Part shown: positions 1 through 64,000 of the stretch, one piece after another
Layout of the letters: the number at the start of each line of letters is the position of its first letter
Position numbering within the stretch: the stretch's first letter is position 1
Assembly: GCF_017348835.2 (NCBI RefSeq)
Contig: NZ_CP071375.1
Source of the DNA: Escherichia coli
Lineage (GTDB): Bacteria > Pseudomonadota > Gammaproteobacteria > Enterobacterales > Enterobacteriaceae
Strand: one strand, 5' to 3'
DNA length: 64,000 nucleotides
Program-made: the position numbers and the translations under genes
Notes under the pieces: model-generated
What the model was told of the DNA's origin: nothing
Seen by the model: the letters and a program-made list of their open reading frames with translations, nothing else
Database searches by the model: none

Positions 1-805
1 CTTGGCGCGGGTTATGAATTTGTCGGGTAACCAGCAGGGATTGCGCCATCGCCTCACGGACCATGTAATCCGGCAAAAAACCAATCCCTTCACCTAAAAT
101 CTGGCACTGGCATTTGGTGTTGAAATCTGGCACCAGAATCGACTCCTGCCCATGCAGCAACCAGCCCACTTTTTTATTAATCGTATGTGCGGTGTCCTCC
201 ACCATAATATTAGGGTAGAGACGCAGCTGACTTTCGGCGATCGGCTCTGGCACAAAGGCTAACGGGTGATCCGGGGCGATGGCAAAGGCCCAGCGAATCG
301 CGCCAATCTCCGTGTAATCAATGCCGCCGCCGTCCAGCAGCGTGTCGGGCGCGCCAATAGCGATATTGGCCTGATTATTAATAATCGCATCCCAGACGCC
401 GTTATACACTTCGGTGGTGACGGTAATCTGGCAGGTAGGAAACTGCTTTTTCAGTACCTGCAATAAGCGCGCGGTGTGTTTAGGCGTATAAAGTAGCTGG
501 TTAATACAAATGCGAACCCGTGCTTCTATGCCCTGCGAAATAGTATCAATGCTACGTTTGATGGCGTGAAAATCATTCAGCAGGTCGGTAGCTTTGCGGA
601 AAAAATAACGCCCGGACTCCGTTAACTCAATGCTGCGGGTACTGCGAGTGAACAGCACCACATCCAGCCCCGTCTCCATACGCTTAATGGTGTAGCTAAT
701 GGCGGAAGTGGTTAAACCCAACTCTTCTGCGGCTTTACTGAAGCTGCCAAAACGCGCAGCGGTAGTAAATGCCAACAGATTCTCTTCGGTAAAAATTGAG
801 TTCAT
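1..805 (-). CDS. yahB: LysR-family transcriptional regulator, 5' part (C-terminus beyond window edge)
   Basis: Manual translation from the ATG at 803-805 (minus strand) gives MNSIFTEENLLAFTTAARFGSFSKAAEELGLTTSAISYTIKRMETGLDVVLFTR, a typical LysR HTH N-terminus; frame appears open to the window edge; synteny with yahC/yahD. Confidence 0.7.
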   Translation of the reverse strand, partial: MNSIFTEENLLAFTTAARFGSFSKAAEELGLTTSAISYTIKRMETGLDVVLFTRSTRSIELTESGRYFFRKATDLLNDFHAIKRSIDTISQGIEARVRICINQLLYTPKHTARLLQVLKKQFPTCQITVTTEVYNGVWDAIINNQANIAIGAPDTLLDGGGIDYTEIGAIRWAFAIAPDHPLAFVPEPIAESQLRLYPNIMVEDTAHTINKKVGWLLHGQESILVPDFNTKCQCQILGEGIGFLPDYMVREAMAQSLLVTRQIHNPRQ

Positions 806-896
806 TAAACCATTCCCGCCATTATCTAATATGAATTTCTCCAGGCATAACTGTAGAGGTATCAATTAAAGATGGGTAATCATTTTTGAATAACTT

Positions 897-1394
897 TTAA
901 TACCCGTCGCGTTTAGTCGTCGCTTCGCTTAATTTTTGTCCACCATATTCTGAAATTATCCCCACGCAGTTACCCGCCAGAAAACCCAGTAATGTCACCG
1001 TCCAGTTCATCCCGCTGGCAAAAAACAGCGTCATGCCGAGAAAGCCACCGGGAATAAATGACAGTAACCAGAAACGCCCTTGCCAGACCACCACCGCCGA
1101 GAAGGGTACGGTAGTAATTACGCTCGCCCAGAACGCGGACAGTCCACTTACAGAGGCCAGCCAACCAGCAGCCAGCGCGGCGAAAAACGCCCACACCATC
1201 CCGGAATAATTAACCGCCAGACTTCTGATAAACCCAGATTTACCGCCGCCTGCGGCATAAAAACTGCAAAAGGCGACGAAGCCAATGGTTCCTAATAATT
1301 CCCATCCCTGAGAGAGCCCGACATGTGAAGACACTAACTGCCAAAGCCCTGCACAAATACCGACGGTGACACCCGTTGCCGTGAGTCCGTTCAT
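897..1394 (-). CDS. yahC: small inner-membrane protein (165 aa)
   Basis: 165 aa hydrophobic ORF; length and position match yahC next to yahD. Confidence 0.75.
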   Translation of the reverse strand: MNGLTATGVTVGICAGLWQLVSSHVGLSQGWELLGTIGFVAFCSFYAAGGGKSGFIRSLAVNYSGMVWAFFAALAAGWLASVSGLSAFWASVITTVPFSAVVVWQGRFWLLSFIPGGFLGMTLFFASGMNWTVTLLGFLAGNCVGIISEYGGQKLSEATTKRDGY

Positions 1395-1651
1395 CTTGTT
1401 CCCCTCTGGTTAGACATGGACGAAAGCTACTCTTACATGTGCAGACTATAGAGAAATAAAACCTGATTGAGTGAAAGGGTATCGGGTCAAAGAAACAAAT
1501 ATTGCACTACCGCACACTGCGAAAAGATTGTTGAACATCATTCAACAAAAAGGCGAAATACGGCGAATTAAATTTAAGCGGGTTCTTTTATCAGATTATC
1601 GTTGCTATTCTCAATTCATCGAAAACAGCCACAAAAACCAGGGGAATGTGA

Positions 1652-2257
1652 ATGAGTATAAAAAATCTACCTGCCGACTATTTATTGGCTGCACAACAGG
1701 GTGATATCGATAAAGTAAAAACCTGCCTTGCGCTGGGTGTCGATATTAATACCTGCGATCGTCAGGGAAAAACGGCAATTACGCTGGCAAGTTTATATCA
1801 GCAATATGCCTGCGTTCAGGCATTAATTGACGCCGGAGCGGATATTAATAAACAAGATCATACCTGTTTAAATCCTTTTTTAATTAGCTGTCTGAACGAT
1901 GATTTAACGCTACTACGAATTATTTTACCGGCTAAACCCGATCTTAATTGCGTAACCCGTTTTGGCGGTGTCGGCCTGACGCCTGCCTGTGAAAAAGGCC
2001 ATTTAAGTATTGTAAAAGAGCTTTTGGCGCATACGGAAATTAACGTTAATCAGACCAACCATGTAGGCTGGACGCCGCTGCTGGAGGCGATTGTGCTTAA
2101 TGATGGCGGGATTAAACAGCAGGCGATTGTCCAGTTATTGCTGGAACACGGGGCCAGCCCGCACATGACGGATAAATATGGCAAAACGCCGCTGGAACTG
2201 GCGCGGGAACGGGGCTTTGAAGAGATTGCGCAGTTACTGATTGCCGCAGGTGCATAA
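1652..2257 (+). CDS. yahD: ankyrin-repeat protein (201 aa)
   Basis: Repeated GxTPL/A..G ankyrin-like motifs (GKTAITLA, GWTPLLEA, GKTPLELA); length 201 aa matches yahD. Confidence 0.85.
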   Translation: MSIKNLPADYLLAAQQGDIDKVKTCLALGVDINTCDRQGKTAITLASLYQQYACVQALIDAGADINKQDHTCLNPFLISCLNDDLTLLRIILPAKPDLNCVTRFGGVGLTPACEKGHLSIVKELLAHTEINVNQTNHVGWTPLLEAIVLNDGGIKQQAIVQLLLEHGASPHMTDKYGKTPLELARERGFEEIAQLLIAAGA

Positions 2258-2296
2258 ACCGGGAGGCTTGCTATCAACACACCAGAAAAACGGTGT

Positions 2297-3160
2297 GTGT
2301 GGGCGCTAACTGCGGATGCGGATTTTCTGGCGCAGCGGGGGCAAGGACAGGTTGAACAGGTCTTTGCCAGAGCGGTAAATATCGCACTCCCGGCTCGCCA
2401 GCAGTTGCTGACGCTGCTTTGTGAAGAGTACGACAATGCGCCAAACAGTTGTCGGTTGGCACTCACTCACTTTGATGGTCTGTTCCGGCATGGTGATAAG
2501 GTTCAGTTTGACGATCAAGGCATTACGGTTGGTCAACATCTTCATATAGAGATGAGTCGTTGTCGGCGTTGGCTGTCCCCAACCTTGCAAATGACCGCTG
2601 TGAATTTTCACCTTATCGCCTGGCAACAGTGGCACGACATTATTCATCAGCACCTGGGGGAAAATGAAACCCTGTTTAATTATCGCGGCGATAATCCGTT
2701 TTATCAGGCGTTAAATAAAGAATTACATATTAAACGACGGGCAGTTATTCAGACAGTAAACGATAAGCAAAATATCGCCTCAGCGGTCGCCAGTATGATG
2801 GGGTTAGGGATTGGCCTTACGCCATCAGCCGACGATTATTTAACAGGTCTGGCGCTTATTTTATTTATTCCCGGGCATCCGGCGGAAAAATACAAAGAGG
2901 AATTTTATCTCGGTCTGCAACGCGGCAGAAATAATACCACATTATTAAGTGCCATAACGCTGGAAGCCGCATTACAACAACGCTGCCGGGAAAATATTCA
3001 TCGTTTTATTCACAACATTATTTATGACATTCCTGGGAACGCAACTCAGGCAATAGAAAAAATTAAACATATTGGCTCCAGTTCCGGCTGCGACATGCTG
3101 TATGGCATGGCCGATGGTTGTGCGCTGAGCCAAACCTACGGAGGGAATTATGTCAGTTAA
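2297..3160 (+). CDS. yahE: DUF2877-family protein (YlbF-like), 287 aa
   Basis: 287 aa ORF directly upstream of and overlapping the FdrA-like gene; synteny. Confidence 0.75.
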   Translation: MWALTADADFLAQRGQGQVEQVFARAVNIALPARQQLLTLLCEEYDNAPNSCRLALTHFDGLFRHGDKVQFDDQGITVGQHLHIEMSRCRRWLSPTLQMTAVNFHLIAWQQWHDIIHQHLGENETLFNYRGDNPFYQALNKELHIKRRAVIQTVNDKQNIASAVASMMGLGIGLTPSADDYLTGLALILFIPGHPAEKYKEEFYLGLQRGRNNTTLLSAITLEAALQQRCRENIHRFIHNIIYDIPGNATQAIEKIKHIGSSSGCDMLYGMADGCALSQTYGGNYVS

Positions 3161-4697
3161 AATAGTCATTAAACCGAATACCTATTTTGATTCTGTCTCG
3201 CTGATGTCTATCTCCACGCGTGCAAATAAACTCGACGGCGTCGAGCAGGCATTTGTGGCGATGGCGACCGAAATGAACAAAGGTGTGCTGAAAAATTTAG
3301 GACTGCTGACGCCGGAGCTGGAACAGGCGAAAAACGGCGACCTGATGATTGTCATCAATGGTAAATCGGGTGCGGACAACGAGCAGTTGCTGGTGGAGAT
3401 TGAAGAACTGTTCAACACCAAAGCGCAAAGCGGCTCGCACGAGGCGCGTTACGCCACTATTGCCAGCGCCAAAAAGCATATCCCGGAAAGTAACCTGGCA
3501 GTGATTTCGGTCAACGGTCTGTTTGCCGCTCGCGAAGCGCGTCAGGCGCTGCAAAACGATCTTAACGTGATGCTGTTTTCCGATAACGTCTCGGTTGAAG
3601 ATGAACTGGCGCTCAAACAGTTGGCCCATGAAAAAGGGCTGCTGATGATGGGGCCGGACTGCGGCACGGCGATTATCAACGGCGCGGCGCTCTGCTTTGG
3701 TAACGCCGTGCGTCGCGGTAACATCGGTATTGTTGGCGCATCCGGCACCGGCAGCCAGGAGCTGAGCGTCCGCATTCATGAATTTGGCGGCGGCGTTTCG
3801 CAACTGATTGGCACCGGCGGGCGCGACCTGAGCGAGAAAATCGGCGGCCTGATGATGCTCGATGCCATCGGCATGCTGGAAAACGATCCGCAAACTGAAA
3901 TCATTGCGCTGATTTCAAAACCTCCCGCGCCTGCGGTGGCCCGTAAAGTGCTGGAACGCGCCCGCGCCTGCCGCAAGCCGGTGGTGGTCTGCTTCCTCGG
4001 TCGTGGCGAAACGCCGGTTGACGAGCAGGGGCTACAGTTTGCTCGCGGCAGCAAAGAAGCGGCGCTAAAAGCGGTGATGCTCTCCGGCGTGAAACAGGAA
4101 AATCTCGACCTGCATACGCTTAACCAGCCGTTGATTGCGGATGTGCGTGCGCGTCTGCAACCGCAGCAGAAATACATTCGTGGCCTGTTCTGCGGCGGCA
4201 CGTTGTGCGACGAAACCATGTTCGCGGTGATGGAAAAACATGGCGATGTCTACAGCAACATTCAGCCCGATCCGGAATTCCGCCTGAAAGATATCAACCG
4301 CAGCATCAAACACACCTTCCTCGACTTTGGCGATGACGACTTCACCAATGGCAAGCCGCATCCAATGATTGACCCCACCAACCGCATCAGTCGCTTGATC
4401 GAAGAGGCGCGCGATCCAGAAGTGGCGGTGATCGTGATGGATTTTGTGCTCGGATTTGGATCGCATGAAGATCCGGTCGGCTCCACCATCGAGGCGATCA
4501 AAGAAGCGAAAGCGATCGCCGCTGCCGAAGGACGCGAGTTGATCATTCTCGCCTATGTGCTGGGTACCGATCTTGATACGCCATCGTTAGAACAACAAAG
4601 CCAGATGCTGCTTGATGCCGGAGTGATTCTGGCGAGCAGCAGCACCAATACCGGATTGCTGGCGCGTGAATTTATCTGCAAAGGGGAGGAAGCCTGA
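3150..4697 (+). CDS. yahF: FdrA-like CoA-binding protein (succinyl-CoA synthetase alpha-like fold), 515 aa
   Basis: 515 aa; glycine-rich CoA-binding-like stretches (GIVGASGTGSQE); overlaps yahE end and abuts yahG start. Confidence 0.8.
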   Translation: MSVKIVIKPNTYFDSVSLMSISTRANKLDGVEQAFVAMATEMNKGVLKNLGLLTPELEQAKNGDLMIVINGKSGADNEQLLVEIEELFNTKAQSGSHEARYATIASAKKHIPESNLAVISVNGLFAAREARQALQNDLNVMLFSDNVSVEDELALKQLAHEKGLLMMGPDCGTAIINGAALCFGNAVRRGNIGIVGASGTGSQELSVRIHEFGGGVSQLIGTGGRDLSEKIGGLMMLDAIGMLENDPQTEIIALISKPPAPAVARKVLERARACRKPVVVCFLGRGETPVDEQGLQFARGSKEAALKAVMLSGVKQENLDLHTLNQPLIADVRARLQPQQKYIRGLFCGGTLCDETMFAVMEKHGDVYSNIQPDPEFRLKDINRSIKHTFLDFGDDDFTNGKPHPMIDPTNRISRLIEEARDPEVAVIVMDFVLGFGSHEDPVGSTIEAIKEAKAIAAAEGRELIILAYVLGTDLDTPSLEQQSQMLLDAGVILASSSTNTGLLAREFICKGEEA

Positions 4698-6115
4698 TGA
4701 GCCAGTCACTGTTTAGCCAACCATTGAACGTTATTAACGTCGGCATCGCCATGTTTAGCGATGACCTGAAAAAGCAGCATGTAGAAGTGACTCAACTCGA
4801 CTGGACGCCGCCGGGGCAGGGCAATATGCAGGTGGTGCAGGCGCTGGATAACATTGCCGATTCGCCGCTGGCAGACAAAATCGCCGCCGCTAACCAGCAG
4901 GCGCTGGAGCGCATTATCCAGTCGCATCCGGTGCTGATTGGTTTTGATCAGGCGATTAACGTGGTGCCTGGCATGACGCCGAAAACCATTCTTCACGCCG
5001 GGCCGCCGGTTACCTGGGAAAAAATGTGCGGCGCGATGAAAGGCGCGGTCACCGGGGCGCTGGTGTTCGAAGGGCTGGCGAAAGATCTCGACGAGGCGGC
5101 TGAACTGGCGGCCTCCGGGGAGATCACCTTCTCGCCGTGCCACGAACACGACTGTGTGGGATCGATGGCGGGTGTTACCTCGGCCTCGATGTTTATGCAC
5201 ATCGTAAAAAACAAAACCTACGGCAACATCGCTTATACCAACATGAGCGAGCAGATGGCGAAGATTTTGCGTATGGGCGCTAACGACCAGAGCGTGATTG
5301 ACCGCCTGAACTGGATGCGTGATGTGCAGGGACCAATACTGCGCGACGCGATGAAAATTATCGGCGAAATCGATCTGCGCTTAATGCTGGCGCAGGCGCT
5401 GCATATGGGCGATGAGTGCCATAACCGCAATAACGCCGGGACGACGCTGCTGATTCAGGCGCTGACGCCGGGGATTATTCAGGCGGGCTACTCCGTCGAG
5501 CAACAGCGCGAAGTGTTTGAGTTTGTCGCCAGCAGCGACTACTTCTCCGGCCCGACGTGGATGGCGATGTGTAAAGCGGCGATGGATGCGGCGCACGGCA
5601 TCGAATACAGCACCGTTGTTACCACCATGGCGCGTAACGGCGTCGAGTTCGGCCTGCGGGTCAGCGGCCTGCCGGGGCAGTGGTTTACCGGCCCAGCGCA
5701 GCAGGTCATCGGCCCGATGTTTGCTGGTTATAAGCCGGAAGATTCGGGGCTGGATATCGGCGACAGCGCCATCACAGAAACCTACGGTATTGGCGGGTTT
5801 GCCATGGCGACCGCGCCTGCAATCGTCGCGCTGGTGGGTGGCACGGTGGAAGAGGCTATCGATTTCTCCCGTCAGATGCGCGAAATCACCCTTGGCGAAA
5901 ACCCCAACGTCACCATTCCGCTGCTCGGTTTTATGGGCGTGCCGTCGGCAATCGACATCACCCGCGTGGGTAGCAGCGGCATTCTGCCGGTGATCAACAC
6001 CGCCATCGCCCATAAAGATGCGGGCGTCGGCATGATTGGCGCGGGCATTGTGCATCCGCCATTCGCCTGCTTCGAGAAAGCCATTCTTGGCTGGTGCGAA
6101 CGTTACGGCGTCTGA
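4697..6115 (+). CDS. yahG: DUF1116-family protein (YlbE-like), 472 aa
   Basis: 472 aa ORF; start shares a base with the yahF stop region (ATGA-type junction). Confidence 0.8.
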   Translation: MSQSLFSQPLNVINVGIAMFSDDLKKQHVEVTQLDWTPPGQGNMQVVQALDNIADSPLADKIAAANQQALERIIQSHPVLIGFDQAINVVPGMTPKTILHAGPPVTWEKMCGAMKGAVTGALVFEGLAKDLDEAAELAASGEITFSPCHEHDCVGSMAGVTSASMFMHIVKNKTYGNIAYTNMSEQMAKILRMGANDQSVIDRLNWMRDVQGPILRDAMKIIGEIDLRLMLAQALHMGDECHNRNNAGTTLLIQALTPGIIQAGYSVEQQREVFEFVASSDYFSGPTWMAMCKAAMDAAHGIEYSTVVTTMARNGVEFGLRVSGLPGQWFTGPAQQVIGPMFAGYKPEDSGLDIGDSAITETYGIGGFAMATAPAIVALVGGTVEEAIDFSRQMREITLGENPNVTIPLLGFMGVPSAIDITRVGSSGILPVINTAIAHKDAGVGMIGAGIVHPPFACFEKAILGWCERYGV

Positions 6116-6124
6116 CCTGCATGT

Positions 6125-6400
6125 TCATGCCGGATGCGGCGTGAACGCCTTATCCGGCCTTCGAATGGAACGAGAATCTGTAGGCCTGATAAGCGTAGCG
6201 CATCAGGCATTTGTCACCATTGCCGGATGCGGCGTGAACGCCTTATCCGGCCTACAAGTGGCGCAAGAATTTGTAGGCCTGATAAGCGTAGCGCATCAGG
6301 CATTTGTCACCATTGCCGGATGCGGCGTGAACGCCTTATCCGGCCTACGAGTGGCACGAGAATTTGTAGGCCTGATAAGCGTAGCGCATCAGGCAGTCTG
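6125..6400. repeat. BIME/REP array, about three units of GCCGGATGCGGCGTGAACGCCTTATCCGGCCTAC alternating with GTAGGCCTGATAAGCGTAGCGCATCAGGC
   Basis: Directly visible near-identical tandem palindromic units; produces spurious ORFs with repeated MRRERLIRP peptides. Confidence 0.9.
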
Positions 6401-6444
6401 GCGTTGGTCATAACCCCATCACCCTCTGTAGCGGACATAACAAC

Positions 6445-7395
6445 ATGAAAGAGCTTGTGGTCGTTGCCATTGGTGGCAACAGCATTATCAAAGATAACGC
6501 CAGCCAGTCGATTGAGCATCAGGCGGAGGCGGTGAAAGCCGTCGCCGATACGGTGCTGGAAATGCTGGCTTCCGATTACGACATTGTGCTGACCCACGGC
6601 AACGGGCCGCAGGTCGGTCTGGATTTACGCCGCGCGGAGATAGCCCACGAGCGCGAAGGGCTGCCCTTAACGCCGCTGGCGAACTGTGTGGCAGATACGC
6701 AAGGCGGCATTGGCTACCTGATCCAACAGGCGCTGAACAACCGGCTGGCGCGTCACGGCGAGAAGAAAGCCGTCACCGTGGTGACTCAGGTGGAAGTGGA
6801 TAAAAACGATCCAGGTTTTGCCCATCCCACCAAGCCCATCGGCGCATTCTTCAGTGAAAGCCAGCGTGACGAATTACAAAAGGCAAACCCTGACTGGTGT
6901 TTTGTTGAAGATGCCGGGCGGGGCTATCGCCGCGTGGTCGCCTCGCCGGAACCGAAACGTATTGTCGAAGCACCTGCCATTAAAGCGCTGATCCAACAAG
7001 GTTTTGTCGTAATTGGCGCGGGCGGCGGTGGAATTCCGGTAGTGCGTACTGACGCGGGGGATTACCAAAGCGTGGACGCGGTTATCGACAAAGATCTCTC
7101 TACCGCGCTGCTGGCCCGTGAAATTCACGCCGACATTCTGGTGATCACCACCGGGGTGGAAAAAGTGTGTATTCATTTTGGCAAACCCGAGCAGCAGGCG
7201 CTGGATCGCGTAGATATTGCCACCATGACTCGCTATATGCAGGAAGGACATTTCCCGCCCGGCAGCATGTTGCCAAAAATCATCGCCAGCCTGACGTTCC
7301 TGGAACAGGGCGGTAAAGAAGTGATTATCACCACGCCGGAATGCCTGCCAGCGGCGCTGCGCGGTGAAACGGGCACCCACATTATTAAAACGTAA
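6445..7395 (+). CDS. yahI: carbamate kinase paralogue (316 aa)
   Basis: N-terminus MKELVVVAIGGNSI and an internal GAGGGGIPVV motif typical of carbamate kinase family; length 316 aa. Confidence 0.85.
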   Translation: MKELVVVAIGGNSIIKDNASQSIEHQAEAVKAVADTVLEMLASDYDIVLTHGNGPQVGLDLRRAEIAHEREGLPLTPLANCVADTQGGIGYLIQQALNNRLARHGEKKAVTVVTQVEVDKNDPGFAHPTKPIGAFFSESQRDELQKANPDWCFVEDAGRGYRRVVASPEPKRIVEAPAIKALIQQGFVVIGAGGGGIPVVRTDAGDYQSVDAVIDKDLSTALLAREIHADILVITTGVEKVCIHFGKPEQQALDRVDIATMTRYMQEGHFPPGSMLPKIIASLTFLEQGGKEVIITTPECLPAALRGETGTHIIKT

Positions 7396-7404
7396 GGACG
7401 TAAG

Positions 7405-8787
7405 ATGAAAGAAAACAATAGCCGCCGTGAGTTTTTGAGCCAGAGCGGTAAGATGGTCACCGCCGCCGCGCTGTTTGGTACCTCTGTGCCGCTCGCCCAT
7501 GCGGCGGTCTCTGGCACCACAAACTGCGAAGCGAACAACACCATGAAAATCACTGACCCGCATTACTATCTCGACAACGTGCTGCTGGAAACTGGATTTG
7601 ACTACGAAAATGGCGTGGCGGTGCAGACCCGCACGGCGCGCCAGACCGTGGAGATTCAGGACGGCAAAATTGTCACCCTGCGCGAGAACAAGCAGCATCC
7701 GGACGCCACGCTGCCGCACTATGACGCTGGCGGTAAGCTGATGCTGCCCACCACCCGCGACATGCATATTCATCTCGACAAAACCTTTTACGGCGGGCCG
7801 TGGCGCTCGCTCAATCGTCCGGCAGGCACCACCATCCAGGACATGATTAAGCTTGAGCAGAAAATGCTGCCGGAGTTGCAACCATACACTCAGGAACGGG
7901 CGGAGAAACTGATCGATTTTTTGCAGTCGAAAGGTACTACCATTGCCCGCAGCCACTGCAATATCGAACCAGTTTCCGGCCTGAAAAATCTGCAAAATTT
8001 GCAGGCGGTGCTGGCGCGACGTCAGGCGGGCTTTGAGTGTGAAATCGTCGCCTTCCCGCAGCACGGTTTGCTGCTGTCGAAATCGGAACCCTTAATGCGT
8101 GAAGCAATGCAGGCGGGTGCGCATTACGTCGGCGGGCTGGACCCGACCAGTGTCGATGGCGCGATGGAAAAATCCCTCGATACCATGTTCCAGATTGCGC
8201 TGGACTACGACAAAGGCGTCGATATTCACCTGCACGAAACCACTCCGTCGGGCGTGGCAGCCATCAATTATATGGTTGAAACGGTAGAGAAAACGCCGCA
8301 ACTGAAAGGTAAGCTGACCATCAGCCACGCCTTTGCGCTGGCTACGCTCAACGAACAACAGGTAGATGAACTGGCGAATCGGATGGCGGCGCAGCAAATT
8401 TCTATCGCCTCGACGGTGCCGATTGGCACGCTGCATATGCCGCTCAAACAGTTGCACGACAAAGGCGTAAAAGTGATGACTGGCACTGACAGCGTTATCG
8501 ACCACTGGTCGCCTTATGGTCTGGGCGACATGCTGGAAAAAGCCAATCTCTACGCGCAGCTCTATATTCGTCCTAACGAACAGAACCTCTCCCGTTCGCT
8601 GTTTCTAGCCACTGGCGATGTATTGCCGCTGAATGAAAAAGGCGAGCGTGTATGGCCAAAAGCGCAGGATGACGCCAGCTTTGTGCTGGTGGACGCCTCC
8701 TGTTCCGCCGAGGCGGTGGCGCGTATCTCGCCGAGAACCGCAACGTTCCATAAAGGGCAACTGGTGTGGGGGAGTGTGGCAGGTTGA
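7405..8787 (+). CDS. yahJ: amidohydrolase-superfamily deaminase/hydrolase (460 aa), Tat/Sec-type signal-like N-terminus
   Basis: RREFL...AAALFG N-terminus, metal-binding HIHLD motif; length 460 aa. Confidence 0.8.
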   Translation: MKENNSRREFLSQSGKMVTAAALFGTSVPLAHAAVSGTTNCEANNTMKITDPHYYLDNVLLETGFDYENGVAVQTRTARQTVEIQDGKIVTLRENKQHPDATLPHYDAGGKLMLPTTRDMHIHLDKTFYGGPWRSLNRPAGTTIQDMIKLEQKMLPELQPYTQERAEKLIDFLQSKGTTIARSHCNIEPVSGLKNLQNLQAVLARRQAGFECEIVAFPQHGLLLSKSEPLMREAMQAGAHYVGGLDPTSVDGAMEKSLDTMFQIALDYDKGVDIHLHETTPSGVAAINYMVETVEKTPQLKGKLTISHAFALATLNEQQVDELANRMAAQQISIASTVPIGTLHMPLKQLHDKGVKVMTGTDSVIDHWSPYGLGDMLEKANLYAQLYIRPNEQNLSRSLFLATGDVLPLNEKGERVWPKAQDDASFVLVDASCSAEAVARISPRTATFHKGQLVWGSVAG

Positions 8788-9085
8788 TGCGCATTTGAAA
8801 CGCCTGCAACGGTGAATAGTAAGAGATTTAAGCCCCAGGGAGTGGGGCGGGAATGGTTTGCTAATGAATGATCCTGAACTTTATAATCTCCCGGCATAAT
8901 TTCCAGGGGATTATTTGAGAGAAATACACAAAAGTGAGTTTTAACAAAGGTATTTATCAGGCCATAAATGTGACCTGCTTCGGATAAAAAAGATTCAGTA
9001 TCGAAAAACCAATGATACTCTTGCTGATGGTTACCAACAGTAATTAAGATGTGATTTGTTTTTCCGTAATCGCAAAAATATTGCC

Positions 9086-9496
9086 ATGACCATAAAAGAA
9101 AAATTCTCACAAAAATATCCCCATGCTTCCTTTTGTACTTTTGGCGATTCAGCCGCGTTGGCCGATCACCTCGCAACGTTGATTGCGACTGGTGTTAAAA
9201 CAGCTTCCTGTGGTTCGCTGGCGGGATGTATTGAAGACAACGCATTTCCGATGATTGGTGAGTATAAGATTGTAGAAAATAGCCGTGGTGAGCCTGTATG
9301 TGTTATCAGAGTGATTGGCCTGCATTTACTGCGCTTTTCTGATGTCACCGCAGAGCTTGCCCGTAAGGAAGGTGAAGGTGACCTCAGTCTTGAATATTGG
9401 CGTAATGAACACCGTCGTTTTTTCCAGGCAGAAGGAAGCTATTCACCAGAAATGGACGTTATCTTTGAAGAATATGCCCTTATTGACGTTGTATAG
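9086..9496 (+). CDS. ASCH-domain (PUA-like) protein, about 136 aa
   Basis: ORF 9056..9496; the MTIKEKF start at 9086 is more plausible; ATLIATGVKTASCG resembles the ASCH GxKT core. Confidence 0.55.
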   Translation: MTIKEKFSQKYPHASFCTFGDSAALADHLATLIATGVKTASCGSLAGCIEDNAFPMIGEYKIVENSRGEPVCVIRVIGLHLLRFSDVTAELARKEGEGDLSLEYWRNEHRRFFQAEGSYSPEMDVIFEEYALIDVV

Positions 9497-9569
9497 ATAA
9501 CTATTTATCTACACGAAATAAGCTCACAAACATAAAATATCGCTAATTTTGTTTATTTTGCTGTTTTTT

Positions 9570-9588
9570 ACGTGATGAATGTCACACT
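9570..9588. promoter_or_regulatory. CRP-like half-site pair GTGA-N6-TCACA upstream of the ABC transporter
   Basis: Sequence acGTGAtgaatgTCACAct read directly; about 160 bp upstream of the binding-protein start codon. Confidence 0.35.
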
Positions 9589-9746
9589 TATTATTGCTGC
9601 CCGTTTTGTCCATATTTATAACCATATTTTTAATAGCTGCCTGAAATAGAGCTGTTTATTCTGCATAAAAATATTCGAAAATTCTTATTCTCTCCAGCGC
9701 GCTAATTTGGGCGAACACTTCCTGACTACCCTGCAATGAGGCTGAA

Positions 9747-10733
9747 ATGATGAATAAACGTTTTGTTATCAATATGGTGTCTTCGCTGTTATTAGGCGCT
9801 GCGCTAATTTCTGCGCCGCTCCAGGCAGCGGAAAAAGTCGTGGTGAATATTTCTAAAGTCGATGGTATGCCGTGGTTTAATCGCATGGGCGAAGGTGTGG
9901 TTGAGGCGGGTAAAGCCTTTGGTGTTAATGCCTCACAGGTGGGGCCTTCAAGTACTGATGCTCCGCAACAGGTTAAAATTATTGAGGATTTAATCGCCCG
10001 TAAGGTTAATGCAATTACTATCGTGCCAAACGATGCCAACGTGCTGGAACCGGTATTCAAAAAAGCGCGAGATGCCGGAATTGTGGTTCTGACCAACGAA
10101 TCCCCCGGTCAGCCAAGTGCTAACTGGGATATCGAAATCATTGATAACGAAAAATTTGCCGCTGAATATGTTGAGCATATGGCGAAACGCATGGGTGGCA
10201 AGGGCGGCTATGTGATTTACGTGGGTAGTTTGACCGTGCCGCAGCATAACTTATGGGCTGACTTGCTGGTGAAATACCAGAAAGAGCATTACCCGGATAT
10301 GCATGAAGTTACCCGCCGCATGCCGGTTGCCGAGAGTGTGGATGACTCACGTCGTACCACACTGGACCTGATGAAAACCTATCCTGACTTGAAAGCGGTT
10401 GTCTCCTTTGGTTCAAACGGTCCGATTGGCGCGGGACGTGCGGTGAAAGAGAAACGGGCGAAAAATAAAGTCGCAGTCTATGGCATGATGATCCCTTCAC
10501 AGGCGGCATCACTGATTAAAAGTGGTGATATCACCGAAGGGATTACTTACGATCCGGCCTCTGCAGGTTACGCACTCGCAGCCGTCGCCAGCACATTGCT
10601 GAAGGGTGAAGAGATCAAGCCTGGATTAGAAATGCAGAATCTGGGTAAGGCCGACGTAGATATGGATAAGCGAATTATCCGTTTCCATAAGGTATTACTG
10701 GTCAACAAAGACAATATCGACTCACTTTATTAA
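9747..10733 (+). CDS. periplasmic sugar-binding protein, LsrB/RbsB family (328 aa) with signal peptide
   Basis: Signal peptide MMNKRFVINMVSSLLLGAALISAPLQAAEK; C-terminal NKDNID motif shared with LsrB-type binding proteins. Confidence 0.85.
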   Translation: MMNKRFVINMVSSLLLGAALISAPLQAAEKVVVNISKVDGMPWFNRMGEGVVEAGKAFGVNASQVGPSSTDAPQQVKIIEDLIARKVNAITIVPNDANVLEPVFKKARDAGIVVLTNESPGQPSANWDIEIIDNEKFAAEYVEHMAKRMGGKGGYVIYVGSLTVPQHNLWADLLVKYQKEHYPDMHEVTRRMPVAESVDDSRRTTLDLMKTYPDLKAVVSFGSNGPIGAGRAVKEKRAKNKVAVYGMMIPSQAASLIKSGDITEGITYDPASAGYALAAVASTLLKGEEIKPGLEMQNLGKADVDMDKRIIRFHKVLLVNKDNIDSLY

Positions 10734-10781
10734 TCCATTTCTTCGGGGCGAAAGCCCCGATTCTTATTGCCAGGGGATGTT

Positions 10782-12266
10782 ATGGAAACCTTCCTTTCCC
10801 TTCGTCATATCAACAAAACGTTTCATGCCACGCGAGCGCTGCGCGATGTTTCTCTCGACTTTATGTCGGGTGAAGTGCACTGCCTTGCCGGGCAAAACGG
10901 CTGTGGTAAATCGACGTTGATTAAAATTATGTCCGGTGTTTATCGCCCGGATGAGGGAGCGGAAATTACGCTTGGTGGGAAAAACTGGTCAAAGCTGACA
11001 CCCGCCGCTTCGGTGGCGCAGGGGATTCAGGTGATTTATCAGGACCTCTCTTTATTTCCTAACCTGAGTGTCTGGGAGAATATCGCCGTGAATCACTATC
11101 ACCACGGTCTGTTTGTTAACCGCCGTCGTCTGCGTGAGGTGGCGCAGGCGGCAATGACCAGTATTAACGTCACATTGCCACTGGATACACTCGTTTCTGA
11201 GCTTTCAATTGCCCGCTGTCAGCTGGTGGCTATTTGCCGTGCACTGGCGCAGGACGCACGGTTGATCGTGATGGATGAACCAACCGCTTCGCTGACCCAT
11301 CAGGAAGTGCAAGGGTTATTACAGGTGGTGCATCAATTGCGTGAACGCGGGATCTGCGTGGTCTTCGTCAGTCATCGTCTGGAAGAAGTGATGGAAGTTT
11401 CCGAGCGTATTTCAGTGCTGAAAGATGGTGAGCTGGTCGGGACTTTTCCGGCTGCAGAGATGACCACAAAACAACTCGGTTTCCTGATGACCGGCCAGGA
11501 GTTTGAATATCAGGTGCGAGAGTTGTGGCAGGGAAAATCCAGCACCCCGGTGCTGGAGGTGCGTAATTTAAGTCGTCATGGGGAATATCTAAATATTAAC
11601 TTGCGGGTGGAAGCGGGCGAAGTGGTATCGATTGTTGGCCTGCTTGGTGCGGGGCGCACGGAATTATGTCTGAGTCTGTTTGGTATGACCCGACCGGATG
11701 CTGGCGAGATCCTCATCAACGGCCAGCCGGTTACACTGCATAGTAACCAGGACGCCATCCGCCACGGTATTGGTTATGTTTCGGAAGATCGCATGTCGCG
11801 CGGTTTGGTGATGGCGCAATCTATTGAAGACAACATCATTAGCACTGTTTTTCACAAGGTAAAAGATCGCTTCGGCTTTCTGAGTGAAACTAAAGTGCGT
11901 GACCTGGTGGACAGGCTAATCAAGGCATTGACCATCAAAGTCTCTGATCCTCATCTCCCGGTGAATACGCTTTCTGGTGGTAACGCGCAGCGAGTATCGA
12001 TCGCCAAATGGCTGGCGATTGGGCCACGACTGTTGATTCTCGATAGCCCGACAGTCGGTGTTGATATCGCCAACAAAGCAGGAATATACGGCATTATCAG
12101 CGATCTGGCGGCTCATGGCATTGCGGTATTGATGATCTGCGATGAAATTGAAGAAGCGTGGTATCAAAGCCACCGGATTTTGGTAATGCAAAAAGGTCAG
12201 ATCACCCATAGCTTCCTGCCTGACAGCAGTTCTCAGGCCAGGATTGCGGAGGTGGTAAATGGCTGA
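10782..12266 (+). CDS. sugar ABC transporter ATP-binding protein, duplicated ABC domains (about 494 aa)
   Basis: Two Walker A motifs (GQNGCGKST and GLLGAGRTE) and an ABC signature (LSGGNAQR); RbsA/LsrA-like architecture. Confidence 0.85.
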   Translation: METFLSLRHINKTFHATRALRDVSLDFMSGEVHCLAGQNGCGKSTLIKIMSGVYRPDEGAEITLGGKNWSKLTPAASVAQGIQVIYQDLSLFPNLSVWENIAVNHYHHGLFVNRRRLREVAQAAMTSINVTLPLDTLVSELSIARCQLVAICRALAQDARLIVMDEPTASLTHQEVQGLLQVVHQLRERGICVVFVSHRLEEVMEVSERISVLKDGELVGTFPAAEMTTKQLGFLMTGQEFEYQVRELWQGKSSTPVLEVRNLSRHGEYLNINLRVEAGEVVSIVGLLGAGRTELCLSLFGMTRPDAGEILINGQPVTLHSNQDAIRHGIGYVSEDRMSRGLVMAQSIEDNIISTVFHKVKDRFGFLSETKVRDLVDRLIKALTIKVSDPHLPVNTLSGGNAQRVSIAKWLAIGPRLLILDSPTVGVDIANKAGIYGIISDLAAHGIAVLMICDEIEEAWYQSHRILVMQKGQITHSFLPDSSSQARIAEVVNG

Positions 12267-13230
12267 ACTGAAAAAACGCCATGAATTCTGGCTGGCATTA
12301 CTGATTGTGGTGCTGTTTGTTGGCCTTGCCTGGCGCAGCGACGAGTTTCTGACATTCGGTAATTTGTACGATCTCGCCAATAACTATGCCATGTTGACTA
12401 TTCTCGCCTGTGGTTTGTTTGTGGTGTTGATTTCCGGTGGAATTGATATTTCGTTTCCAGCTATGACCATCATTGCGCAATACGGCATGGTGCTGTTGCT
12501 GCAAAAAATTGGTGGCAACTTCGCTGTCGCGTTTGCACTGGCGGGCTGCATCGGCATTTTACTTGGCTTAATTAACGCCTTACTGGTTAATCGCCTACGG
12601 GTGCCTTCTATCATCATCACTATCTCGACGCTGAATATTTTCTATGGCCTGCTGTTATGGTTGAGTAAAGGTGTGTGGCTGTACGACTTTCCGCCGTGGT
12701 TTGAGCAGGGGGTTATGTTGTTCAAGTACACCGATGCTGATGGCTATGACTATGGCCTTGGTCTGCCGCTGATCGCCATGATTACGGTGGTGCTGCTAAC
12801 AGCGTTTATCATGAATTTCACCAGTGTAGGGCGCAAAATTTATGCCCTTGGCGGGAACCGCGAATCAGCCAGTCGCATCGGCTTTAGCGTGCTGAAACTG
12901 CAACTTTTCGTCTATGGCTATATGGGATTGATGTCTGGCGCTGCGGGTGTAGTGCAGTCGTGGACGGTGATGACTGTCGCCCCCGATTCTCTTCTGGGTT
13001 ATGAGCTGACAGTACTGGCTGCGGTGGTGCTTGGCGGCACTAGTTTGCTCGGCGGGCACGGCACGTTAACCGGTACTTTGCTCGGCGTGGTGTTGTTGGC
13101 AGTGATGCAAAACGGGCTAAATTTATTGGGAGTCTCGTCTTACTGGCAAACATTGATCACCGGCATCATCATCGTTGCCAGCATTAGTGCCACGGCGTGG
13201 AGTCAGCATCAGAACCGGAGTCTGCTATGA
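12259..13230 (+). CDS. ABC transporter permease, RbsC-like (323 aa)
   Basis: Multi-TM hydrophobic ORF overlapping the ATPase stop by 8 bp. Confidence 0.8.
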   Translation: MAELKKRHEFWLALLIVVLFVGLAWRSDEFLTFGNLYDLANNYAMLTILACGLFVVLISGGIDISFPAMTIIAQYGMVLLLQKIGGNFAVAFALAGCIGILLGLINALLVNRLRVPSIIITISTLNIFYGLLLWLSKGVWLYDFPPWFEQGVMLFKYTDADGYDYGLGLPLIAMITVVLLTAFIMNFTSVGRKIYALGGNRESASRIGFSVLKLQLFVYGYMGLMSGAAGVVQSWTVMTVAPDSLLGYELTVLAAVVLGGTSLLGGHGTLTGTLLGVVLLAVMQNGLNLLGVSSYWQTLITGIIIVASISATAWSQHQNRSLL

Positions 13231-14183
13231 AAAAATCGTGGTGTAATAACGTTGAGTTTTACTTGATCGGCCTGCTGGTGCTAACTGTTGCCGCGTTCAG
13301 CATTACTATGCCGGAGATTTTCTGGTCGATAAGTAATTTCCAGTCCGTCGCTTCGCAAATGCCCGTGCTGGGCATTCTGGCGTTGGCTATGGCGGTGACC
13401 ATGCTTTGCGGTGGCATTAACTTGTCAATTATAGCCACTGCTAACGCCTGTTCACTGGTGATGGCGTGGGTGGCGACTCAGTATCCACCGGGTATTGCTA
13501 CGGTTGTCGCTACGTTACTGGCGGGCGCTGGCGCGGCGGTGATAATCGGTTTATGTAACGGCGTATTGATTGCTGGTATTCGAGTGTCGCCAATTCTTGC
13601 AACGCTTGGGATGATGACGTTGCTCAAAGGGATAAATATTCTGGTGACAGGTGGTAGCGCCATTGCCAATTATCCCTCATGGGTGCTGTGGTTGAATCAT
13701 GCGCAATGGTTCGGTATTCCGCTACCGATGTGGTTGTTTGCCGCAGTGGCACTGGGGCTGTGGATATTGCTGGAAAAAACGCCGCTCGGTAAAGCCATTT
13801 ACCTGATTGGGTCTAACGAACGAGCAACACTTTACTCCGGCATTAACACTCGTCGGGTGCTGATTTGGGTTTATGTCATTTCCGCCTTGCTTTGTGCGGT
13901 AGCGGCATTTTTGATGATGTCGAAACTCAACTCGGCTAAGGCCTCTTATGGCGAATCGTACTTGCTGGTGTCAATCCTCGCGGCAGTACTCGGCGGGGTT
14001 AATCCGGACGGCGGCAGCGGGCGGATAATTGGTATGGTGCTGGCGCTGTTTCTTCTGCAAATTATTGAAAGCGGCTTCAATATTCTCGGTATAAGCCCCT
14101 ACCTGACGATGGCCTTATGGGGAACGTTGCTGCTCTGTTTCATTCAGGCTCGCGGCATGTTGGGGCTGGATCGGGTGGTTTAA
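13227..14183 (+). CDS. ABC transporter permease, second subunit (about 318 aa)
   Basis: Multi-TM ORF; the MKKSW start forms an ATGA overlap with the preceding permease stop. Confidence 0.8.
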   Translation: MKKSWCNNVEFYLIGLLVLTVAAFSITMPEIFWSISNFQSVASQMPVLGILALAMAVTMLCGGINLSIIATANACSLVMAWVATQYPPGIATVVATLLAGAGAAVIIGLCNGVLIAGIRVSPILATLGMMTLLKGINILVTGGSAIANYPSWVLWLNHAQWFGIPLPMWLFAAVALGLWILLEKTPLGKAIYLIGSNERATLYSGINTRRVLIWVYVISALLCAVAAFLMMSKLNSAKASYGESYLLVSILAAVLGGVNPDGGSGRIIGMVLALFLLQIIESGFNILGISPYLTMALWGTLLLCFIQARGMLGLDRVV

Positions 14184-14269
14184 ATATTGGCTATATTCAA
14201 TGGACGCGTTTTGCCGCGATGACATATCAGGCGTCGCCAAATACACATAGCTAATCAGGAGTAAACACA

Positions 14270-15319
14270 ATGAAGATCAAAGCTGTTGGTGCATATTCCG
14301 CTAAACAACCACTTGAACCGATGGATATCACCCGGCGTGAACCGGGACCGAATGATGTCAAAATCGAAATCGCTTACTGTGGCGTCTGCCATTCCGATCT
14401 CCACCAGGTCCGTTCCGAGTGGGCGGGGACGGTTTACCCCTGCGTGCCGGGTCATGAAATTGTGGGGCGTGTGGTAGCCGTTGGTGATCAGGTAGAAAAA
14501 CATGCGCCGGGCGATCTGGTCGGTGTCGGCTGCATTGTCGACAGTTGTAAACATTGCGAAGAGTGTGAAGACGGGCTGGAAAACTACTGTGATCACATGA
14601 CCGGCACATATAACTCGCCGACGCCGGACGAACCGGGCCATACTCTGGGCGGCTACTCACAACAGATCGTCGTTCATGAGCGATATGTTCTGCGTATTCG
14701 TCACCCGCAAGAGCAGCTGGCGGCGGTGGCTCCTTTGTTGTGTGCAGGGATCACCACGTACTCGCCGCTACGTCACTGGCAGGCCGGGCCGGGTAAAAAA
14801 GTGGGCGTGGTCGGCATCGGCGGTCTGGGACATATGGGGATTAAGCTGGCCCACGCGATGGGGGCACATGTGGTGGCATTTACCACTTCTGAGGCAAAAC
14901 GCGAAGCGGCAAAAGCCCTGGGGGCCGATGAAGTTGTTAACTCACGCAATGCCGATGAGATGGCGGCTCATGTGAAGAGTTTCGATTTCATTTTGAATAC
15001 AGTAGCTGCGCCACATAATCTCGACGATTTTACCACCTTGCTGAAGCGTGATGGCACCATGACGCTGGTTGGTGTGCCTGCGACACCGCATAAATCGCCG
15101 GAAGTTTTCAACCTGATCATGAAACGCCGTGCGATAGCCGGTTCTATGATTGGCGGCATTCCAGAAACTCAGGAGATGCTCGATTTTTGCGCCGAACATG
15201 GCATCGTGGCTGATATAGAGATGATTCGGGCCGATCAAATTAATGAAGCCTATGAGCGAATGCTGCGCGGTGATGTGAAATATCGTTTTGTTATCGATAA
15301 TCGCACACTAACAGACTGA
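14270..15319 (+). CDS. yahK: Zn-dependent NADPH aldehyde reductase / alcohol dehydrogenase (349 aa)
   Basis: GHE motif (CVPGHEIVGRV), structural Zn Cys cluster (CKHCEECEDG), GxGxxG (GIGGLGHMG); 349 aa. Confidence 0.9.
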   Translation: MKIKAVGAYSAKQPLEPMDITRREPGPNDVKIEIAYCGVCHSDLHQVRSEWAGTVYPCVPGHEIVGRVVAVGDQVEKHAPGDLVGVGCIVDSCKHCEECEDGLENYCDHMTGTYNSPTPDEPGHTLGGYSQQIVVHERYVLRIRHPQEQLAAVAPLLCAGITTYSPLRHWQAGPGKKVGVVGIGGLGHMGIKLAHAMGAHVVAFTTSEAKREAAKALGADEVVNSRNADEMAAHVKSFDFILNTVAAPHNLDDFTTLLKRDGTMTLVGVPATPHKSPEVFNLIMKRRAIAGSMIGGIPETQEMLDFCAEHGIVADIEMIRADQINEAYERMLRGDVKYRFVIDNRTLTD

Positions 15320-15358
15320 AAAAATTAATAAATACGCTGTGGTTTAACATATTAACTT

Positions 15359-15392
15359 CGCTCTCCACTTAACTTTTTAGTTAAGGAGAGCG
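15359..15392 (+). terminator. stem-loop CGCTCTCCACTTAACT-TTTT-AGTTAAGGAGAGCG downstream of yahK
   Basis: Near-perfect 15-bp inverted repeat read directly, 40 nt after the yahK stop; not followed by a clean U-tract. Confidence 0.35.
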
Positions 15393-15561
15393 AAATAATA
15401 TCAAAGTAGCAGTAAAACCTATAACGTAAATTCAAATTGTTAAATTAACTCCCTCCAGTACACAATACTTCACACGTTAGTTATGAGCGATTTCTGATAG
15501 TGCCTGGTTTAATCAGAGCTTTATTATCTGCGACGTTTATTTTTATTTAAGAGAGATCGCG

Positions 15562-16377
15562 ATGATATCATTAAAAGCTCCGCACAATAATTTGATGCCA
15601 TATACGCAACAAAGCATACTTAATACGGTTAAAAACAATCAGTTACCAGAGGATATCAAAAGCTCCCTGGTTTCCTGTGTCGATATATTCAAGGTTTTGA
15701 TTAAACAATATTATGATTATCCTTATGATTGTCGTGATGATTTAGTCGATGACGACAAACTCATTCATCTCATGGCTGCCGTACGAGACTGTGAGTGGTC
15801 AGACGATAACGCACTCACTATAAATGTGCAGTTTAATGATTTCCCTGGATTTTATGACTGGATGGATTACCCTGATCACCCGGTTAAGTTTGTTTTTCGC
15901 ATACTTGAAAATCAAAAAGGGACAGTTTGGGTATATGACCAGGATGATGCGTTTCTTGATATTAAAGCAAACGTGCAGGCTGGACGCTTTACCGGGCTTA
16001 AGAAATTAGTGCAGTTTATCGATTCAGTGCGAACAGATTGCAAATGTATTCTTCTTGAACACCATATGCCTTTGCTGAGAATTTTCCCTAAAGGGAAAGA
16101 GTGTATGCATGTGGAAAAATGGCTTCGCGAAATGTCGTCTATTCCGGAGACAGACGCGCCCATTAAGCAGGCGCTTGCGCATGGATTATTATTACACTTA
16201 AAAAATATCTACCCTGTTTTTCCTGAATCACTGGTGATGTTATTGCTCTCTGTTCTGGACGTAAAAACATACAGAGATGACGCACGATTAAATGAATGGA
16301 TATCTAATAGAGTGCAGGAATTAGGTGACAGATATTATCCTGTAAATAAGCACGTTAAAATCCGCTACACTCTTTAG
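15562..16377 (+). CDS. yahL: hypothetical protein (271 aa)
   Basis: 271 aa ORF in the expected position between yahK and yahM. Confidence 0.7.
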   Translation: MISLKAPHNNLMPYTQQSILNTVKNNQLPEDIKSSLVSCVDIFKVLIKQYYDYPYDCRDDLVDDDKLIHLMAAVRDCEWSDDNALTINVQFNDFPGFYDWMDYPDHPVKFVFRILENQKGTVWVYDQDDAFLDIKANVQAGRFTGLKKLVQFIDSVRTDCKCILLEHHMPLLRIFPKGKECMHVEKWLREMSSIPETDAPIKQALAHGLLLHLKNIYPVFPESLVMLLLSVLDVKTYRDDARLNEWISNRVQELGDRYYPVNKHVKIRYTL

Positions 16378-16603
16378 TTCAGAAAGGGTTCCACCTGCAA
16401 GTTGTTATTCCACCAGAGAGTGAATGGCAATGCAGGTAATCATTTCATCTGTATATCCGTATGCCAAATGGCATTCCACCGCCTTTTTCGCCGATATTTT
16501 GTTGTGATCGGCGACGCTTCGCTTAAAAAAGCACCAGCAGTGGTTTTGCAGCTATGCGGTGTATAAAAAATGATCTCATGCAGATGTTTTGTGAATGTGT
16601 GGG

Positions 16604-16632
16604 TTGACATTCATATGAAAAAAATCATAATT
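16604..16632 (+). promoter_or_regulatory. near-consensus sigma70 promoter (TTGACA, 16-17 bp spacer, CATAAT/ATAATT)
   Basis: gggTTGACAttcatatgaaaaaaatCATAATtcc read directly; about 160 nt upstream of the yahM start. Confidence 0.35.
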
Positions 16633-16789
16633 CCATCATGTTTGTGTGGGGTCTTTTCTGTATCTTACGCATCGCTCTCAAGCCTGACAGAAAATATGCT
16701 GTAAGGCTCATATCAAAAACCGCCATTAGCTCATCAGGAAGAGCAGACGACAACCAGGATTGTTGTATGGTACGGGGTTCGAGGCCTCG

Positions 16790-17035
16790 ATGGCGGTCCA
16801 ACTTTTCAAAACTCTTCTGAATCAGATCCCCTTATTATCATCCCTGCAAAGTGGAACATTGCCATTGTTTGGCTATTCAGGACGGGTCAGACCAATGAAA
16901 AAAGCCCACACAGGGGAGAGTGGGCTGAAATGGGAAGCTAAAGACTCAAGTAAACTTATCGGAAATAAGGACCACGCATTACGGGGGCTATCATCGCCGA
17001 TGGCCGGGATTCGGCAAATCAGGTTGATTACGTAG
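16790..17035 (+). CDS. yahM: small hypothetical protein (81 aa)
   Basis: ORF 16760..17035; the internal Met at 16790 gives 81 aa, the length I recall for yahM. Confidence 0.5.
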   Translation: MAVQLFKTLLNQIPLLSSLQSGTLPLFGYSGRVRPMKKAHTGESGLKWEAKDSSKLIGNKDHALRGLSSPMAGIRQIRLIT

Positions 17036-17051
17036 AGAGTAAATTATCTGC

Positions 17052-17722
17052 TCACCGCTGCGTCACCCCTTCGTAAATCAGGCGTAGCGCGAATACACCA
17101 ATAATTGCACCAATAACCCGACTGGCAACGCGTTGCATACGCCCATAAGCACGACGCACAGCGGGCAAAGAAAACGCCTGACTAAGAAAGACTCGCCAGA
17201 TAACTGATGCGAGCACAATCCCCGCCCAGGCCATTAAACGTGCCCATGTTGGTGTTTCGGCATTTAATGTTACTGAGAAAATACTGATAAAAAATAAAAC
17301 GGTTTGCGGGTTAGAGAGATCGGTAATTAATCCGCGGCGAAAAAAGACATACCAGGGGCGCTAATCGGTTGTTGTAGTGTGCTCATTTGCGGTGTTGACT
17401 GGCGGCGCATGCTACACCACGCAAACCATAAGAGATAAGCGCCGCCGACGATTCTGATAAGCGAAAAAATCTCCTCACACTGCGTAATTAGCGTTGCAAG
17501 ACCAAACAAACCCAACCCGGAATAAAATGCATCGCCCAGCGCCACGCCCAGTCCGGTCAGCACTCCTGCGCGTCGACCGGAAGCCAGGCTGGTTTGTACT
17601 ACCACAAAAAGATTGGCTCCCGGATTAAAAAAAGTAATCACGAACAGTCCTACGGTCAGGTAAACGGCGTGCAAAGGATCCATAGTGATTTCATCCATAA
17701 ATAAGTGAAGTAACTTCATCAT
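17052..17722 (-). pseudogene. yahN: LysE/RhtB-family amino-acid exporter, apparently disrupted by a -1 frameshift in a poly-T tract
   Basis: Two minus-strand ORFs (17327..17722 and 17052..17234) in different frames; combined span 671 nt versus 672 nt expected for 223 aa plus stop; frame break at a T-homopolymer near 17339-17345. Confidence 0.55.
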
Positions 17723-17868
17723 ATTTCTACCAAAAATAATCGGGTGCGAGAGAGATCACAAAGTGTCTTATTTCCGGTTACTGGCGTTTATGCCCTGACT
17801 GAACTAATTATTAATCAACCCAATAATGTGGGTGGGTGATAGTGTGATAACAACTCTGGAGCCGTAAT

Positions 17869-18144
17869 ATGAAAATAATCTCTAAAATGTTAGTCGGTGC
17901 GTTAGCGTTTGCCGTTACCAATGTCTATGCCGCTGAATTGATGACCAAAGCGGAATTTGAAAAAGTCGAATCGCAATATGAAAAAATAGGTGATATTTCA
18001 ACCAGCAATGAAATGTCGACCGCAGACGCGAAAGAAGATTTGATCAAAAAAGCGGATGAAAAAGGGGCTGATGTGTTGGTACTGACCTCCGGTCAAACTG
18101 ACAATAAGATCCACGGCACGGCAAATATTTATAAGAAGAAGTAA
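17869..18144 (+). CDS. yahO: small periplasmic DUF1471-family protein (91 aa) with signal peptide
   Basis: Signal peptide [21 protein letters not shown]; 91 aa. Confidence 0.85.
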
Positions 18145-18241
18145 TTCTGAATCCTATGTAAACATGCCCGATGCGTAAGTTTACTGGTGATCATCTATTG
18201 AAATTTATGCCGGATAAAGCGTTCGCGCTGCATTCGGCAGT

Positions 18242-19828
18242 TCAGCTTTTCAGCCGCCGCCAGAACGTCGTCCGACTGATGCCTAAATAATTCGCCGCTG
18301 CTGTTTTATCGCCTTTAAATTTCTCCAGTGCCTGTTGTGGTGTCAGTAAGCGTGGAGCGGGAATTTTCGCCGACTCGCGCGCCAGTTCCGGCAGTAGCAG
18401 CTGCAAAAACTGCGGCTTTAAATCCGGCGTCGGTTCCACACTTAAAAACAGCGCCAGTCGCTCCATCATATTGCGCAGTTCACGAATATTACCTGGCCAG
18501 TCGTAGCGCAGCAGCACGGTTTCACTTGCCTGTAACCCCTGGCGTAATGCAGCAGAAAATGGGGCGGAGAGCGCCGCCAGAGACACTTTCAAAAAGCTTT
18601 CCGCCAGTGGCAGAATATCTGCCACCCGCTCGCGCAGTGGTGGCAATTGCAGACGCAAAATACTCAGCCGATAAAACAGATCACGGCGAAACTGCCCTTG
18701 CCGCATATCTTCTTCCAGATTGCAGTGAGTGGCGCTAATGACCCGCACATCCACCGGAACAGGCTGATGCCCGCCGACGCGGGTGACCTCTTTTTCTTCC
18801 AGCACCCGCAGCAGCCGGGTCTGCAACGGCAGCGGCATTTCGCCAATCTCATCGAGAAACAGCGTGCCGCCGTGGGCGATTTCAAACAGCCCGGCGCGTC
18901 CTCCGCGTCGCGAGCCGGTAAACGCCCCTTCCTCATAGCCAAACAGCTCCGCTTCCAGCAGCGATTCGGCAATCGCCCCGCAGTTGACGGCAACAAACGG
19001 ATGCGACTTTTTGCCCTGTCGCGCATCGTGGCGGGCAAAGTATTCCCGATGAATTGCCTGGGCCGCCAGCTCTTTGCCCGTCCCCGTTTCCCCCTCAATC
19101 AACACCGCCGCACTGGAGCGGGCATACAGCAAAATAGTCTGCCGTACTTGTTCCATCTGTGGTGATTGACCGAGCATATCGCCCAGCACGTAACGAGTAC
19201 GCAGGGCGTTGCGGGTGGCATCGTGAGTGTTATGGCGTAACGACATGCGCGTCATATCCAGCGCATCGCTGAACGCCTGGCGCACGGTGGCGGCGGAATA
19301 GATAAAAATTCCGGTCATTCCGGCTTCTTCTGCCAGATCGGTAATCAGCCCCGCGCCGACCACCGCTTCGGTGCCGTTAGCTTTTAGCTCGTTAATCTGC
19401 CCGCGTGCGTCTTCTTCGGTAATGTAGCTACGTTGGTCGAGGCGCAAATTAAAGGTTTTTTGAAACGCCACCAGTGCCGGAATAGTTTCCTGATAAGTGA
19501 CAACGCCGATAGAAGAGGTGAGCTTTCCGGCTTTTGCCAGTGCCTGTAACACATCGTAGCCGCTCGGTTTAATCAAAATAACTGGCACTGACAGGCGGCT
19601 TTTCAGGTACGCGCCGTTAGAGCCAGCGGCGATGATGGCGTCGCAGCGTTCGTTTGCCAGTTTCTTGCGGATATAGGTCACTGCTTTTTCAAAGCCAAGC
19701 TGAATAGGGGTAATGTTCGCCAGGTGATCAAACTCGAGGCTGATATCGCGAAACAGCTCGAATAAGCGCGTTACAGATACCGTCCAGATAACCGGTTTGT
19801 CGTCATTCAGCCGTGGTGGATGTGCCAT
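18242..19828 (-). CDS. prpR: sigma54-dependent propionate catabolism activator (NtrC family)
   Basis: AAA+ sigma54-interaction motifs ([14 protein letters not shown]) and a C-terminal HTH; ORF 18242..19840 with the likely start [10 protein letters not shown] at 19828. Confidence 0.9.
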
Positions 19829-19871
19829 AGCGCACCGCAAAGTTAAGATACCGAATATTGGGTTTAGTCTT

Positions 19872-19929
19872 GTTTCATAATTGTTGCAATGAAACGCGGT
19901 GAAACATTGCCTGAAACGTTAACTGAAAC
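19872..19929. promoter_or_regulatory. PrpR-type upstream activating sequence: palindrome GTTTCAT-N10-ATGAAAC followed by phased TGAAAC direct repeats
   Basis: Read directly in the prpR-prpB divergent region; TGAAAC copies at about 19890, 19900, 19912, 19924. Confidence 0.5.
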
Positions 19930-20004
19930 GCATATTTGCGGATTAGTTCATGACTTTATCTCTAACAAATTGAAATTAAAGATTTAATTTTATTAAGTCA
20001 ATTG

Positions 20005-20020
20005 TGGCACACCCCTTGCT
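20005..20020 (+). promoter_or_regulatory. sigma54 promoter (TGGCAC-N5-TTGCT) for prpBCDE
   Basis: Exact -24/-12 consensus TGGCACaccccTTGCT about 45 bp upstream of the prpB ATG; adjacent sigma54 activator PrpR. Confidence 0.8.
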
Positions 20021-20066
20021 TTGTCTTTATCAACGAAAATAACAAGTTGATAACAAAGGATGGGCT

Positions 20067-20957
20067 ATGTCTCTACACTCTCCAGGTAAAGCGTTTCGCG
20101 CTGCACTGACTAAAGAAAATCCATTGCAGATTGTTGGCACCATTAACGCCAACCATGCGCTGTTGGCGCAGCGTGCCGGATATCAGGCAATTTATCTCTC
20201 CGGCGGTGGCGTGGCGGCAGGGTCGCTGGGGCTGCCCGATCTCGGTATTTCTACTCTTGATGACGTGCTGACAGATATTCGCCGTATCACCGACGTTTGT
20301 TCGCTGCCGCTGCTGGTGGATGCGGATATCGGTTTTGGTTCTTCGGCCTTTAACGTGGCGCGTACGGTGAAATCGATGATTAAAGCCGGTGCGGCAGGAT
20401 TGCATATTGAAGATCAGGTTGGTGCGAAACGCTGCGGTCATCGTCCGAATAAAGCGATCGTCTCGAAAGAGGAGATGGTGGATCGGATCCGCGCGGCGGT
20501 GGATGCGAAAACCGATCCTGATTTTGTGATCATGGCGCGCACCGATGCGCTGGCGGTTGAAGGACTGGATGCGGCGATTGAGCGTGCACAGGCCTATGTT
20601 GAAGCGGGTGCCGAGATGTTGTTCCCGGAGGCGATTACCGAACTCGCCATGTACCGCCAGTTTGCCGATGCGGTGCAGGTGCCAATCCTCGCCAACATTA
20701 CCGAATTTGGTGCCACGCCGCTGTTTACCACCGACGAATTACGCAGCGCCCATGTCGCAATGGCGCTGTACCCGCTTTCAGCGTTCCGCGCCATGAACCG
20801 TGCCGCTGAACATGTCTACAACGTCCTGCGCCAGGAAGGCACGCAGAAAAGCGTCATCGACACCATGCAGACCCGCAACGAGCTGTACGAAAGCATCAAC
20901 TACTACCAGTACGAAGCGAAGCTCGACGACCTGTTTGCCCGTAGCCAGGCGAAATAA
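20067..20957 (+). CDS. prpB: 2-methylisocitrate lyase
   Basis: 296 aa; recognised sequence and operon context. Confidence 0.92.
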
Positions 20958-20974
20958 AAAACGCCCGTTGATTG

Positions 20975-21080
20975 TATTCGACAGCCGATGCCTGATGCGT
21001 CGCTGACGCGAATTATCAGGCCTACGGGATGCACTGAACTGTAGGTCGGATAAGACGCATAGCGTCGCATCCGACAACAA
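20975..21080. repeat. REP element pair between prpB and prpC
   Basis: GCCTGATGCGTCGCTGACGCG...GTAGGTCGGATAAGACGCATAGCGTCGCATCCGAC palindromic units. Confidence 0.85.
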
Positions 21081-21117
21081 TCTCGACCCTACAAATGATA
21101 ACAATGACGAGGACAAC

Positions 21118-22287
21118 ATGAGCGACACAACGATCCTGCAAAACAGTACCCATGTCATTAAACCGAAAAAATCGGTGGCACTTTCTGGCGTTCCGGCGGG
21201 CAATACGGCGCTCTGCACCGTGGGTAAAAGTGGCAATGACTTGCATTACCGTGGCTACGATATTCTTGATCTGGCGGAACATTGCGAATTTGAAGAAGTG
21301 GCGCATCTGCTGATCCACGGCAAACTGCCGACCCGTGACGAACTCGCCGCCTACAAAACGAAACTGAAAGCCCTGCGCGGTTTACCGGCTAACGTGCGTA
21401 CCGTGCTGGAAGCCTTACCGGCGGCGTCACACCCGATGGATGTTATGCGCACCGGCGTTTCCGCGCTCGGCTGCACGCTGCCAGAAAAAGAGGGGCATAC
21501 CGTCTCTGGTGCGCGGGATATTGCCGACAAACTGCTGGCATCACTTAGCTCGATTCTCCTTTATTGGTATCACTACAGCCATAACGGCGAACGTATCCAG
21601 CCGGAAACCGATGACGACTCCATCGGCGGTCACTTCCTGCATCTGCTGCATGGCGAAAAGCCATCGCAAAGCTGGGAAAAGGCGATGCATATTTCGCTGG
21701 TGCTGTACGCCGAACACGAGTTTAACGCCTCCACCTTTACCAGCCGGGTGATTGCGGGTACTGGCTCTGATATGTATTCCGCGATTATTGGCGCGATTGG
21801 CGCACTGCGCGGGCCGAAACACGGCGGGGCGAATGAAGTCTCGCTGGAGATCCAGCAACGCTACGAAACGCCAGACGAAGCCGAAGCAGATATCCGCAAG
21901 CGCGTGGAAAACAAAGAAGTGGTCATTGGTTTTGGGCATCCGGTTTATACCATCGCCGACCCGCGCCACCAGGTGATTAAACGTGTGGCGAAGCAGCTCT
22001 CGCAGGAAGGCGGCTCGCTGAAGATGTACAACATCGCCGATCGTCTGGAAACGGTGATGTGGGAGAGCAAAAAGATGTTCCCCAATCTCGACTGGTTCTC
22101 CGCTGTTTCCTACAACATGATGGGCGTTCCCACCGAGATGTTCACACCACTGTTTGTTATCGCCCGCGTCACCGGCTGGGCGGCGCACATTATCGAACAA
22201 CGTCAGGACAACAAAATTATCCGTCCTTCCGCCAATTATGTTGGACCGGAAGACCGCCAGTTTGTCGCGCTGGATAAGCGCCAGTAA
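21118..22287 (+). CDS. prpC: 2-methylcitrate synthase
   Basis: 389 aa citrate-synthase family ORF in the prp operon. Confidence 0.92.
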
Positions 22288-22320
22288 ACCTCTACGAATA
22301 ACAATAAGGAAACGTACCCA

Positions 22321-23772
22321 ATGTCAGCTCAAATCAACAACATCCGCCCGGAATTTGATCGTGAAATCGTTGATATCGTCGATTACGTGATGAACTACGA
22401 AATCAGCTCCAAAGTGGCCTACGACACCGCACATTACTGCCTGCTCGACACGCTCGGCTGCGGTCTTGAAGCTCTCGAATACCCAGCCTGTAAAAAACTG
22501 CTGGGGCCAATTGTCCCCGGCACCGTCGTACCTAACGGCGTGCGCGTCCCCGGAACTCAGTTCCAGCTCGACCCCGTCCAGGCGGCATTTAACATCGGCG
22601 CGATGATCCGTTGGCTCGATTTCAACGATACCTGGCTGGCGGCGGAGTGGGGGCATCCTTCCGACAACCTCGGCGGCATTCTGGCAACGGCAGACTGGCT
22701 TTCGCGCAACGCGGTCGCCTGCGGCAAAGCGCCGTTGACCATGAAACAGGTGCTGACCGCAATGATCAAAGCCCATGAAATTCAGGGCTGCATCGCGCTG
22801 GAAAACTCCTTTAACCGCGTCGGCCTCGACCACGTTCTGTTAGTGAAAGTGGCTTCCACCGCCGTGGTCGCCGAAATGCTCGGCCTGACCCGCGAGGAAA
22901 TTCTCAACGCTGTTTCGCTGGCGTGGGTGGACGGTCAGTCGCTGCGCACCTATCGCCATGCGCCGAACACCGGCACGCGTAAATCCTGGGCGGCGGGCGA
23001 TGCCACTTCCCGCGCGGTACGTCTGGCACTGATGGCGAAAACGGGCGAAATGGGTTACCCGTCAGCCCTGACCGCGCCGGTATGGGGCTTCTACGACGTC
23101 TCCTTTAAAGGTGAATCGTTCCGCTTCCAGCGTCCGTACGGTTCCTACGTTATGGAAAATGTGCTGTTCAAAATCTCCTTCCCGGCGGAGTTCCACTCCC
23201 AGACGGCAGTTGAAGCGGCGATGACGCTCTATGAACAGATGCAGGCAGCAGGCAAAACGGCGGCGGATATCGAAAAAGTGACCATTCGCACCCACGAAGC
23301 CTGTATTCGCATCATCGACAAAAAAGGGCCGCTCAATAACCCGGCAGACCGCGACCACTGCATTCAGTACATGGTGGCGATCCCGCTGTTATTCGGGCGC
23401 TTAACGGCGGCAGATTACGAAGACAACGTTGCGCAAGATAAACGCATTGATGCCCTGCGCGAGAAGATCAATTGCTTTGAAGATCCGGCATTTACCGCTG
23501 ACTACCACGACCCGGAAAAACGCGCCATCGCCAATGCCATTACCCTTGAGTTCACCGACGGCACACGATTTGAAGAAGTGGTGGTGGAGTACCCAATTGG
23601 TCATGCTCGCCGCCGTCAGGATGGCATTCCGAAGCTGGTGGATAAATTCAAAATCAATCTCGCGCGCCAGTTCCCGACTCGCCAGCAGCAGCGCATTCTG
23701 GAGGTTTCTCTCGACAGAGCTCGCCTGGAACAGATGCCGGTCAATGAGTATCTCGACCTGTACGTCATTTAA
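22321..23772 (+). CDS. prpD: 2-methylcitrate dehydratase
   Basis: 483 aa MmgE/PrpD family ORF. Confidence 0.92.
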
Positions 23773-23811
23773 GTAAACGGCGGTAAGGCGTAAGTTCAAC
23801 AGGAGAGCATT

Positions 23812-25698
23812 ATGTCTTTTAGCGAATTTTATCAGCGTTCGATTAACGAACCGGAGCAGTTCTGGGCCGAGCAGGCCCGGCGTATTGACTGGCAGACGCC
23901 CTTTACGCAAACGCTTGATCACAGCAATCCGCCGTTTGCCCATTGGTTTTGTGAAGGCCGAACCAACTTGTGTCACAACGCTATCGACCGCTGGCTGGAG
24001 AAACAGCCAGAGGCGCTGGCGCTGATTGCCGTCTCTTCGGAAACAGAAGAAGAGCGCACCTTTACCTTTCGTCAGCTGCATGACGAAGTGAATGCGGTGG
24101 CGTCAATGCTGCGCTCGCTGGGCGTGCAGCGTGGCGATCGGGTGCTGGTGTATATGCCGATGATTGCCGAAGCGCATATTACCCTGCTGGCCTGCGCGCG
24201 CATTGGCGCTATTCATTCGGTGGTGTTTGGGGGATTTGCCTCGCACAGCGTGGCGGCGCGAATTGATGACGCTAAACCGGTGCTGATTGTCTCGGCTGAT
24301 GCCGGAGCGCGCGGTGGCAAAATCATTCCCTATAAAAAATTGCTCGACGATGCGATAAGTCAGGCGCAGCATCAGCCGCGCCACGTTTTGCTGGTGGATC
24401 GCGGACTGGCGAAAATAGCGCGCGTCAGCGGGCGGGATGTCGATTTCGCGTCGTTGCGCCATCAACACATCGGCGCGCGGGTGCCAGTGGCGTGGCTGGA
24501 ATCCAACGAAACCTCCTGCATTCTCTACACTTCCGGCACGACCGGCAAACCTAAAGGCGTGCAGCGTGACGTCGGCGGATATGCGGTGGCGCTGGCGACC
24601 TCGATGGACACCATTTTTGGCGGCAAAGCGGGCGGTGTGTTCTTTTGTGCTTCGGATATCGGCTGGGTGGTGGGGCATTCGTATATCGTCTACGCGCCGC
24701 TGCTGGCGGGGATGGCGACTATCGTTTACGAAGGATTACCGACCTGGCCGGACTGCGGCGTGTGGTGGAAAATCGTCGAGAAATATCAGGTTAGCCGGAT
24801 GTTCTCAGCGCCGACCGCCATTCGCGTACTGAAAAAATTCCCTACCGCTGAAATTCGCAAACACGATCTCTCGTCGCTGGAAGTGCTCTATCTGGCTGGA
24901 GAACCGCTGGACGAGCCGACCGCCAGTTGGGTGAGCAATACGCTGGATGTGCCGGTCATCGACAACTACTGGCAGACCGAATCCGGCTGGCCGATTATGG
25001 CGATTGCTCGCGGTCTGGACGACAGGCCGACGCGTCTGGGAAGCCCCGGCGTGCCGATGTATGGCTATAACGTGCAGTTGCTTAATGAAGTCACCGGCGA
25101 ACCGTGTGGCGTCAACGAGAAAGGGATGCTGGTGGTGGAAGGGCCGCTGCCTCCGGGTTGTATTCAGACCATCTGGGGCGACGACGACCGTTTTGTGAAG
25201 ACGTACTGGTCGTTGTTTTCCCGCCCGGTGTACGCCACTTTTGACTGGGGTATCCGCGATGCTGACGGTTATCACTTTATCCTCGGGCGCACTGATGATG
25301 TGATTAACGTTGCCGGGCATCGGCTGGGCACGCGCGAGATTGAAGAGAGTATTTCCAGTCATCCGGGCGTTGCCGAAGTGGCGGTGGTTGGGGTGAAAGA
25401 TGCGCTGAAAGGGCAGGTGGCGGTAGCGTTTGTCATTCCGAAAGAGAGCGACAGTCTGGAAGACCGAGACGTGGCGCACTCGCAAGAGAAGGCGATTATG
25501 GCACTGGTGGACAGCCAGATTGGCAACTTTGGCCGCCCGGCGCACGTCTGGTTTGTCTCGCAATTGCCGAAAACGCGATCAGGAAAAATGCTGCGCCGCA
25601 CGATCCAGGCGATTTGCGAAGGACGCGATCCTGGGGATCTGACGACCATTGATGATCCGGCGTCGTTGGATCAGATCCGCCAGGCGATGGCAGACTAA
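23812..25698 (+). CDS. prpE: propionyl-CoA synthetase
   Basis: 628 aa acyl-CoA synthetase with the AMP-binding motif YTSGTTGKPKG. Confidence 0.92.
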   Translation: MSFSEFYQRSINEPEQFWAEQARRIDWQTPFTQTLDHSNPPFAHWFCEGRTNLCHNAIDRWLEKQPEALALIAVSSETEEERTFTFRQLHDEVNAVASMLRSLGVQRGDRVLVYMPMIAEAHITLLACARIGAIHSVVFGGFASHSVAARIDDAKPVLIVSADAGARGGKIIPYKKLLDDAISQAQHQPRHVLLVDRGLAKIARVSGRDVDFASLRHQHIGARVPVAWLESNETSCILYTSGTTGKPKGVQRDVGGYAVALATSMDTIFGGKAGGVFFCASDIGWVVGHSYIVYAPLLAGMATIVYEGLPTWPDCGVWWKIVEKYQVSRMFSAPTAIRVLKKFPTAEIRKHDLSSLEVLYLAGEPLDEPTASWVSNTLDVPVIDNYWQTESGWPIMAIARGLDDRPTRLGSPGVPMYGYNVQLLNEVTGEPCGVNEKGMLVVEGPLPPGCIQTIWGDDDRFVKTYWSLFSRPVYATFDWGIRDADGYHFILGRTDDVINVAGHRLGTREIEESISSHPGVAEVAVVGVKDALKGQVAVAFVIPKESDSLEDRDVAHSQEKAIMALVDSQIGNFGRPAHVWFVSQLPKTRSGKMLRRTIQAICEGRDPGDLTTIDDPASLDQIRQAMAD

Positions 25699-25704
25699 GG
25701 TAAT

Positions 25705-26062
25705 GTCGGATGCGTCGCGTGGCGCATCCGACACCATGCGCCGATGCCTGATGCGACGCTGACGCGTCTTATCATGCCTACAGGTCTGAACCGTAGGTCG
25801 GATAAGGCGTTCGCGCCGCATCCGACACCGTGTGCAGATGCCTGATGCGACGCTGACGCGTCTTATCATGCCTACAGGCCTGAACCGTAGGTCGGATAAG
25901 GCGCTCGCGCCGCATCCGACACCGTGCGCAGATGCCTGATACGACGCAGGCGCGTCTTATCATGCCTACAGGCCTGAACCGCAGGTCGGATAAGGCGTTC
26001 GCGCCGCATCCGACACCATGCGCCGATGCCTGATGCGACGCTGGCGCGTCTTATCATGCCTG
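25705..26062. repeat. BIME/REP array (about four units) between prpE and codB
   Basis: Repeated CCGATGCCTGATGCGACGCTGACGCGTCTTATCATGCCTACAGG...GTAGGTCGGATAAGGCG units; generates nested spurious ORFs on the minus strand. Confidence 0.9.
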
Positions 26063-26132
26063 CCCACTGTTTTTACACCGATAATTTTCCCCCACCTTTT
26101 TGCACTCATTCATATAAAAAATATATTTCCCC

Positions 26133-26146
26133 ACGAAAACGATTGC
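26133..26146. promoter_or_regulatory. PurR-box-like sequence ACGAAAACGATTGC upstream of codB
   Basis: Matches the PUR-box core (ACGCAAACGTTTGC-like) by eye; codBA is a known PurR target. Confidence 0.45.
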
Positions 26147-26214
26147 TTTTTATCTTCAGATGAATAGAATGCGGCGGATTTTTTGGGTTTCAAACAGCAA
26201 AAAGGGGGAATTTC

Positions 26215-27474
26215 GTGTCGCAAGATAACAACTTTAGCCAGGGGCCAGTCCCGCAGTCGGCGCGGAAAGGGGTATTGGCATTGACGTTCGTCATGCTGGG
26301 ATTAACCTTCTTTTCCGCCAGTATGTGGACCGGCGGCACTCTCGGAACCGGTCTTAGCTATCATGATTTCTTCCTCGCAGTTCTCATCGGTAATCTTCTC
26401 CTCGGTATTTACACTTCATTTCTCGGTTACATTGGCGCAAAAACCGGCCTGACCACTCATCTTCTTGCTCGCTTCTCGTTTGGTGTTAAAGGCTCATGGC
26501 TGCCTTCACTGCTGCTGGGCGGCACCCAGGTTGGCTGGTTTGGCGTTGGCGTGGCGATGTTTGCTATTCCGGTGGGCAAGGCAACCGGGCTGGATATTAA
26601 TTTGCTGATTGCCGTTTCCGGTTTACTGATGACCGTCACCGTCTTCTTTGGCATTTCGGCGCTGACGGTTCTTTCGGTGATTGCGGTTCCGGCTATTGCC
26701 TGCCTTGGCGGTTATTCCGTGTGGCTGGCCGTTAACGACATGGGCGGTCTGGACGCATTAAAAGCGGTCGTTCCCGCACAACCGTTAGATTTCAATGTCG
26801 CGCTGGCGCTGGTTGTGGGGTCATTTATCAGCGCGGGTACGCTCACCGCTGACTTTGTCCGCTTTGGTCGCAATGCCAAACTGGCGGTGCTGGTGGCGAT
26901 GGTGGCCTTTTTCCTCGGCAACTCGTTGATGTTTATTTTCGGTGCAGCGGGCGCTGCGGCACTGGGGATGGCGGATATCTCTGATGTGATGATTGCTCAG
27001 GGCCTGCTGTTGCCTGCGATTGTGGTGCTGGGGCTAAATATCTGGACCACCAACGATAACGCGCTCTATGCGTCGGGTTTAGGTTTCGCCAACATTACCG
27101 GGATGTCGAGCAAAACCCTTTCGGTAATCAACGGTATTATCGGTACGGTCTGTGCATTATGGCTGTATAACAATTTTGTCGGCTGGTTGACCTTCCTTTC
27201 GGCAGCTATTCCTCCAGTGGGTGGCGTGATCATTGCCGACTATCTGATGAACCGTCGCCGCTATGAGCACTTTGCGACCACGCGTATGATGAGTGTCAAT
27301 TGGGTGGCGATTCTGGCGGTCGCCTTGGGGATTGCCGCAGGCCACTGGTTACCGGGAATTGTTCCGGTCAACGCAGTATTAGGTGGCGCGCTGAGCTATC
27401 TGATCCTTAACCCGATTTTGAATCGTAAAACGACAGCAGCAATGACGCATGTGGAGGCTAACAGTGTCGAATAA
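26215..27474 (+). CDS. codB: cytosine permease (GTG start)
   Basis: 419 aa, 12-TM NCS1 family; N-terminus [19 protein letters not shown]. Confidence 0.92.
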
Positions 27475-28747
27475 CGCTTTACAAACAATTATTAACGCCC
27501 GGTTACCCGGCAAAGAGGGGCTGTGGCAGATTCATTTTCACGACGGAAAAATCAGCGCCATTGATGCGCAATCCGGCGTGATGCCCGTAACTGAAAACAG
27601 CCTTGATGCCGAACAAGGTTTAGTTATACCGCCATTTGTGGAGCCGCATATTCACCTGGACACCACGCAAACCGCCGGACAACCGAACTGGAATCAGTCT
27701 GGCACGCTGTTCGAAGGCATTGAACGCTGGGCCGAGCGCAAAGCGTTATTAACCCATGACGATGTGAAACAACGCGCATGGCAAACGCTGAAATGGCAGA
27801 TTGCCAACGGCATTCAGCATGTGCGTACCCATGTCGATGTTTCGGATGCAACGCTAACTGCGCTGAAAGCAATGCTGGAAGTGAAGCAGGAAGTCGCGCC
27901 GTGGATTGATCTGCAAATCGTCGCCTTCCCTCAGGAAGGGATTTTGTCGTATCCCAACGGTGAAGCGTTGCTGGAAGAGGCGTTACGCTTAGGGGCAGAT
28001 GTAGTGGGGGCGATTCCGCATTTTGAATTTACCCGCGAATACGGCGTGGAGTCGCTGCATAAAACCTTCGCCCTGGCGCAAAAATACGACCGTCTCATCG
28101 ACGTTCACTGTGATGAGATCGATGACGAGCAGTCGCGCTTTGTCGAAACCGTTGCTGCCCTGGCGCACCGTGAAGGCATGGGCGCGCGAGTCACCGCCAG
28201 CCACACCACGGCAATGCACTCCTATAACGGGGCGTATACCTCGCGCCTGTTCCGCTTGCTGAAAATGTCCGGTATTAACTTTGTCGCCAACCCGCTGGTC
28301 AATATTCATCTGCAAGGACGTTTCGATACGTATCCAAAACGTCGCGGCATCACGCGCGTTAAAGAGATGCTGGAGTCCGGCATTAACGTCTGCTTTGGTC
28401 ACGATGATGTCTTCGATCCGTGGTATCCGCTGGGAACGGCGAATATGCTGCAAGTGCTGCATATGGGGCTGCATGTTTGCCAGTTGATGGGCTACGGGCA
28501 GATTAACGATGGCCTGAATTTAATCACCCACCACAGTGCCAGAACGTTGAATTTGCAGGATTACGGCATTGCCGCCGGAAACAGCGCCAACCTGATTATC
28601 CTGCCGGCTGAAAATGGATTTGATGCGCTGCGCCGTCAGGTTCCGGTACGTTATTCTGTACGTGGCGGCAAGGTGATTGCCAGCACACAACCGGCACAAA
28701 CCACCGTATATCTGGAGCAGCCAGAAGCCATCGATTACAAACGGTGA
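27464..28747 (+). CDS. codA: cytosine deaminase (GTG start, 427 aa)
   Basis: ORF 27449..28747; GTG at 27464 gives [16 protein letters not shown]; overlaps the codB 3' end. Confidence 0.92.
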
Positions 28748-28779
28748 TCGGCTGGGCTGTGTGTTGACAAAGCGAGCGT

Positions 28780-28870
28780 AGTTTATGCCGGATGCGGCGT
28801 GAACGCCTTATCCGGCCTACGTAGAGCACTGAACTCGTAGGCCTGATAAGCGTAGCGCATCAGGCAATTG
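28780..28870. repeat. REP pair between codA and cynR
   Basis: GCCGGATGCGGCGTGAACGCCTTATCCGGCCTAC ... GTAGGCCTGATAAGCGTAGCGCATCAGGC. Confidence 0.85.
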
Positions 28871-28879
28871 TGTCAGTGG

Positions 28880-29779
28880 CTACCGTGATTCATTCCCGCC
28901 AACATCCGCGCATTCCTCCAATGCCATGTGCAAAAATGCCTTCGCAGCGGCAGTCTGCCAGCTATTTTTCCGCCGCAACAAAACCGCCGTTCTCTCCAGT
29001 AGTGGCGGGGCAAGAGAAATAGCTTTAAGCCCGTCATGTTGTGTGGCAATCGCTGCTGGTAACAATGTGGAAAGGGAAGTGCGGCGAATCAGCTCCAGAA
29101 CCGCGCTAATTGAGTTCGCCTCAATGACCACCTGTGGATGTAGCCCCGCTTTCTCGCAGTAGTGGTCAATTTGCTCTCTGGTGGCAAATTCCGCGCTGAG
29201 CAGGACCAGCTTTTCATCATGCAAGCGACTCAACGCCACCTGTTCACAGGCAGCCAGCGGATGATGTTGCGCCACGACTAACGCTAAACTTTCTGTCAGT
29301 AAAGGAATTGCCTCCAGCTCCGGCGAATGCACAGGCGCGAAGGCAATCCCAACGTCCAACTCGTCGCGACAAAGCAGATCTTCGATTTTCTCCTGCGACA
29401 TTTCCTGTAGCTGGAGCGTGATGCCGGGGTAGCGCGCATAGAAATCCGCCATTAAAGGGCCGATAAAGTAGCTTGTAAAGGTGGGAGTGACGGCGATACG
29501 CAGCGATCCTCGCGTCAGATCGGCAACATCATGAATCGCCCGTTTACCCGCTCCCAGTTCCTGTAACGCCTGGCTGGCGTACTGTCGCCAGACTTCTCCT
29601 GCATCAGTGAGACGAATCGTTCGCCCGCTACGGTCAAACAGCGGCACGCCTAAACTCTCCTCTAACTGGCGAATCTGCTGAGAAAGCGCAGGCTGGGAGA
29701 CGTGCAACGCACTGGCTGCACGGGTGAAGCTGCCATGTTCAGCCACGGCAAGAAAGTAATTGATATGTCGAGAGAGCAT
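28880..29779 (-). CDS. cynR: LysR-family activator of the cyn operon (299 aa)
   Basis: ORF 28880..29803; start [36 protein letters not shown] at 29779. Confidence 0.9.
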
Positions 29780-29888
29780 TCGCCAACCTATAAGTAAATC
29801 CAATAGAACTCATCATAAATGAGACTTTTACCTTATGACAATCGGCGAGTAGTCTGCCTCTCATTCCAGAGACAGACAGAGGTTAACG

Positions 29889-30548
29889 GTGAAAGAGATT
29901 ATTGATGGATTCCTTAAATTCCAGCGCGAGGCATTTCCGAAGCGGGAAGCCTTGTTTAAACAGCTGGCGACACAGCAAAGCCCGCGCACACTTTTTATCT
30001 CCTGCTCCGACAGCCGTCTGGTCCCTGAGCTGGTGACGCAACGTGAGCCTGGCGATCTGTTCGTTATTCGCAACGCGGGCAATATCGTCCCTTCCTACGG
30101 GCCGGAACCCGGTGGCGTTTCTGCTTCGGTGGAGTATGCCGTCGCTGCGCTTCGGGTATCTGACATTGTGATTTGCGGTCATTCCAACTGTGGCGCGATG
30201 ACCGCCATTGCCAACTGTCAGTGCATGGACCATATGCCTGCCGTCTCCCACTGGCTGCGTTATGCCGATTCAGCCCGCGTCGTTAATGAGGCGCGCCCGC
30301 ATTCCGATTTACCGTCAAAAGCTGCGGCGATGGTACGTGAAAACGTCATTGCTCAGTTGGCTAATTTGCAAACTCATCCATCGGTGCGCCTGGCGCTCGA
30401 AGAGGGGCGGATCGCCCTGCACGGCTGGGTCTACGACATTGAAAGCGGCAGCATCGCAGCGTTTGACGGCGCAACCCGCCAGTTTGTGCCACTGGCCGCT
30501 AATCCTCGCGTTTGTGCCATACCGCTACGCCAACCGACCGCAGCGTAA
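29889..30548 (+). CDS. cynT: beta-class carbonic anhydrase
   Basis: 219 aa; beta-class carbonic anhydrase family by reading and cyn operon context. Confidence 0.92.
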
Positions 30549-30560
30549 CCTTATTTTTAA

Positions 30561-31049
<489 letters not shown>

Positions 31050-31081
31050 CAGCCATGCGCAACCATCAAAAGACGTTCACG

Positions 31082-32236
31082 ATGCTGCTGGTTCTGGTGC
31101 TGATTGGTCTTAATATGCGACCACTGCTCACCTCCGTCGGGCCACTGCTACCGCAATTGCGCCAGGCAAGCGGAATGAGCTTTAGCGTGGCTGCCCTGTT
31201 GACCGCTCTTCCGGTGGTCACCATGGGCGGGCTGGCGCTGGCCGGAAGCTGGCTTCATCAGCATGTCAGCGAACGTCGCAGCGTCGCCATCAGTTTGTTG
31301 CTGATTGCCGTCGGTGCATTGATGCGTGAGCTTTACCCCCAAAGTGCGCTGCTGCTTAGCAGCGCACTGCTTGGTGGGGTGGGGATCGGCATCATTCAGG
31401 CGGTGATGCCTTCGGTGATTAAACGGCGGTTTCAGCAGCGCACGCCACTGGTGATGGGGCTGTGGTCCGCGGCTCTGATGGGCGGCGGTGGACTTGGCGC
31501 CGCCCTGACGCCCTGGTTAGTTCAACATAGCGAAACCTGGTATCAAACACTCGCCTGGTGGGCGCTGCCTGCCGTTGTTGCGCTCTTTGCCTGGTGGTGG
31601 CAAAGCGCCCGCGAGGTCGCCTCTTCCCACAAGACAACAACCACTCCGGTTCGCGTGGTATTTACTCCCCGCGCGTGGACGCTGGGTGTTTACTTCGGTC
31701 TGATTAACGGTGGTTACGCCAGCCTGATTGCCTGGTTACCCGCCTTCTATATTGAGATTGGTGCCAGCGCGCAGTACAGCGGTTCCTTGCTGGCATTGAT
31801 GACGCTTGGGCAAGCCGCAGGAGCTTTGCTGATGCCTGCTATGGCTCGCCATCAGGATCGGCGCAAACTGTTAATGCTGGCGCTGGTGTTACAACTGGTG
31901 AGGTTCTGCGGCTTTATCTGGCTGCCGCTGCAATTGCCGGTATTGTGGGCGATGGTGTGTGGGTTAGGTCTGGGTGGCGCGTTTCCGCTCTGTTTGCTGC
32001 TGGCGCTCGATCACTCTGCGCAACCAGCTATTGCTGGCAAGCTGGTGGCGTTTATGCAGGGGATCGGTTTTATCATCGCCGGGCTTGCCCCGTGGTTTTC
32101 TGGTGTGCTGCGTAGTATCAGCGGCAATTACCTGATGGACTGGGCATTTCATACGCTGTGCGTCGTTGGGCTGATGATCATAACCCTGCGCTTTGCACCA
32201 GCACGTTTTCCGCAGCTGTGGGTCAAAGAGGCATGA
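31082..32236 (+). CDS. cynX: MFS cyanate transporter (384 aa)
   Basis: ORF 31055..32236; start MLLVLVLIGLNMRPLL at 31082. Confidence 0.88.
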   Translation: MLLVLVLIGLNMRPLLTSVGPLLPQLRQASGMSFSVAALLTALPVVTMGGLALAGSWLHQHVSERRSVAISLLLIAVGALMRELYPQSALLLSSALLGGVGIGIIQAVMPSVIKRRFQQRTPLVMGLWSAALMGGGGLGAALTPWLVQHSETWYQTLAWWALPAVVALFAWWWQSAREVASSHKTTTTPVRVVFTPRAWTLGVYFGLINGGYASLIAWLPAFYIEIGASAQYSGSLLALMTLGQAAGALLMPAMARHQDRRKLLMLALVLQLVRFCGFIWLPLQLPVLWAMVCGLGLGGAFPLCLLLALDHSAQPAIAGKLVAFMQGIGFIIAGLAPWFSGVLRSISGNYLMDWAFHTLCVVGLMIITLRFAPARFPQLWVKEA

Positions 32237-32239
32237 TGC

Positions 32240-32332
32240 GACGCTTGTTCCTGCGCTTTGTTCATGCCGGATGCGGCTAACGTAGATCACTGAACTTGTA
32301 GGCCTGATAAGCGCAGCGCATCAGGCAATTTT
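32240..32332. repeat. REP pair between cynX and lacA
   Basis: GCCGGATGCGGCTAACG...GTAGGCCTGATAAGCGCAGCGCATCAGGC. Confidence 0.8.
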
Positions 32333-32338
32333 TATAAT

Positions 32339-32950
32339 TTAAACTGACGATTCAACTTTATAATCTTTGAAATAATATTGCTTATCCCGGTCGTTTATTT
32401 CGCGAATAACCCGACAAGGAACGCCAGCCGCCACGACGTTTGGTGGAATGTCTTTTGTGACGATACTACCCGCGCCAATAACAGAATTATCCCCGATGGT
32501 GACGCCTGGATTAATAACCACATGACTTCCGATCCAGACGTTATTGCCAATCGTTATCGGAAAAGAGTACATCTCGCCGTTTTTTCTCAATTCATGGTGT
32601 ACAGGGTGTCCCGTAACGGAAAGAGTAACGTTGGGTGCAATCAGTACGTTATCACCGATTGTTACCGTGTAGTCATCGACAATGGTTAAATTGAAATTTG
32701 CATAAAAATTGCGGCCTATATGGATGTTGGAACCGTAAGAGAAATAGACAGGCGGTTCTACCCAGGCGTTTTCCCCTACCTTGGCAAACATTTCTTTAAT
32801 CAGGCTTTCTCTTTTTTCAACTTCTGATGGATGCGAGTGATTAAACTCATACATTAACGTTTTCCCACGAAGTCTTTTTTCCGGTAAGCCTTCGCACATA
32901 TCGGTAAATAGCTTGCCTGCTTTTATTCTTTCTGTCATCGACATGTTCAT
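32339..32950 (-). CDS. lacA: galactoside O-acetyltransferase (203 aa)
   Basis: ORF 32339..33001 is artificially extended into a REP; true start MNMSMTERIKAGKLFTDM; hexapeptide-repeat acyltransferase. Confidence 0.92.
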   Translation of the reverse strand: MNMSMTERIKAGKLFTDMCEGLPEKRLRGKTLMYEFNHSHPSEVEKRESLIKEMFAKVGENAWVEPPVYFSYGSNIHIGRNFYANFNLTIVDDYTVTIGDNVLIAPNVTLSVTGHPVHHELRKNGEMYSFPITIGNNVWIGSHVVINPGVTIGDNSVIGAGSIVTKDIPPNVVAAGVPCRVIREINDRDKQYYFKDYKVESSV

Positions 32951-32974
32951 TGCGATCATTCCGTCCTGATATGT

Positions 32975-33010
32975 TGGTCGGATAAGGCGCTCGCGCCGCA
33001 TCCGACATTG
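32975..33010. repeat. REP unit in the lacY-lacA intergenic region
   Basis: GGTCGGATAAGGCGCTCGCGCCGCATCCGAC. Confidence 0.8.
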
Positions 33011-33015
33011 ATTGC

Positions 33016-34314
<1,299 letters not shown>

Positions 34315-34320
34315 TTATTA

Positions 34321-37433
<3,113 letters not shown>

Positions 37434-37439
37434 TCACAC

Positions 37440-37469
37440 AACATACGAGCCGGACACATAGAGTGTAAA
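37440..37469 (-). promoter_or_regulatory. lacZ promoter (-10 TATGTT, -35 TTTACA, 18-bp spacer)
   Basis: Hexamers read directly on the minus strand; spacer carries three substitutions relative to K-12 as I recall it. Confidence 0.9.
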
Positions 37470-37481
37470 GCCTGGGGTGCC

Positions 37482-37505
37482 TAATGAGTGAGCTGACTCA
37501 CATTA
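37482..37505 (-). promoter_or_regulatory. CAP/CRP site of the lac promoter
   Basis: TAATGTGAGTCAGCTCACTCATTA; one central substitution relative to the K-12 site as I recall it; both TGTGA/TCACT arms intact. Confidence 0.9.
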
Positions 37506-37525
37506 ATTGCGTTGCGCTCACTGCC
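37505..37525 (-). promoter_or_regulatory. lac operator O3 (overlaps the lacI 3' end)
   Basis: Reverse complement GGCAGTGAGCGCAACGCAATT; 92 bp from the O1 centre. Confidence 0.85.
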
Positions 37526-38600
37526 CGCTTTCCAGCCGGGAAACTTGGCGTGCCAGCTGCATTAATGAATCGGCCAACGCGCGGGGAGAGGCGGTTTGCG
37601 TCTTGGGCGCCAGGGTGGTTTTTCTTTTCACCAGAGAGACGGGCAAAAGCTGATTGCCCTTCACCGCCTGGCCCTGAGAGAGTTGCAGCAAGCGGTCCAC
37701 GCTGGTTTGCCCCAGCAGGCGAAAATCCTGTTTGATGGTGGTTAACGGCGGGATATAACACGAGCTGTCTTCGGTATCGTCGTATCCCACTACCGAGATA
37801 TCCGCACCAACGCGCAACCCGGACTCGGTAATGGCGCGCATTGCGCCCAGCGCCATCTGATCGTTGGCAACCAGCATCGCAGTGGGAACGATGCCCTCAT
37901 TTAGCATTTGCATGGTTTGTTGAAAACCGGACATGGCACTCCAGTCGCCCTCCCGTTCCGCTATCGGCTGAATTTGATTGCGTGTGAGATATTTATGCCA
38001 GCCCGCCAGACGCAGACGCGCCGAGACAGAACTTAATGGGCCCGCTAACAGCGCGATTTGCTGGTGACCCAATGCGACCAGATGCTCCACGCCCAGTCGC
38101 GTACCGTCTTCATGGGAGAAAATAATACTGTTGATGGGAGTCTGGTCAGAGACATCAAGAAATAACGCCGGAACATTAGCGCAGGCAGCTTCCACAGCAA
38201 TGGCATCCTGGTCATCCAGCGGATAGTTAATGATCAGCCCACTGACGCGTTGCGCGAGAAGATTGTGCACCGCCGCTTTACAGGCTTCGACGCCGCTTCG
38301 TTCTACCATCGACACCACCACGCTGGCACCCAGTTGATCGGCGCGAGATTTAATCGCCGCGACAATTTGTGACGGCGCGTGCAGGGCCAGACTGGAGGTG
38401 GCAACGCCAATCAGCAACGACTGTTTCCCCGCCAGTTGTTGTGCCACGCGGTTGGGAATGTAATTCAGCTCCGCCATCGCCGCTTCCACTTTTTCCCGCG
38501 TTTTCGCAGAAACGTGGCTGGCCTGGTTCACCACGCGGGAAACGGTCTGATAAGAGACTCCGGCATACTCTGCGACATCGTATAGCGTTACTGGTTTCAC
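37518..38600 (-). CDS. lacI: lactose repressor (GTG start, 360 aa)
   Basis: ORF 37518..38609; GTG at 38598-38600 gives MKPVTLYDVAEYAGVSYQTVSRVVNQ. Confidence 0.97.
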   Translation of the reverse strand: MKPVTLYDVAEYAGVSYQTVSRVVNQASHVSAKTREKVEAAMAELNYIPNRVAQQLAGKQSLLIGVATSSLALHAPSQIVAAIKSRADQLGASVVVSMVERSGVEACKAAVHNLLAQRVSGLIINYPLDDQDAIAVEAACANVPALFLDVSDQTPINSIIFSHEDGTRLGVEHLVALGHQQIALLAGPLSSVSARLRLAGWHKYLTRNQIQPIAEREGDWSAMSGFQQTMQMLNEGIVPTAMLVANDQMALGAMRAITESGLRVGADISVVGYDDTEDSSCYIPPLTTIKQDFRLLGQTSVDRLLQLSQGQAVKGNQLLPVSLVKRKTTLAPKTQTASPRALADSLMQLARQVSRLESGQ

Positions 38601-38670
38601 ATTCACCACCCTGAATTGACTCTCTTCCGGGCGCTATCATGCCATACCGCGAAAGGTTTTGCGCCATTCG
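38601..38670 (-). promoter_or_regulatory. lacI promoter (-35 GCGCAA, -10 CATGAT), embedded in the 3' end of the upstream regulator gene
   Basis: Reverse complement reads GAATGGCGCAAAACCTTTCGCGGTATGGCATGATAGCGCCCGGAAGAGAGTCAATTCAGGGTGGTGAAT, the classical lacI promoter sequence. Confidence 0.85.
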
Positions 38671-39590
38671 GCGGGGCTGACGCCGAAGTGAGATTTAAAA
38701 TGCTGACGCCAGGTCACAGGTGAGAGAAAACCCACCTCAGCCGCTATCCGCTCCACGGGCAACTGACTGGATCCCAACAGTTCCTGGCTACGGCGTAAGC
38801 GTTCAGTAATGAGCCATTCGGCGATACTCGAACCGGTCGCTTTCATAAAATGGCGAGTTAATGTGCGGCGACTCATCATTACTCGCTGCGCCAGCGAGTC
38901 GAGATCATGCTGTTGCGCAATGTTTTGCCGCAGGTAATCCAGCAGGAGATTAATGCGTTCATCAAGGGTATTTTTCGGCACTGGTTGCTCAATAAACTGC
39001 GCCTGACCGCCAGTGCGATATGGCGGTACGACCATCCGTCGGGCAATATGGTTAGCATAGTCGCTGCCAAAATGTTGCCGAACAATATACAAACAGCAAT
39101 CCAGCGCCGCGGCAGTACCGGCAGAGGTAATAATGCCGTCATCGTCTACGTACAACGCGTTAATATCCAGATGTGTTTGTGGAAAACGTGCCTGAAATTC
39201 ACGCTCGAACTCCCAGTGCGTGGCGGCACGCTTATTTTTCAGTAAACCTGCATAGCCGAGCACAAACGTGCCCAGGCAAAGCCCGACAATCTGTGCGCCG
39301 TTATCCCGTGCGGTCGTTAAGGCTTCCAGCAGTTTTTGTGGCGGTTTTTGTGTAATGGTTCCCCAGTAAGGAATTATCACAATATCTGCCTGGATGACTG
39401 CGGTATAGTCATGGGTGGCGGTTACGGAAAACCCATCGGCAGAGTCCACGTTTCCCGGCTTTTCAGCGCAGATAATTACGTGAAAGTGTTTTTTCTCCGC
39501 CATTTTTTCGCTAAATACGATAAACGGTACGGAAAGGTGAAAAGGACTAAAACCGGCAACGGCGATAATGGCAACAGTTAGCGGGCGCAT
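38637..39590 (-). CDS. DJ-1/PfpI-domain plus AraC-type HTH transcriptional regulator (GlxA/FtrA-like), 317 aa
   Basis: N-terminal DJ-1-like domain with the conserved Cys nucleophile elbow (QIVGLCLGTFVL); C-terminal AraC HTH (RRTLTRHF, SPAEWRKTF). Confidence 0.8.
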   Translation of the reverse strand: MRPLTVAIIAVAGFSPFHLSVPFIVFSEKMAEKKHFHVIICAEKPGNVDSADGFSVTATHDYTAVIQADIVIIPYWGTITQKPPQKLLEALTTARDNGAQIVGLCLGTFVLGYAGLLKNKRAATHWEFEREFQARFPQTHLDINALYVDDDGIITSAGTAAALDCCLYIVRQHFGSDYANHIARRMVVPPYRTGGQAQFIEQPVPKNTLDERINLLLDYLRQNIAQQHDLDSLAQRVMMSRRTLTRHFMKATGSSIAEWLITERLRRSQELLGSSQLPVERIAAEVGFLSPVTWRQHFKSHFGVSPAEWRKTFRGMA

Positions 39591-39609
39591 AACACTCTTT
39601 ATCTCCGAA

Positions 39610-40398
39610 TTAGAATGTCAACGTTTCACCATCTTCTGGTACGTTCACAAATTCGATAATTTGATTATCTCTGGCGTATTCCTTGAGCGCATCACGCGTC
39701 AGCAAACAGTGGTTTACGGCCTCCATATGTGTCGCGACAATTTGCGCTTCTGGCAGGGTAAAATGTGTTTTGAGAATATCTTCTGCTCCCATAATTATCG
39801 CGCCATGCCCCAGAACATGCGCAAATCCGGCATTCAACACAACCACTTCTGGTTGGAAAGTTAGCATTGTAGCCTCGACGTCGTCACGCCAGAGGGTATC
39901 GCCACCCAGATAGAGCGTTTTCTCTGTCGGGTGCTGGAAAACAACGCCGCAGGCTGCGCCTAAACGCTTCGCCATAGCCGGGTCGGCATAGGTGCGATCG
40001 GAGCCGTGCTGCCCTGTCGTTTTATGCAGAGTAATATCGCCAAATTTAGTCTCGTCGGTAAGTACGGTAAGATGCGTAAATCCTTGTTTATTCAGTGATT
40101 CAGCATCTTGCTCATTTTGCACATAAATCAGTTTATCTTTAGGGACGACGCGGGAGGCTGTTTCGTCCCAGTGATCTTCATGCAAATGGGTCACGATTAG
40201 GGCGTCAACGTTGAGTAACGTTGTTAAATCGCACGGTAATTCTACCGTTGGATTGCGGATTTCTGCGCGTGCCGTTCCGGCAAAACCCGGATAACTTCCT
40301 TTAGGCGCGAGTAACGGGTCGATAAGAAATGTTTTGCCAGCGTATTGGATAATTTGGGTGGCATTACGAATTTGCGTAATTTTCATGATTTGCTCCAC
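39610..40398 (-). CDS. metallo-beta-lactamase-fold hydrolase (262 aa)
   Basis: HxHxDH motif (THLHEDHWDE) plus downstream His/Asp ligands; 19 bp upstream of the regulator on the same strand. Confidence 0.8.
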   Translation of the reverse strand: MEQIMKITQIRNATQIIQYAGKTFLIDPLLAPKGSYPGFAGTARAEIRNPTVELPCDLTTLLNVDALIVTHLHEDHWDETASRVVPKDKLIYVQNEQDAESLNKQGFTHLTVLTDETKFGDITLHKTTGQHGSDRTYADPAMAKRLGAACGVVFQHPTEKTLYLGGDTLWRDDVEATMLTFQPEVVVLNAGFAHVLGHGAIIMGAEDILKTHFTLPEAQIVATHMEAVNHCLLTRDALKEYARDNQIIEFVNVPEDGETLTF

Positions 40399-40500
40399 AT
40401 CACAGTATTGATGTCATTAGCGTAGCGTGCAGCCCGTACTGTGCATGTGGGCAAATGGGCGAATAACGATGAGAATGGGCCAAATTACACATTGGCGTAA

Positions 40501-41334
40501 CTAGCGTAAATGCACGCCGCTTCGCCGTCCGGCTACCAGAATAGCCTGTGATTCAACCCCTTCTTCGATCTGTTTTGCTACCCGTTGTAGCGCCGGAAGA
40601 TGCTTTTCCGCTGCCTGTTCGATGGTCATTGCGCTCGCCATATACACCAGATTCAGACAGCCAATCACCCGTTGTTCACTGCGCAGCGGTACGGCGATAG
40701 AGGCGATCTTTTCCTCCTGATCCCAGCCGCGGTAGTTCTGTCCGTAACCCTCTTTGCGCGCGCGCGCCAGAATGGCTTCCAGCTTTAACGGTTCCCGTGC
40801 CAGTTGATAGTCATCACCGGGGCGGGAGGCTAACATTTCGATTAATTCCTTGCGTTCTTGTTCCGGGCAAAAGGCCAGCCAGGTCAGGCCCGAGGCGGTT
40901 TTCAGAAGCGGTAAACGTCGCCCGACCATTGCCCGGTGAAAAGATAATCGGCTGAAACGATGGGTGGTTTCGCGTACCACCATTGCATCAACATCCAGCG
41001 TGGACACATCTGTCGGCCATACCACTTCGCGCAACAGATCGCCCAGCAGTGGGGCCGCCAGTGCAGAAATCCACTGTTCGTCACGAAATCCTTCGCTTAA
41101 TTGCCGCACTTTGATGGTCAGACGAAAACTATCATCGGAGGGACTGCGCCGGACATATCCCTCTTCCAGTAACGTCTCCAGCAGTCGCCGCACAGTGGTG
41201 CGATGCAGACCGCTGAGTTCCGCCAGCAGCCCGACGCTGGCACCGCCTTCAAGTTTATTTAACATATTTAATAACATTAGACCGCGGGTTAAGCCGCGCA
41301 CGGTTTTGTATTCCGTCTGCTCATTGTTCTGCAT
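40501..41334 (-). CDS. mhpR: IclR-family activator of the mhp operon (277 aa)
   Basis: ORF 40501..41448; recognised start MQNNEQTEYKTVRGLTRGLMLLNML at 41334. Confidence 0.9.
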   Translation of the reverse strand: MQNNEQTEYKTVRGLTRGLMLLNMLNKLEGGASVGLLAELSGLHRTTVRRLLETLLEEGYVRRSPSDDSFRLTIKVRQLSEGFRDEQWISALAAPLLGDLLREVVWPTDVSTLDVDAMVVRETTHRFSRLSFHRAMVGRRLPLLKTASGLTWLAFCPEQERKELIEMLASRPGDDYQLAREPLKLEAILARARKEGYGQNYRGWDQEEKIASIAVPLRSEQRVIGCLNLVYMASAMTIEQAAEKHLPALQRVAKQIEEGVESQAILVAGRRSGVHLR

Positions 41335-41366
41335 ATTAATTGACATTTCTATAGTTAAAACAACGT

Positions 41367-41383
41367 TGTGCACCTGGTGCACA
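41367..41383. promoter_or_regulatory. MhpR operator palindrome TGTGCACCTGGTGCACA
   Basis: Perfect inverted repeat read directly in the mhpR-mhpA divergent region. Confidence 0.7.
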
Positions 41384-41524
41384 TTCGGGCATGTTTTGAT
41401 TGTAGCCGAAAACACCCTTCCTATACTGAGCGCACAATAAAAAATCATTTACATGTTTTTAACAAAATAAGTTGCGCTGTACTGTGCGCGCAACGGCATT
41501 TTGTCCGAGTCGTGAGGTACTGAA

Positions 41525-43189
41525 ATGGCAATACAACACCCTGACATCCAGCCTGCTGTTAACCATAGCGTTCAGGTGGCGATCGCTGGTGCCGGTCCGG
41601 TCGGGCTGATGATGGCGAACTATCTCGGCCAGATGGGCATTGACGTGCTGGTGGTGGAGAAACTCGATAAGTTGATCGACTACCCGCGTGCGATTGGTAT
41701 TGATGACGAGGCGCTGCGCACCATGCAGTCGGTTGGCCTGGTCGATAATGTTCTGCCGCATACTACGCCGTGGCACGCGATGCGTTTTCTCACCCCGAAA
41801 GGCCGCTGTTTTGCTGATATTCAGCCAATGACCGATGAATTTGGCTGGCCGCGCCGTAACGCCTTTATTCAGCCACAGGTCGATGCGGTGATGCTGGAAG
41901 GGTTGTCGCGTTTTCCGAATGTGCGCTGCTTGTTTTCCCGCGAGCTGGAGGCCTTCAGCCAGCAAAATGACGAAGTGACCTTGCACCTGAAAACGGCAGA
42001 AGGGCAGCGGGAAACGGTCAAAGCCCAGTGGCTGGTAGCCTGTGACGGTGGAGCAAGTTTTGTCCGTCGCACTCTGAATGTGCCGTTTGAAGGTAAAACT
42101 GCGCCAAATCAGTGGATTGTGGTAGATATCGCCAACGATCCGTTAAGTACGCCGCATATCTATTTATGTTGCGATCCGGTGCGCCCGTATGTTTCTGCCG
42201 CGCTGCCTCATGCGGTACGTCGCTTTGAATTTATGGTGATGCCGGGAGAAACCGAAGAACAGCTGCGTGAGCCGCAAAATATGCGCAAGCTGTTAAGCAA
42301 AGTGCTGCCTAATCCGGACAATGTTGAATTGATTCGCCAGCGTGTCTACACCCACAACGCGCGACTGGCGCAACGTTTCCGTATTGATCGCGTACTGCTG
42401 GCGGGCGATGCCGCGCACATCATGCCGGTATGGCAGGGGCAGGGCTATAACAGTGGTATGCGCGACGCCTTTAACCTCGCATGGAAACTGGCGTTGGTTA
42501 TCCAGGGGAAAGCCCGCGATGCGCTGCTCGATACCTATCAACAAGAACGTCGCGATCACGCCAAAGCGATGATTGACCTGTCCGTGACGGCGGGCAACGT
42601 GCTGGCTCCGCCGAAACGCTGGCAGGGTACGTTACGTGACGGCGTTTCCTGGCTGCTGAATTATCTGCCGCCAGTAAAACGCTACTTCCTCGAAATGCGC
42701 TTCAAGCCGATGCCGCAATATTACGGCGGTGCGCTGGTGCGTGAGGGCGAGGCGAAGCACTCTCCGGTCGGCAAGATGTTTATTCAGCCGAAAGTCACGC
42801 TGGAAAACGGCGACGTGACGCTACTCGATAACGCGATCGGCGCGAACTTCGCGGTAATTGGCTGGGGATGCAATCCACTGTGGGGGATGAGCGACGAGCA
42901 AATCCAGCAGTGGCGCGCGTTGGGCACACGCTTCATTCAGGTGGTGCCGGAAGTGCAAATTCATACCGCACAGGATAACCACGACGGCGTACTACGCGTG
43001 GGGGATACGCAAGGTCGCCTGCGTAGCTGGTTCGCGCAACACAATGCTTCGCTGGTGGTGATGCGTCCGGATCGCTTTGTTGCCGCCACCGCCATTCCGC
43101 AAACCCTGGGCAAGACCCTGAATAAACTGGCGTCGGTAATGACGCTGACCCGCCCTGATGCCGACGTTTCTGTCGAAAAGGTAGCCTGA
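41525..43189 (+). CDS. mhpA: 3-(3-hydroxyphenyl)propionate hydroxylase (FAD monooxygenase)
   Basis: 554 aa; FAD-binding GAGPVG motif near the N-terminus. Confidence 0.92.
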
Positions 43190-43190
43190 T

Positions 43191-44135
43191 ATGCACGCTT
43201 ATCTTCATTGTCTTTCCCACTCGCCGCTGGTGGGGTATGTCGACCCGGCACAAGAGGTACTCGATGAGGTCAATGGCGTGATTGCCAGCGCCCGCGAGCG
43301 TATTGCGGCTTTCTCCCCTGAACTGGTGGTGCTGTTTGCGCCAGATCACTACAACGGCTTTTTCTATGACGTGATGCCACCGTTCTGTTTAGGCGTTGGA
43401 GCGACGGCAATTGGTGATTTCGGCAGTGCGGCAGGAGAGCTGCCCGTGCCTGTGGAGCTGGCGGAGGCCTGTGCGCATGCCGTCATGAAGAGCGGGATCG
43501 ATCTTGCCGTTTCTTACTGTATGCAGGTGGACCACGGGTTCGCCCAGCCGCTGGAGTTCCTGCTCGGTGGGCTGGATAAGTTGCCAGTTCTGCCTGTGTT
43601 CATCAACGGTGTCGCCACGCCGCTGCCCGGTTTCCAGCGTACCCGCATGTTGGGTGAAGCCATTGGACGTTTCACCAGCACTCTCAATAAACGCGTGCTG
43701 TTCCTGGGTTCCGGTGGGCTTTCCCATCAGCCGCCGGTGCCCGAACTGGCGAAAGCCGATGCCCATATGCGCGACCGTCTGTTGGGGAGCGGGAAAGATT
43801 TACCCGCCAGTGAGCGCGAATTGCGTCAGCAAAGGGTGATTAGCGCCGCTGAGAAGTTTGTTGAGGATCAGAGAACTCTGCATCCGCTCAACCCGATTTG
43901 GGATAACCAGTTCATGACTTTGCTGGAGCAGGGACGCATACAGGAACTGGATGCCGTCAGTAACGAAGAGCTTTCCGCCATTGCCGGAAAGTCGACACAT
44001 GAAATCAAAACCTGGGTCGCCGCTTTTGCCGCTATTTCTGCATTTGGCAACTGGCGTAGCGAAGGGCGTTATTACCGCCCAATCCCGGAGTGGATTGCCG
44101 GATTTGGCTCGTTAAGCGCCAGAACAGAGAACTGA
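43191..44135 (+). CDS. mhpB: 2,3-dihydroxyphenylpropionate 1,2-dioxygenase (extradiol)
   Basis: 314 aa. Confidence 0.92.
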
Positions 44136-44137
44136 AT

Positions 44138-45019
44138 ATGCAGGAGAAGATGATGAGTTATCAGCCACAAACCGAAGCCGCCACCAGCCGTTTTCTGAAT
44201 GTAGAAGAAGCGGGTAAAACGCTGCGCATCCATTTTAATGACTGCGGACAAGGCGACGAAACCGTTGTCCTGCTGCATGGTTCCGGCCCGGGTGCTACTG
44301 GCTGGGCGAACTTCAGCCGCAATATCGATCCGCTGGTAGAGGCGGGCTATCGGGTGATCCTGCTGGATTGTCCGGGTTGGGGCAAGAGCGATTCGATCGT
44401 TAATAGTGGTTCGCGATCGGATCTTAATGCACGAATCCTGAAAAGCGTGGTGGATCAACTGGATATCGCCAAAATCCACCTGCTGGGCAACTCGATGGGT
44501 GGCCATAGTTCTGTGGCGTTCACCCTTAACTGGCCGGAGCGCGTCGGCAAACTGGTGCTGATGGGCGGCGGTACGGGCGGCATGAGTTTGTTTACGCCGA
44601 TGCCAACCGAAGGTATTAAGCGACTGAATCAGCTGTATCGTCAGCCGACTATCGAAAACCTGAAGCTGATGATGGATATCTTCGTTTTTGATACCAGCGA
44701 TTTGACCGACGCCCTGTTTGAAGCGCGCCTGAATAATATGCTGTCGCGCCGCGATCACCTGGAAAACTTTGTTAAGAGCCTGGAAGCCAATCCGAAACAG
44801 TTCCCGGATTTTGGCCCACGTCTGGCGGAAATCAAAGCGCAAACCCTGATTGTCTGGGGGCGCAACGACCGCTTTGTGCCGATGGATGCGGGTCTGCGTC
44901 TGCTGTCCGGCATTGCCGGTTCTGAACTGCATATCTTCCGCGACTGTGGTCACTGGGCGCAGTGGGAACATGCCGACGCTTTCAATCAACTGGTGCTGAA
45001 TTTCCTCGCACGTGCTTAA
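44138..45019 (+). CDS. mhpC: 2-hydroxy-6-ketonona-2,4-dienedioate hydrolase (alpha/beta hydrolase)
   Basis: ORF 44090..45019; GNSMGG nucleophile elbow; start taken at [10 protein letters not shown]. Confidence 0.9.
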
Positions 45020-46781
<1,762 letters not shown>

Positions 46782-46785
<4 letters not shown>

Positions 46786-47795
46786 ACGGTAAAAAACTTT
46801 ATATCTCGGACGTCACGTTGCGTGACGGTATGCACGCCATTCGTCATCAGTATTCGCTGGAAAACGTTCGCCAGATTGCCAAAGCACTGGACGATGCCCG
46901 CGTGGATTCGATTGAAGTGGCCCATGGCGACGGTTTGCAGGGGTCCAGCTTTAACTATGGTTTCGGCGCACATAGCGACCTTGAATGGATTGAAGCAGCG
47001 GCGGATGTGGTGAAGCACGCCAAAATCGCGACGTTGTTGCTGCCAGGAATCGGCACTATTCACGATCTGAAAAATGCCTGGCAGGCTGGCGCGCGGGTGG
47101 TTCGTGTGGCTACGCACTGTACCGAAGCTGATGTTTCCGCCCAGCATATTCAGTATGCCCGCGAACTCGGAATGGACACCGTTGGTTTTCTGATGATGAG
47201 CCATATGACCACGCCGGAGAATCTCGCCAAGCAGGCAAAGCTGATGGAAGGCTACGGTGCGACCTGTATTTATGTGGTGGATTCTGGCGGTGCGATGAAC
47301 ATGAGCGATATCCGTGACCGTTTCCGCGCCCTGAAAGCAGTGCTGAAACCAGAAACGCAAACGGGCATGCACGCTCACCATAACCTGAGTCTTGGCGTGG
47401 CGAACTCTATCGCGGCGGTGGAAGAGGGCTGCGACCGAATCGACGCCAGCCTCGCGGGAATGGGCGCGGGCGCAGGTAACGCGCCGCTGGAAGTATTTAT
47501 TGCCGCCGTGGATAAACTGGGTTGGCAGCATGGGGCCGATCTCTATGCGTTAATGGATGCCGCTGACGACCTGGTGCGTCCGTTGCAGGATCGACCGGTA
47601 CGAGTCGATCGCGAAACGCTGGCGCTGGGATACGCTGGTGTTTACTCCAGCTTCCTGCGTCACTGTGAAACGGCGGCGGCGCGTTATGGCTTAAGCGCGG
47701 TGGATATTCTCGTTGAGCTGGGCAAACGCCGGATGGTTGGCGGCCAGGAGGATATGATCGTCGACGTGGCGCTGGATCTGCGCAACAACAAATAA
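46782..47795 (+). CDS. mhpE: 4-hydroxy-2-oxovalerate aldolase
   Basis: 337 aa; ATGA overlap with mhpF. Confidence 0.92.
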
Positions 47796-47829
47796 TATTG
47801 ACTGCCGAGAACGTGCATTTTGTATGCCC

Positions 47830-48085
<256 letters not shown>

Positions 48086-48172
48086 CCCGTAGGCAGTCAT
48101 TAAATGGTTCTGATTACGCGGCTGGCAATGTATCAGTCGCGATTCACCTGCACTCGCAACGAGGTTCATCTT

Positions 48173-49384
48173 ATGTCGACTCGTACCCCTTCATCATCTT
48201 CATCCCGCCTGATGCTGACCATCGGGCTTTGTTTTTTGGTCGCTCTGATGGAAGGGCTGGATCTTCAGGCGGCTGGCATTGCGGCGGGTGGCATCGCCCA
48301 GGCTTTCGCACTCGATAAAATGCAAATGGGCTGGATATTCAGCGCCGGAATACTCGGTTTGCTACCCGGCGCGTTGGTTGGCGGAATGCTGGCGGACCGT
48401 TATGGTCGTAAGCGTATTTTGATTGGCTCAGTTGCGCTGTTTGGTTTGTTCTCGCTGGCAACGGCGATTGCCTGGGATTTCCCCTCACTGGTCTTTGCGC
48501 GGCTGATGACCGGTGTCGGGCTGGGGGCGGCGTTGCCGAATCTTATCGCCCTGACGTCTGAAGCCGCGGGTCCACGTTTTCGTGGGACGGCAGTGAGCCT
48601 GATGTATTGCGGTGTTCCCATTGGCGCGGCGCTGGCGGCGACACTGGGTTTCGCGGGGGCAAACTTAGCATGGCAAACGGTGTTTTGGGTAGGTGGTGTG
48701 GTGCCGTTGATTCTGGTGCCGCTATTAATGCGCTGGCTGCCGGAGTCGGCGGTTTTCGCTGGCGAAAAACAGGCTGCGCCACCACTGCGTGCGTTATTTG
48801 CGCCAGAAACGGCAACCGCGACGCTGCTGCTGTGGTTGTGTTATTTCTTCACTCTGCTGGTGGTCTACATGTTGATCAACTGGCTACCGCTGCTTTTGGT
48901 GGAGCAAGGATTCCAGCCATCGCAGGCGGCAGGGGTGATGTTTGCACTGCAAATGGGTGCGGCGAGCGGGACGTTAATGTTGGGCGCATTGATGGATAAG
49001 CTGCGTCCAGTAACCATGTCGCTACTGATTTATAGCGGCATGTTAGCTTCGCTGCTGGCGCTTGGAACGGTGTCGTCATTTAACGGTATGTTGCTGGCGG
49101 GATTTGTCGCGGGGTTGTTTGCGACAGGTGGGCAAAGCGTTTTGTATGCCCTGGCACCGTTGTTTTACAGTTCGCAGATCCGCGCAACAGGTGTGGGAAC
49201 AGCCGTGGCGGTAGGGCGTCTGGGGGCTATGAGCGGTCCGTTACTGGCCGGGAAAATGCTGGCATTAGGCACTGGCACGGTCGGCGTAATGGCCGCTTCT
49301 GCACCGGGTATTCTTGTTGCTGGGTTGGCGGTGTTTATTTTGATGAGTCGGAGATCAAGAATGCAGCCGTGTGCCGATGCCTGA
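48173..49384 (+). CDS. mhpT: MFS 3-hydroxyphenylpropionate transporter (403 aa)
   Basis: ORF 48104..49384; start MSTRTPSSSSSRLMLTIGL at 48173. Confidence 0.88.
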   Translation: MSTRTPSSSSSRLMLTIGLCFLVALMEGLDLQAAGIAAGGIAQAFALDKMQMGWIFSAGILGLLPGALVGGMLADRYGRKRILIGSVALFGLFSLATAIAWDFPSLVFARLMTGVGLGAALPNLIALTSEAAGPRFRGTAVSLMYCGVPIGAALAATLGFAGANLAWQTVFWVGGVVPLILVPLLMRWLPESAVFAGEKQAAPPLRALFAPETATATLLLWLCYFFTLLVVYMLINWLPLLLVEQGFQPSQAAGVMFALQMGAASGTLMLGALMDKLRPVTMSLLIYSGMLASLLALGTVSSFNGMLLAGFVAGLFATGGQSVLYALAPLFYSSQIRATGVGTAVAVGRLGAMSGPLLAGKMLALGTGTVGVMAASAPGILVAGLAVFILMSRRSRMQPCADA

Positions 49385-49485
49385 CGCGCCTTATTAAGCA
49401 GGGGCGAAAGGGACTTGCCCCCAATACACCCACGGCGTTTACAGGTATACTCGCTAAAAATTATTCAGCGGGTTTGGAAACAAAG

Positions 49486-50025
49486 ATGGCAAAACTTACC
49501 TTACAAGAGCAGTTGCTCAAAGCAGGATTAGTCACCAGCAAAAAAGCGGCGAAGGTCGAGAGAACGGCGAAAAAATCGCGCGTTCAGGCGCGTGAAGCTC
49601 GGGCGGCGGTAGAAGAAAATAAAAAGGCACAGCTTGAGCGTGATAAACAGCTTAGCGAACAGCAAAAACAAGCGGCGTTGGCGAAAGAATATAAAGCTCA
49701 GGTGAAGCAGCTTATTGAAATGAACCGGATCACCATTGCCAATGGCGATATTGGTTTTAACTTCACTGATGGCAATCTGATTAAGAAGATTTTTGTCGAT
49801 AAGCTCACACAGGCGCAGTTGATTAATGGTCGTCTGGCGATTGCCCGCTTGTTGGTCGATAACAATAGCGAAGGTGAATACGCCATTATTCCCGCCAGCG
49901 TTGCCGATAAAATTGCTCAGCGTGATGCCAGCAGTATTGTGTTGCACAGCGCGCTCAGTGCCGAAGAGCAGGATGAAGACGATCCGTATGCCGACTTCAA
50001 AGTGCCTGATGATTTGATGTGGTAA
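49486..50025 (+). CDS. yaiL: DUF2058 family protein (179 aa)
   Basis: ORF 49369..50025; start MAKLTLQEQLLKAGLVTSKK at 49486. Confidence 0.85.
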   Translation: MAKLTLQEQLLKAGLVTSKKAAKVERTAKKSRVQAREARAAVEENKKAQLERDKQLSEQQKQAALAKEYKAQVKQLIEMNRITIANGDIGFNFTDGNLIKKIFVDKLTQAQLINGRLAIARLLVDNNSEGEYAIIPASVADKIAQRDASSIVLHSALSAEEQDEDDPYADFKVPDDLMW

Positions 50026-50034
50026 ACATAGATA

Positions 50035-50145
50035 AGTCGTGCGCAGATGCCTGATGCGACGCTTACGCGTCTTATCATGCCTACGGCTCATGGGCGAAAT
50101 GTAGGCCGGATAAGGCGTTCACGCCGCATCCGGCAGTTGTGCACT
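50035..50145. repeat. REP pair between yaiL and frmB
   Basis: GCCTGATGCGACGCTTACGCGTCTTATCATGCCTAC ... GTAGGCCGGATAAGGCGTTCACGCCGCATCCGGCA. Confidence 0.85.
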
Positions 50146-50149
50146 ATTA

Positions 50150-50983
50150 TCAACGCATATTCAGTTTATTGGCGTGGTAGGCAATATGCTCGCCAATAAA
50201 ACTGGAGACAAAATAATAGCTGTGGTCGTAACCCTCGTGATAACGGATTAACGTCTTGATATTCATCTCCTGGCAGATCTTTTCAAGATTTGGAGTCCGC
50301 AGCTGTTCCGCGTAAAAATCATCACTCAACCCCTGATCAACCATTATTTCCGCAACGCGTTGACCTTGTGAAATAAGACTCACCGGGTCGTAATACAACC
50401 AGGCATCTTTATTTTCACCAAGATATGCAGCAAAGGCTTGCTGTCCCCACGGTACTTGCGATGGGGAGACAATGGGCGAAAACGCCGAGACGCTGACATA
50501 TTCATCTGGGTTACGTAACGCCAACACCAGCGCGCCCAGCCCGCCCATAGAATGACCTGAGATAGACTTTCTGGTCGTTGCCGGAAAATGATGCATCACT
50601 AAATCCGGCAGCTCGTTGCGGATATAGTCATACATTTTGTAATGTTCATTCCACGGCGCTTGCGTCGCGTTCAGGTAAAATCCGGCACCTTGCCCGAGAT
50701 CGTAACGGTCGGCATTTGCGACATGACTGCCTCGCGGACTGGTGTCCGGCGCAACAACAATAATGTTGTGCTCAGCCGCGTAACGCTGCATCCCCGATTT
50801 AGTAATGAAATTCTGCTCATTGCAGGTCAGGCCTGAAAGCCAGTACAGCACCGGCAATTTTTCATTCGCGGCTTTTGGTGGGAGATAGACGCCGACATTC
50901 ATTTCACATTTCAGTGATGCGGAATAATGCCGATACACATTTTGCCAGCCGCCAAAGCTGGCATGTTTTTCAATGAGTTCCAT
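50150..50983 (-). CDS. frmB: S-formylglutathione hydrolase
   Basis: 277 aa esterase with the GHSMGG nucleophile elbow. Confidence 0.92.
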   Translation of the reverse strand: MELIEKHASFGGWQNVYRHYSASLKCEMNVGVYLPPKAANEKLPVLYWLSGLTCNEQNFITKSGMQRYAAEHNIIVVAPDTSPRGSHVANADRYDLGQGAGFYLNATQAPWNEHYKMYDYIRNELPDLVMHHFPATTRKSISGHSMGGLGALVLALRNPDEYVSVSAFSPIVSPSQVPWGQQAFAAYLGENKDAWLYYDPVSLISQGQRVAEIMVDQGLSDDFYAEQLRTPNLEKICQEMNIKTLIRYHEGYDHSYYFVSSFIGEHIAYHANKLNMR

Positions 50984-51075
50984 CAGTCATTATCTCACGG
51001 TTAATCCCCCGGACGGCTGCCCGGGGAGAGTATTAAGAACCCCGTCTGAACTGGACGGGGTAAACCAGCGGGAAA

Positions 51076-52215
<1,140 letters not shown>

Positions 52216-52219
52216 TCAG

Positions 52220-52495
52220 CTATTTAAGATAGGCACGAACCAGTTCAATAGTGTCGTCAACGGATTGGCTGACTTCGCGGCTGTAGCAGTCATTTCGGTC
52301 AAACGTTTCCCGGATATGGCTTTCAAGCACTTCTGCCATCAGCCCATTAGCCGCGCCCCGAACGGCAGCGATCTGTTGGAGTATGGCACGGCATTCGGCA
52401 TCACTCTCCAGCGACCGTTCCAGAGCATCAATCTGCCCTCGAATACGACGAACTCGAGTAAGGACCTTTTTCTTCTCTTCCGGAGTACTGGGCAT
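52220..52495 (-). CDS. frmR: formaldehyde-responsive repressor (CsoR/RcnR family, 91 aa)
   Basis: ORF 52220..52516; start [30 protein letters not shown] at 52495. Confidence 0.92.
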
Positions 52496-52520
52496 TTCGC
52501 ACCTCATCATCTGCATGCAA

Positions 52521-52571
52521 TATACTATAGGGGGGTATGCTATATGTCAATGCATACCCCCCTATAGTATA
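52521..52571. promoter_or_regulatory. 51-bp palindrome (20-bp perfect arms TATACTATAGGGGGGTATGC / GCATACCCCCCTATAGTATA) upstream of frmR; probable FrmR operator
   Basis: Read directly; 26 bp upstream of the frmR start; G6/C6 tracts typical of CsoR/RcnR-family operators. Confidence 0.75.
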
Positions 52572-52654
52572 TAACACTGGAGAATAATTGTTGTCCGAAG
52601 CCTAACCAGGTGAACGGTCCCTCAAGACAGATGGGGACCGTTTATGTGCTATTT

Positions 52655-53713
52655 TTATGCCGCATCCGCTAAAACAAACATCCCGTAAGGATGGATTTCG
52701 AGGTAATAGTGCTCACCAATATCGGGCTGTAAACGGGTGGCGTTTACTTGTAATAGAATCTCCTGTCCATGCCACTCTACGGTCACTTCGTACTGCGGCC
52801 CCATGTAGGCGACATGGCGAATAACACAACGCTGACTCTCTTCGCCGTGATTGCTTAAGGTGATGGCTTCCGGGCGAACGCCGACGGTGCCGCTACCTTG
52901 CGCCGGGAAATGCGCCGCGCGCGGCAGGCGATAACCGTAGATATCGACATACTCTTCGCTAAAGTTCGCCGGGAACAGGTTGGCGTCGCCCATAAAACTT
53001 GCCATAAATCGGGAGGCTGGCTGACGATAGAGATCCTGCGGTGAGCCAATTTGCATGATGTGACCTTTATTCATCACCAGCACAGTGTCGGACACCGCGA
53101 AAGCTTCACTTTGATCGTGAGTGACGTAGAGCGACGTGATATTAAACTGCTTTTGCAGCTCGCGGATCTTATCGCGCATACTGCGGCGCAGGTTGGCATC
53201 GAGGTTACTTAACGGCTCATCAAACAGCAGCACCTTTGGCTTGAGGATCAACGCGCGGGCCAGTGCCACTCGCTGTTGCTGACCACCGGAAATCTGATCG
53301 ACATAGCGGTCCTCGAAGCCTTCCAGATCCACCATTGCCAGCGCCTCCTTCACCCGCTGTTTCACTTCGCTACGCGAGACGCCAAGCATCTTCAGCCCGT
53401 AGCCAACGTTTTCACCCAGCGACATATGCGGGAACAGAGCGTATGACTGAAACACCATGCAGATATCGCGCTGTTGAATGGAACGATGCGTGACATCTTC
53501 GCCATCAATAAAAATTTGCCCTTCGCTCGGTTTTTCCAGCCCGGCAACCAGACGCAAAATGGTGGTTTTGCCACAGCCGGAAGGACCGAGCAGCGTCACC
53601 ATTTGCCCTTGTGGAATGGTGAGATTGATATTGTCGATAACCGTATTACTGCCGAATCGTTTAGTGACGTTGCGCAGTTCAACAAAATTTTTCTGACTCA
53701 TATTGCGCTCCAT
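52655..53713 (-). CDS. afuC: ABC transporter ATP-binding protein (FbpC/AfuC-like, 352 aa)
   Basis: Walker [10 protein letters not shown], signature ISGGQQQRV, Walker B LLFDEPLS. Confidence 0.85.
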
Positions 53714-55791
53714 TACGCCTGGTTTTTGGCTTTAGAACGGGAGATACGAGCTTCTCCGATCAGCCAGTCAAAGAGGAAAATAATCGCCAGCATCACCACG
53801 ATCAGAATCGAACCATAGGCGATGGCTACGCCATATTCGCCGTCTTCAACGCGGTTAAGAATGTAGGCGGTTGCCACGCGGGTGTCCGGCGTGACGAGAA
53901 AGACGATGGCGCTGACCGTCGTGATGGCCCGCACAAAGCTGTAGATCAGGGCCGAGAGAATGGCCGGACGCAGCAGCGGCAGTAAAATGTGGGTTATGGT
54001 TCGCAAGGAACCCGCGCGCAGGCTGAGTGAGGCTTCATCCAGCGATTTGTCGATCTGCCCCAGACCCGCAATCCCGGCGCGAATACCCACCGGAACGTTA
54101 CGCATCACCATCGAGATAATCACAATTGCCGCCGTTCCGGTGAGATAAACCGGAGCGCTGTTAAAGGCAAGAATATACGAAACGCCCGCCACCGTACCCG
54201 GTACGGCAAAGCACAGCATGGTGGTGAACTCGATGGTCTTTTTGCCTTTGAATTGTTGACGCACCACCACCCAGGCGATGAGCAGGCCAAAGATAGCGGT
54301 AATGGGAGCGGCAATCCCGGCGTAGAGCAGGGTATCCAGCAGTGAAGGCCACGCGCCGTCGCTCATTCCCTGACCAAATAGCTTGATAAAGTTATCCAGC
54401 GTCAGGGTGTAGTCCACGCCCCAGTTCACCGTGAAGCTGCCGTAGAAAATGCTGCCGTAGAGCAGGGCGTTAAAGGCAATCCATATCGCAAGTATGGCGA
54501 CCACGCTCCACACCAGGGTGACCGGTAGCGGCTGGACGTCGCCACGGTAGGATTTGCCGGAAACCGTGACGTAAGAGCGTTTACCAATCCACATATACTG
54601 GATGCAGAACACCAGCAGCGAGAACAGCAGCAGGAAAGCGCCAAGGGTGCTGGCGGCCTGATAATCCAGCTGCGAGCCGGTAATATAGAAGTAAATTTGC
54701 GTCGCCAGTACGTCGAAGTTACCGCCAAGTACCAGCGGGTTACTGAAATCAGCCAGTGACTGTACCACGACGATTAAAAAGGCATTGGCGAGTGCGGGCT
54801 TCAACAACGGCACAAACACGCCGTTAAAGGTTTGCCAGCGGCTGGCGCGCAGGGTGTAGGAGGCCTCTTCCAGCGAGGGATGAATGGTTTTAATGGCCCC
54901 GTCGAGGATCATAAATGCCATTGGCGTGAATGCCAGAACCTGTGCCAGCCAGATCCCGGTAAAACCGTACAGCCAGTTGGTGTTGGTCAGCCCAAACCAC
55001 TCCACCATAAATTCCGTAACATAGCCGGAGCGCCCCATCATGAGCGTCACGCCTAAGCCGACCACAAACGGTGGCGTAACGATGGGCAAAATGGAAAAGA
55101 TGCGACCAATAATGGCGCTGCGTTTAGCGATGCGCGTGGTATAAATCGCCAGCACCAGGCCGAAGAAAGTACAGCCTATCCCCACCGCTATCGACAAGAC
55201 GATAGAGTTGACGATCACCTGAACAATATGTGCCTGCGAGAGCACGGTCATAAACGCCAGCGGGGCGAACTCTCCCGCGTCGTTGGTGAACATCGGGATA
55301 AAAATGGCGATGCTCGGCCAGACGATAAAAATGCCAATCAGCGCCACAATCGCAATCAGTGAGCCGATCACGAAGCGGTCGCCGCCCAGCCATTCGAGGC
55401 GGGTTAAGGCCAGCGTCATAATCGCGCCTAGTTCAACAAACAGCACGATGGCGGCGTAGCCTAAACCGCGTCCAGCCACGGTGGCGCTGATGACGATAAA
55501 CGCCATACAGAGCAATGCCCAGCTGGCATCAAAATAATGACGACTACGCTGTTCGCGTGTGGCCTCACGAAACGGGCGAACCAGCAACAGACTCGGTAAC
55601 AAATACCACAGCCAGCTGATATTAAAATGCGACCAGCCATAAGCCTCGAGGATCTCATCACTCGTGGACTCCAGCAGGCCATAATCGAGGCTCCAGCTCG
55701 GCAACAGTATAAATGCCAGCCAGCCCAGCAAAACCCAAAGGAAAATCGCATCCCGCTTTTTCACGGGATGGAGTGCAAGTGTCTGTGACAT
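53713..55791 (-). CDS. afuB: ABC transporter permease, fused two-domain (FbpB/AfuB-like, 692 aa)
   Basis: 692 aa polytopic ORF with two permease domains; start overlaps afuC. Confidence 0.85.
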
Positions 55792-55859
55792 AGCAGTTCC
55801 GGTATGGTTGGCCGGGGCAGGCGTTTGTGCTGCACCCGGTAAATACGCCTAATGCGGGT

Positions 55860-56891
55860 TTATTTACCCATCTTCACTTCGCTGACCCATTTATTAATCA
55901 ATGCCTTACGAACATCCGTGGAACCATATTTATCCATGTCGTAGTTGATTAATTTCAGGTCGTCGAGCTTCAGCGAATTTGGCGACGTTTCGGCGGTGGT
56001 ATTGGTCAGGATCTGATAAGACTTCCCTTTCTTCCACGCCAGTTCCTGAGCTTCTTTTGATAATACCCAGTCCACAAACAGTTTGGCGTTGTCGAGGTTG
56101 CGCGCGCCTTTCAGAATGCTGACGCCGCCAATTTCGTAGCCCGTACCTTCACACGGGGAAATCAACTCCAGCGGCGCGCCCTGTTCTTTTTCCAGCGAGT
56201 AGTCATGCAGGAAGCCAATACCAATCGCCGTTTCGCCACGGGCGGCGTTACGTGCCGGGGCTATGCCTGATTTGGTGTACTGAGAGACGTTGGCGTTCAG
56301 TTGTTTTAGATAATCAAAGGCCTGATCTTCCCCCCACAGCTGCGCAAAAGTAGCCAGGGCGGTGTAGGCAGTACCGGAACTTTGCGGATCGGCAATTTGA
56401 ATTTCGCCTTTATATTCCGGTTTGGTGAGATCTTTCCAGCACTTCGGCACCGGCAGGTTTTTCTCTTTCAGACGATCGGTGTTTACGCCAAAACCGAGGA
56501 TCCCCACATAAACGGCAGAGGACAGATTCCCTTTCACTTTTGCCGGATCGCGGAATTTCTCCATGATCTGCTCAAGGTTAGGGGATTTATACGCCTGTAG
56601 CAGGCCCATCTCGCCAGCCTGCGATTGCGGGTCTAAAGTGCCGCCGTACCAGACGTCAGCCTGGGGGTTTTTCTTTTCAGCATCGACTTTTGCCAGGGTG
56701 CTTCCGGAACCGTTGCGGATAAACGAGGTTTTTACATCATATTTCTCGCCAAACGCTTTGGTTTCGGCCTCACACATTTCATTGGTGGCGCTGCAATAGA
56801 CCACCAGCCGGCCTTTTGCCTGCGCGGCACCCGTTAAAGTCGCCAGCGCAACGGCAGAAGCAATCAGAGTAGAGGTAAAGGTCATTTTCAT
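55860..56891 (-). CDS. afuA: periplasmic substrate-binding protein (AfuA-like, about 343 aa) with signal peptide
   Basis: ORF 55860..57218 runs antisense through the upstream gene; real start MKMTFTSTLIASAVALATLTGAAQA at 56891, overlapping the upstream gene stop by 4 bp. Confidence 0.8.
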   Translation of the reverse strand: MKMTFTSTLIASAVALATLTGAAQAKGRLVVYCSATNEMCEAETKAFGEKYDVKTSFIRNGSGSTLAKVDAEKKNPQADVWYGGTLDPQSQAGEMGLLQAYKSPNLEQIMEKFRDPAKVKGNLSSAVYVGILGFGVNTDRLKEKNLPVPKCWKDLTKPEYKGEIQIADPQSSGTAYTALATFAQLWGEDQAFDYLKQLNANVSQYTKSGIAPARNAARGETAIGIGFLHDYSLEKEQGAPLELISPCEGTGYEIGGVSILKGARNLDNAKLFVDWVLSKEAQELAWKKGKSYQILTNTTAETSPNSLKLDDLKLINYDMDKYGSTDVRKALINKWVSEVKMGK

Positions 56892-58204
56892 TGTTTTATC
56901 CTTCGAGCGTGAGTGGTGGTGATGCCCGCCATCAGTAACGGCATCAGCAGTAAACCCATAAGTACTGCGGCGACCGAGAGTAAACTGAACATTCCCGGCC
57001 AGCCGTAGCGTTCGATGACCAGCGACAGCGGCCAGCCTGCCAGCGCCGCGCCAAGGTAAGCGAACAGGCCGAGAAATCCGGTGATTGAACCCGCCGCAGC
57101 TTTGTGCCCACACTCCACCGCCGCAAGTCCAATCAGCATTTGTGGGCCAAAGACGAAAAAGCCCACGGTAAAAAAGCACACTGCCAGCAGAGCGTAGTGA
57201 TGAACCGGTGCCAGCCACAGTGCGGCGACTGACACCATCAATCCCAACGTGAACAGCAAAATCATTGGCGCTCGTTGCCCGCTAAACAGCAAATCCGATC
57301 CCCATCCGGCAAATAACGCGCCGAGTAAGCCGCCCACTTCAAACAGCATTACCGTGGCGTTGGCGCTGAGCAGGTTGACACCGTGGCTTTCCGTCAGCCA
57401 GATATTGCCCCAGTCGTTAAGCGCAATCCGGATCACATAAACCAGTACATAAGAGACGCCCAGTATCCAGATCAGCGGATTTTGCAGCATGGTGGTGCGC
57501 AACATTTGCCACAGCCCCATCGGCGGACTTTGTTGTTCCTGACGTAACTCCAGCGGATCGTGACGCCAGTGACCAACTGTCGGTAATCCCTCTTCCTGGG
57601 GCGTGCCTTTGAGTTGTAGTGTTAACCAGATCCCTAATGCCATGCTGATTATCCCCGGTGTCAGCATCGCGGCCTGCCAGCCCCACCAGTGGGCGGCAAA
57701 GGCGCTAATCAGCGGAATAATCGCTCCGCCAATGTTGATCGACATATTCCAGCAGCCCCACCAGAAACCGCGCTCATTGCGTGAGTACCAGTGGGTCAGC
57801 AAGCGGGCACACGGTGGCCATCCCCAACCCTGAAAAAAACCGTTCAGTGTCCAGACCACAAGCAGAAGCGTAAGTGATTCGCCAAAGGCAAACACCACGT
57901 TCAATAACCCGGTGGCGAACAAGCCAACGCCCATAAAACCGCGTTGTCCGTGGCTGTCATGCCACAGTCCGGCGGTAAATTTCGACAATCCGTAGCTGAG
58001 ATAAAACAGCGAACCCAGCAGGCCAATGTCGCCTTTATCCAGTCCGAGGTCGGTTTGTAGCGCCGGAAGGACGTAATTCACGCTTTTTCGCGTCAGATAA
58101 AATGCGGCGTAGCCAATAATCATGCACATCAGCAATCGCGGACGTAATGTCCGGTAGCATTGATTAATTTCTCTCGCTGAACGCGCGTGCATGGTTGTCT
58201 CCAT
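56888..58204 (-). CDS. MFS sugar-phosphate sensor/transporter, UhpC-like (438 aa)
   Basis: High similarity by eye to UhpC (YLTRKS, NGFFQGWGWPPCARLLTHWYSRNERG, DWGNIWLTESHGV). Confidence 0.85.
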   Translation of the reverse strand: METTMHARSAREINQCYRTLRPRLLMCMIIGYAAFYLTRKSVNYVLPALQTDLGLDKGDIGLLGSLFYLSYGLSKFTAGLWHDSHGQRGFMGVGLFATGLLNVVFAFGESLTLLLVVWTLNGFFQGWGWPPCARLLTHWYSRNERGFWWGCWNMSINIGGAIIPLISAFAAHWWGWQAAMLTPGIISMALGIWLTLQLKGTPQEEGLPTVGHWRHDPLELRQEQQSPPMGLWQMLRTTMLQNPLIWILGVSYVLVYVIRIALNDWGNIWLTESHGVNLLSANATVMLFEVGGLLGALFAGWGSDLLFSGQRAPMILLFTLGLMVSVAALWLAPVHHYALLAVCFFTVGFFVFGPQMLIGLAAVECGHKAAAGSITGFLGLFAYLGAALAGWPLSLVIERYGWPGMFSLLSVAAVLMGLLLMPLLMAGITTTHARRIKQ

Positions 58205-58276
58205 GTTGCTGACTATATGAAAATGAAAGTGAAAGGGGATGAGAGAAAATCCGGGATACCTAAGACTTTTTCCTGG

Positions 58277-59818
58277 TTATCCGGCGATTTGTTGCAAAAA
58301 TGTGGGCAAGTTAACAATTACCCGCGTGCCGTGCTGTTTTTCGAGCGTTAAGTCGCCGCCCAGGGCGCTGACGCGCTCACGCATCCCCTGAATGCCAAAT
58401 CCGGCCATTTTCCCGCTGGCGATCCCCACACCGTTGTCGCTGACTTCCAGATGCAATACCTCTCCCTGCTGGCGCAGGATAATCGTCACTTCGCTGGCTT
58501 CGGCGTGTTTACAGATGTTATTAAGCAACTCCTGCAATAACCGATACAAGGTAAAGCGCACCGTTTCGTTTTCTGGTGTGGAGTTCAGTTGATAGGCAAA
58601 CTGGCAATGAATGCCGCGTTCACTAAAGGCAAATTCATTAATCAGATGCAACAACGCTTCGCGAAATGTCAGTTCATCAAGCGCGGGAGGCCGCAACTGG
58701 CGCAGCAATTGGCGGGTGGAAAGATGAATGCGGCGGGCGAGCTCATTGATTTGGCTGGCTGCGGATTGAATTTGCGCCGGATCACGCGCCCGCTTCACCA
58801 GTTGCGACTGGATCTGAATGGCGGTGATGTTCTGACCGATTTCGTCGTGCAGCTCTCGCGCCAGGTTTTTTCGCGTGTCCTCCTCGGTGTGGATCAGCTT
58901 TTCCGCCAATGCCCGCCGCGCTGCCAGCTCGGCCTCCAGCCGTTGTCGGTAATGGTGCAGGTTTAGCGCCAGATGTTGCTGGCGACTGATGGCAATGCCC
59001 AGGCCAATTCCCAGCAAGGCCTGGGTCGCGAGGAAAATCTCCAGCTCCACCAGGTTACTAAAGCCCACGCCAATCTGGCGGGCGATGGTGATCATCATGC
59101 TGCCCAAAAGCCCGGAGAGTACGCCACCTTGCCAGCCAAATTTCCACGCCATCACCACATTGGGCAAAAAGACCACGATCAACAGCAGACGTTCAATTTC
59201 AGGTGACAGCACCATCTGAGTGCCGATACCAATAATAAAAAACAGGCTACACCAGATGATTAAAGAGGTACGCAAGGGGGGATTATGCGTATCGAGTCCC
59301 AGGAGCTGGTAGCGATGCTGCTGGCGCAGAAACTCAAAGATAAGATAGACAAACGGCGTCAGTAATACGCCGCCGGTAAATGAGGTCAAACCCGGCAGCA
59401 TTATTGGGCCTGACATAAAAGGGGAGAGCAGGGCGGTATTCAACAATGAAGCTGCCGTGACAGTGGCTAACAGCAACGTCAGACGCTGCCAGTAAAGTGG
59501 AAAACGGTGCCAGAAGTTTTGCGCAAGGAGGGCAGGAAACAGGCTAATAACCGGCGTTGCCAGCATGAGATAACCGTTCAATAGCTGTTCACTATGGAGC
59601 CAGAACATCATCAGCAAAGGGGGGAGCACCAACGCAGGCCAGTAGCGGCGAGAGAGCAAAATAACAAGGGCGAGATAAACTCCCTGCGGGAGAAACAACA
59701 CCGCCTGTTGACCGTTATTGGTCAGATAAAAGCTGAGCGTCCACAGCATCAGCCAGCCGGTTCCCCAGGCCAGCACAATAAACAGCGAAATCACCCAATG
59801 ACGAAGATTGCGCGACAT
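58277..59818 (-). CDS. membrane sensor histidine kinase, UhpB-like (513 aa)
   Basis: Multi-TM N-terminus; H-box ELHDEIGQ; C-terminal HATPase motifs (DNGVGI, GFGIQGMRER). Confidence 0.85.
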   Translation of the reverse strand: MSRNLRHWVISLFIVLAWGTGWLMLWTLSFYLTNNGQQAVLFLPQGVYLALVILLSRRYWPALVLPPLLMMFWLHSEQLLNGYLMLATPVISLFPALLAQNFWHRFPLYWQRLTLLLATVTAASLLNTALLSPFMSGPIMLPGLTSFTGGVLLTPFVYLIFEFLRQQHRYQLLGLDTHNPPLRTSLIIWCSLFFIIGIGTQMVLSPEIERLLLIVVFLPNVVMAWKFGWQGGVLSGLLGSMMITIARQIGVGFSNLVELEIFLATQALLGIGLGIAISRQQHLALNLHHYRQRLEAELAARRALAEKLIHTEEDTRKNLARELHDEIGQNITAIQIQSQLVKRARDPAQIQSAASQINELARRIHLSTRQLLRQLRPPALDELTFREALLHLINEFAFSERGIHCQFAYQLNSTPENETVRFTLYRLLQELLNNICKHAEASEVTIILRQQGEVLHLEVSDNGVGIASGKMAGFGIQGMRERVSALGGDLTLEKQHGTRVIVNLPTFLQQIAG

Positions 59819-60447
59819 TAATGCCCCGCCAGCAGATGGTGGTCGAGCGCAAAATGTACCAGTTCAATGGTGCTATGGCAGTTCAGTTTTCCCAGCACAT
59901 TGGCGCGATGCACATGTACCGTTTTATGACTGAGTTCGAGTTTAAAGGCGATCTCTTTAACGCTGTCTCCTTTGACCAGTAAATCAAACACTTCACGTTC
60001 TCGTGGGGTGAGAATTTCCAGCGCCTGGGCGGGTTGCCCGCCGCCGCGTAAAGCCCGAATCGCATCGGCACAGAGATAATGCCCGCCCAGCCCGACCGAG
60101 CGCACCGCCTGCACTAACTCTTCCGGCCCACAGCGTTTGGTTAAATACCCGCTGGCACCGGCATCCAGCGCGCTTTGCACAAAGGTTGGCGCGTCATAAA
60201 TGCTAAGAATAATGGCGCGAAATTGCGGTTTTTGTGCACGCAGGCGCTTAAGCAAACTGAGGCCGTTTTCGTCCGGCATGGCAATATCAATGACGGCAAC
60301 ATTGACGTCATCACGGATTAATGCCGACCATGCCTGCGCGGCACTACTGTACTGACCAATGACCTCCAGATCGTCTTCCAGAGAGAGTAATTGTGCGAAG
60401 CCAGAGCGCACCACCACATGGTCATCCACCAGCACTACCCGAATCAT
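59818..60447 (-). CDS. response regulator, NarL/FixJ family, UhpA-like (209 aa)
   Basis: Receiver domain (VVLVDDH...IDIAMPD) and LuxR-type HTH (EIAFKLELSHKTVHVHRANVLGKL). Confidence 0.85.
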   Translation of the reverse strand: MIRVVLVDDHVVVRSGFAQLLSLEDDLEVIGQYSSAAQAWSALIRDDVNVAVIDIAMPDENGLSLLKRLRAQKPQFRAIILSIYDAPTFVQSALDAGASGYLTKRCGPEELVQAVRSVGLGGHYLCADAIRALRGGGQPAQALEILTPREREVFDLLVKGDSVKEIAFKLELSHKTVHVHRANVLGKLNCHSTIELVHFALDHHLLAGH

Positions 60448-60749
60448 ACTTTTCTTCTCTTATTATCTAATTCTCCTATCATGCATCACGGCGCGGCGCT
60501 GGCAATCAACCAGCGACAGATATGGAATGGATGTAACAAAATGGCAATAATTTGCCGGAGCGCGCACATCTTATCTGTCTTGTGAACCGGCGGGATACGT
60601 TCGCCAAAACCGCAAAATGTGCAAACTCGCTAACCATTGCCGATTTTTTTCTAAAAACGCTTTGTTCTTAACAAGACCTTTTAATTCCTTTATCAAACTG
60701 ACCCGCAACGAAATACTGCTCCCATAACAAGACAGGGGAGCAGACAATC

Positions 60750-61712
60750 ATGGCAATTTCATCGCGTAACACTCTTCTTGCCGCACTGGCATTCATCGCT
60801 TTTCAGGCGCAGGCGGTGAACGTCACCGTGGCGTATCAAACCTCAGCCGAACCGGCGAAAGTGGCTCAGGCCGACAACACCTTTGATAAAGAAAGCGGAG
60901 CAACCGTGGACTGGCGTAAGTTTGACAGCGGAGCCAGCATCGTGCGGGCGCTGGCTTCAGGCGACGTGCAAATCGGCAACCTCGGTTCCAGCCCGTTAGC
61001 GGTTGCAGCCAGCCAACAGGTGCCGATTGAAGTCTTCTTGCTGGCGTCAAAACTGGGTAACTCCGAAGCGCTGGTGGTAAAGAAAACTATCAGCAAACCG
61101 GAAGATCTGATTGGCAAACGCATCGCCGTACCGTTTATCTCCACCACCCACTACAGCCTGCTGGCGGCGCTGAAACACTGGGGCATTAAACCCGGGCAAG
61201 TGGAGATTGTGAACCTGCAGCCGCCCGCGATTATCGCTGCCTGGCAGCGGGGAGATATTGATGGTGCTTATGTCTGGGCACCGGCGGTTAACGCCCTGGA
61301 AAAAGACGGCAAGGTGTTGACCGATTCTGAACAGGTCGGGCAGTGGGGCGCGCCAACGCTGGACGTTTGGGTGGTGCGCAAAGATTTTGCCGAGAAACAT
61401 CCTGAGGTCGTGAAAGCGTTCGCTAAAAGCGCCATCGATGCTCAGCAACCGTACATTGCTAACCCAGACGTGTGGCTGAAACAGCCGGAAAACATCAGCA
61501 AACTGGCGCGTTTAAGCGGCGTGCCTGAAGGTGACGTTCCGGGGCTGGTGAAGGGGAATACCTATCTGACGCCGCAGCAACAAACGGCAGAACTGACCGG
61601 ACCGGTGAACAAAGCGATCATCGACACCGCGCAGTTTTTGAAAGAGCAGGGCAAGGTCCCGGCTGTAGCGAATGATTACAGCCAGTACGTTACCTCGCGC
61701 TTCGTGCAATAA
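60750..61712 (+). CDS. tauA: taurine ABC transporter periplasmic binding protein
   Basis: 320 aa with signal peptide. Confidence 0.9.
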   Translation: MAISSRNTLLAALAFIAFQAQAVNVTVAYQTSAEPAKVAQADNTFDKESGATVDWRKFDSGASIVRALASGDVQIGNLGSSPLAVAASQQVPIEVFLLASKLGNSEALVVKKTISKPEDLIGKRIAVPFISTTHYSLLAALKHWGIKPGQVEIVNLQPPAIIAAWQRGDIDGAYVWAPAVNALEKDGKVLTDSEQVGQWGAPTLDVWVVRKDFAEKHPEVVKAFAKSAIDAQQPYIANPDVWLKQPENISKLARLSGVPEGDVPGLVKGNTYLTPQQQTAELTGPVNKAIIDTAQFLKEQGKVPAVANDYSQYVTSRFVQ

Positions 61713-61724
61713 AAGGAGGCGCAG

Positions 61725-62492
61725 ATGCTGCAAATCTCTCATCTTTACGCCGATTATGGCGGCAAACCGGTACTGGAAGATATCAACCTGACGCTGGAAA
61801 GCGGCGAGCTACTGGTGGTGCTGGGGCCGTCCGGCTGCGGTAAAACCACCCTGCTGAATTTGATTGCCGGTTTTGTGCCTTATCAGCATGGCAGCATTCA
61901 ACTGGCGGGTAAGCGTATTGAGGGGCCGGGAGCAGAGCGTGGCGTAGTTTTTCAGAATGAAGGGCTACTACCGTGGCGCAATGTACAGGACAACGTGGCG
62001 TTCGGCCTGCAATTGGCAGGTATAGAGAAAATGCAGCGACTGGAAATCGCGCACCAGATGCTGAAAAAAGTGGGGCTGGAAGGCGCAGAAAAACGCTACA
62101 TCTGGCAGCTTTCCGGTGGTCAACGTCAGCGGGTGGGGATTGCCCGCGCGCTGGCGGCGAATCCCCAGCTGTTATTACTCGACGAACCGTTTGGTGCGCT
62201 GGACGCCTTCACCCGCGACCAGATGCAAACCCTGCTGCTGAAACTCTGGCAGGAGACGGGCAAGCAGGTGCTGTTGATTACCCACGATATAGAAGAAGCG
62301 GTGTTTATGGCGACTGAACTGGTTCTGCTTTCATCCGGCCCTGGCCGTGTGCTGGAGCGGCTGCCGCTCAACTTTGCTCGCCGCTTTGTTGCGGGAGAGT
62401 CGAGCCGCAGCATCAAGTCCGATCCACAATTCATCGCCATGCGCGAATATGTTTTAAGCCGCGTATTTGAGCAACGGGAGGCGTTCTCATGA
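61725..62492 (+). CDS. tauB: taurine ABC transporter ATP-binding protein
   Basis: 255 aa; Walker [10 protein letters not shown], signature LSGGQRQRV. Confidence 0.9.
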
Positions 62493-63316
62493 GTGTGCTC
62501 ATTAATGAAAAACTGCATTCGCGGCGGCTGAAATGGCGCTGGCCGCTCTCGCGTCAGGTGACCTTAAGCATTGGCACGTTAGCGGTTTTACTCACTGTAT
62601 GGTGGACGGTGGCGGCGCTGCAACTGATTAGCCCGCTGTTTTTGCCGCCGCCGCAACAAGTACTGGCAAAACTGCTCACCATTGCCGGACCGCAGGGATT
62701 TATGGACGCCACGCTGTGGCAGCATCTGGCAGCCAGCCTGACGCGCATTGTGCTGGCGCTACTCGCGGCGGTGTTGATCGGCATTCCGGTCGGGATCGCC
62801 ATGGGGCTAAGCCCGACGGTGCGCGGCATTCTGGATCCGGTAATCGAACTTTATCGTCCGGTGCCACCGCTGGCTTATTTACCACTGATGGTGATCTGGT
62901 TTGGTATTGGCGAAACCTCGAAGATCTTACTGATCTATTTAGCGATTTTTGCGCCGGTGGCGATGTCGGCGCTGGCAGGGGTGAAAAGCGCGCAGCAGGT
63001 TCGCATTCGTGCCGCCCAGTCGCTGGGTGCCAGCCGTGCGCAGGTGCTGTGGTTTGTCATTTTGCCCGGCGCGCTGCCGGAAATCCTCACCGGATTACGT
63101 ATTGGTCTGGGTGTGGGCTGGTCTACGCTGGTGGCGGCGGAGCTGATTGCCGCGACGCGCGGTTTAGGATTTATGGTTCAGTCAGCGGGTGAATTTCTCG
63201 CGACTGACGTGGTGCTGGCGGGGATCGCGGTGATTGCGATTATCGCCTTTCTTTTAGAACTGGGTCTGCGCGCGTTACAGCGCCGCCTGACGCCCTGGCA
63301 TGGAGAAGTACAATGA
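62489..63316 (+). CDS. tauC: taurine ABC transporter permease
   Basis: 275 aa; ATGA overlaps with tauB and tauD. Confidence 0.9.
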
Positions 63317-64000
63317 GTGAACGTCTGAGCATTACCCCGCTGGGGCCGTATATCGGAGCACAAATTTCGGGTGCCGACCTGACGCGCCCGTTAAGCGATA
63401 ATCAGTTTGAACAACTTTACCATGCTGTACTGCGCCATCAGGTGGTGTTTCTGCGCGATCAAGCCATTACGCCGCAGCAGCAACGCGCGCTGGCCCAGCG
63501 TTTTGGTGAACTGCATATTCACCCTGTTTACCCTCATGCCGAAGGGGTTGACGAGATCATCGTGCTGGATACCCATAACGATAATCCGCCAGATAACGAC
63601 ACCTGGCATACCGATGTGACATTTATTGAAACGCCACCCGCAGGGGCGATTCTGGCAGCGAAAGAGTTACCTTCGACCGGCGGCGATACGCTCTGGACCA
63701 GCGGTATTGCGGCCTATGAGGCGCTCTCTGTTCCCTTCCGCCAGCTGCTGAGCGGGCTGCGTGCGGAGCATGATTTTCGTAAATCGTTCCCGGAATACAA
63801 ATACCGCAAAAGCGAGGAGGAACATCAACGCTGGCGCGAGGCGGTCGCGAAAAACCCGCCGTTGCTACATCCGATGGTGCGAACGCATCCGGTGAGCGGT
63901 AAACAGGCGCTGTTTGTGAATGAAGGCTTTACTACGCGAATTGTTGATGTGAGCGAGAAAGAGAGCGAAGCCTTGTTAAGTTTTTTGTTTGCCCATATCA
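63313..64000 (+). CDS. tauD: taurine dioxygenase (alpha-ketoglutarate dependent), 5' part only
   Basis: Manual translation from the ATG at 63313 gives [52 protein letters not shown]; runs to the window edge. Confidence 0.88.
   Translation, partial: MSERLSITPLGPYIGAQISGADLTRPLSDNQFEQLYHAVLRHQVVFLRDQAITPQQQRALAQRFGELHIHPVYPHAEGVDEIIVLDTHNDNPPDNDTWHTDVTFIETPPAGAILAAKELPSTGGDTLWTSGIAAYEALSVPFRQLLSGLRAEHDFRKSFPEYKYRKSEEEHQRWREAVAKNPPLLHPMVRTHPVSGKQALFVNEGFTTRIVDVSEKESEALLSFLFAHI

Follow-up and report, generated by a model that had tools for sequence, protein, structure and literature searches.

The yahDEFG-yahIJ cluster of Escherichia coli is, by protein sequence comparison, a strongly conserved sister of the allFGH-allK genes of the allantoin region that forms a group of its own. 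We consider it rather probable that the cluster encodes a second system of the AllFGH/AllK type with other substrate logistics, in which a ureide would be decarbamoylated by phosphorolysis with a yield of ATP. The window (the whole stretch of 64,000 nucleotides analyzed) matches the E. coli strain PE164 chromosome at 100% identity, and its open reading frames lie where an earlier note on this DNA had placed them, with yahD, yahE, yahF, yahG, yahI and yahJ within positions 1652-8787 (Table 1). PE164 is annotated with yahD (ankyrin), yahE (DUF2877), fdrA/yahF, yahG (DUF1116), yahI (carbamate kinase family) and yahJ (amidohydrolase), and, upstream of yahD and divergent from it, with yahC and the LysR-type yahB; the gene order is that of K-12. 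The content of the cluster and the flanking regulator described in the earlier note were therefore borne out, and its family assignments stand, based on model matches for YahF, YahI, YahJ and YahD and on Pfam domains in orthologs (AllH, HMA_AllF_N/CoA_binding/Ligase_CoA, AllG and AA_kinase). The overlap it had reported between yahE and yahF is present and measures 11 nt, but the yahF/yahG junction is not ATGA, as had been read, but TGATG, with a 1-nt overlap; yahI and yahJ are separated by 9 nt.

Table 1. Features of the yah region, in window coordinates.
Feature	Coordinates	Strand	Description
yahB (3' part; the window begins inside the gene)	2..805	-	LysR-type regulator, divergent from yahD (annotation, tblastn)
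yahC	897..1394	-	165-aa DUF1097 inner-membrane protein (Pfam DUF1097, E 1.4e-26)
Palindrome	1528..1548		Perfect palindrome TTGTTGAA-N5-TTCAACAA, contains T-N11-A; ~125 nt upstream of yahD
yahD	1652..2257	+	201-aa ankyrin-repeat protein (matches ankyrin models)
yahE	2297..3160	+	DUF2877/AllH-like accessory subunit
yahF	3150..4697	+	FdrA/AllF-like subunit, succinyl-CoA-synthetase-alpha-like fold
yahG	4697..6115	+	DUF1116/AllG-like subunit
REP array	6128..6406		Three tandem 93-nt REP/BIME units (Rfam naRNA4, 78 bits)
yahI	6445..7395	+	Carbamate kinase paralog
yahJ	7405..8787	+	AtzC/cytosine-deaminase-group aminohydrolase of the amidohydrolase superfamily, predicted periplasmic
YahJ Tat signal peptide	7405..7503	+	MKENNSRREFLSQSGKMVTAAALFGTSVPLAHA, N-terminal twin-arginine motif

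The earlier note had also likened the yah set to the fdrA-ylbE-ylbF-carbamate kinase set, and pairwise BLASTP comparison showed all four pairs to be homologous: YahF/AllF (39% identity, E 6e-103), YahG/AllG (about 45%, range 44-47%, E 8e-120), YahE/AllH (25%, E 3e-10, with invariant motifs in common and PF11392 in the orthologs) and YahI/AllK (38%). The oxamate transcarbamylation it ascribed to the allantoin region does exist, but its word "proposed" is outdated, as AllF-AllG-AllH was purified in 2024 and is oxamic transcarbamylase, making carbamoyl phosphate and oxamate without CoA (PMC11326118). Together, the allFGH-allK enzymes split a urea-like compound with phosphate, giving ATP and ammonia (PMC11326118, PMC9843812). 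The likeness between the two systems lies in four common protein families within one operon-like cluster (PMC11326118, PMC9843812) and, as a prediction, in the phosphorolytic removal of a terminal carbamoyl group from an amide nitrogen, followed by ATP formation. Individual matches agree with the pairwise comparison: YahF scored 492 bits against the NCBIfam FdrA model NF004760 (cut-off 433) and matched FdrA of PDB 3dmy (E 4e-83), YahG matched PDB 3clq (E 1e-195), and PF06545 was present on all YahG matches. YahI scored 650 bits against NCBIfam PRK12352 (cut-off 266), and in the PDB it is closest to carbamate kinases (1e19, 3e-83; 1b7b, 2e-73). By these models and solved structures it is a full-length member of the carbamate kinase family; its score of 347 with the carbamate-kinase equivalog TIGR00746, slightly below the cut-off of 358, counts against the favored reading.

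The two systems differ in architecture. Gene order is E-F-G...I in Yah versus F-G-H-K in All, and the C-terminal tail of AllF is absent from YahF, whereas residues 8-52 of YahG match the end of the FdrA model, so that a segment of ~45 residues is C-terminal on F in All and N-terminal on G in Yah. This switch, together with the existence of natural F-G fusion proteins, indirectly supports a physical YahF-YahG complex; an E-F fusion also occurs, in Zophobihabitans. Of the single complex suggested in the earlier note, the F-G association is thus retained, but YahJ, with its Tat signal, and the dispensable yahE fall outside the core. As yahE evolves fast and is not present in Enterobacter, in Leclercia or in one of the Aeromonas clusters (A. 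cavernicola), it appears to encode an accessory rather than a core subunit; in the All system, by contrast, allH strongly promotes activity, and this difference weighs against the favored reading. YahD is a partner peculiar to the Yah subfamily: its orthologs lie directly upstream of E-F-G in Brevibacillus (53% identity), Janthinobacterium (67%) and Aeromonas, and in all enteric loci that extend upstream of yahE. Besides this ankyrin protein, Yah differs from All by a predicted Tat-exported aminohydrolase, the LysR regulator YahB and, in other bacteria, a dedicated permease.

The Yah group is far more conserved across phyla than All. The Brevibacillus and Janthinobacterium orthologs of YahG are 76-79% identical to it, and among the matches listed the YahG-type group is at least 75% identical, whereas no relative beyond the group exceeds 49%, which indicates a distinct, conserved Yah function. 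The carbamate kinase gene lies within the cluster in 82 of 86 Yah-type loci from Firmicutes, Beta- and Gammaproteobacteria; in those that lack it, the sequence ends just downstream of yahG.

In K-12 with an intact yah cluster, deletion of allF or allG abolished oxamate formation completely (PMC11326118), and the yah genes are thus no substitute for either gene in vivo. This result argues against YahEFG being a second oxamic transcarbamylase that acts on oxalurate, with a redundant YahI, as an allantoin-pathway isozyme set whose expression would require other conditions, a reading we consider unlikely although the homology of YahF, YahG, YahE and YahI to AllF, AllG, AllH and AllK, and the names "AllH family" and "YlbE family" that RefSeq gives to some copies of YahE and YahG, fit it. 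The allantoin-permease-like NCS1 carrier of Firmicute loci, two of which have an AllC-family amidohydrolase, would also accord with that reading. However, the allantoin genes are unlinked: tblastn searches with All proteins found no allA, allB, allD or allE within 10 kb in any of the 86 Yah-type loci, and distant AllC-family and AllW-like genes only in the Firmicute ones. Moreover, YahG is far less identical to AllG than to its own orthologs in other phyla, and the module has a deaminase, permease, ankyrin protein and regulator of its own.

Predicted export of the deaminase is a further peculiarity of the Yah system. The N-terminus of YahJ (SRREFL...AHA) combines an S/T-R-R-x-F-L motif, a hydrophobic stretch and an A-x-A site, and the RRxF[LI] motif is found in 75 of 75 orthologs, so that YahJ is probably exported by Tat and periplasmic; it has been listed among predicted Tat substrates of unknown function (PMC7549933). 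YahJ scored 715 bits against amidohydrolase PRK06846 and matched PDB 6nbo (E 4e-44), AtzC (2qt3, E 8e-30) and CodA (about 1e-16). When aligned to 6nbo and 2qt3, it keeps the AtzC active-site pattern HxH..K, Q, HxHE, H, D...W, in the segments MHIHLDK, AFPQHG, IHLHE, ISHAF and GTDSVIDHW. A deaminase consistently accompanies Yah modules, but the enzymes are not homologous: 75 loci of enterics and Aeromonas have Tat-YahJ, and all four Firmicute loci have a 150-aa CDA-fold enzyme unrelated to YahJ and closest to guanine deaminase of B. subtilis, which has no signal peptide and is predicted to be cytoplasmic. An N-heterocyclic substrate is plausible because the AtzC/CodA-like YahJ, the guanine-deaminase-like Firmicute substitute and the Firmicute NCS1 permease all fit it. 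The earlier pathway sketch, release of an intermediate from an N-heterocycle, is plausible in that respect, but the YahJ step would be periplasmic, not cytoplasmic within one complex.

The order of the two reactions could also be the reverse, with YahEFG yielding an amino- or amido-compound that is excreted and YahJ recovering a second ammonia from it in the periplasm. Oxamate, the dead-end product that AllFGH makes, is excreted by E. coli (PMC11326118), and a periplasmic YahJ would suit the scavenging of such a product; in addition, a complete mobile module works without YahJ, as do those of Janthinobacterium and A. allosaccharophila, which implies that the deaminase is not required to create the substrate. 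The Firmicute deaminase, cytoplasmic as predicted, is compatible with either order, but ring amidines, the substrates of AtzC/CodA and CDA-fold enzymes, would not be an obvious leaving group in a carbamoyl transfer, and we regard this reversed order as improbable.

As to uptake, the widespread module has the order regulator, then ankyrin-E-F-G-permease-carbamate kinase-deaminase, and outside the E. coli lineage it always comes with a transporter, either a 517-aa protein or an NCS1 permease, which is most similar to allantoin permease and is the carrier of Firmicute loci. The 517-aa protein gave no sequence match in Pfam, NCBIfam or PDB, and its structural model, of low confidence (pLDDT 56), matches only 7+7 folds of the UraA/SLC26/SLC23/AzgA kind, pointing with low confidence to a 7+7-fold permease of a family without a Pfam model; the low quality of this model counts against the favored reading. 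Its gene is absent from loci of the Escherichia/Kluyvera/Raoultella type. In E. coli the 329-nt gap between yahG and yahI is occupied by the REP array, whose units fill the slot that the permease gene holds in other bacteria; a search for a permease remnant at this slot found none. The "yahH" of this gap was rejected as a gene, being a spurious ORF arising from the REP units, and has been described as "yahH (filled with REP23 sites)" (PMC11551758). The yahC gene is confined to loci without the 517-aa permease and absent from every locus that has it.

All yah genes are under purifying selection. Among E. coli, E. albertii, C. amalonaticus and Kluyvera, all without the permease, dN/dS was 0.02-0.3 for all seven genes, with 0.06-0.15 for yahD, 0.05-0.11 for yahC, 0.04-0.06 for yahJ and, within this lineage, 0.02-0.07 for F, G, I and J taken together. 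The seven genes are intact in E. coli, and nearly all of the 5,426 complete genomes of this species carry the cluster, at 95-99% identity. These figures, and a slight reduction of ExPEC fitness in mice upon deletion of yahJ (CI 0.70, p 0.02; PMC7549933), make it very unlikely that the E. coli cluster is a cryptic relic, non-functional since the loss of the permease and kept by inertia, even though the permease slot is filled with REP elements, many truncated YahC sequences are present in databases and laboratory evolution gave a stop codon in a DUF1116 gene without obvious cost (PMC6306219). The searchable literature yielded no enzyme activity, inducer or phenotype of any yah gene, a point in favor of a relic that counts against the favored reading. 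Finally, that YahF is an acyl-CoA synthetase, as labeled by RefSeq, in a cluster devoted to the CoA activation of an organic acid, is scarcely credible despite its CoA_binding and Ligase_CoA domains and its resemblance to succinyl-CoA synthetase alpha, as its homolog AllF belongs to a purified enzyme that works without CoA (PMC11326118), no ATP-grasp (beta-subunit) partner is encoded, the linkage to carbamate kinase is kept across Yah-type loci, and at the position of the SucD phosphohistidine both YahF and AllF have Ile (MAFFT alignment; tentative, given a large insertion in the region).

A YahB homolog stands beside the cluster in nearly all mapped Proteobacterial loci that reach upstream, and is replaced by a PucR-type regulator in Firmicute loci. 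The arms and position of the palindrome upstream of yahD are kept, with a variable spacer, in 75 of 81 loci, mostly at about -118 to -136 and up to -201, making it a candidate YahB operator; a simple scan found no sigma-70 promoter upstream of yahD, which counts against the favored reading. yahC is transcribed with yahB from the common divergent control region.

The ureide-decarbamoylation route that we infer would begin with YahJ, loaded with metal and folded in the cytoplasm and then exported by Tat, which would deaminate an amino- or imino-substituted N-heterocycle in the periplasm by chemistry of the AtzC/cytosine-deaminase type, releasing NH3. The oxo product, or an N-acylurea derived from it, would then be taken up, in most bacteria by the 517-aa permease encoded between yahG and yahI; as the E. 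coli lineage has lost this gene, uptake there must depend on a different carrier, for which YahC is a possible candidate. YahF-YahG would be the catalytic core and, as AllF-AllG do with oxalurate, would use phosphate to cleave the terminal carbamoyl-N bond, forming carbamoyl phosphate and an amide, with the AllH-like YahE as a loosely bound helper and YahD as subfamily-specific partner. YahI would pass the phosphate to ADP, yielding ATP, CO2 and NH3, and YahB would govern the divergent promoters through the conserved palindrome. Two further points count against this route: the uptake step lacks an identified carrier in E. coli, and the module holds no obvious enzyme to open the ring, should deamination yield a cyclic ureide.

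Relatives of the F-G pair bear on the substrate, which is most likely an N-acylurea related to oxalurate, allophanate, carboxybiuret or ureidomalonate. One sister F-G clade adjoins an AtzD/TrzD ring-opening amidohydrolase, and another has a BiuH-like biuret hydrolase between two homologs of the 517-aa permease; comparable F-G linkages have been described (PMC12625717). The enzymes beside these sister clades make N-acylureas, and a comparable F-G linkage occurs in the APEC tkt1 island. In the AtzD/TrzD- and BiuH-adjacent clusters, F-G plus kinase would replace allophanate hydrolase or similar terminal hydrolases. The nearest solved relatives of YahJ are AtzC proteins, but homologs of AtzD, BiuH and AtzF are absent from the yah module, which is old and widespread, unlike s-triazine compounds. 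The s-triazines are mostly man-made. The arginine and agmatine deiminase (ADI-type) pathways likewise remove one nitrogen hydrolytically to form a ureido compound, whose phosphorolysis by a catabolic transcarbamylase gives carbamoyl phosphate and then, via carbamate kinase, ATP, and their operons also include a transporter. Nevertheless, family-model searches matched no yah protein to the OTCase/ATCase fold, and the Yah deaminase belongs to another superfamily and is predicted to be periplasmic, so that the relation is one of functional analogy, not of membership. In literature comparison, the ygeW-yqeA cluster of E. coli resembles yah in having a poorly characterized transcarbamylase and a third carbamate kinase paralog linked to N-heterocycle catabolism, but YgeW has the classical transcarbamylase fold and the remaining genes are not common to yah.

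More tentatively, and with less confidence than we place in the decarbamoylation itself, Yah may represent a widespread, horizontally mobile and energy-conserving pathway for an unrecognized natural ureide or amino-heterocycle. If so, a candidate source would be a purine oxidation product or a triazine- or iminohydantoin-like compound abundant in the gut or excreta, with its deamination taking place outside the cytoplasm. The pathway would include two unrecognized components, a 7+7-fold permease family that no Pfam model covers and, as a subunit of a bacterial metabolic enzyme, an ankyrin-repeat protein, and AllFGH-type enzymes would be "N-acylurea phosphorylases" with several specificities (oxalurate, allophanate, carboxybiuret or ureidomalonate, and the Yah substrate), one of which has been assayed.

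Nucleotides 1-12000 of the window are E. coli chromosome, 100% identical to strain PE164 and present at 95-99% identity in nearly all complete E. coli genomes (n = 5,426). All ORF coordinates that an earlier note had read from the sequence alone were recovered, and its family assignments for the yah proteins were confirmed, also by the Pfam annotation of their orthologues. In K-12, the seven contiguous genes from yahC to yahJ are listed as uncharacterised (PMC11551758). The claimed overlap of yahE and yahF was found and measures 11 nt; yahF and yahG also overlap, by one base, but their junction is TGATG and not the ATGA previously described. The spacing between yahI and yahJ is 9 nt, and a good Shine-Dalgarno sequence is present at each of these three junctions. 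The 329-nt yahG-yahI spacer, which the earlier note did not mention, is filled with REP units that match Rfam naRNA4 (78 bits, minus strand, above the gathering threshold), the only structured-RNA match in the window, and the annotated hypothetical-protein ORF "yahH" (PMC11551758) is an artefact built of these units. Between yahJ and yahK, at about 9056-14200, the window carries an ASCH-domain gene followed from 9747 by ABC transporter genes. This segment (a four-gene sugar/AI-2-like ABC transporter plus the ASCH gene) is absent from K-12, and a 12-kb query including it was covered to at least 80% in only 1,822 of the 5,426 genomes.

Coordinates of the yah genes, associated elements and one mobile copy of the module
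Feature	Sequence	Coordinates	Description
yahB	window		LysR gene, opposite strand, upstream of the cluster
yahC	window	897-1394	membrane-protein gene, strand opposite to yahD-yahJ, upstream
Palindrome	window	1528-1548	perfect, TTGTTGAA-N5-TTCAACAA; contains T-N11-A; about 125 nt upstream of yahD
yahD	window	1652-2257	
yahE	window	2297-3160	
yahF	window	3150-4697	
yahG	window	4697-6115	
REP/BIME units	window	6128-6406	three in tandem, 93 nt each
yahI	window	6445-7395	
yahJ	window	7405-8787	
Mobile module (locus L089)	plasmid pMS1718-1, NZ_CP097712.1	4273-12706	example of the mobile module

Regarding expression, a consensus scan found no sigma-70-like promoter before yahD, a promoter/terminator scan found no plus-strand terminator inside the cluster, and the regions ahead of Yah-type clusters yielded no riboswitch in either Firmicutes or Proteobacteria. 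The arms and position of the palindrome upstream of yahD are kept, with a variable spacer, in 75 of 81 loci, and it is a good candidate operator for YahB.

The resemblance to the allantoin-region set that had been proposed for the cluster is correct, and the RefSeq product names now in use already imply it. Alignment with the K-12 All proteins (from NC_000913) revealed homology in all four pairs, at 25-45% identity: YahF/AllF (39%, E 6e-103), YahG/AllG (45%, E 8e-120), YahE/AllH (25%, E 3e-10) and YahI/AllK (38%, E 7e-57). The lack of homology that, according to the earlier note, would have weakened its model was therefore not observed. YahF also matches PDB 3dmy (FdrA), and YahG residues 58-463 align with the uncharacterised structure 3clq (E 1e-195); a PDB sequence search found no solved relative of YahE. 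AllF, AllG and AllH have been purified and their oxamic transcarbamylase activity measured by Kim and Kim 2024 (PMC11326118), where the yah paralogues go unmentioned, and AllK is a catabolic carbamate kinase (PMC9843812). A literature search for the function of yahD-J, of DUF1116/DUF2877, or of an ankyrin protein with carbamate kinase returned only AllFGH/AllK and lists of unknowns.

Judged from sequence, the Yah proteins make up an orthologous group of their own, with a YahG-type gene in about 475 species. The identity of YahG is 86-99% across Enterobacterales and 87-88% for Aeromonas, falling to 79% for Janthinobacterium and to 76% for Brevibacillus, Paenibacillus and Psychrobacillus; when a library was clustered at 50% identity, a single representative (76%) stood for the whole group, and the closest proteins outside it, E. 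coli AllG (45%) among them, reached at most 49%. We mapped 86 Yah-type loci, 80 of them genome loci plus six further loci. The commonest order in Proteobacteria places yahB on the opposite strand, followed by yahD-yahE-yahF-yahG, the gene for a 517-aa membrane protein, yahI and yahJ. The ankyrin protein, absent from the All system, occurs in nearly every yah locus and is better kept than YahE (53% identity in Brevibacillus, 67% in Janthinobacterium). The cluster is a conserved seven-gene module, paralogous to All, with partners and a permease family of its own.

In Firmicutes the order is PucR on the opposite strand, an ankyrin gene in some cases, E-F-G, an NCS1 permease, the kinase and a 150-aa deaminase of the CDA fold; Psychrobacillus has permeases of both types. 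For the NCS1 carrier the nearest match is allantoin permease (E 4e-130, under the curated cut-off), and for the Firmicute deaminase it is the guanine deaminase of B. subtilis (1tiy, E 1.5e-31). That two non-homologous deaminases occupy the same position in the module argues that deamination is part of the pathway. Pfam, NCBIfam and PDB sequence searches gave no match for the 517-aa permease. Its AlphaFold (AF2) model, with short strands in TM3 and TM10, matched only transporters of the 7+7 type (BicA, SLC26Dg, SVCT1, UraA and AZG2), and because the model is poor (pLDDT 56) we assign this fold tentatively.

The 517-aa permease gene is lacking in Escherichia, Pseudocitrobacter, Kluyvera, C. amalonaticus, Klebsiella spallanzanii and Raoultella, as well as in one uncultured Klebsiella MAG and one Enterobacter sp. 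In those permease-less loci with an available upstream flank, yahC lies between yahB and yahD, and every other locus has the permease and no yahC, a perfect anticorrelation in the mapped sample that probably reflects a single evolutionary event. The yahG-yahI spacer of this lineage holds various REP-type elements, which in the window sit exactly where other genera keep the permease gene; no permease-gene remnants were found in these spacers. Within the lineage, dN/dS values of 0.02-0.07 for yahF, yahG, yahI and yahJ, 0.05-0.15 for yahC and yahD, and 0.19-0.30 for yahE denote purifying selection, and therefore the cluster is not decaying. Homologue searches with YahC returned only close enteric relatives and so gave no independent context for DUF1097. 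Many YahC database entries are shortened or variant, e.g. 141-aa proteins that align at 99% identity with only about half the length of YahC, which suggests that yahC is often disrupted or in alternative alleles across E. coli strains. Compared with nucleotides 897-8787 of the window, the Pseudocitrobacter loci L009 and L010 are mosaics, nearly identical to E. coli in yahF, G, I and J (dS 0.16-0.24) and highly diverged in yahC, D and E (dS 1.2-1.7), which implies that the locus recombined recently, with the breakpoint close to where yahE meets yahF.

Several sequence features indicate that YahF and YahG probably constitute one enzyme: about a dozen proteins of ~1000 aa occur among the best 150 representatives, the one checked being a full F-G fusion; residues 8-52 of YahG match the C-terminal end of both the FdrA model and AllF; and AllF bears a tail of roughly 55 aa that is absent from YahF. 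In a MAFFT alignment the SucD phosphohistidine tentatively appears not to be conserved in YahF or AllF. The DUF2877 gene yahE is absent from clusters of Enterobacter, Leclercia and Aeromonas cavernicola (e.g. L048, L051 and L081), where only 100-280 bp separate yahD from yahF, and is the fastest-evolving member, with 24-64% identity where G has 76-97%. The AllH subunit of the All system binds loosely and can in part be dispensed with, as AllF and AllG were washed off His-tagged AllH and allFG alone gave 7% of wild-type oxamate (PMC11326118). A single 817-aa ORF with YahE-like and YahF-like parts occurs in Zophobihabitans entericus (L064, 7536-9989), and may represent either a genuine fusion or an error in the sequence.

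YahJ begins with MKENNSRREFLSQSGKMVTAAALFGTSVPLAHA, a predicted signal peptide of textbook twin-arginine type that the earlier note did not mention; the RRxF[LI] motif, hydrophobic stretch and A-x-A-like site are kept in 75 of 75 orthologues. YahJ has been listed as a predicted Tat substrate with no function assigned, and its deletion caused a small fitness defect of ExPEC in mice, with the competitive index reduced to 0.70 (PMC7549933). Among solved structures, the closest to YahJ are of the AtzC type (6nbo, E 4e-44; 2qt3, E 8e-30), ahead of cytosine deaminase, and YahJ retains the metal ligands, the glutamate of HxHE and the Lys/Gln/Trp positions aligned with AtzC. The only YahJ paralogue in the window is CodA (25% identity, E 4e-19), encoded by codB-codA (cytosine permease and cytosine deaminase; 26215-28747) about 18 kb downstream.

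Additional copies of the module were also detected. An IS-flanked full module, consisting of LysR, ankyrin, DUF2877 (E), FdrA (F), DUF1116 (G), the 517-aa permease and carbamate kinase genes, without yahJ, was found in 142 of 5,426 E. coli genomes, carried by IncF plasmids and in some cases by the chromosome; its permease gene lies at 106 places on plasmids and 46 on chromosomes. These copies are at least 99% identical to one another, and the DNA of the L089 example is ~82% identical to the chromosomal yah genes. A further F-G system, described in some ExPEC strains, is the published island of APEC O1 and BEN2908, which adjoins tkt1 and encodes an isochorismatase-like hydrolase, "yahE", "yahF", "yahG", a YqeA-like kinase and an NCS1 permease; its "yahG" is 46% identical to YahG, and the island resembles the metagenomic locus L093.

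Outside Yah, the most closely related F-G clusters adjoin genes for N-acylurea-forming enzymes. In locus L092 the gene immediately upstream of F-G encodes a ring-opening amidohydrolase of the AtzD/TrzD type; in L093, whose cluster is PucR-AllH-F-G-kinase-UPRTase, a BiuH-like biuret hydrolase lies between two proteins homologous to the 517-aa permease (at 39 and 35% identity); and a third cluster, L094, includes a hydantoinase. In nitrifiers, biuH is reported to adjoin allFGHK (PMC12625717). Such neighbouring hydrolases and published linkages support a reading of the F-G proteins as a family that phosphorolyses terminal N-acylureas, with a different upstream hydrolase feeding each clade.

Homology, gene order, conservation, the export signal and selection are observed; all the chemistry in the following scheme is inferred. 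YahJ would deaminate its substrate in the periplasm, the product would be taken up, YahF-YahG, helped by YahE and YahD, would release carbamoyl phosphate by phosphorolysis, and YahI would form ATP, the whole pathway being under YahB control. The periplasmic first step, predicted from the signal peptide, would distinguish the Yah system from All. Oxalurate is unlikely to be the physiological substrate, since K-12 deleted for allF or allG produces zero oxamate despite intact yah genes (PMC11326118) and none of the 86 Yah-type loci has a homologue of allA, allB, allD or allE closer than 10 kb. A cyclic-ureide product would pose a difficulty, as the module is missing an obvious ring-opening enzyme; ring opening by YahFG phosphorolysis, with YahI acting on N-substituted carbamoyl phosphate, was set aside as unsupported. 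Among ammelide/cyanurate, creatinine/hydantoins, iminoallantoin, guanylurea/biuret and 5-azacytosine, the data favour no single substrate. In the E. coli lineage, uptake would need a carrier other than the 517-aa permease, and YahC in that role is only a guess.

The solution of AllFGH in 2024 makes the yah genes directly testable, as an AllFGH assay exists. Our comparison guides the choice of hosts with a complete module (for example the Citrobacter freundii group, Enterobacter or plasmid-bearing E. coli) and of where and what to assay: YahJ in the periplasm on amino-heterocycles, and YahFG on N-acylureas. If the family does phosphorolyse several N-acylureas, models of how purine, pyrimidine, biuret and triazine nitrogen is cycled would have to include these systems as ATP-yielding alternatives to allophanate hydrolase and other terminal hydrolases of its kind. 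The plasmid copies in ExPEC/APEC, together with the defect of the yahJ mutant in mice, suggest that the module may matter for growth in the host.

Follow-up and report, generated by a model that had tools for sequence, protein, structure and literature searches.

Why does a sugar importer lie between yahJ and yahK in this Escherichia coli genome, what does it carry, and was it gained here or lost elsewhere? The window, the whole 64,000-nt stretch of DNA that was analysed, has five plus-strand ORFs between the end of yahJ (8787) and the start of yahK (14270). The first-pass annotation had placed a complete accessory importer of the CUT2 type here, with a small ASCH gene ahead of it; the ORFs and flanks confirm this position, and the signal peptide, fused ATPase, two permeases and overlapping junctions were all recovered. 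Gene starts follow the RefSeq/PGAP annotation of an O157:H7 genome, whose copy of the block lies at the same site and is 99.5% identical. The features are:

9086..9496, plus strand: ASCH-domain gene (136 aa; YhfF/EF3133-type), by Pfam PF04266
9747..10733 (PGAP start 9750), plus strand: aauA, periplasmic D-ribulose-binding protein, by near-identity to PDB 9i1m_A
10743..10760, plus strand: GC-rich stem-loop TCGGGGC-GAAA-GCCCCGA between aauA and aauB, from a terminator-like scan
10782..12266, plus strand: aauB, fused two-domain ABC ATPase (494 aa), intact here, by NCBIfam
12259..13230, plus strand: aauC, permease 1 (323 aa), by ORF, NCBIfam and PGAP
13227..14183, plus strand: aauD, permease 2 (318 aa), by ORF, NCBIfam and PGAP

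The encoded proteins have the features of CUT2 transporters (TC 3.A.1.2), namely a cluster-B type binding protein, a fused double ATPase of ~500 aa, and permeases of the RbsC/AraH type. The PDB relatives of the binding protein are CUT2 binding proteins throughout, and it carries a Sec-type signal peptide that ends at LQA, before AE. In NCBIfam, the ATPase matches AraG, XylG, RbsA and LsrA (the top matches of aauB are AraG, YtfR, XylG and LsrA, with every score under its cut-off), and the permeases match AraH, RbsC, LsrC and LsrD. The genes aauB and aauC overlap by 8 nt and aauC and aauD by 4 nt, at an ATGA junction, and the stem-loop between aauA and aauB may serve as an intra-operon attenuator or stabiliser.

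The genes for a binding protein, a fused ATPase and two permeases that lie in O-island 17, flanked by yahJ and yahK, make up the operon known as Aau, for accessory L-arabinose uptake, in which AauABCD correspond to Z0415-Z0419 of EDL933 (Cottam et al. Nat Commun 2024, 2025). The binding protein of the window is identical to the crystallised AauA (PDB 9i1m_A) at 327 of 328 residues, the only substitution being D200 here for V200 there, away from the listed contacts. All six D-ribulose contacts listed in PMC12307932 (K37, W43, E118, H167, E196, and S223) are present. That structure has been solved with alpha-D-ribulose bound (PDB 9I1M), and AauA has been reported to bind D-ribulose with a Kd of 1.98 uM, against 598 uM for L-arabinose, which is ~300-fold weaker (PMC12307932). 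By analogy with this near-identical protein, for which they have been published, micromolar binding and transport of D-ribulose would be expected of the AauA in the window. The operon is on only with L-arabinose, via AraC (PMC11127945); AraB phosphorylates the imported D-ribulose, which then feeds the pentose phosphate pathway, and in the mouse gut EHEC gains fitness from Aau (PMC11127945, PMC12307932). The transporter is the published system and not a new one, and the novelty first attributed to it falls away, as the Aau publications of 2024 and 2025 include a ligand-bound structure and the binding site here is identical to that of the characterised protein. Because its function, ligand and structure are published, it is not to be pursued as a discovery. 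We are highly confident that 9747-14183 is aauABCD of O-island 17, that the ASCH gene is an independent neighbour, and that the order yahJ-ASCH-aauABCD-yahK is the older one, lost in K-12-type genomes.

The first-pass annotation described the block as inserted and gave K-12 only a short gene-free gap. Of 5426 complete E. coli genomes compared across the yahJ-yahK gap, 2211 (41%) carry the whole 5.6-kb block. K-12 lacks the block, with its four transporter genes, and its gap is indeed short at 376 nt, but the content of that gap is not virgin sequence: it holds what is left, in decayed form, of the 3' end of ASCH, the aau promoter and the 3' end of aauD, the last ~72-93 nt of this gene being retained. 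Two segments of the window are missing elsewhere, by comparison:

8849..9446, strand not applicable: 'deletion 2', missing in K-12; the ASCH promoter region and ~88% of the ASCH gene
9593..14110 (breakpoints approximate, within ~20 nt), strand not applicable: 'deletion 1', missing in K-12 and Escherichia sp. E2593; the AraC site, promoter, aauABC, and most of aauD

Escherichia sp. E2593 (L085) retains the segment 8849..9446 whole; there, ASCH is intact, aau is gone, and the right breakpoint is common with K-12. In L031, aau is present and ASCH is truncated, with a different breakpoint. These two sister Escherichia lineages (n = 2 recovered), which are ~10% divergent, have complementary partial deletions at the same site, and among the sampled non-carriers whose sequence runs across the gap, the span is the same, ~495 nt, in all 16 genomes. 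Since deletion scars are present both in K-12 and in an Escherichia sister lineage, the order yahJ-ASCH-aauABCD-yahK would be the older state at this site, and the word 'inserted' has the direction wrong. In K-12-type genomes, two deletions would have removed the block and kept a decayed scar. Instead of a single event, repeated deletion at a microhomology could account for the breakpoint common to K-12 and E2593.

One alternative is that EHEC-type lineages recently acquired the block by horizontal transfer, as an island that entered an empty yahJ-yahK site. The Aau papers term the locus horizontally acquired and an O-island, and their wording agrees with the patchy distribution of the block (41% of genomes), the low G+C of the ASCH and promoter part (39-42%), and the lack of a match, other than L031, among the named Escherichia species in the genome collection. 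We nevertheless regard it as improbable, because the supposedly empty K-12 site keeps remnants of three parts of the block, because the block, whole or in complementary pieces, occupies this site in sister lineages at ~10% divergence, and because no mobility genes, tRNA or flanking repeats were found at the block, whose transporter genes have a G+C of ~50% that is ordinary for E. coli. If the block was lost by deletion, as we prefer, it is possible that it arrived horizontally before the Escherichia radiation. A locus that is ancestral and was lost rather than gained would refine the story of EHEC gut colonisation.

The regulation of the locus also bears on its age. AraC dependence of a 300-bp aau promoter fragment has been shown experimentally (PMC11127945), and the region upstream of aauA has the following predicted elements:

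9571..9586, plus strand: predicted CRP site cGTGAtgaatgTCACA, upstream of aauA, from its motif and conserved offset
9598..9635, plus strand: predicted AraC direct repeat in a 21-bp register, with I1-like TGCCCGTTTTGTCCATA at 9598-9614 and I2-like TAACCATATTTTTAATA at 9619-9635
9657..9662, plus strand: predicted -10 hexamer TATTCT, 21 nt past I2

The CRP core motif has 2 matches in the 64 kb against 0.64 expected, and the offset from the CRP site to the I1-like site is fixed at 27 nt in 9 of the 12 close relatives that were aligned (the window and 8 of 11 loci), with three Symbiopectobacterium loci having a CRP site with one mismatch. A single AraC half-site match alone is no better than chance; the composite CRP-AraC motif occurs once per locus in 11 of 11 loci, each time upstream of aauA, and TTTAYTCT at the aau -10 is kept in Klebsiella and Franconibacter. 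The predicted layout of CRP site, AraC I1-I2 repeat and promoter is kept in at least five genera, the taxa that bear it being Klebsiella, Franconibacter, Mangrovibacter, Symbiopectobacterium, and one sister Escherichia lineage. The K-12 araBAD promoter has the same order of elements with near-identical spacing: a CRP site, two 17-bp AraC half-sites in a 21-bp register, and a -10. There, I2 lies 20 nt from the -10 (TACTGT) versus 21 nt in aau, and the CRP-to-I1 offset is 29 nt versus 27 nt. The AraC half-sites of E. coli aau differ from those of araBAD in having weak A-boxes, the one in I1 being poor (TGCC for TAGC). Control of aau would be direct and araBAD-like, through the predicted CRP site, I1-I2 repeat and -10, and the conservation of this layout across genera suggests that the transporter is an old member of the arabinose regulon and not a recent recruit. 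The main text of neither Aau paper mentions by term a CRP-AraC layout upstream of aauA, and the predicted operator offers a testable refinement of the EHEC gut-colonisation story.

The resemblance to araBAD could also be taken to favour the original proposal that Aau is mainly a high-capacity L-arabinose scavenger with D-ribulose as a side activity, as could the L-arabinose-only induction via AraC, the partial rescue of an araE mutant (PMC11127945), and the location of Aau homologues inside araC-araBAD clusters in several families. We consider this proposal very unlikely in view of the Kd values given above, the absence of a defect in growth on L-arabinose, and the restoration by Aau of D-ribulose growth in a Citrobacter rodentium rblABCD mutant. 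In addition, AauA and the kinase-linked Rbl-type loci, which are dedicated to D-ribulose, have identical pockets, and D-ribulose is the ligand that we retain for Aau.

The ASCH protein matches Pfam PF04266 with an E of 3.5e-22 over residues 27-133, and its PDB relatives are 1t62 and 3s9x, the nearest solved structure being EF3133 (1T62, E 4.6e-19). Its homologues are named 'YhfF' in the sources, and PGAP calls it 'ASCH domain-containing protein'. YqfB was absent among its PDB matches at E <= 1; the two proteins have in common an ASCH/PUA-like domain and, in the octapeptide, the Lys and the Ser/Thr. It departs from the octapeptide of YqfB-type N4-acylcytidine amidohydrolases (G-x-K-x-x-[T/S]-x-R), its own being GVKTASCG, with Gly in place of the terminal Arg. 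This Arg is essential in YqfB, where Arg26Ala is inactive. A 2026 ASCH survey (preprint) set the GVKTASCG class outside its assays.

The pairing with ASCH had been read as a hint at the substrate, and the gene and the transporter could form one unit that takes up a modified sugar or nucleoside and processes it. In E. coli one always accompanies the other (2213 vs 2211 genomes), published RNA-seq has Z0414, presumably the ASCH ORF, raised 3.7-fold by L-arabinose, and ASCH proteins of other subfamilies are known to deacylate N4-acetylcytidine (ac4C). However, this co-occurrence is explained by one shared deletion allele, and E2593 has ASCH without aau, as L031 has aau without ASCH. Outside Escherichia, an ASCH gene adjoins aau at 0 of 79 aau loci; elsewhere the homologues of ASCH stand alone, in unrelated surroundings, and in Mangrovibacter yixingensis the ASCH and aau genes are unlinked. 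A 250-nt spacer that holds aau's own promoter separates ASCH from aauA, and the published promoter fragment lies downstream of ASCH (PMC11127945). With a pairing confined to Escherichia, a plain, unmodified ketopentose as ligand, and the YqfB-essential Arg missing, a joint unit is highly improbable and the substrate hint does not hold. The ASCH gene is, rather, an independent, monocistronic YhfF-type gene that happens to neighbour aau only in Escherichia. As Z0414 is mildly induced by L-arabinose, a loose regulatory link between ASCH and aau is conceivable, and, as a weaker rider, this YhfF-type neighbour may have acquired a lineage-specific role.

Aau resembles LsrB/LsrACD in its CUT2 ABC architecture, in the fold family of its periplasmic binding protein, and in a C-terminal N-K-x-N-I motif. 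The RefSeq/PGAP product name is 'autoinducer 2 ABC transporter substrate-binding protein', and LsrB structures are detectable as relatives at ~80-88 bits. The C-terminal NKDNID that had been noted as LsrB-like does resemble NKENIGKYDF of LsrB, but this is similarity at the family level only and LsrB function does not follow. The binding protein is 28-29% identical to LsrB of E. coli K-12, which stood in for the Salmonella protein, a value below the >63% identity to Salmonella LsrB that marks functional LsrB (PMC3386761). Among the six AI-2 contacts (K35, D116, D166, Q167, P220, and A222) only K35 is kept, the others being E, Q, H, F and S, and the NCBIfam LsrB equivalog NF011937 scores 111 bits versus a cut-off of 384. 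The rhamnose-binding protein RhaS (TIGR02637) was also rejected, at 137 bits versus 342. As the first-pass annotation had it, lsrK, lsrR, lsrF and lsrG are absent from the window by tblastn, and lsr-type partners are likewise absent beside aau homologues, except for distant FGGY kinases. Its doubt about autoinducer-2 was well placed: the pocket matches AauA and fails the LsrB signature, and with D-ribulose bound in the AauA crystal structure (PMC12307932), an LsrB-type autoinducer-2 importer is hardly tenable. The RefSeq name conflicts with both the structure and the signature, and it could mislead surveys of quorum sensing.

Among known systems, published Aau has the same locus, gene order, flanks and ligand pocket as the system in the window. 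The ATPase is intact here, whereas EDL933/TUV93-0-type O157 strains have a premature stop; aauB of O157 F7508 is a pseudogene with an internal stop codon, and the same defect has been reported for TUV93-0 (PMC11127945). One binding pocket is common to all 80 Aau homologues, which adjoin araC/araBAD or an AraC-like regulator in Providencia, Budviciaceae, Leminorella, and Pasteurellaceae; neither this adjacency nor the single pocket is mentioned by term in the main text of either Aau paper. C. rodentium's Rbl system (RblABCD-RblK-RblI) has a homologous transporter with ~60% identity to Aau, and Rbl-type loci have the same six pocket residues as AauA. We tentatively propose, at slightly less than an even chance, that Aau and Rbl belong together as a single old family of orthologues whose pocket is invariant, ancestral in the AraC/CRP arabinose regulon of Enterobacterales and Pasteurellales, and that O-island 17 is an ancestral Escherichia locus deleted in K-12-type genomes. 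If so, AraC was not 'hijacked' by EHEC, and Aau and Rbl are not convergent inventions: some lineages would have kept an existing ara-regulon transporter, others would have lost it, and in a third group it would have been joined to a new partner, a dedicated kinase. That the Aau-type and Rbl-type transporters have a single pocket and a single ancestry would be a modest addition to the EHEC story. The two differ in their partners, as Rbl-type loci are D-ribulose-responsive and have their own FGGY D-ribulokinase downstream, whereas Aau, with no kinase or regulator of its own, relies on AraC and AraB.

An ORF scan of the window placed five genes, all on the same strand, in the interval from yahJ (7405-8787) to yahK (14270-15319), which agrees with the first-pass annotation, and its reading of an accessory CUT2-type importer at this site was also right. 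Gene starts were taken from RefSeq, as annotated in an O157:H7 chromosome of 99.5% identity:

9086-9496, ASCH-domain gene
9747/9750-10733, aauA, periplasmic binding protein with a Sec-type signal peptide
10782-12266, aauB, fused two-domain ABC ATPase
12259-13230, aauC, permease 1
13227-14183, aauD, permease 2

The ATPase/permease junction overlaps by 8 nt and the permease/permease junction by 4 nt, and G+C content is 39-42% for the ASCH gene and the spacer following it, compared to ~50% for the transporter. A GC-rich hairpin with a GAAA tetraloop lies between aauA and aauB (10743-10760); hairpins behind the binding-protein gene are typical of ABC operons with excess binding protein. A generic scan of the block for sigma-70 promoters and terminators returned no more sites than shuffled sequences. 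None of the five proteins reached the cut-off of an NCBIfam equivalog, so they receive no automatic functional name. Elsewhere in the window, three tandem copies of a REP/BIME-like 93-nt unit (94% matches) lie between yahG and yahI (6128-6395); in O157, RefSeq places a small “protein YahH” over these copies, and this ORF may be spurious.

The RefSeq product name of the window binding protein is “autoinducer 2 ABC transporter substrate-binding protein”, and the protein had also been described at first pass as LsrB-like from a C-terminal motif, with doubt expressed about autoinducer-2 (AI-2) as the ligand. The motif is real, but it is only a family-level feature. Functional LsrB proteins, the AI-2 receptors, have >63% identity and conserve K35, D116, D166, Q167, P220, and A222 (as quoted in PMC3386761). 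By alignment, the window protein is 28-29% identical to LsrB of E. coli K-12, and it retains K35 alone of these six residues, the remaining five positions being E, Q, H, F, and S. Its NCBIfam scores are far below the cut-offs for both LsrB (111 vs 384) and RhaS (137 vs 342), and no lsr partner genes were found in the 64-kb window. The protein is not LsrB, and the doubt about AI-2 was well placed.

The transporter is already known. By searching for EDL933 locus tags, we found that Z0415-Z0419, in O-island 17, are published under the name Aau, short for accessory L-arabinose uptake (Cottam et al., Nat Commun 2024, PMC11127945). In that study, L-arabinose was the sole inducer of the aau promoter, AraC was needed, the locus raised the fitness of EHEC in the streptomycin-treated mouse, and Aau was enriched in phylogroups B1 and E. 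It was later reported that AauA binds D-ribulose with a Kd of 1.98 uM, compared to 598 uM for L-arabinose, that its crystal structure contains bound alpha-D-ribulose (PDB 9I1M), and that AraB phosphorylates D-ribulose after import (Nat Commun 2025, PMC12307932). The window binding protein shares 327 of 328 residues with 9i1m_A and has all six published contacts (K37, W43, E118, H167, E196, and S223). The novelty initially claimed for the importer is thus lost, through a binding-site match of the kind that the first-pass annotation had itself named as decisive against it. PDB 3D02, a structural-genomics entry from Klebsiella under the title “putative LacI-type transcriptional regulator”, matches AauA with 628 bits and is near-identical over residues 27-328; as a close AauA orthologue, it is a mislabelled D-ribulose-type binding protein. 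This follow-up also shows that the RefSeq name misleads, offers an operator prediction that can be tested, and corrects the direction of evolution at the locus.

Among 5426 complete E. coli genomes, the full 5.6-kb block was found in 2211, with O157:H7, O111, and APEC O2:K1:H5 among the carriers, and it is missing from K-12. The ASCH-specific segment is found in 2213 genomes, indicating that the ASCH gene and the transporter travel together within E. coli. The aauB gene is intact in the window strain and has an internal stop in O157:H7 F7508 (L001 5083-6567, pseudogene) and in TUV93-0 (PMC11127945), so many O157 isolates may carry the locus and yet lack a working Aau system. One locus, L088, was considered as a divergent ASCH-aau carrier because of its 76% ASCH identity and was rejected as an E. 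coli assembly full of frameshifts, with 96.8% DNA identity.

The block had been described as inserted, but comparison with K-12 does not support this. In the K-12 gap, the RefSeq annotation includes a 75-nt pseudogene piece described as “missing N-terminus”, and the 376-nt K-12 spacer maps onto the window in order as follows:

8788-8848, piece 1
9447-9518, piece 2, 72 nt, the final ASCH codons and stop, 92% identity
~9547-9590, piece 3, ~60 nt, upstream part of the aau promoter with a degraded CRP site
14112-14269, piece 4, the final 72-93 nt of aauD and the spacer to yahK, 99% identity

The gap thus holds remnants of the ASCH gene, the aau promoter, and aauD. Its structure is the same in a B2-type genome, and the span measures ~495 nt in all 16 sampled non-carriers whose sequence crosses the gap. 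Two lineages at ~10% divergence from E. coli provide intermediate states. One, Escherichia sp. E2593, retains yahJ, the complete ASCH gene, a promoter remnant, an aauD remnant, and yahK, and its right breakpoint is that of K-12. A sister-lineage genome (L031), ~90% identical to E. coli, has pdeL, a yahB sliver, a 3' ASCH remnant that begins at another breakpoint (window 9397), intact aauABCD, yahK, and yahL. This genome, SCPM-O-B-8794, is labelled E. coli and is probably a mislabelled sister Escherichia species; its whole yahB-to-yahJ cluster is missing, with pdeL almost directly joined to the ASCH remnant (8300-10000 of the locus). Its YahL is 79% identical, compared to 97% for the neighbouring YahK; in the window, yahL and its surroundings (15250-16750) are low in G+C (34-42%), and YahL has no NCBIfam match.

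The simplest reading of these alignments has three steps, two of them deletions. The order yahJ-ASCH-aauABCD-yahK would be the older arrangement, from which a deletion of ~9593-14110 would have taken the greater part of the operon along with its operator and promoter, and a second deletion of 8849-9446 would have taken most of the ASCH gene. The remnant-bearing K-12 gap resembles the intact E. coli allele (92.5%) more than E2593 (86.2%), and we therefore dropped the idea that it was imported from an E2593-like lineage. The left K-12 remnant has decayed to ~87% identity, with the right one at 99.4%, and this decay, together with the affinity to the E. coli allele, indicates that the loss is old; it may have been a single event common to K-12 and E2593 or parallel ones. 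The “horizontally acquired” status given in the published studies is likewise not supported for the K-12 comparison; an earlier horizontal arrival in the genus is possible.

The ASCH protein matches PF04266 (E 3.5e-22), its closest solved relatives are EF3133 (1T62) and 3S9X, and its homologues are listed as “uncharacterized protein YhfF” in several sources. Its octapeptide, GVKTASCG, keeps the Lys and the Ser at the nucleophile position, but the terminal Arg is replaced by Gly. This Arg is essential in YqfB, which is inactive after its substitution by Ala (PMC6972931). A 2026 preprint surveyed 19 ASCH proteins as tRNA ac4C deacetylases and explicitly omitted the class with terminal-substituted octapeptides. 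Searches against PADLOC and PHROGs gave no matches, so nothing points to a function in defence or in phages.

The ASCH gene had been tentatively proposed as a clue to the substrate, an idea that did not survive comparison across genera. Scanning one genome per species gave 80 loci with AauA relatives (58-99% identity), and tblastn found no ASCH homologue adjoining the transporter in any of the 79 non-Escherichia loci; the sole other match in these loci was in one Serratia, 10 kb off and on the opposite strand. ASCH homologues of Yersinia canariae, Kosakonia cowanii, and Mangrovibacter yixingensis stand alone in unrelated neighbourhoods, the last species having ASCH and aau genes on separate contigs. 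The aau promoter fragment used in the published work is located 3' of the ASCH gene, and “ASCH” was not found in the main text of PMC11127945 or PMC12307932. From the missing adjacency, the stand-alone homologues, and the promoter position, we conclude that the pairing is an Escherichia-specific neighbourhood accident, uninformative on the ligand. The single hint of a connection is a 3.7-fold rise of Z0414, a “hypothetical protein”, upon L-arabinose induction, compared to 26-fold for Z0415 and 43-fold for Z0417 (PMC11127945, Supplementary Data); from its tag number, just before Z0415, Z0414 would correspond to the ASCH ORF, whose position is upstream of the aau promoter.

A predicted operator lies in the 250-nt spacer preceding aauA:

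9571-9586, predicted CRP-like site, cGTGAtgaatgTCACA
9598-9614, predicted AraC I1-like half-site, TGCCCGTTTTGTCCATA, 11 nt after the CRP-like site
9619-9635, predicted AraC I2-like half-site, TAACCATATTTTTAATA, 4 nt after the I1-like site
9657-9662, TATTCT, 21 nt after the I2-like site

The K-12 araBAD promoter, read directly, has a CRP 16-mer, I1, I2, and TACTGT separated by 13, 4, and 20 nt, respectively, compared to 11, 4, and 21 nt at aau. A window scan with the lone AraC half-site consensus showed no enrichment (28 found vs 39.5 expected), and the call is based instead on the composite layout and its conservation across genera. The composite GTGA-N6-TCAC-N23-TCCATA is found a single time per locus in 11 fetched loci, always in the corresponding position ahead of aauA; these are four from E. 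coli or E. coli-like genomes (L001, L004, L088, and the sister-lineage L031), one from Klebsiella pneumoniae, two from Franconibacter, three from Mangrovibacter, and one from Symbiopectobacterium. The surrounding sequence has diverged among these loci, the I1 site is better in the relatives (Klebsiella: TAGTATTATTATCCATA), and they have a TAGC A-box at the I2 position. This predicted CRP-AraC I1-I2 operator is consistent with the published AraC dependence; we found no matching discussion of AraC or CRP sites or a consensus in the main text of PMC11127945. The araC gene of K-12 GM4792 (L091 5303-6181) carries an internal stop and is annotated as a pseudogene, and an AraC-family paralogue in the window (38661-38966, minus strand; 28% identity to AraC over 103 aa) is unrelated as far as examined.

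Gene neighbourhoods suggest that the link to the arabinose regulon reaches beyond Escherichia. The aau homologue adjoins araC and araBAD in Providencia, Limnobaculum, Budvicia, and Leminorella; in Pasteurellaceae, it is immediately preceded by the gene for an AraC-family regulator with 38-47% identity to AraC, and Chelonobacter and Testudinibacter have araB after the transporter. The link appears to be old rather than an EHEC-specific recruitment. No discussion of these genera or of synteny was found in PMC12307932. In a group of homologues at ~60% identity, an FGGY kinase is directly downstream, as in the published Rbl type, the D-ribulose system of Citrobacter rodentium (RblABCD-RblK-RblI). 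The six pocket residues are the same in all 80 homologues, whatever the locus type, and on this basis the Aau and Rbl transporters look like one orthologous family with different partners.

Follow-up and report, generated by a model that had tools for sequence, protein, structure and literature searches.

The palindrome acGTGAtgaatgTCACAct, confirmed at positions 9570-9588 of a 64,000-nt stretch of Escherichia coli DNA (hereafter the window), is very probably a real CRP binding site. It probably represents a high-affinity cAMP-CRP site that forms the upstream element of an araBAD/araE-type CRP-AraC(I1-I2) promoter of the aauABCD operon. The first-pass annotation, which had described a CRP-like site before an accessory ABC transporter, saw only the CRP half of this composite promoter, and missed both the identity of the transporter and its dependence on AraC and L-arabinose. 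The elements read in the promoter region are the following:

9571-9586, no strand assigned: predicted CRP site, 16-bp core CGTGATGAATGTCACA, recognised by matrix score and half-site conservation.
9598-9614, plus strand: AraC half-site I1, TGCCCGTTTTGTCCATA, with an intact B-box (TCCATA, 9609-9614) and a degenerate A-box (TGCC for TAGC).
9619-9635, plus strand: AraC half-site I2, TAACCATATTTTTAATA, in direct repeat with I1, from which 4 bp (TTTA) separate it.
9657-9662, plus strand: predicted -10 hexamer TATTCT, with the position of the TAnnnT motif conserved in orthologues.

These elements precede four genes on the same strand:

9750-10733, plus strand: aauA, periplasmic binding protein (EHEC Z0415, Sakai ECs0374), 711 bits against PDB 9I1M.
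10782-12266, plus strand: aauB, ABC ATPase with two nucleotide-binding domains, from the annotation and NCBIfam sugar ABC ATPase models.
12259-13230, plus strand: aauC, permease, from the annotation and NCBIfam.
13227-14183, plus strand: aauD, permease, from the annotation and NCBIfam.

The binding protein of the window matches PDB 9I1M over its full length, and this structure is that of AauA, from the Accessory L-arabinose Uptake system of EHEC (Z0415-Z0419, O-island 17) (PMC12307932). Judging by this match, the genes downstream of the CRP site are the already published Aau transporter, AauABCD, and the EHEC promoter is identical to that of the window. The NCBIfam sugar ABC ATPase models matched by AauB are all under their equivalog cut-offs. 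The RefSeq label of the binding protein, "autoinducer 2 ABC transporter substrate-binding protein", was rejected, as the LsrB model reaches 111 bits against a cut-off of 384. Guesses at a RhaS- or RbsB-type substrate were discarded too, their NCBIfam matches being all far under the cut-offs and the solved structure being AauA. It has been reported that AauA prefers D-ribulose, which it binds much more tightly (PMC12307932), and that L-arabinose is the sole inducer of a Paau reporter carrying the upstream region, which is dead in an araC deletion strain and is restored by araC in trans (Cottam et al., PMC11127945). The standard length of promoter fragments in the later Aau paper was about 300 bp (PMC12307932), and a published Paau fragment of that length would include the CRP site. 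The main texts of both papers (PMC11127945 and PMC12307932) make no mention of CRP, cAMP, a binding site in the promoter or other cis elements. Likewise, no description of aau cis elements was found in the publications searched, which dealt with yahJ/yahK, Z0415, the ECs037x tags and AraC regulon ChIP.

The first-pass annotation had read the site as a match to TGTGA-N6-TCACA except for the first T, and the core indeed departs from this consensus at its first base only. Its centre lies at 9578.5, with an expected 22-bp footprint at 9568-9589. The AT-rich setting that had been described was also found, the 253-bp intergenic region having 33.6% G+C vs 53.1% for the whole window; this region is flanked by an ASCH-domain gene (9086-9496) on the upstream side and by aauA on the downstream side. 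The distance of about 160 bp to the binding-protein gene holds when measured from the edge of the site, the centre being 171.5 bp before the annotated ATG at 9750 and 168.5 bp before an alternative in-frame ATG at 9747.

The matrix scan proposed in the first-pass annotation was carried out with a symmetrised log-odds CRP matrix derived from 107 ChIP-seq-bound 16-mers of ETEC H10407 (PMC4287617, Table 1). The score of the aau site is not low: with 16.13 bits it is the highest among all 64,000 positions of the window, and it exceeds 84% of the 107 training sites. The exact tail probability for such a score is 1.2e-6 per position, corresponding to 0.08 matches this good expected by chance per 64 kb and 3e-4 in the 253-bp intergenic region. 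When the most similar training site (gntP/uxuA) was left out, the aau site still scored 16.05 bits. The half-site CGTGA occurs in 23 of the 107 bound sites, and thus the mismatch at the first base is a common, tolerated variant. A plain count of GTGA-N6-TCACA gave two copies in the window, one in the aau site and the other in the lac site (37488-37502), as compared with a mean of 0.32 in shuffled sequences. The scores of the aau site and of the reference sites on the same matrix were:

9571-9586: aau CRP site (window, O157:H7), 16.13 bits.
17745-17760: yahN/yahO CRP site, ChIP-validated, 14.74 bits.
37487-37502: lac CRP site, 13.99 bits.
K-12: araFGH CRP site, 10.0 bits.
K-12: araE CRP site, 9.4 bits.
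K-12: araBAD CRP site, 8.9 bits.

The scan also brought up other sites in the window. The third best match, TTTGCTCCACATCACA (40389-40404, 14.2 bits), is CRP-like. It ends 3 nt before the start codon of an accessory gene, located between mhpR and lacI, for an MBL-fold hydrolase, a placement that is odd for an activator site. The lac CRP site reads TGTGAGTCAGCTCACT on the lac strand; the K-12 site, which we take to be TGTGAGTTAGCTCACT, would differ from it by a single substitution in the spacer.

A scan of one genome per species yielded 80 loci encoding AauA relatives, 60 of which, from Enterobacterales, Pasteurellaceae, Aeromonas and Vibrio, were taken as orthologues, with identities from about 65% upwards. 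The remaining 20 are paralogues, a group with 58-61% identity and a downstream kinase about 26% identical to AraB, which matches the Rbl system of a 2025 paper (PMC12307932). The 420 bp upstream of the binding-protein gene contain the best CRP match of the whole locus (about 13 kb) in 36 of the 60 orthologues, where 2.1 would be expected by chance. Eight sequences from five genera (E. coli, Klebsiella, Enterobacter pulveris, Franconibacter and Mangrovibacter) were aligned: the CRP half-sites GTGA and TCAC never vary among them, nor does the TCCATA located 22 nt past the CRP core, while the 6-bp CRP spacer and the flanks do. The same pattern was observed across 25 genus representatives, with G2, T3, G4, A5, T12, C13, C15 and A16 conserved in 90-100% and the spacer not conserved; position 14 alternates between A and T (TCACA or TCTCA), and TCTCA is also present among the ChIP-bound sites.

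These data bear on whether the palindrome could be a chance occurrence, or the operator of another regulator, of the FNR or LacI family, which we regard as scarcely credible. It is true that the site is one base off the CRP consensus and that the island has no local regulator gene. However, chance would produce only 0.08 matches this good per 64 kb, conservation falls precisely on the bases that CRP contacts, and the core GTGA/TCAC is neither the FNR motif (TTGAT/ATCAA) nor the TGCGA of CRP-S sites. The latter, which are Sxy-dependent, are defined by a TGCGA core with C at half-site position 6 (PMC1635313); the aau half-sites are CGTGA and TGTGA, and a CRP-S identity was therefore rejected. 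As for the missing local regulator, it is accounted for because AraC regulates aau.

The second element of the promoter lies at a fixed distance from the CRP core. The sequence TCCAT[AG] was found exactly 22 nt after the core in 37 of the 60 orthologue loci (Enterobacterales and Aeromonas) and exactly 23 nt after it in another 14, all from Pasteurellaceae. By comparison, only one of the 20 Rbl-type paralogue loci contains it, at a different offset. The nature of the conserved block was assessed with an I1 matrix built from 23 non-E. coli genera only and scanned over the K-12 araBAD, araE, araFGH and araJ promoter regions. The top matches were araI1 with 24.8 bits (P 2e-9), araE I1 with 19.9 bits and an araFGH site with 22.7 bits. 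Since a matrix made from other genera recovers the K-12 araI1, araE and araFGH sites, the conserved block is an AraC motif, and its presence in the aau promoter explains at the sequence level the published dependence on AraC. The I1 of E. coli aau reaches 15.0 bits on this matrix (P 7e-6), weakened by its degenerate A-box.

In the aau promoter the two 17-bp half-sites are direct repeats, 21 bp from start to start, in a 17+4+17 layout, and I2 would lie next to the -35 region or overlap with it. The half-sites of the orthologues are closer to the textbook AraC sequences than those of E. coli aau. In Pasteurellaceae, I1 is TAGCAGAATTTTCCATA, followed by a spacer such as TTCA and by an I2 of TAACAAAAATTTACCTA; the Klebsiella I2 is TAGCTGAATATTACCTG, to be compared with TAGCGGATCCTACCTGA for K-12 araI2. 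In general, the I2 of the orthologues reads TAGC/TAAC-N7-TACCTG/TACCTA, as araI2 does. A second AraC-like half-site (TCCATA or O2-type) was sought in 9497-9752 and none was found, the next best match having 3.0 bits; thus, as there is no O2-like half-site in the 253-bp region, a repression loop is not evident at aau. Elsewhere in the window there are two further AraC-like matches. One is the half-site TAGTGATTTCATCCATA (17683-17699, 15.3 bits), within the 5' end of yahN and about 46 nt from the yahN/yahO CRP site, which is a ChIP-seq peak in ETEC; the other is AACCATATTTATCCATG (55922-55938, 16.5 bits).

The whole arrangement, in the direction of the gene, consists of the CRP core, 22 nt to TCCATA of I1, the 4-bp spacer, I2 followed by a poor -35, about 21 nt, the -10 hexamer, an inferred start near 9670 and an 80-nt leader before aauA. 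A TAnnnT motif begins 19-23 nt past the end of I2 in 44 of the 51 orthologue loci that have AraC half-sites, as TACTGT in Leclercia and Silvania (identical to araBAD), TACAGT in Budviciaceae, TAAGAT in Pasteurellaceae and TATTCT in E. coli and Klebsiella. From this position, transcription would start at about 9669-9671, placing the CRP centre at about -90.5 to -92.5, possibly a few bp off. Activating CRP sites are centred at positions such as -41.5, -61.5, -72.5 and -92.5. A position of about -92.5 is among the two commonest for CRP in the ETEC study (PMC4287617). A scan of 8700-10200 against Rfam (E up to 1) returned only a meaningless snoRNA match, so that the leader carries no known RNA element.

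An alternative is that CRP acts not from about -91 but on another, overlapping promoter, either the match at 9567-9594 or a class II start near 9620, as a repressor or a proximal activator; we consider this very unlikely. In its favor, the single generic sigma-70 match of the promoter scan, TTTACG-16-TATTAT (9567-9594), overlaps the CRP site. However, this match has only 9 of 12 consensus bases, its count of one is below the mean of 1.7 in shuffled sequences, and its TATTAT is not kept in Klebsiella, Franconibacter and Mangrovibacter; because of this lack of conservation it was rejected as a promoter. The class II reading, with CRP at -41.5, was rejected as well: no acceptable -10 fits 9608-9613, and a start near 9620 would leave both AraC half-sites past the start, a misfit with AraC as the essential activator.

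Our preferred reading, activation by CRP from upstream of AraC, finds its closest counterpart in the K-12 araBAD promoter. In both, the CRP site is followed by I1 and I2, which are repeated directly towards the gene with 4 bp in between; I2 borders on a poor -35, a weak TAnnnT -10 lies about 20 nt on (TACTGT, at 20 nt, in araBAD), and both promoters depend on AraC and L-arabinose. In araBAD and araE, I1 is a 17-bp half-site of the form nAGC-N7-TCCATA, and the half-site after the spacer also has 17 bp. A count on the araBAD sequence, from the start site of that promoter, places its CRP centre at -93.5. The two promoters differ in the gap from the CRP core to TCCATA (22 nt in aau vs 24 nt in araBAD) and in the balance of their sites: the aau CRP site is far nearer the consensus (16.1 vs 8.9 bits), whereas the I1 of E. 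coli aau is weaker, with its degenerate A-box (15.0 vs 24.8 bits). The O2-type distal half-site, of which none was found at aau, is a feature of araBAD and not of the whole family, as no such spacing requirement was seen for araE. The K-12 araE promoter, also related to arabinose uptake, has the same CRP-I1-I2 order and the same I1-I2 junction (TCCATATTTAT...), but a gap of 24 nt instead of 22 and a CRP site of 9.4 bits. The K-12 araFGH operon encodes, like aau, an ABC-type arabinose transporter under AraC and CRP, and its AraC half-site scores 22.7 bits. However, this half-site is reversed and precedes the best CRP match (at 210 and 313 in the retrieved sequence), and therefore the order there is AraC-CRP-polymerase and not CRP-AraC-polymerase. 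The lac CRP site, which served as positive control for the matrix, is similar to that of aau as a class I type activator site before a sugar-utilisation operon. In lac, CRP acts alone at -61.5 of a repressor-controlled promoter, whereas aau pairs CRP with an adjacent activator.

By analogy with these systems, arabinose-bound AraC on I1-I2 would recruit RNA polymerase, and CRP, one step further upstream at about -91, would add activation when glucose is absent. With such joint activation, Aau would be made only in cells that have both arabinose and a high cAMP level. The quality of the site, its conservation, the AraC motif and the fixed spacing can be read directly from the compared sequences. 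From them we infer that CRP occupies the site, as well as the direction and size of its effect.

Published expression data are in line with this mechanism. The gene ECs0374 of strain Sakai is aauA, and the intergenic region before it is identical to that of the window in 252 of 253 bases, including all of 9561-9680. In Sakai cells grown in MOPS with 0.1% glucose and no arabinose, Bergholz et al. (PMC2241611) found ECs0374 upregulated by a log2 value of 2.42 (5.3-fold) between 4.6 and 5 h, at the transition to stationary phase and glucose exhaustion. Its expression cluster includes araC (+2.57), aldA and dadA; mhpR (+4.33) rose in the same interval in a different cluster, and ptsG fell (-3.09) (PMC2241611). 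The authors attributed the general rise of sugar transport genes to release from catabolite repression (PMC2241611). The rise of aauA in Sakai fits activation by CRP and is not proof of it, because RpoS and other stationary-phase factors change simultaneously. Taken with the top matrix score and the half-sites conserved in about 25 genera, the 5.3-fold rise lends indirect support to the catabolite control of a sugar importer that the first-pass annotation had suggested.

Binding by CRP might also have no consequence. For many of the CRP sites bound in ChIP experiments, no influence on regulation could be measured (PMC12360894), and an inert site at aau, where CRP would contribute little or nothing and AraC alone would regulate the operon, seems unlikely but has some arguments on its side. 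The araC deletion abolishes reporter activity completely, the reporter is still inducible by arabinose in glucose-containing medium, and bound sites apparently lacking a transcriptional effect are known from ChIP studies. Against it, an inert site would not be expected to keep its half-sites and a 22-23-nt spacing to AraC across two bacterial orders, aauA goes up at glucose exhaustion when no arabinose is supplied, and the same layout at araBAD gives co-activation by CRP, which is established and cited as such in PMC11127945. The two CRP ChIP-seq studies of pathogenic E. coli that were examined used ETEC H10407 and EAEC 042, and since the aau locus is absent from both strains, these experiments are uninformative on the aau site. 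It should also be taken into account that H-NS keeps CRP off good sites in AT-rich acquired DNA, as at ETEC plasmid sites (PMC4287617), and masking by H-NS could in principle affect the aau CRP site, in a region with 33.6% G+C.

Returning to the composite CRP-AraC promoter, its genomic surroundings point to a long association with AraC. Searches with K-12 AraC, AraB, AraA and AraD (tblastn) showed that araC, often together with araB or araA, adjoins the transporter in Pasteurellaceae, Budviciaceae and Providencia:

Pasteurellaceae: araC (38-44% identity) immediately upstream of the transporter.
Chelonobacter and Testudinibacter: araB (60-61%) downstream of the transporter.
Actinobacillus seminis: araA (60%) downstream of the transporter.
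Limnobaculum, Budvicia and Leminorella: araC (57-59%) upstream, with a divergent araB.
Providencia: araC (57.6%), with araC and araB just downstream.

The cassettes of E. coli and Klebsiella have no ara genes alongside and keep the promoter module. Since araC adjoins the transporter in these groups and many genera have the module together with the cassette, the link to AraC looks ancestral to the aau cassette, and not newly acquired.

Some relatives have a different upstream region. In the 400 bp before the binding-protein gene, loci of Providencia (L018, L020) and Vibrio (L050, L052) show neither a good CRP match nor TCCATA; their promoter may be located further upstream, or the operon may be organised differently. 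The Providencia copies that lack the promoter module still adjoin araC and araB. The Rbl-type operons of Serratia, Pantoea and Rahnella (L064-L085) have no AraC boxes and show CRP matches of 14-16 bits (e.g. GGTGATCTTGCTCACA) about 300-340 bp upstream of the binding-protein gene, each of them the maximum of its locus. No regulator of the Rbl system was known to the authors of the 2025 paper (PMC12307932).

The window is chromosomal, and over the stretch used as query it has 100% identity to E. coli strain PE164. The aau block sits between yahJ and yahK; of 5,426 complete E. coli genomes, about 2,210 carry it. Within the species the promoter is polymorphic upstream of the CRP site and almost invariant from I1 to the ATG. 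The following alleles of the CRP core were found:

O157:H7 and window: CGTGATGAATGTCACA, 16.13 bits.
PA45B and strain 47258: CGTGATGATTGTCACA, 15.1 bits.
SCPM-O-B-8794: CGTGATAAGAATCACA, 16.25 bits.
E. coli-like MAG contig: CGTGATGAATGTCACG, 14.1 bits.
O104:H4 C227-11: CGTAATGAATGTCACA, 11.75 bits, left half-site CGTAA.

The last allele, from the lineage of the German outbreak (L094), has a G-to-A change in a CRP contact base, equivalent to window position 9574. The aau CRP site is therefore not inviolable, as it is altered in O104:H4.

The strains lacking aau give some indication of the history of the locus. ETEC H10407 is K-12-like, with yahJ directly before yahK and only deletion scars in between. 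The remnants were compared between H10407 (L002 13151-13650) and window segments 8728-8848, 9447-9512 and 14112-14333: in H10407, about 50 bp from the end of the ASCH gene survive together with 16 bp of the intergenic region (94% identity), as does the 3' end of aauD (99.6% identity). Because these ends of the ASCH gene and aauD are retained, the aau-less state looks like a deletion of about 9513-14111 and not like the absence of an insertion, a view that is not easily reconciled with aau having been described as an O-island gained by horizontal transfer. In EAEC 042 the slot between yahJ and yahK holds an unrelated gene for a 216-aa hypothetical protein (L004 5671-6318; NC_017626.1 404670-405317). 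The yahJ-yahK junction is thus a variable spot, with at least three states. The ASCH-domain gene travels with aau in E. coli and is absent upstream of the Klebsiella and Pasteurellaceae orthologues examined; a terminator scan of the DNA between this gene and the aau promoter found no terminator-like structure.

A broader interpretation, which we offer only tentatively, is that CRP and AraC sites form a portable module that has been kept with its genes across Enterobacterales and Pasteurellaceae. In E. coli, the unusually strong CRP site (16 bits vs 9-10 bits in araBAD, araE and araFGH) together with the weakened I1 would make cAMP-CRP the dominant gate, AraC control would have been inherited and not "hijacked" by EHEC, and the K-12-type strains would have lost the locus by deletion. 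If this were true, part of aau expression would be a "hunger" response independent of arabinose, such as that of Sakai cells running out of glucose.

The analysis provides a base-level map of the promoter, with coordinates for the CRP site, the AraC half-sites I1 and I2 and the predicted -10. Beyond Aau the result is an ordinary one, as a CRP site before a sugar transporter is what specialists would expect, and as an addition to a known system it is useful but ordinary. Aau is a recently described gut fitness factor of EHEC, importing D-ribulose and L-arabinose. The map predicts that this transporter would be under catabolite repression in addition to arabinose control, which bears on the timing of its expression in the intestine.

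Follow-up and report, generated by a model that had tools for sequence, protein, structure and literature searches.

A stem-loop without a U-tract marks the mapped 3' end of the yahK mRNA in Escherichia coli

The hairpin at positions 15359-15392 on the plus strand of the window, by which we mean the whole 64,000-nt stretch of E. coli DNA analyzed here, marks a 3' end of the yahK mRNA that has been mapped by experiment in E. coli. It is a real, unannotated and ordinary 3' stem-loop lacking a U-tract, and it represents no new type of element. We think it probable that it is the 3'-terminal protective stem-loop of a Rho-terminated yahK transcript, of the kind that Dar and Sorek reported in 2018.

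The yahK coding sequence, for an NADPH-dependent aldehyde reductase, occupies 14270-15319 on the plus strand, as shown by the list of open reading frames and by the annotation that RefSeq gives to E. coli loci of the same or nearly the same sequence. Its left flank is variable: the strain of the window and strain PE164 carry sugar ABC-transporter permease and ATPase genes there (13197-14183 and upstream), and in K-12 and ST131 the position upstream of yahK is taken by yahI-yahJ. On the other side, an A/T-rich 3' UTR spacer of 39 nt (15320-15358) runs from the stop codon to the hairpin, which begins 40 nt past the stop, in agreement with the preliminary description. The next gene is yahL (15562-16377, plus strand). 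It is co-directional with yahK and A/T-rich, and its start lies 170 nt from the hairpin. The G+C content is 53.5% in yahK, 32% in the spacer that holds the hairpin, and 39% in yahL. A consensus scan finds no promoter-like site near the hairpin, the 39-nt spacer included, and RefSeq places no annotation beneath the hairpin in the matched E. coli genomes.

The core stem-loop is read directly from the sequence as the arms CGCTCTCCACTTAACT and AGTTAAGGAGAGCG around TTTT, exactly as the preliminary description quoted it. That description counted fifteen basepairs; the pairing holds, but the stem is not an uninterrupted run of fifteen. Eight basepairs (15359-15366 with 15385-15392) are followed by a 2-nt bulge (A15367 and C15368) and then by six more (15369-15374 with 15379-15384), so that a 14-bp core stem with a 5' arm at 15359-15374 and a 3' arm at 15379-15392 closes a 4-nt UUUU loop at 15375-15378. 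Two added A-U pairs (15357-15358 with 15393-15394) bring the stem to 16 bp, and six of the pairs in this 14-16 bp stem are G-C. Beyond them, a weak outer A-U helix, ATATTA/TAATAT (15349-15354 with 15396-15401), completes an extended imperfect palindrome at 15349-15401.

The free-energy calculation proposed as a check bears out the description of the hairpin as strong. The plus-strand RNA folds with a free energy of -17.5 kcal/mol (z = -5.84), a value equaled by none of 200 dinucleotide shuffles, and the minus-strand RNA folds with -17.1 kcal/mol (z = -6.12). The 16-bp stem reaches -20.4 kcal/mol, and the outer helix lowers the value to -22.9 kcal/mol in a 66-nt context; across the folds from -17.5 to -22.9 kcal/mol, z stays at about -6 to -7. 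In a sliding fold of 38 nt over the whole 64-kb window, the hairpin ranks about 21st among distinct sites, and the folds ranked higher are mostly GC-rich REP-type hairpins. Clusters of REP-type palindromes (GCCGGATGCGGCGTGAACGCCTTATCCGGCC) lie at 6123-6346 (three tandem copies), 28781-28818, 47867-48032 and 50105-50142. Another strong hairpin, ATAGGGGGGTATGC-(loop)-GCATACCCCCCTA at 52527-52564, has a 13-bp stem, an 11-nt loop and a free energy of -25.3 kcal/mol, and perfect stems of 12-15 bp are also found at 25699-25736 and 31339-31376. A scan of 14800-16000 against Rfam 15, with E-values up to 10, returns only chance-level matches to miRNA and sRNA families; the best models overlapping the hairpin score 19-25 bits against gathering scores of 49-80, below the family threshold.

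The evidence that carries the main finding is the set of RNA 3' ends published for K-12, a strain other than that of the window and the source of all the expression evidence used here. In K-12 MG1655 the core hairpin lies at 343973-344006 of NC_000913.3, and subtracting 328,614 from a K-12 coordinate gives the window coordinate. The two sequences are identical from the hairpin through the next 30 nt, and the alignment has no indels there. In the Term-seq data of Adams et al. 2021 (eLife, PMC7815308), a plus-strand end is called at 344013 in LB at OD 2.0, with a mean of 1,132 reads, and another at 344011 in M63 glucose, with 745 reads; no 3' end is called at the hairpin in LB at OD 0.4. Their table prints the sequences around the two ends, and these are the yahK hairpin letter for letter. 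Both ends carry the label "orphan" and are placed "upstream of yahL", and the reason for the "orphan" label is that they lie 78-80 nt past the yahK stop, over the 50-nt limit that these authors set for a "primary" end. The independent TRS study (Nat Commun 2023, PMC10687069) finds RNA ends clustered between 344007 and 344015, with 344012 as the peak, and assigns them to yahK as its "Primary" terminus. The supplementary lists of TERMITe do not contain the site. Transferred to the window, the 3' ends at 344011-344013 become 15397-15399, which lies within the weak outer A-U helix, 5-7 nt downstream of the last G-C pair. Mapping of 3' ends was the check by which the preliminary description would have its hairpin stand or fall, and in K-12 the ends from two studies map 5-7 nt after the stem.

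Many 3'-UTR hairpins are ligands of ProQ, and the end described here, which is discrete and stable, is seen in stationary phase and in minimal medium but not in exponential LB. These two points would fit a function beyond passive protection, with the hairpin as the 3' end of a regulatory RNA derived from the yahK 3' UTR, or as a site for an RNA-binding protein of the ProQ-ligand type. We give this reading very little probability. The condition dependence is most simply a matter of the expression level of yahK, the hairpin lacks the U-tail favored by Hfq and by the FinO domain of ProQ, it matches no Rfam family, and yahK is absent from the supplementary tables of an sRNA prediction based on RIL-seq and of Hfq CLASH. 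Two small open reading frames were also considered and rejected. On the plus strand, the 3' arm contains TAAGGAG, which strongly resembles a Shine-Dalgarno sequence, yet no start codon stands at a usable spacing from it, and the sole possible frame is ATA plus four codons. On the minus strand, a 19-codon frame starting from the ATG at 15351-15349 is broken in ST131, where the run behind the yahK stop has one A more and shifts the frame. The yahK literature is almost all enzymology or metabolic engineering, and the hairpin sequence itself does not appear in the literature searched.

A 3' end a few nucleotides past a stable stem could also be produced by direct release of RNA polymerase. According to this alternative, the hairpin is a weak or non-canonical intrinsic terminator, which frees a fraction of the polymerases 5-7 nt past the stem, perhaps with help from NusA/NusG or from its A/U-rich tail AAAUAAUAU, and Rho would be no more than a back-up. 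The hairpin resembles intrinsic terminators in several ways: it has a GC-based stem and a 4-nt loop of fitting dimensions, it begins about 40 nt downstream of a stop codon, and RNA ends are found a short way past the stem. The spacing of the mapped ends would suit direct release, and the RNA-DNA hybrid behind the stem would hold A-U/A-T pairs alone. Dar and Sorek explicitly discuss terminators that are poor in uridine and of a mixed or transitional kind. The likeness ends at the tail, AAAUAAUA, which has A beside the stem and no U-tract. The three positions adjacent to the stem are all A, only two of the first eight are U, and the T-tail score is 0.29. A d'Aubenton-Carafa-type discriminant, calculated with modern energy parameters, is -62 as compared to +20 for a canonical control, and it is strongly negative on both strands. 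A scan for consensus terminators finds no terminator-like site on either strand between 14200 and 16600, and a bicyclomycin-sensitive region follows immediately downstream. The preliminary description saw no clear U-tract after the hairpin and doubted that it is an intrinsic terminator. The first point is confirmed by a tail, AAATAATA, with two T in eight and by the empty terminator scan, the second is supported by scan and discriminant alike, and we regard a weak terminator as unlikely, at about one chance in five.

For the reading that we prefer, the relevant background is that of Dar and Sorek 2018 (NAR), who find that Rho-dependent transcripts of E. coli end directly after stable stem-loops without U-rich tails, that these ends are made from diffuse termination sites by the trimming activity of PNPase and RNase II, and that rut sites lie just downstream of such stem-loops. 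The yahK hairpin is similar to the members of this class (a hypothesis of Peters et al. 2012) in several respects. It is a stable stem-loop of terminator size with a steady-state 3' end a few nucleotides downstream, it has neither a U-rich tail nor an upstream A-tract (upstream TATTAACTT, downstream AAATAATA), an enrichment of C over G and a bicyclomycin-sensitive region come just beyond it, and the gene is lowly expressed. It differs from the class in that the Rho signal at yahK is weak and possibly confounded, and in that the C-rich tract is not conserved in B2 strains.

The Rho signal comes from direct RNA-seq by Adams et al. 2021 (PMC7815308), performed in LB at OD 0.5, growth conditions other than those of the 3'-end data. 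They report a Rho-termination region with its best position at 344049, which is 15435 in the window, 43 nt past the stem. The counts upstream and downstream are 32 and 24 without bicyclomycin and 83 and 225 with it, low read numbers from which a Rho score of 3.6 with p = 1.8e-5 is obtained. With bicyclomycin the downstream count exceeds the upstream count, and part of this signal may stem from initiation inside a derepressed yahL instead of read-through from yahK. Genomic SELEX (Shimada et al. 2017) places binding of RNA polymerase holoenzymes inside yahL. The site within 15562-16377 is bound strongly by the sigma-28, sigma-32 and sigma-E holoenzymes, with intensities up to 27. Rho dependence of the yahK-yahL region is supported, if weakly. 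The same tables of Adams et al. hold a further "orphan" Term-seq end at 345390 on the plus strand (about 16776 in the window), a short way before yahM, and, within yahM itself, a strong Rho-termination region (K-12 345585, about 16971), with a Rho score of 6.2 and p = 3e-33. The K-12 RefSeq record now includes xtpA (b4845), a small gene overlapping the start of yahM.

The composition downstream of the hairpin is that of a candidate Rho-loading region. Per 60 nt, the excess of C over G is +10 to +13, with its maximum of +13 in the untranslated C-rich, G-poor tract at 15416-15475 (plus strand), a candidate rut region that contains the C-rich, G-poor stretch CTCCCTCCAGTACACAATACTTCACAC at 15449-15475. 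The 60 nt at 15420-15479, with 14 C and 4 G, belong to the top 3.3% of all 60-nt windows in the 64 kb. An 11-nt indel, CCTCCAGTACA at 15452-15462, divides the B2-type strains from the rest; in B2 strains the 11-nt deletion takes most of the C-rich tract and the hairpin is kept. Hairpin and Rho region together separate yahK from yahL. The suggestion in the preliminary description that the hairpin is a stabilizing 3' structure is supported by the published K-12 3' ends, by the missing U-tract and by the Rho region downstream.

The mechanism we propose has RNA polymerase reading through the hairpin, as there is no U-tract to set off intrinsic release. The RNA being untranslated past the yahK stop, Rho would then load some 25-85 nt downstream, where the C-rich, G-poor tract lies, and would terminate at scattered positions, either in the spacer between yahK and yahL or within the A/T-rich region of yahL. 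The exonucleases PNPase and RNase II would trim the ragged tails in the 3'-to-5' direction until the GC-rich base of the stem halts them a few nucleotides short, leaving a defined and protected 3' end, ...GGAGAGCG-AAAUA(AU). Such an end may stabilize the yahK mRNA and limit read-through into yahL. We infer the exonuclease trimming and the stabilizing effect at yahK from the general model. We also read the hairpin as helping to insulate yahK from the A/T-rich yahL, a gene that, to judge from its composition, is presumably silenced by H-NS.

Natural variation shows which properties of the hairpin E. coli retains. The stretch 15200-15620 is matched, with annotated yahK and yahL, in 5,119 of 5,426 complete E. 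coli genomes, and the core stem-loop is conserved in about 5,090 of the 5,426, with one copy in each. There are three haplotypes, which differ in the 5' arm only (15359-15374). The first, CGCTCTCC-AC-TTAACT, has the 2-nt bulge and a free energy of -20.4 kcal/mol; it is found in about 3,950 genomes, among them those of the window, K-12 and O157. The second, CGCTCTCCTTAACT, is a perfect 16-bp palindrome with -25.8 kcal/mol, present in about 590 genomes (a number obtained by subtraction) such as those of ST131 and E12. The third, CGCTCCACTTAACT, has a 2x2 internal loop and -18.7 kcal/mol, and includes Nissle 1917 and ATCC 11775 among its 547 genomes. The lineage-specific forms of the arm are CTCTCCAC, CTCTCC and CTCCAC, in about 3,950, 590 and 547 complete genomes respectively, two of them within B2-type strains. 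Fold stability varies by up to 7 kcal/mol between haplotypes. All three keep a strong hairpin and the register of the DNA dyad changes, which favors an RNA hairpin over a protein operator. No compensatory base changes occur among the three haplotypes, and the comparative evidence is thus one of tolerance of the fold and not of covariation.

These variants weigh against the other option raised in the preliminary description, a protein-binding palindrome. The palindrome would then act as DNA, as the operator or binding site of a dimeric protein, for example for yahL or for downstream A/T-rich genes. It is intergenic, upstream of yahL, unique in the genome and well conserved, and in B2 strains it can take the form of a perfect inverted repeat of 16 + 16 bp with a 4-bp center. 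However, about 3,950 genomes have two extra bases in one arm and 547 have another 2-nt change, by which the register is shifted or broken; operators rarely tolerate register shifts, whereas an RNA stem takes them up as a bulge or internal loop. The palindrome lies 170 nt from the yahL start with no promoter-like site nearby, it is kept in B2 strains despite the absence of yahL, and RNA 3' ends map precisely to its edge. The binding data that we found near it in the yahK and yahL literature are the RNA polymerase SELEX peaks, and these are inside yahL only. As the natural variants alter the dyad register and yet keep the fold, the operator option is disfavored, and we consider it very unlikely.

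In B2-type strains (ST131, E12 and Nissle-like) yahL is wholly absent, and the yahK-yahL spacer is kept, including the hairpin. The homology break in these strains is at about 15555, just before the yahL start codon and 160 nt from the hairpin. In B2-type strains yahM is annotated as frameshifted. About 6% of the genomes lack the whole region, for example by a deletion associated with IS1, which indicates that the hairpin is dispensable. In strain VG888-46E9, an IS1B insertion with a deletion removes yahE-yahK together with the hairpin and ends 76 nt before yahL.

One could see in the palindrome a relic of mobile or repeated DNA, be it a REP/BIME-like element, the terminal inverted repeat of a miniature transposon, an integron attC-like site or a scar of the yahL insertion. 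The 32% G+C of the spacer is indeed nearer to the variably present yahL segment (39%) than to yahK (53.5%). Against such an origin, each of about 5,100 E. coli genomes has the palindrome once, the window holds no other copy even with 3 mismatches allowed, and the break between presence and absence of yahL, at about 15555, is 160 nt away. A mobile relic is already largely refuted by copy number, and we hold it to be extremely improbable. The strings ACTTAAC/GTTAAGT resemble the consensus of integron core sites. We rejected an attC-like site: the core-like strings are at the center of the palindrome and not at its ends, the element is far shorter than an attC, and it is a single copy. Phage records contain no true match, only chance matches of 22 nt in Campylobacter phages. 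Plasmid matches are confined to plasmids of about 230 kb from K-12 laboratory cultures, presumably of the F-prime type, and to megabase-sized records that look like mislabeled chromosomes.

The REP/BIME elements that stabilize 3' ends, as in the malEFG operon, are among the known systems closest to what we propose, as intergenic hairpins that block 3' exonucleases and set a stable mRNA end, which the yahK hairpin would do likewise. They differ in sequence and number: the yahK hairpin is unique, and the REP copies in the window have the consensus GCCGGATG...CCGGC.

Outside of E. coli, the hairpin motif is absent from all of the at least 80 loci with YahK homologs listed from other genera, and the sequence downstream of those genes is unrelated. 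The closest YahK homologs among the matches listed, at 85-90% identity, belong to Enterobacter sp., Franconibacter, Pseudescherichia and Salmonella bongori, none of them syntenic and each with a stable hairpin of its own near the stop; the contigs of the homologs with 90%, 86% and 86% identity are not syntenic and have different hairpins, and a match with 95% identity is a B2-type E. coli contig. Among the matches listed, which are either E. coli or members of other genera, the E. coli hairpin is found in E. coli only. Stable hairpins also follow the yahK homologs of Salmonella bongori, Pseudescherichia vulneris, Enterobacter sp. and several Pseudomonas species, each about 15-50 nt past the stop. 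Unlike the E. coli hairpin, with which they share no sequence homology, some of these are canonical or bidirectional terminators or are REP-like. The comparison suggests that a 3' hairpin may be needed after yahK while its sequence is free to vary.

A more far-reaching reading makes the hairpin a gate that works conditionally, set between yahK and a silenced segment of horizontal origin, yahL-xtpA-yahM. Its stability, with the spread of about 7 kcal/mol among haplotypes, or a bound RNA-binding protein, might tune the half-life of the yahK mRNA and the leakage into the downstream island. We regard this as a long shot; if it were true, the three haplotypes would be functionally distinct alleles.

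The finding has little importance beyond annotation. Within annotation, yahK, an aldehyde reductase much used in metabolic engineering, now has a definite transcript end and, with it, a 3' UTR some 80 nt long, and an "orphan" 3' end of a published Term-seq table is accounted for as the terminus of yahK. If the hairpin caps a Rho-terminated transcript, as we think probable, it would enrich the group of U-tract-less stem-loops at the ends of Rho-terminated mRNAs by a clear case that comes in three natural structural alleles. The hairpin also warns that the sequence alone does not suffice to annotate such hairpins as intrinsic terminators or as operators.

Follow-up and report, generated by a model that had tools for sequence, protein, structure and literature searches.

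The near-consensus promoter upstream of yahM in Escherichia coli is that of xtpA, a probably leaderless gene with a conserved tRNA-like element of phage ancestry

Leaderless mRNAs of Escherichia coli and its phages, for example that of lambda cI transcribed from PRM, start at the A of the AUG codon and have no Shine–Dalgarno sequence. In tmRNA (SsrA) a tRNA-like domain is built from the two ends of the molecule and is aminoacylated, and in the tyrT–tpr and thrU–tyrU–glyT–thrT–tufB operons canonical tRNAs located outside the ORF are co-transcribed with an mRNA. Cloverleaf mimics embedded in longer RNAs are represented by the mascRNA of MALAT1 and the 3′ tRNA-like structures of plant viruses. 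The E. coli gene xtpA resembles the lambda cI type in the geometry of its start, but the latter has no tRNA-like module. Like tmRNA and the tRNA–mRNA operons, xtpA joins a tRNA-shaped module and a translated frame in one transcript, albeit with a module that is non-canonical and lies inside the ORF. This element is embedded in the same way as mascRNA and the plant-virus structures, by analogy with which it could be a substrate of RNase P or of the CCA enzyme, although it is unrelated to them in sequence and host.

We analysed a stretch of 64,000 nucleotides of E. coli DNA (hereafter the window), in which ORFs and megablast against complete E. coli genomes give the locus order yahK–yahL–yahM–yahN–yahO–prpR. 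The segment is found in 5172 of 5426 E. coli genomes (megablast), and over 801 nt the window and the pig isolate PE164 are 100% identical. The original prediction placed a strong promoter and a long untranslated leader upstream of yahM, in a region said to have no other annotated feature. This last statement is out of date, since the RefSeq record of MG1655 (NC_000913.3) annotates xtpA there (b4845, ‘putative transcriptional regulator XtpA’, 345252–345434), corresponding to the ORF at 16638–16820 of the window. The position is orthologous, between yahL and yahM/yahN with the same neighbours as in MG1655. The window comes from another strain and shows no sequence-level difference of note from K-12 xtpA: the promoter, the ATG and the tRNA-like element are identical, as are 60 of the 60 residues of XtpA, and the sole nucleotide difference from MG1655 within xtpA is a synonymous one (GCT/GCA). 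The window allele carries a rare synonymous T at 16676. The features of the locus are as follows.

16604–16609 (+), −35 hexamer TTGACA, from a consensus scan; the same in 128 of 128 collected copies
16626–16631 (+), −10 hexamer CATAAT, from a consensus scan; 16-nt spacer, no TG extension
16638–16640 (+), ATG whose A falls at the canonical +1, putatively both the transcription start and the start codon of a leaderless xtpA mRNA
16638–16820 (+), xtpA ORF, 60 codons; product (60 aa) identical to that of MG1655 b4845
16643–16708 (+), two tentatively predicted hairpins between the ATG and the tRNA-like element
16720–16800 (+), tRNA-like element of 81 nt ending in U-CCA (ARAGORN), homologous to the phage argN slot
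16790–17035 (+), yahM ORF of 81 aa, from the ORF list; shares 31 nt with xtpA, in a different frame

The xtpA transcript is described by Muto et al. (2022; J Biochem 171:459; PMID 35081614), in the title of their article, as a leaderless mRNA with a tRNA-like sequence, and the peptide that it encodes is reported there to regulate expression of the GcvB small RNA in K-12. The RegulonDB v12 paper lists XtpA among its newly added small proteins, citing Muto et al. The promoter pointed out in the window is the published xtpA promoter, and the supposed yahM leader is a known gene, not a new regulatory RNA: the 150 nt downstream of the promoter are open and begin with an ATG at +1. Since the promoter and what it drives have been published and annotated in MG1655, the remaining value of the locus is comparative.

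TTGACA and CATAAT agree with the sigma-70 consensus at 11 of 12 positions and lie 16 nt apart (TTCATATGAAAAAAAT), as expected of hexamers close to TTGACA/TATAAT with a spacing of 16–18 nt; positions 16601–16643 of the window read gggTTGACAttcatatgaaaaaaatCATAATtccatcATGttt. These hexamers hold as first described, except that the second −10 proposed at the time, ATAATT with a 17-nt spacer, matches TATAAT at two of six positions and is superfluous. The announced distance of about 160 nt to yahM is also right, with 159 nt from the end of the −10 to the yahM ATG (16790). When both strands of the 64-kb window are scanned, this is the one site that reaches at least 11/12; the other four promoter-like sites between 15.5 and 18 kb attain 9/12, and the total of such sites in that interval equals the shuffle expectation. 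Under a first-order Markov null, 0.62 sites of at least 11/12 are expected per window [P(at least one) = 0.46], and about 0.002 on one strand of the 412-nt gap between yahL and yahM. GC content is low, 33–47%, over the whole stretch from yahL to yahM. Taken alone, the 11/12 match is no better than chance.

What lifts the site above chance is its conservation. Among 128 collected copies, all 128 have TTGACA as the −35, 126 have CATAAT as the −10 and 122 have a spacer of 16 nt. The sole variation of the −10 is the CATATT of the E. albertii type, and the spacer-length variants (6/128) arise in a run of A residues. In a few metagenome copies this A7 run (16617–16623) is lengthened to A8 or A9, so that the spacer measures 17 or 18 nt; the tract may be prone to slippage and thereby tune the strength of the promoter, or the variation may be sequencing error. 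In an alignment of 15 Escherichia sequences, eight of the 48 columns of the promoter block (16590–16637) vary, compared with 51 of the 70 columns just upstream (16520–16589; Fisher p = 2e-9). The claim of a genuine strong promoter is thus borne out by an 11/12 match conserved in 128 copies.

A preprint on Reg-Seq reports an active yahM-proximal promoter that is repressed by IHF and whose start site was confirmed, with an offset of about +15; its text gives no coordinate. This promoter is likely to be that of xtpA. A search of 16540–16720 for the IHF site WATCAANNNNTTR with at most one mismatch gave none. Genomic SELEX peaks reported near yahM were considered as candidates for the xtpA promoter and set aside, since they fall inside yahL in older coordinates. 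Literature searches with xtpA, yahM, argN/ileZ/argO and coordinates returned no start-site table.

The A of the ATG (16638) is the seventh base after CATAAT, which is the canonical +1, and this ATG does not vary in any orthologue. With the start codon at the expected transcription start and no Shine–Dalgarno sequence, the geometry is that of a leaderless mRNA. RNA polymerase would start at or next to the A of this ATG, as indicated by the 7-nt distance and by the published title, and the first codon of the mRNA would then be the start of the 60-aa XtpA ORF. The transcript would bear, inside this ORF, the 81-nt tRNA-like module, descended from the argN slot, and would probably run on into the overlapping yahM frame. 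We infer such readthrough from the fact that no intrinsic terminator is predicted between 15500 and 18000 and from the overlap reported between yahM and yahN. The XtpA peptide would, according to Muto et al. (2022), regulate GcvB in K-12. We consider it very probable, taking all of the evidence together, that the hexamers are the sigma-70 promoter of xtpA and that the product is a leaderless mRNA with a tRNA-like module derived from phage argN.

Searches of Pfam and NCBIfam with XtpA returned no match. A 29-codon ORF (MKKIIIPSCLCGVFSVSYASLSSLTENML) at 16615–16704 (+) begins between the −35 and the −10 and, because of this position between the hexamers, cannot be expressed from the xtpA promoter.

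The tRNA-like element corresponds to codons 28–54 of the xtpA ORF. It was detected by an ARAGORN run prompted by a match to a plasmid feature annotated ‘tRNA-OTHER’. The unconstrained minimum free energy (MFE) fold is a cloverleaf both for the element alone (−29 to −31 kcal/mol) and within a 203-nt transcript. Its acceptor stem is 7 bp long (CCGCCAU/AUGGCGG), the D and T arms are of standard form with the D loop AUCAGGAA and the T loop UUCGAGG, and the 3′ end is CCA. It therefore shows the 7-bp acceptor, the GG of the D arm, the UUCGA of the T loop and the CCA end of a tRNA cloverleaf. The anticodon arm is aberrant: 28 nt separate the D and T stems, compared with 22–23 nt in a canonical tRNA. 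Its MFE fold is a 7-bp stem with a 6-nt loop, and in the ARAGORN register the loop reads CAGGAUU, with A instead of U at position 33; a 5-bp anticodon stem with a 7-nt loop and U33 is thus not found in the element. Searched in 3.5 kb and in a 121-nt slice, the element is not scored by the Rfam tRNA model (RF00005, gathering threshold 29 bits) even at E ≤ 10, and in the same test phage argN scores 56.2 bits and the middle tRNA of TL-2011c 54.7 bits.

Searching positions 16600–16820 against the Rfam 15 families gave chance-level matches only and no sRNA or cis-regulatory family. The earlier idea of a regulatory leader or small RNA was therefore right in that an RNA element is present, but this element is neither a riboswitch-type leader nor a classical sRNA and belongs to no Rfam family. 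Upstream of it, the two predicted hairpins (16643–16708) show one compensatory pair, several one-sided changes that preserve pairing and a covariation term of −0.78; as predicted structures they are weakly supported and we do not claim them.

Sequence comparison shows that the element derives from the middle (argN) slot of the ileZ–argN–argO array of lambdoid and Stx phages. In phage and plasmid records, Q and a methylase precede this array, and stx or lysis genes follow it. The element has in common with argN of phiP27, TL-2011c, mEp460 and PhiR49_2 the acceptor stem, both the D and the T arm, the CCA end and the 8 nt that precede the module; it is 76–85% identical to argN-slot tRNAs over about 82–92 nt, and its nearest relative in the slot is an 81-nt degenerate ‘tRNA-OTHER’ variant. 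It differs from argN in its non-canonical anticodon arm and in having its own sigma-70 promoter instead of lying inside a phage late operon. Unlike the array, it has no ileZ or argO remnants at its flanks, and its neighbours are yahK/yahL and yahN in every species. The homology with phage arrays is confined to about 16712–16801; the flanks (16638–16719 and 16801–16900), considered as decayed ileZ and argO, align with five phage arrays no better than shuffles do, and this candidate was rejected. xtpA is a clean example of a phage tRNA relic that came under a promoter of its own and, in one lineage, gained a frame that is translated. The middle-slot loci compared are the following.

L001, 4009–4089, middle slot of the array
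L004, 2502–2582, middle slot of the array
L005, 1509–1585, middle slot of the array
L006, 409–488, middle slot of the array
L007, 412–488, middle slot of the array
L008, 402–479, middle slot of the array
L142, 1194–1271, middle slot of the array

From phage to phage, the anticodon arm of the middle slot changes while the acceptor, D and T arms are retained. The slot holds tRNA-Arg(UCG) in PhiR49_2, tRNA-Pro(UGG) in TL-2011c and tRNA-Gln(UUG) in Yersinia phages; in phiP27, mEp460 and the plasmid it is occupied by the 81-nt degenerate form. The plasmid copy, the sole one of the degenerate form that was scored, fails the tRNA model, as does the element of the window. This looks like swapping or decay of the anticodon arm within one tRNA lineage. 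The exact anticodon arm of the xtpA type was not found in viral contigs, and a pattern free of the arm gave one match in them, a 78-nt variant.

One human-gut metagenome contig, L084, was considered as a phage carrying an element of the xtpA type. It is collinear with a phage late region upstream and with positions 16712–19537 of the window downstream, so that at 3886–4049 a phage late region (methylase, ileZ) is joined to the chromosomal tRNA-like element–yahM–yahN–yahO–prpR. The junction sits exactly at the sequence common to the phage and chromosomal elements, and the contig (1.45× coverage) is a chimera of the assembly if it is not a genuine recombinant or prophage junction; the candidate was not retained. 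A 75-nt relative with the same acceptor, D and T arms occurs at L091:6263–6337 and L096:1182–1256, and also in L118 and L123, in another context that is apparently chromosomal (contigs of up to 210 kb). It is a tRNA-Arg(ACG) for ARAGORN, yet it stays under the Rfam tRNA threshold.

A cross-species pattern scan, with one genome per species and an exact 31-mer required, found the module in Escherichia only: in E. albertii (L009), Escherichia sp. E1V33 (L012), a divergent ‘E. coli’ (L011) and an E. coli-like MAG. All of these loci lie between yahK/yahL and yahN. In the comparison of 15 Escherichia sequences, which also took in nine divergent E. coli alleles, one of the 81 columns of the element (16720–16800) is variable, compared with 31 of the 82 columns between the ATG and its 5′ end (16638–16719; Fisher p = 6e-10) and 56 of the 81 columns downstream (16801–16881; p = 3e-22). 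Between K-12, E. albertii, L011 and L012, none of its 81 sites and none of its 27 third positions vary; with yahN of the same four as the benchmark, where 118 of 223 third-codon positions vary, such invariance has P ~ 1e-9. The sequence past the CCA diverges fast between species, unlike the promoter and the element.

The sole variant of the element is the O157 allele, a T-to-C change at 16787 that turns a G·U pair of the T stem into G-C. Of 5170 E. coli copies, 4821 have the window allele and 301 the O157 allele (5122 together), and 112 of 121 metagenome copies are identical. What is new here is that across Escherichia species the tRNA-like module shows the degree of conservation of a true tRNA gene, while the xtpA and yahM frames decay in some lineages.

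The xtpA frame was followed in 12 genomes and 120 metagenome contigs, exact alleles being counted elsewhere, and is not kept open across orthologues. Its length is 57 aa in some strains and 59–60 aa in the remaining ones; among metagenome copies, 104 of 111 have a frame of 57–60 aa and 6 of 111 are frameshifted. A 1-nt deletion reduces it to 21 aa in EC14, in 01_3327 and in the E. coli-like MAG, and this exact frameshift allele is present in at least 187 complete E. coli genomes. In such alleles, the N-terminus of XtpA joins the C-terminus of the 16615–16704 frame to give the 21-aa product. In E. albertii and L011 the frame is cut to three codons by a TAG at codon 4, a codon that is TGG in E. 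coli and AAG in E1V33. Parsimony favours TAG as the ancestral state of codon 4. The promoter and the element are intact wherever the frame is broken in this way (E. albertii, L011, EC14, 01_3327 and the at least 187 genomes). Over codons 1–27, pN/pS is 0.59–1.06 in frame and 0.47–1.25 in the off-frames, a comparison of low power with 27 codons. With the frame broken in several lineages and its pN/pS not below the off-frame values, the conservation of the unit cannot be due to the peptide alone. We infer that the constrained unit is the promoter together with the RNA element, and that the peptide, whatever its role in K-12, does not explain this constraint.

We may then wonder whether the selected product is the tRNA-like RNA itself, with XtpA a young, lineage-specific frame laid over it; the promoter is not in dispute between this reading and the one preferred above. 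The RNA could function within the transcript, as one of its structured parts, or as a tRNA-sized, CCA-ended RNA released by RNase P and 3′ trimming. Such a product would account for an element that varies at one of 81 sites amid a rapidly changing ORF and downstream sequence, without a single change in 27 third positions; for a lone variant, in the O157 allele, that replaces a wobble pair with a Watson–Crick pair; for two alleles that make up nearly all E. coli copies and an almost uniform set of metagenome copies; for the persistence of element and promoter where xtpA is broken; and for a predicted cloverleaf that is retained in the context of the transcript. Against it, the K-12 phenotype is attributed to the peptide in the report of Muto et al. 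(2022), and most E. coli copies do keep the 57–60 aa frame. Moreover, the element fails the tRNA covariance model and has no canonical anticodon loop, so that a decoding role is unlikely, and its very invariance leaves almost no covariation to support the structure.

On balance, we hold it to be a serious possibility, though one to which we give a little less than even credence, that since before the split between E. coli and E. albertii the selected unit has been a strong promoter with a domesticated argN-derived RNA acting as RNA. XtpA would then be a recent overprint, arising in the E. coli lineage through a change of codon 4 from TAG to TGG, and yahM would be incidental. The contrast between the RNA and the frames bears on how the XtpA/GcvB phenotype is to be read, as an effect of the peptide or as an effect of the RNA.

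The initial view, that the promoter serves yahM and that the intervening 150 nt are a long untranslated regulatory leader, has become improbable to a high degree. It is consistent with the lack of a predicted terminator between the promoter and yahM, and with the listing of yahM–yahN as a convergent transcriptional overlap in published RNA-seq data, in which yahM transcripts overlap yahN. The T loop contains a GAGG that precedes the yahM ATG by 5 nt (16780–16792) and would also fit structure-dependent or coupled translation: both motifs are base-paired in the predicted cloverleaf, so that yahM could be translated only once the structure is open, as might happen when ribosomes move along xtpA. 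However, this ‘leader’ opens with the ATG and the annotated ORF of xtpA, and what follows the CCA diverges quickly, unlike the promoter and the element. As a target, yahM itself is a poor candidate. Its ATG belongs to the 3′ strand of the acceptor stem in the tRNA-like element. Its frame is truncated to 11 aa in O157, 45 aa in ST131 and 49 aa in 2022H048/SCU-112, and E. albertii, L011 and L012 do not conserve it. RefSeq annotates yahM as frameshifted in several genomes (truncated or frameshifted at loci L013, L015, L016 and L020), 92 of 121 metagenome copies have the 81-aa form, and searches of Pfam and NCBIfam with YahM gave no match to any protein family. Most PGAP genomes nevertheless annotate yahM, the least conserved of the three, and almost none annotate xtpA or the tRNA-like element.

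Finally, that the hexamers are a functionless coincidence in AT-rich, horizontally acquired DNA is scarcely credible: about 0.6 such sites are expected per 64 kb on both strands, and the region has a GC content of 33–47% and, between 15.5 and 18 kb, no more promoter-like sites than expected, but this reading is effectively refuted by a −35 fixed in every copy and a −10 in nearly all, by a promoter block far less variable than the adjoining upstream DNA, and by published and preprint evidence that points to an active promoter here.

Some observations concern the neighbouring genes. yahL is absent from some E. coli, including an ST131 record (L020), and from Escherichia sp. E1V33. In five yahL-less E. 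coli matches (H20–H24), similarity to the window starts at about 16391; the low-GC yahL segment is thus polymorphic for its presence, and the conserved promoter module lies downstream of it. Searches of Pfam and NCBIfam with YahL gave sub-threshold matches only. On the other side of the locus, yahN (17052–17722, −) is split into two ORFs in the window, one G being missing near 17354 with respect to MG1655, which makes it either a strain-specific pseudogene or a sequencing error. In the gap between yahO and prpR, positions 18208–18266 (+) match the Rfam family naRNA4, a nucleoid-associated RNA derived from REP sequences, below threshold (26.9 bits, E = 0.06); this is probably a REP element.

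Follow-up and report, generated by a model that had tools for sequence, protein, structure and literature searches.

A probable one-base deletion in a C-run of yahN, a LysE-family exporter gene of Escherichia coli

The yahN locus and its split reading frame

The window, a 64,000-nt stretch of Escherichia coli DNA analysed here as a whole, carries on its minus strand (17052..17722) a copy of yahN, the gene for a LysE-family amino-acid exporter. This copy is 671 nt long and is identical to LZG51_RS18915 of strain PE164 (NZ_CP114128.1, assembly GCF_021390295; O108:H9; pig, Nanjing), which RefSeq/PGAP lists as yahN, 'LysE family transporter', a 'frameshifted' pseudogene of 671 nt. The pseudogene state is therefore already known, being recorded in the public RefSeq annotation. 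In the annotation tables of PE164, F2_81 and 120899 the gene lies between yahO and yahM, near prpR, in the order prpR-yahO-yahN-yahM-yahL; it is convergent with yahM and divergent from yahO. This conserved position and near-identity to annotated yahN identify it as the yahN orthologue.

An 801-nt query comprising yahN and its surroundings matched 5,188 of 5,426 complete E. coli genomes, 5,160 of which cover at least 80% of it at no less than 95% identity, and at 100% identity there was one match, PE164. The reverse complement of PE164 positions 3819494-3883493 reproduces the whole window apart from a single SNP at window position 31901, in cynX, where the window has T and both PE164 and F2_81 have C; the window may accordingly represent a sibling isolate or a different version of the assembly. 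The nearest relative with an intact yahN is F2_81, whose 672-nt gene is 99.9% identical to that of the window.

Two minus-strand open reading frames (ORFs) take the place of the single frame. The N-terminal one (17327..17722; 131 aa, MMKLLHLF…SAPGMSFFAAD) consists of 123 native YahN residues and eight out-of-frame ones and ends, after residue 131, at a premature TAA stop in the shifted frame (17327..17329). The C-terminal one (17052..17234; 60 aa) starts at an internal Met in the original frame; it is a mechanical ORF with no sign of independent translation. Both pieces exceed the cutoff of 25.6 bits for the Pfam LysE profile (PF01810), as does the intact relative, which aligns as one chain to profile positions 2-193 of 193 (E = 1.1e-59). 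The N-terminal ORF matches positions 2-93 (E = 1.8e-29) and the C-terminal ORF positions 138-193 (E = 7.3e-12) of the same profile. Thus, no single polypeptide spans the LysE domain: the two matched parts do not share a frame, and the stretch between them (positions 94-137) is read out of frame. The original prediction, made from the sequence of the window, had described just such a split LysE-family exporter gene, with these two ORFs and a combined span one nucleotide below the 672 nt that intact yahN alleles indeed have, and in these respects it was correct. A 1-nt gap relative to intact alleles, a stop after 131 codons and the PGAP 'frameshifted' flag mark the gene as a frameshifted pseudogene.

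Several other features were noted in the region and in related genomes. Tandem REP-like arrays lie in the codB-prpE spacer (window positions about 25730-26050) and in the yahI-yahG spacer (about 6160-6360), as revealed by secondary BLAST alignments that are shifted by about 94 nt and have roughly 94% identity; the latter array sits under the annotation of a 249-nt 'hypothetical protein'. Between yahK and yahJ (about 9086-14183) the window carries a cluster of genes for a sugar ABC transporter, an AI-2-type substrate-binding protein and an ASCH-domain protein, which is also found in F2_81, whereas K-12-like genomes have at this place only a 75-nt partial 'hypothetical protein' remnant (L012, 15209-15283). 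In each of the six K-12-like genomes compared, the yahG gene (about 18263-19682 in L012-L017) carries a pseudogene flag, 'internal stop'; in PE164 and F2_81 it is annotated as intact.

Position of the missing base

When the window gene was aligned with the intact yahN genes of F2_81 and 120899, a single gap column was found, and it falls in a run of cytosines. The intact F2_81 allele reads GCCCCCTGG, with five Cs (C5), and the window GCCCCTGG, with four (C4; 17355..17358, minus strand). In F2_81 the codons around this point are AGC GCC CCC TGG TAT GTC TTT TTT CGC, and the window has AGC GCC CC- TGG. The mutated run is fused to a Dcm motif, CCTGG (17352-17356, minus strand). Another common allele has TCC (Ser) instead of CCC (Pro) at the same codon, which interrupts the homopolymer.

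The original prediction had attributed the split to a single-base deletion in a homopolymer, which holds as far as yahN is interrupted and one added base restores the LysE frame; the base, however, is C and not T. The break had been mapped to a T-run near 17339-17345, and this placement was not borne out. The run in question (17340..17345, minus strand) consists of six Ts (T6) in the window and equally in every intact allele aligned, including those of F2_81 and 120899, as well as inside the exact 71-nt intact allele present in 2,723 records, and the missing C sits 10-18 nt upstream of it. Alignment to yahN of other strains, proposed at the time as a check, thus returned the expected one-base gap but put it in the C-run. 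A synthetic allele with T5 had no full-length exact match in the collection of 5,426 genomes: its best rows, at 98.6%, were the intact allele with one gap, and the two records in the band at or above 99% are presumed to be partial alignments. With T6 in every intact allele aligned and the only gap in the C-run, a deletion in the T-run was ruled out.

The choice of base also decides the ancestral protein. Insertion of one C yields a product 100% identical to YahN of F2_81, WP_000976977.1 (…SAPWYVFFRRGL…). Insertion of one T, the repair suggested earlier, gives …SAPGMSFFRRGL…, in which the downstream frame is restored and three residues are wrong: positions 124-126 read G-M-S (…PGMSFFRRGL…) where the ancestral protein has W-Y-V (…PWYVFFRRGL…). 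The useful outcome is therefore a correction, to a C5-to-C4 deletion at 17355-17358 and an ancestral peptide with …PWYVFF….

Distribution of the deletion and the question of assembly error

Exact matches to a 70-nt C4 query were found in five complete genomes of the same collection of 5,426 E. coli genomes, and exact matches to a 71-nt C5 query in 2,723 records; a C6 allele was found in none. The four C4 genomes other than PE164 come from 19SZHZ886Rt (human, Shenzhen), S163-2 (pangolin, Guangzhou), TUM9754 (Japan) and DETEC-P61 (ICU patient, Guangzhou). In all five the gene is annotated as 'frameshifted', so that an intact yahN of split architecture, which the original prediction had named as a refuting case, did not turn up anywhere.

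The four additional genomes carry a K-12-like yahN allele, nine SNPs from that of the window. Over 24 kb they differ from one another by 0-1 SNP, and five derived SNPs common to all four set them apart from ET745 and CUPF06, the intact genomes nearest to them; they therefore form a clade that inherited the deletion. Their yahN resembles that of the window in the C5-to-C4 change itself, its 70-nt context, the length of 671 nt and the 'frameshifted' annotation, and differs from it in the allele background (the nine SNPs) and in the alleles of the flanking proteins. These differences indicate that the deletion in the K-12-like clade is independent of that in the window and not due to common descent, and we infer from the aligned sequences that the same change arose at least twice. 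As the four isolates were sequenced independently by different laboratories, the change in that clade is real, heritable and tolerated in nature. One of the two intact neighbours, CUPF06, has a frameshift of its own elsewhere, a 1-nt deletion in yahC (L017, 22985-23481; alignment column 23365) that is found in this single genome, is annotated as 'frameshifted' and lies outside any long homopolymer, an example of how common such isolated frameshift calls are among the genomes of the collection.

We consider it fairly likely, judging from these comparisons, that yahN of the window is a genuine and, in evolutionary terms, very recent loss-of-function pseudogene of the PE164 lineage, and that the base is probably missing from the DNA itself rather than from the assembly. 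The chief alternative, less likely though deserving serious weight, is that yahN of the strain is in fact C5 and intact, one C having been lost from the consensus during assembly or polishing, at a homopolymer overlapping a Dcm-methylated CCTGG. The lesion is indeed a 1-nt change in the length of a C-run fused to that motif, and the two classes that prevail among nanopore consensus errors are those at homopolymers and at Dcm motifs (Wick et al., PMC6591954). Moreover, within its own lineage the deletion is found only in PE164 and the window, the near-identical sister genome F2_81 being intact. The PE164 paper names Illumina NovaSeq data and Unicycler assembly (PMC12233904), which speaks against such an error, although a closed 5-Mb chromosome implies long reads, of which the same paper gives no description.

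The surrounding sequence offers a broader measure of assembly quality. Nine SNPs and one indel, the one in yahN, separate the window from F2_81 over 64,000 aligned nucleotides. The window contains 845 homopolymers of at least 4 bases (251 of at least 5) and 134 CCWGG sites, and 15 of its C or G runs that are at least 4 bases long are fused to a Dcm motif. Apart from the site in yahN, all homopolymers of this size (844) and all CCWGG sites (133) have the same length in F2_81, and a single indel among so many susceptible sites argues against an indel-prone assembly. With no other indel against F2_81 and yahN as the only annotated pseudogene or frameshifted gene in the 64 kb, generally error-prone assembly of this region was ruled out. 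The distribution of the C4 allele points the same way: a systematic error would be expected to scatter among the 2,723 C5 records, whereas the four other C4 genomes fall into one clade defined by five common SNPs, and C6 is absent. The caveat about sequencing or assembly error attached to the original prediction thus stands, weakened by the lack of any further indel in the region and by the inheritance of the deletion in the four-genome clade. An inherited deletion in a second, unrelated clade means that the change in the window is not to be dismissed on sight as an assembly error.

Consequences of the deletion and comparison with known systems

If the deletion is genuine, replication slippage is the likely mechanism, which would have removed one C from the C5 run at the codons for Ala122-Pro123 (GCC CCC to GCC CC-). 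The frame would then shift past residue 123, add eight foreign residues (GMSFFAAD) and reach the TAA at 17327-17329, and the 60-aa ORF downstream would simply be what is left of the original C-terminus, beginning at an internal Met codon. LysE-type proteins have six membrane helices, and the 131-aa product would hold about three of them; with no more than the first half of the LysE fold left, it should be incapable of export. In the hydropathy profile the peaks near residues 21-35, 67-70 and 94 remain and those near 170-180 and 207-212 are missing, as would fit a six-helix LysE-type protein that lacks its C-terminal half.

Two further readings would leave the gene partly or intermittently functional, and we regard both as very improbable. 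The first is that yahN is leaky or recoded, with some ribosomes slipping by -1 on the heptamer U_UUU_UUC (17339-17345, minus strand; the T6 run plus C) and producing a full-length YahN with the substitutions W124G, Y125M and V126S. This heptamer fits the canonical X_XXY_YYZ pattern, lies in the zero frame of the mutant past the deletion and ahead of the premature TAA, and slipping by -1 at that point would bring ribosomes back into the native frame and give the very peptide that had been reconstructed by adding a T. Of the three hallmarks of programmed -1 frameshifting considered here, however, namely a slippery heptamer, a stimulatory structure downstream and conservation of the split arrangement, only the heptamer is present. 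The downstream 79 nt lack a stimulatory structure (MFE -5.9 kcal/mol, z = 0.38, with 121 of 200 shuffles folding at least as well), and without stimulation U-rich heptamers give little slippage in E. coli. Nor is the arrangement conserved: it is a by-product of a rare deletion, the split being absent from the 2,723 records with the intact allele, and the three substituted residues would fall in a membrane-proximal segment.

The second, a phase-variable switch or adaptive hotspot in which the C-run toggles yahN or its loss is repeatedly selected, could appeal to the occurrence of the same C5-to-C4 change on two yahN backgrounds nine SNPs apart. Against this, exact C4 is seen in 5 records and exact C5 in 2,723, which amounts to about two events, C6 variants are absent from the collection, and the clade of four genomes has stayed C4 throughout, without reverting. 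High-rate phase variation relies on tracts far longer than five bases; a 5-nt tract with no C6 alleles and a stable C4 clade does not have the properties of a phase-variable locus. Equally doubtful is a combination of the two, in which C5 and its Dcm site would form a recurrent deletion hotspot (two events) and a low-level -1 slip on U_UUU_UUC would yield the W124G, Y125M, V126S form of YahN; were it true, yahN would be attenuated rather than dead.

For the preferred reading, a genuine loss of function, the expected consequences are slight. The literature that we found mentions yahN only in table entries as an amino-acid exporter (proline, lysine, glutamate, homoserine) and as the site of a Tn5 insertion (PMC11014345, PMC12263705), which is viable in MG1655 (PMC11014345). 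As a dispensable accessory exporter, yahN was probably lost at no cost or nearly so, and the orientation of the gene, convergent with yahM and divergent from yahO, gives no reason to expect a polar effect. The strain is thus probably without one of several redundant LysE/RhtB-type amino-acid exporters, which matters little. Beyond what the public annotation records, the present analysis adds the corrected position of the lesion with the ancestral sequence, the evidence for a clean local assembly and the recurrence of the change in another lineage.

Compared with intact E. coli yahN (b0328 in K-12; a LysE/RhtB-type exporter), the gene of the window has the same locus and synteny, and with one C restored it has the same length (672 nt) and encodes WP_000976977.1; lacking that C, it has a frame broken past residue 123 and is a pseudogene. 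It also closely resembles the ordinary homopolymer-slippage pseudogenes of enterobacteria, with which it shares a single-base change in a short run, restriction to one lineage, a dispensable accessory gene and a context free of polar effects. It differs from them only in the overlap with a Dcm site and in one recurrence of the same change.
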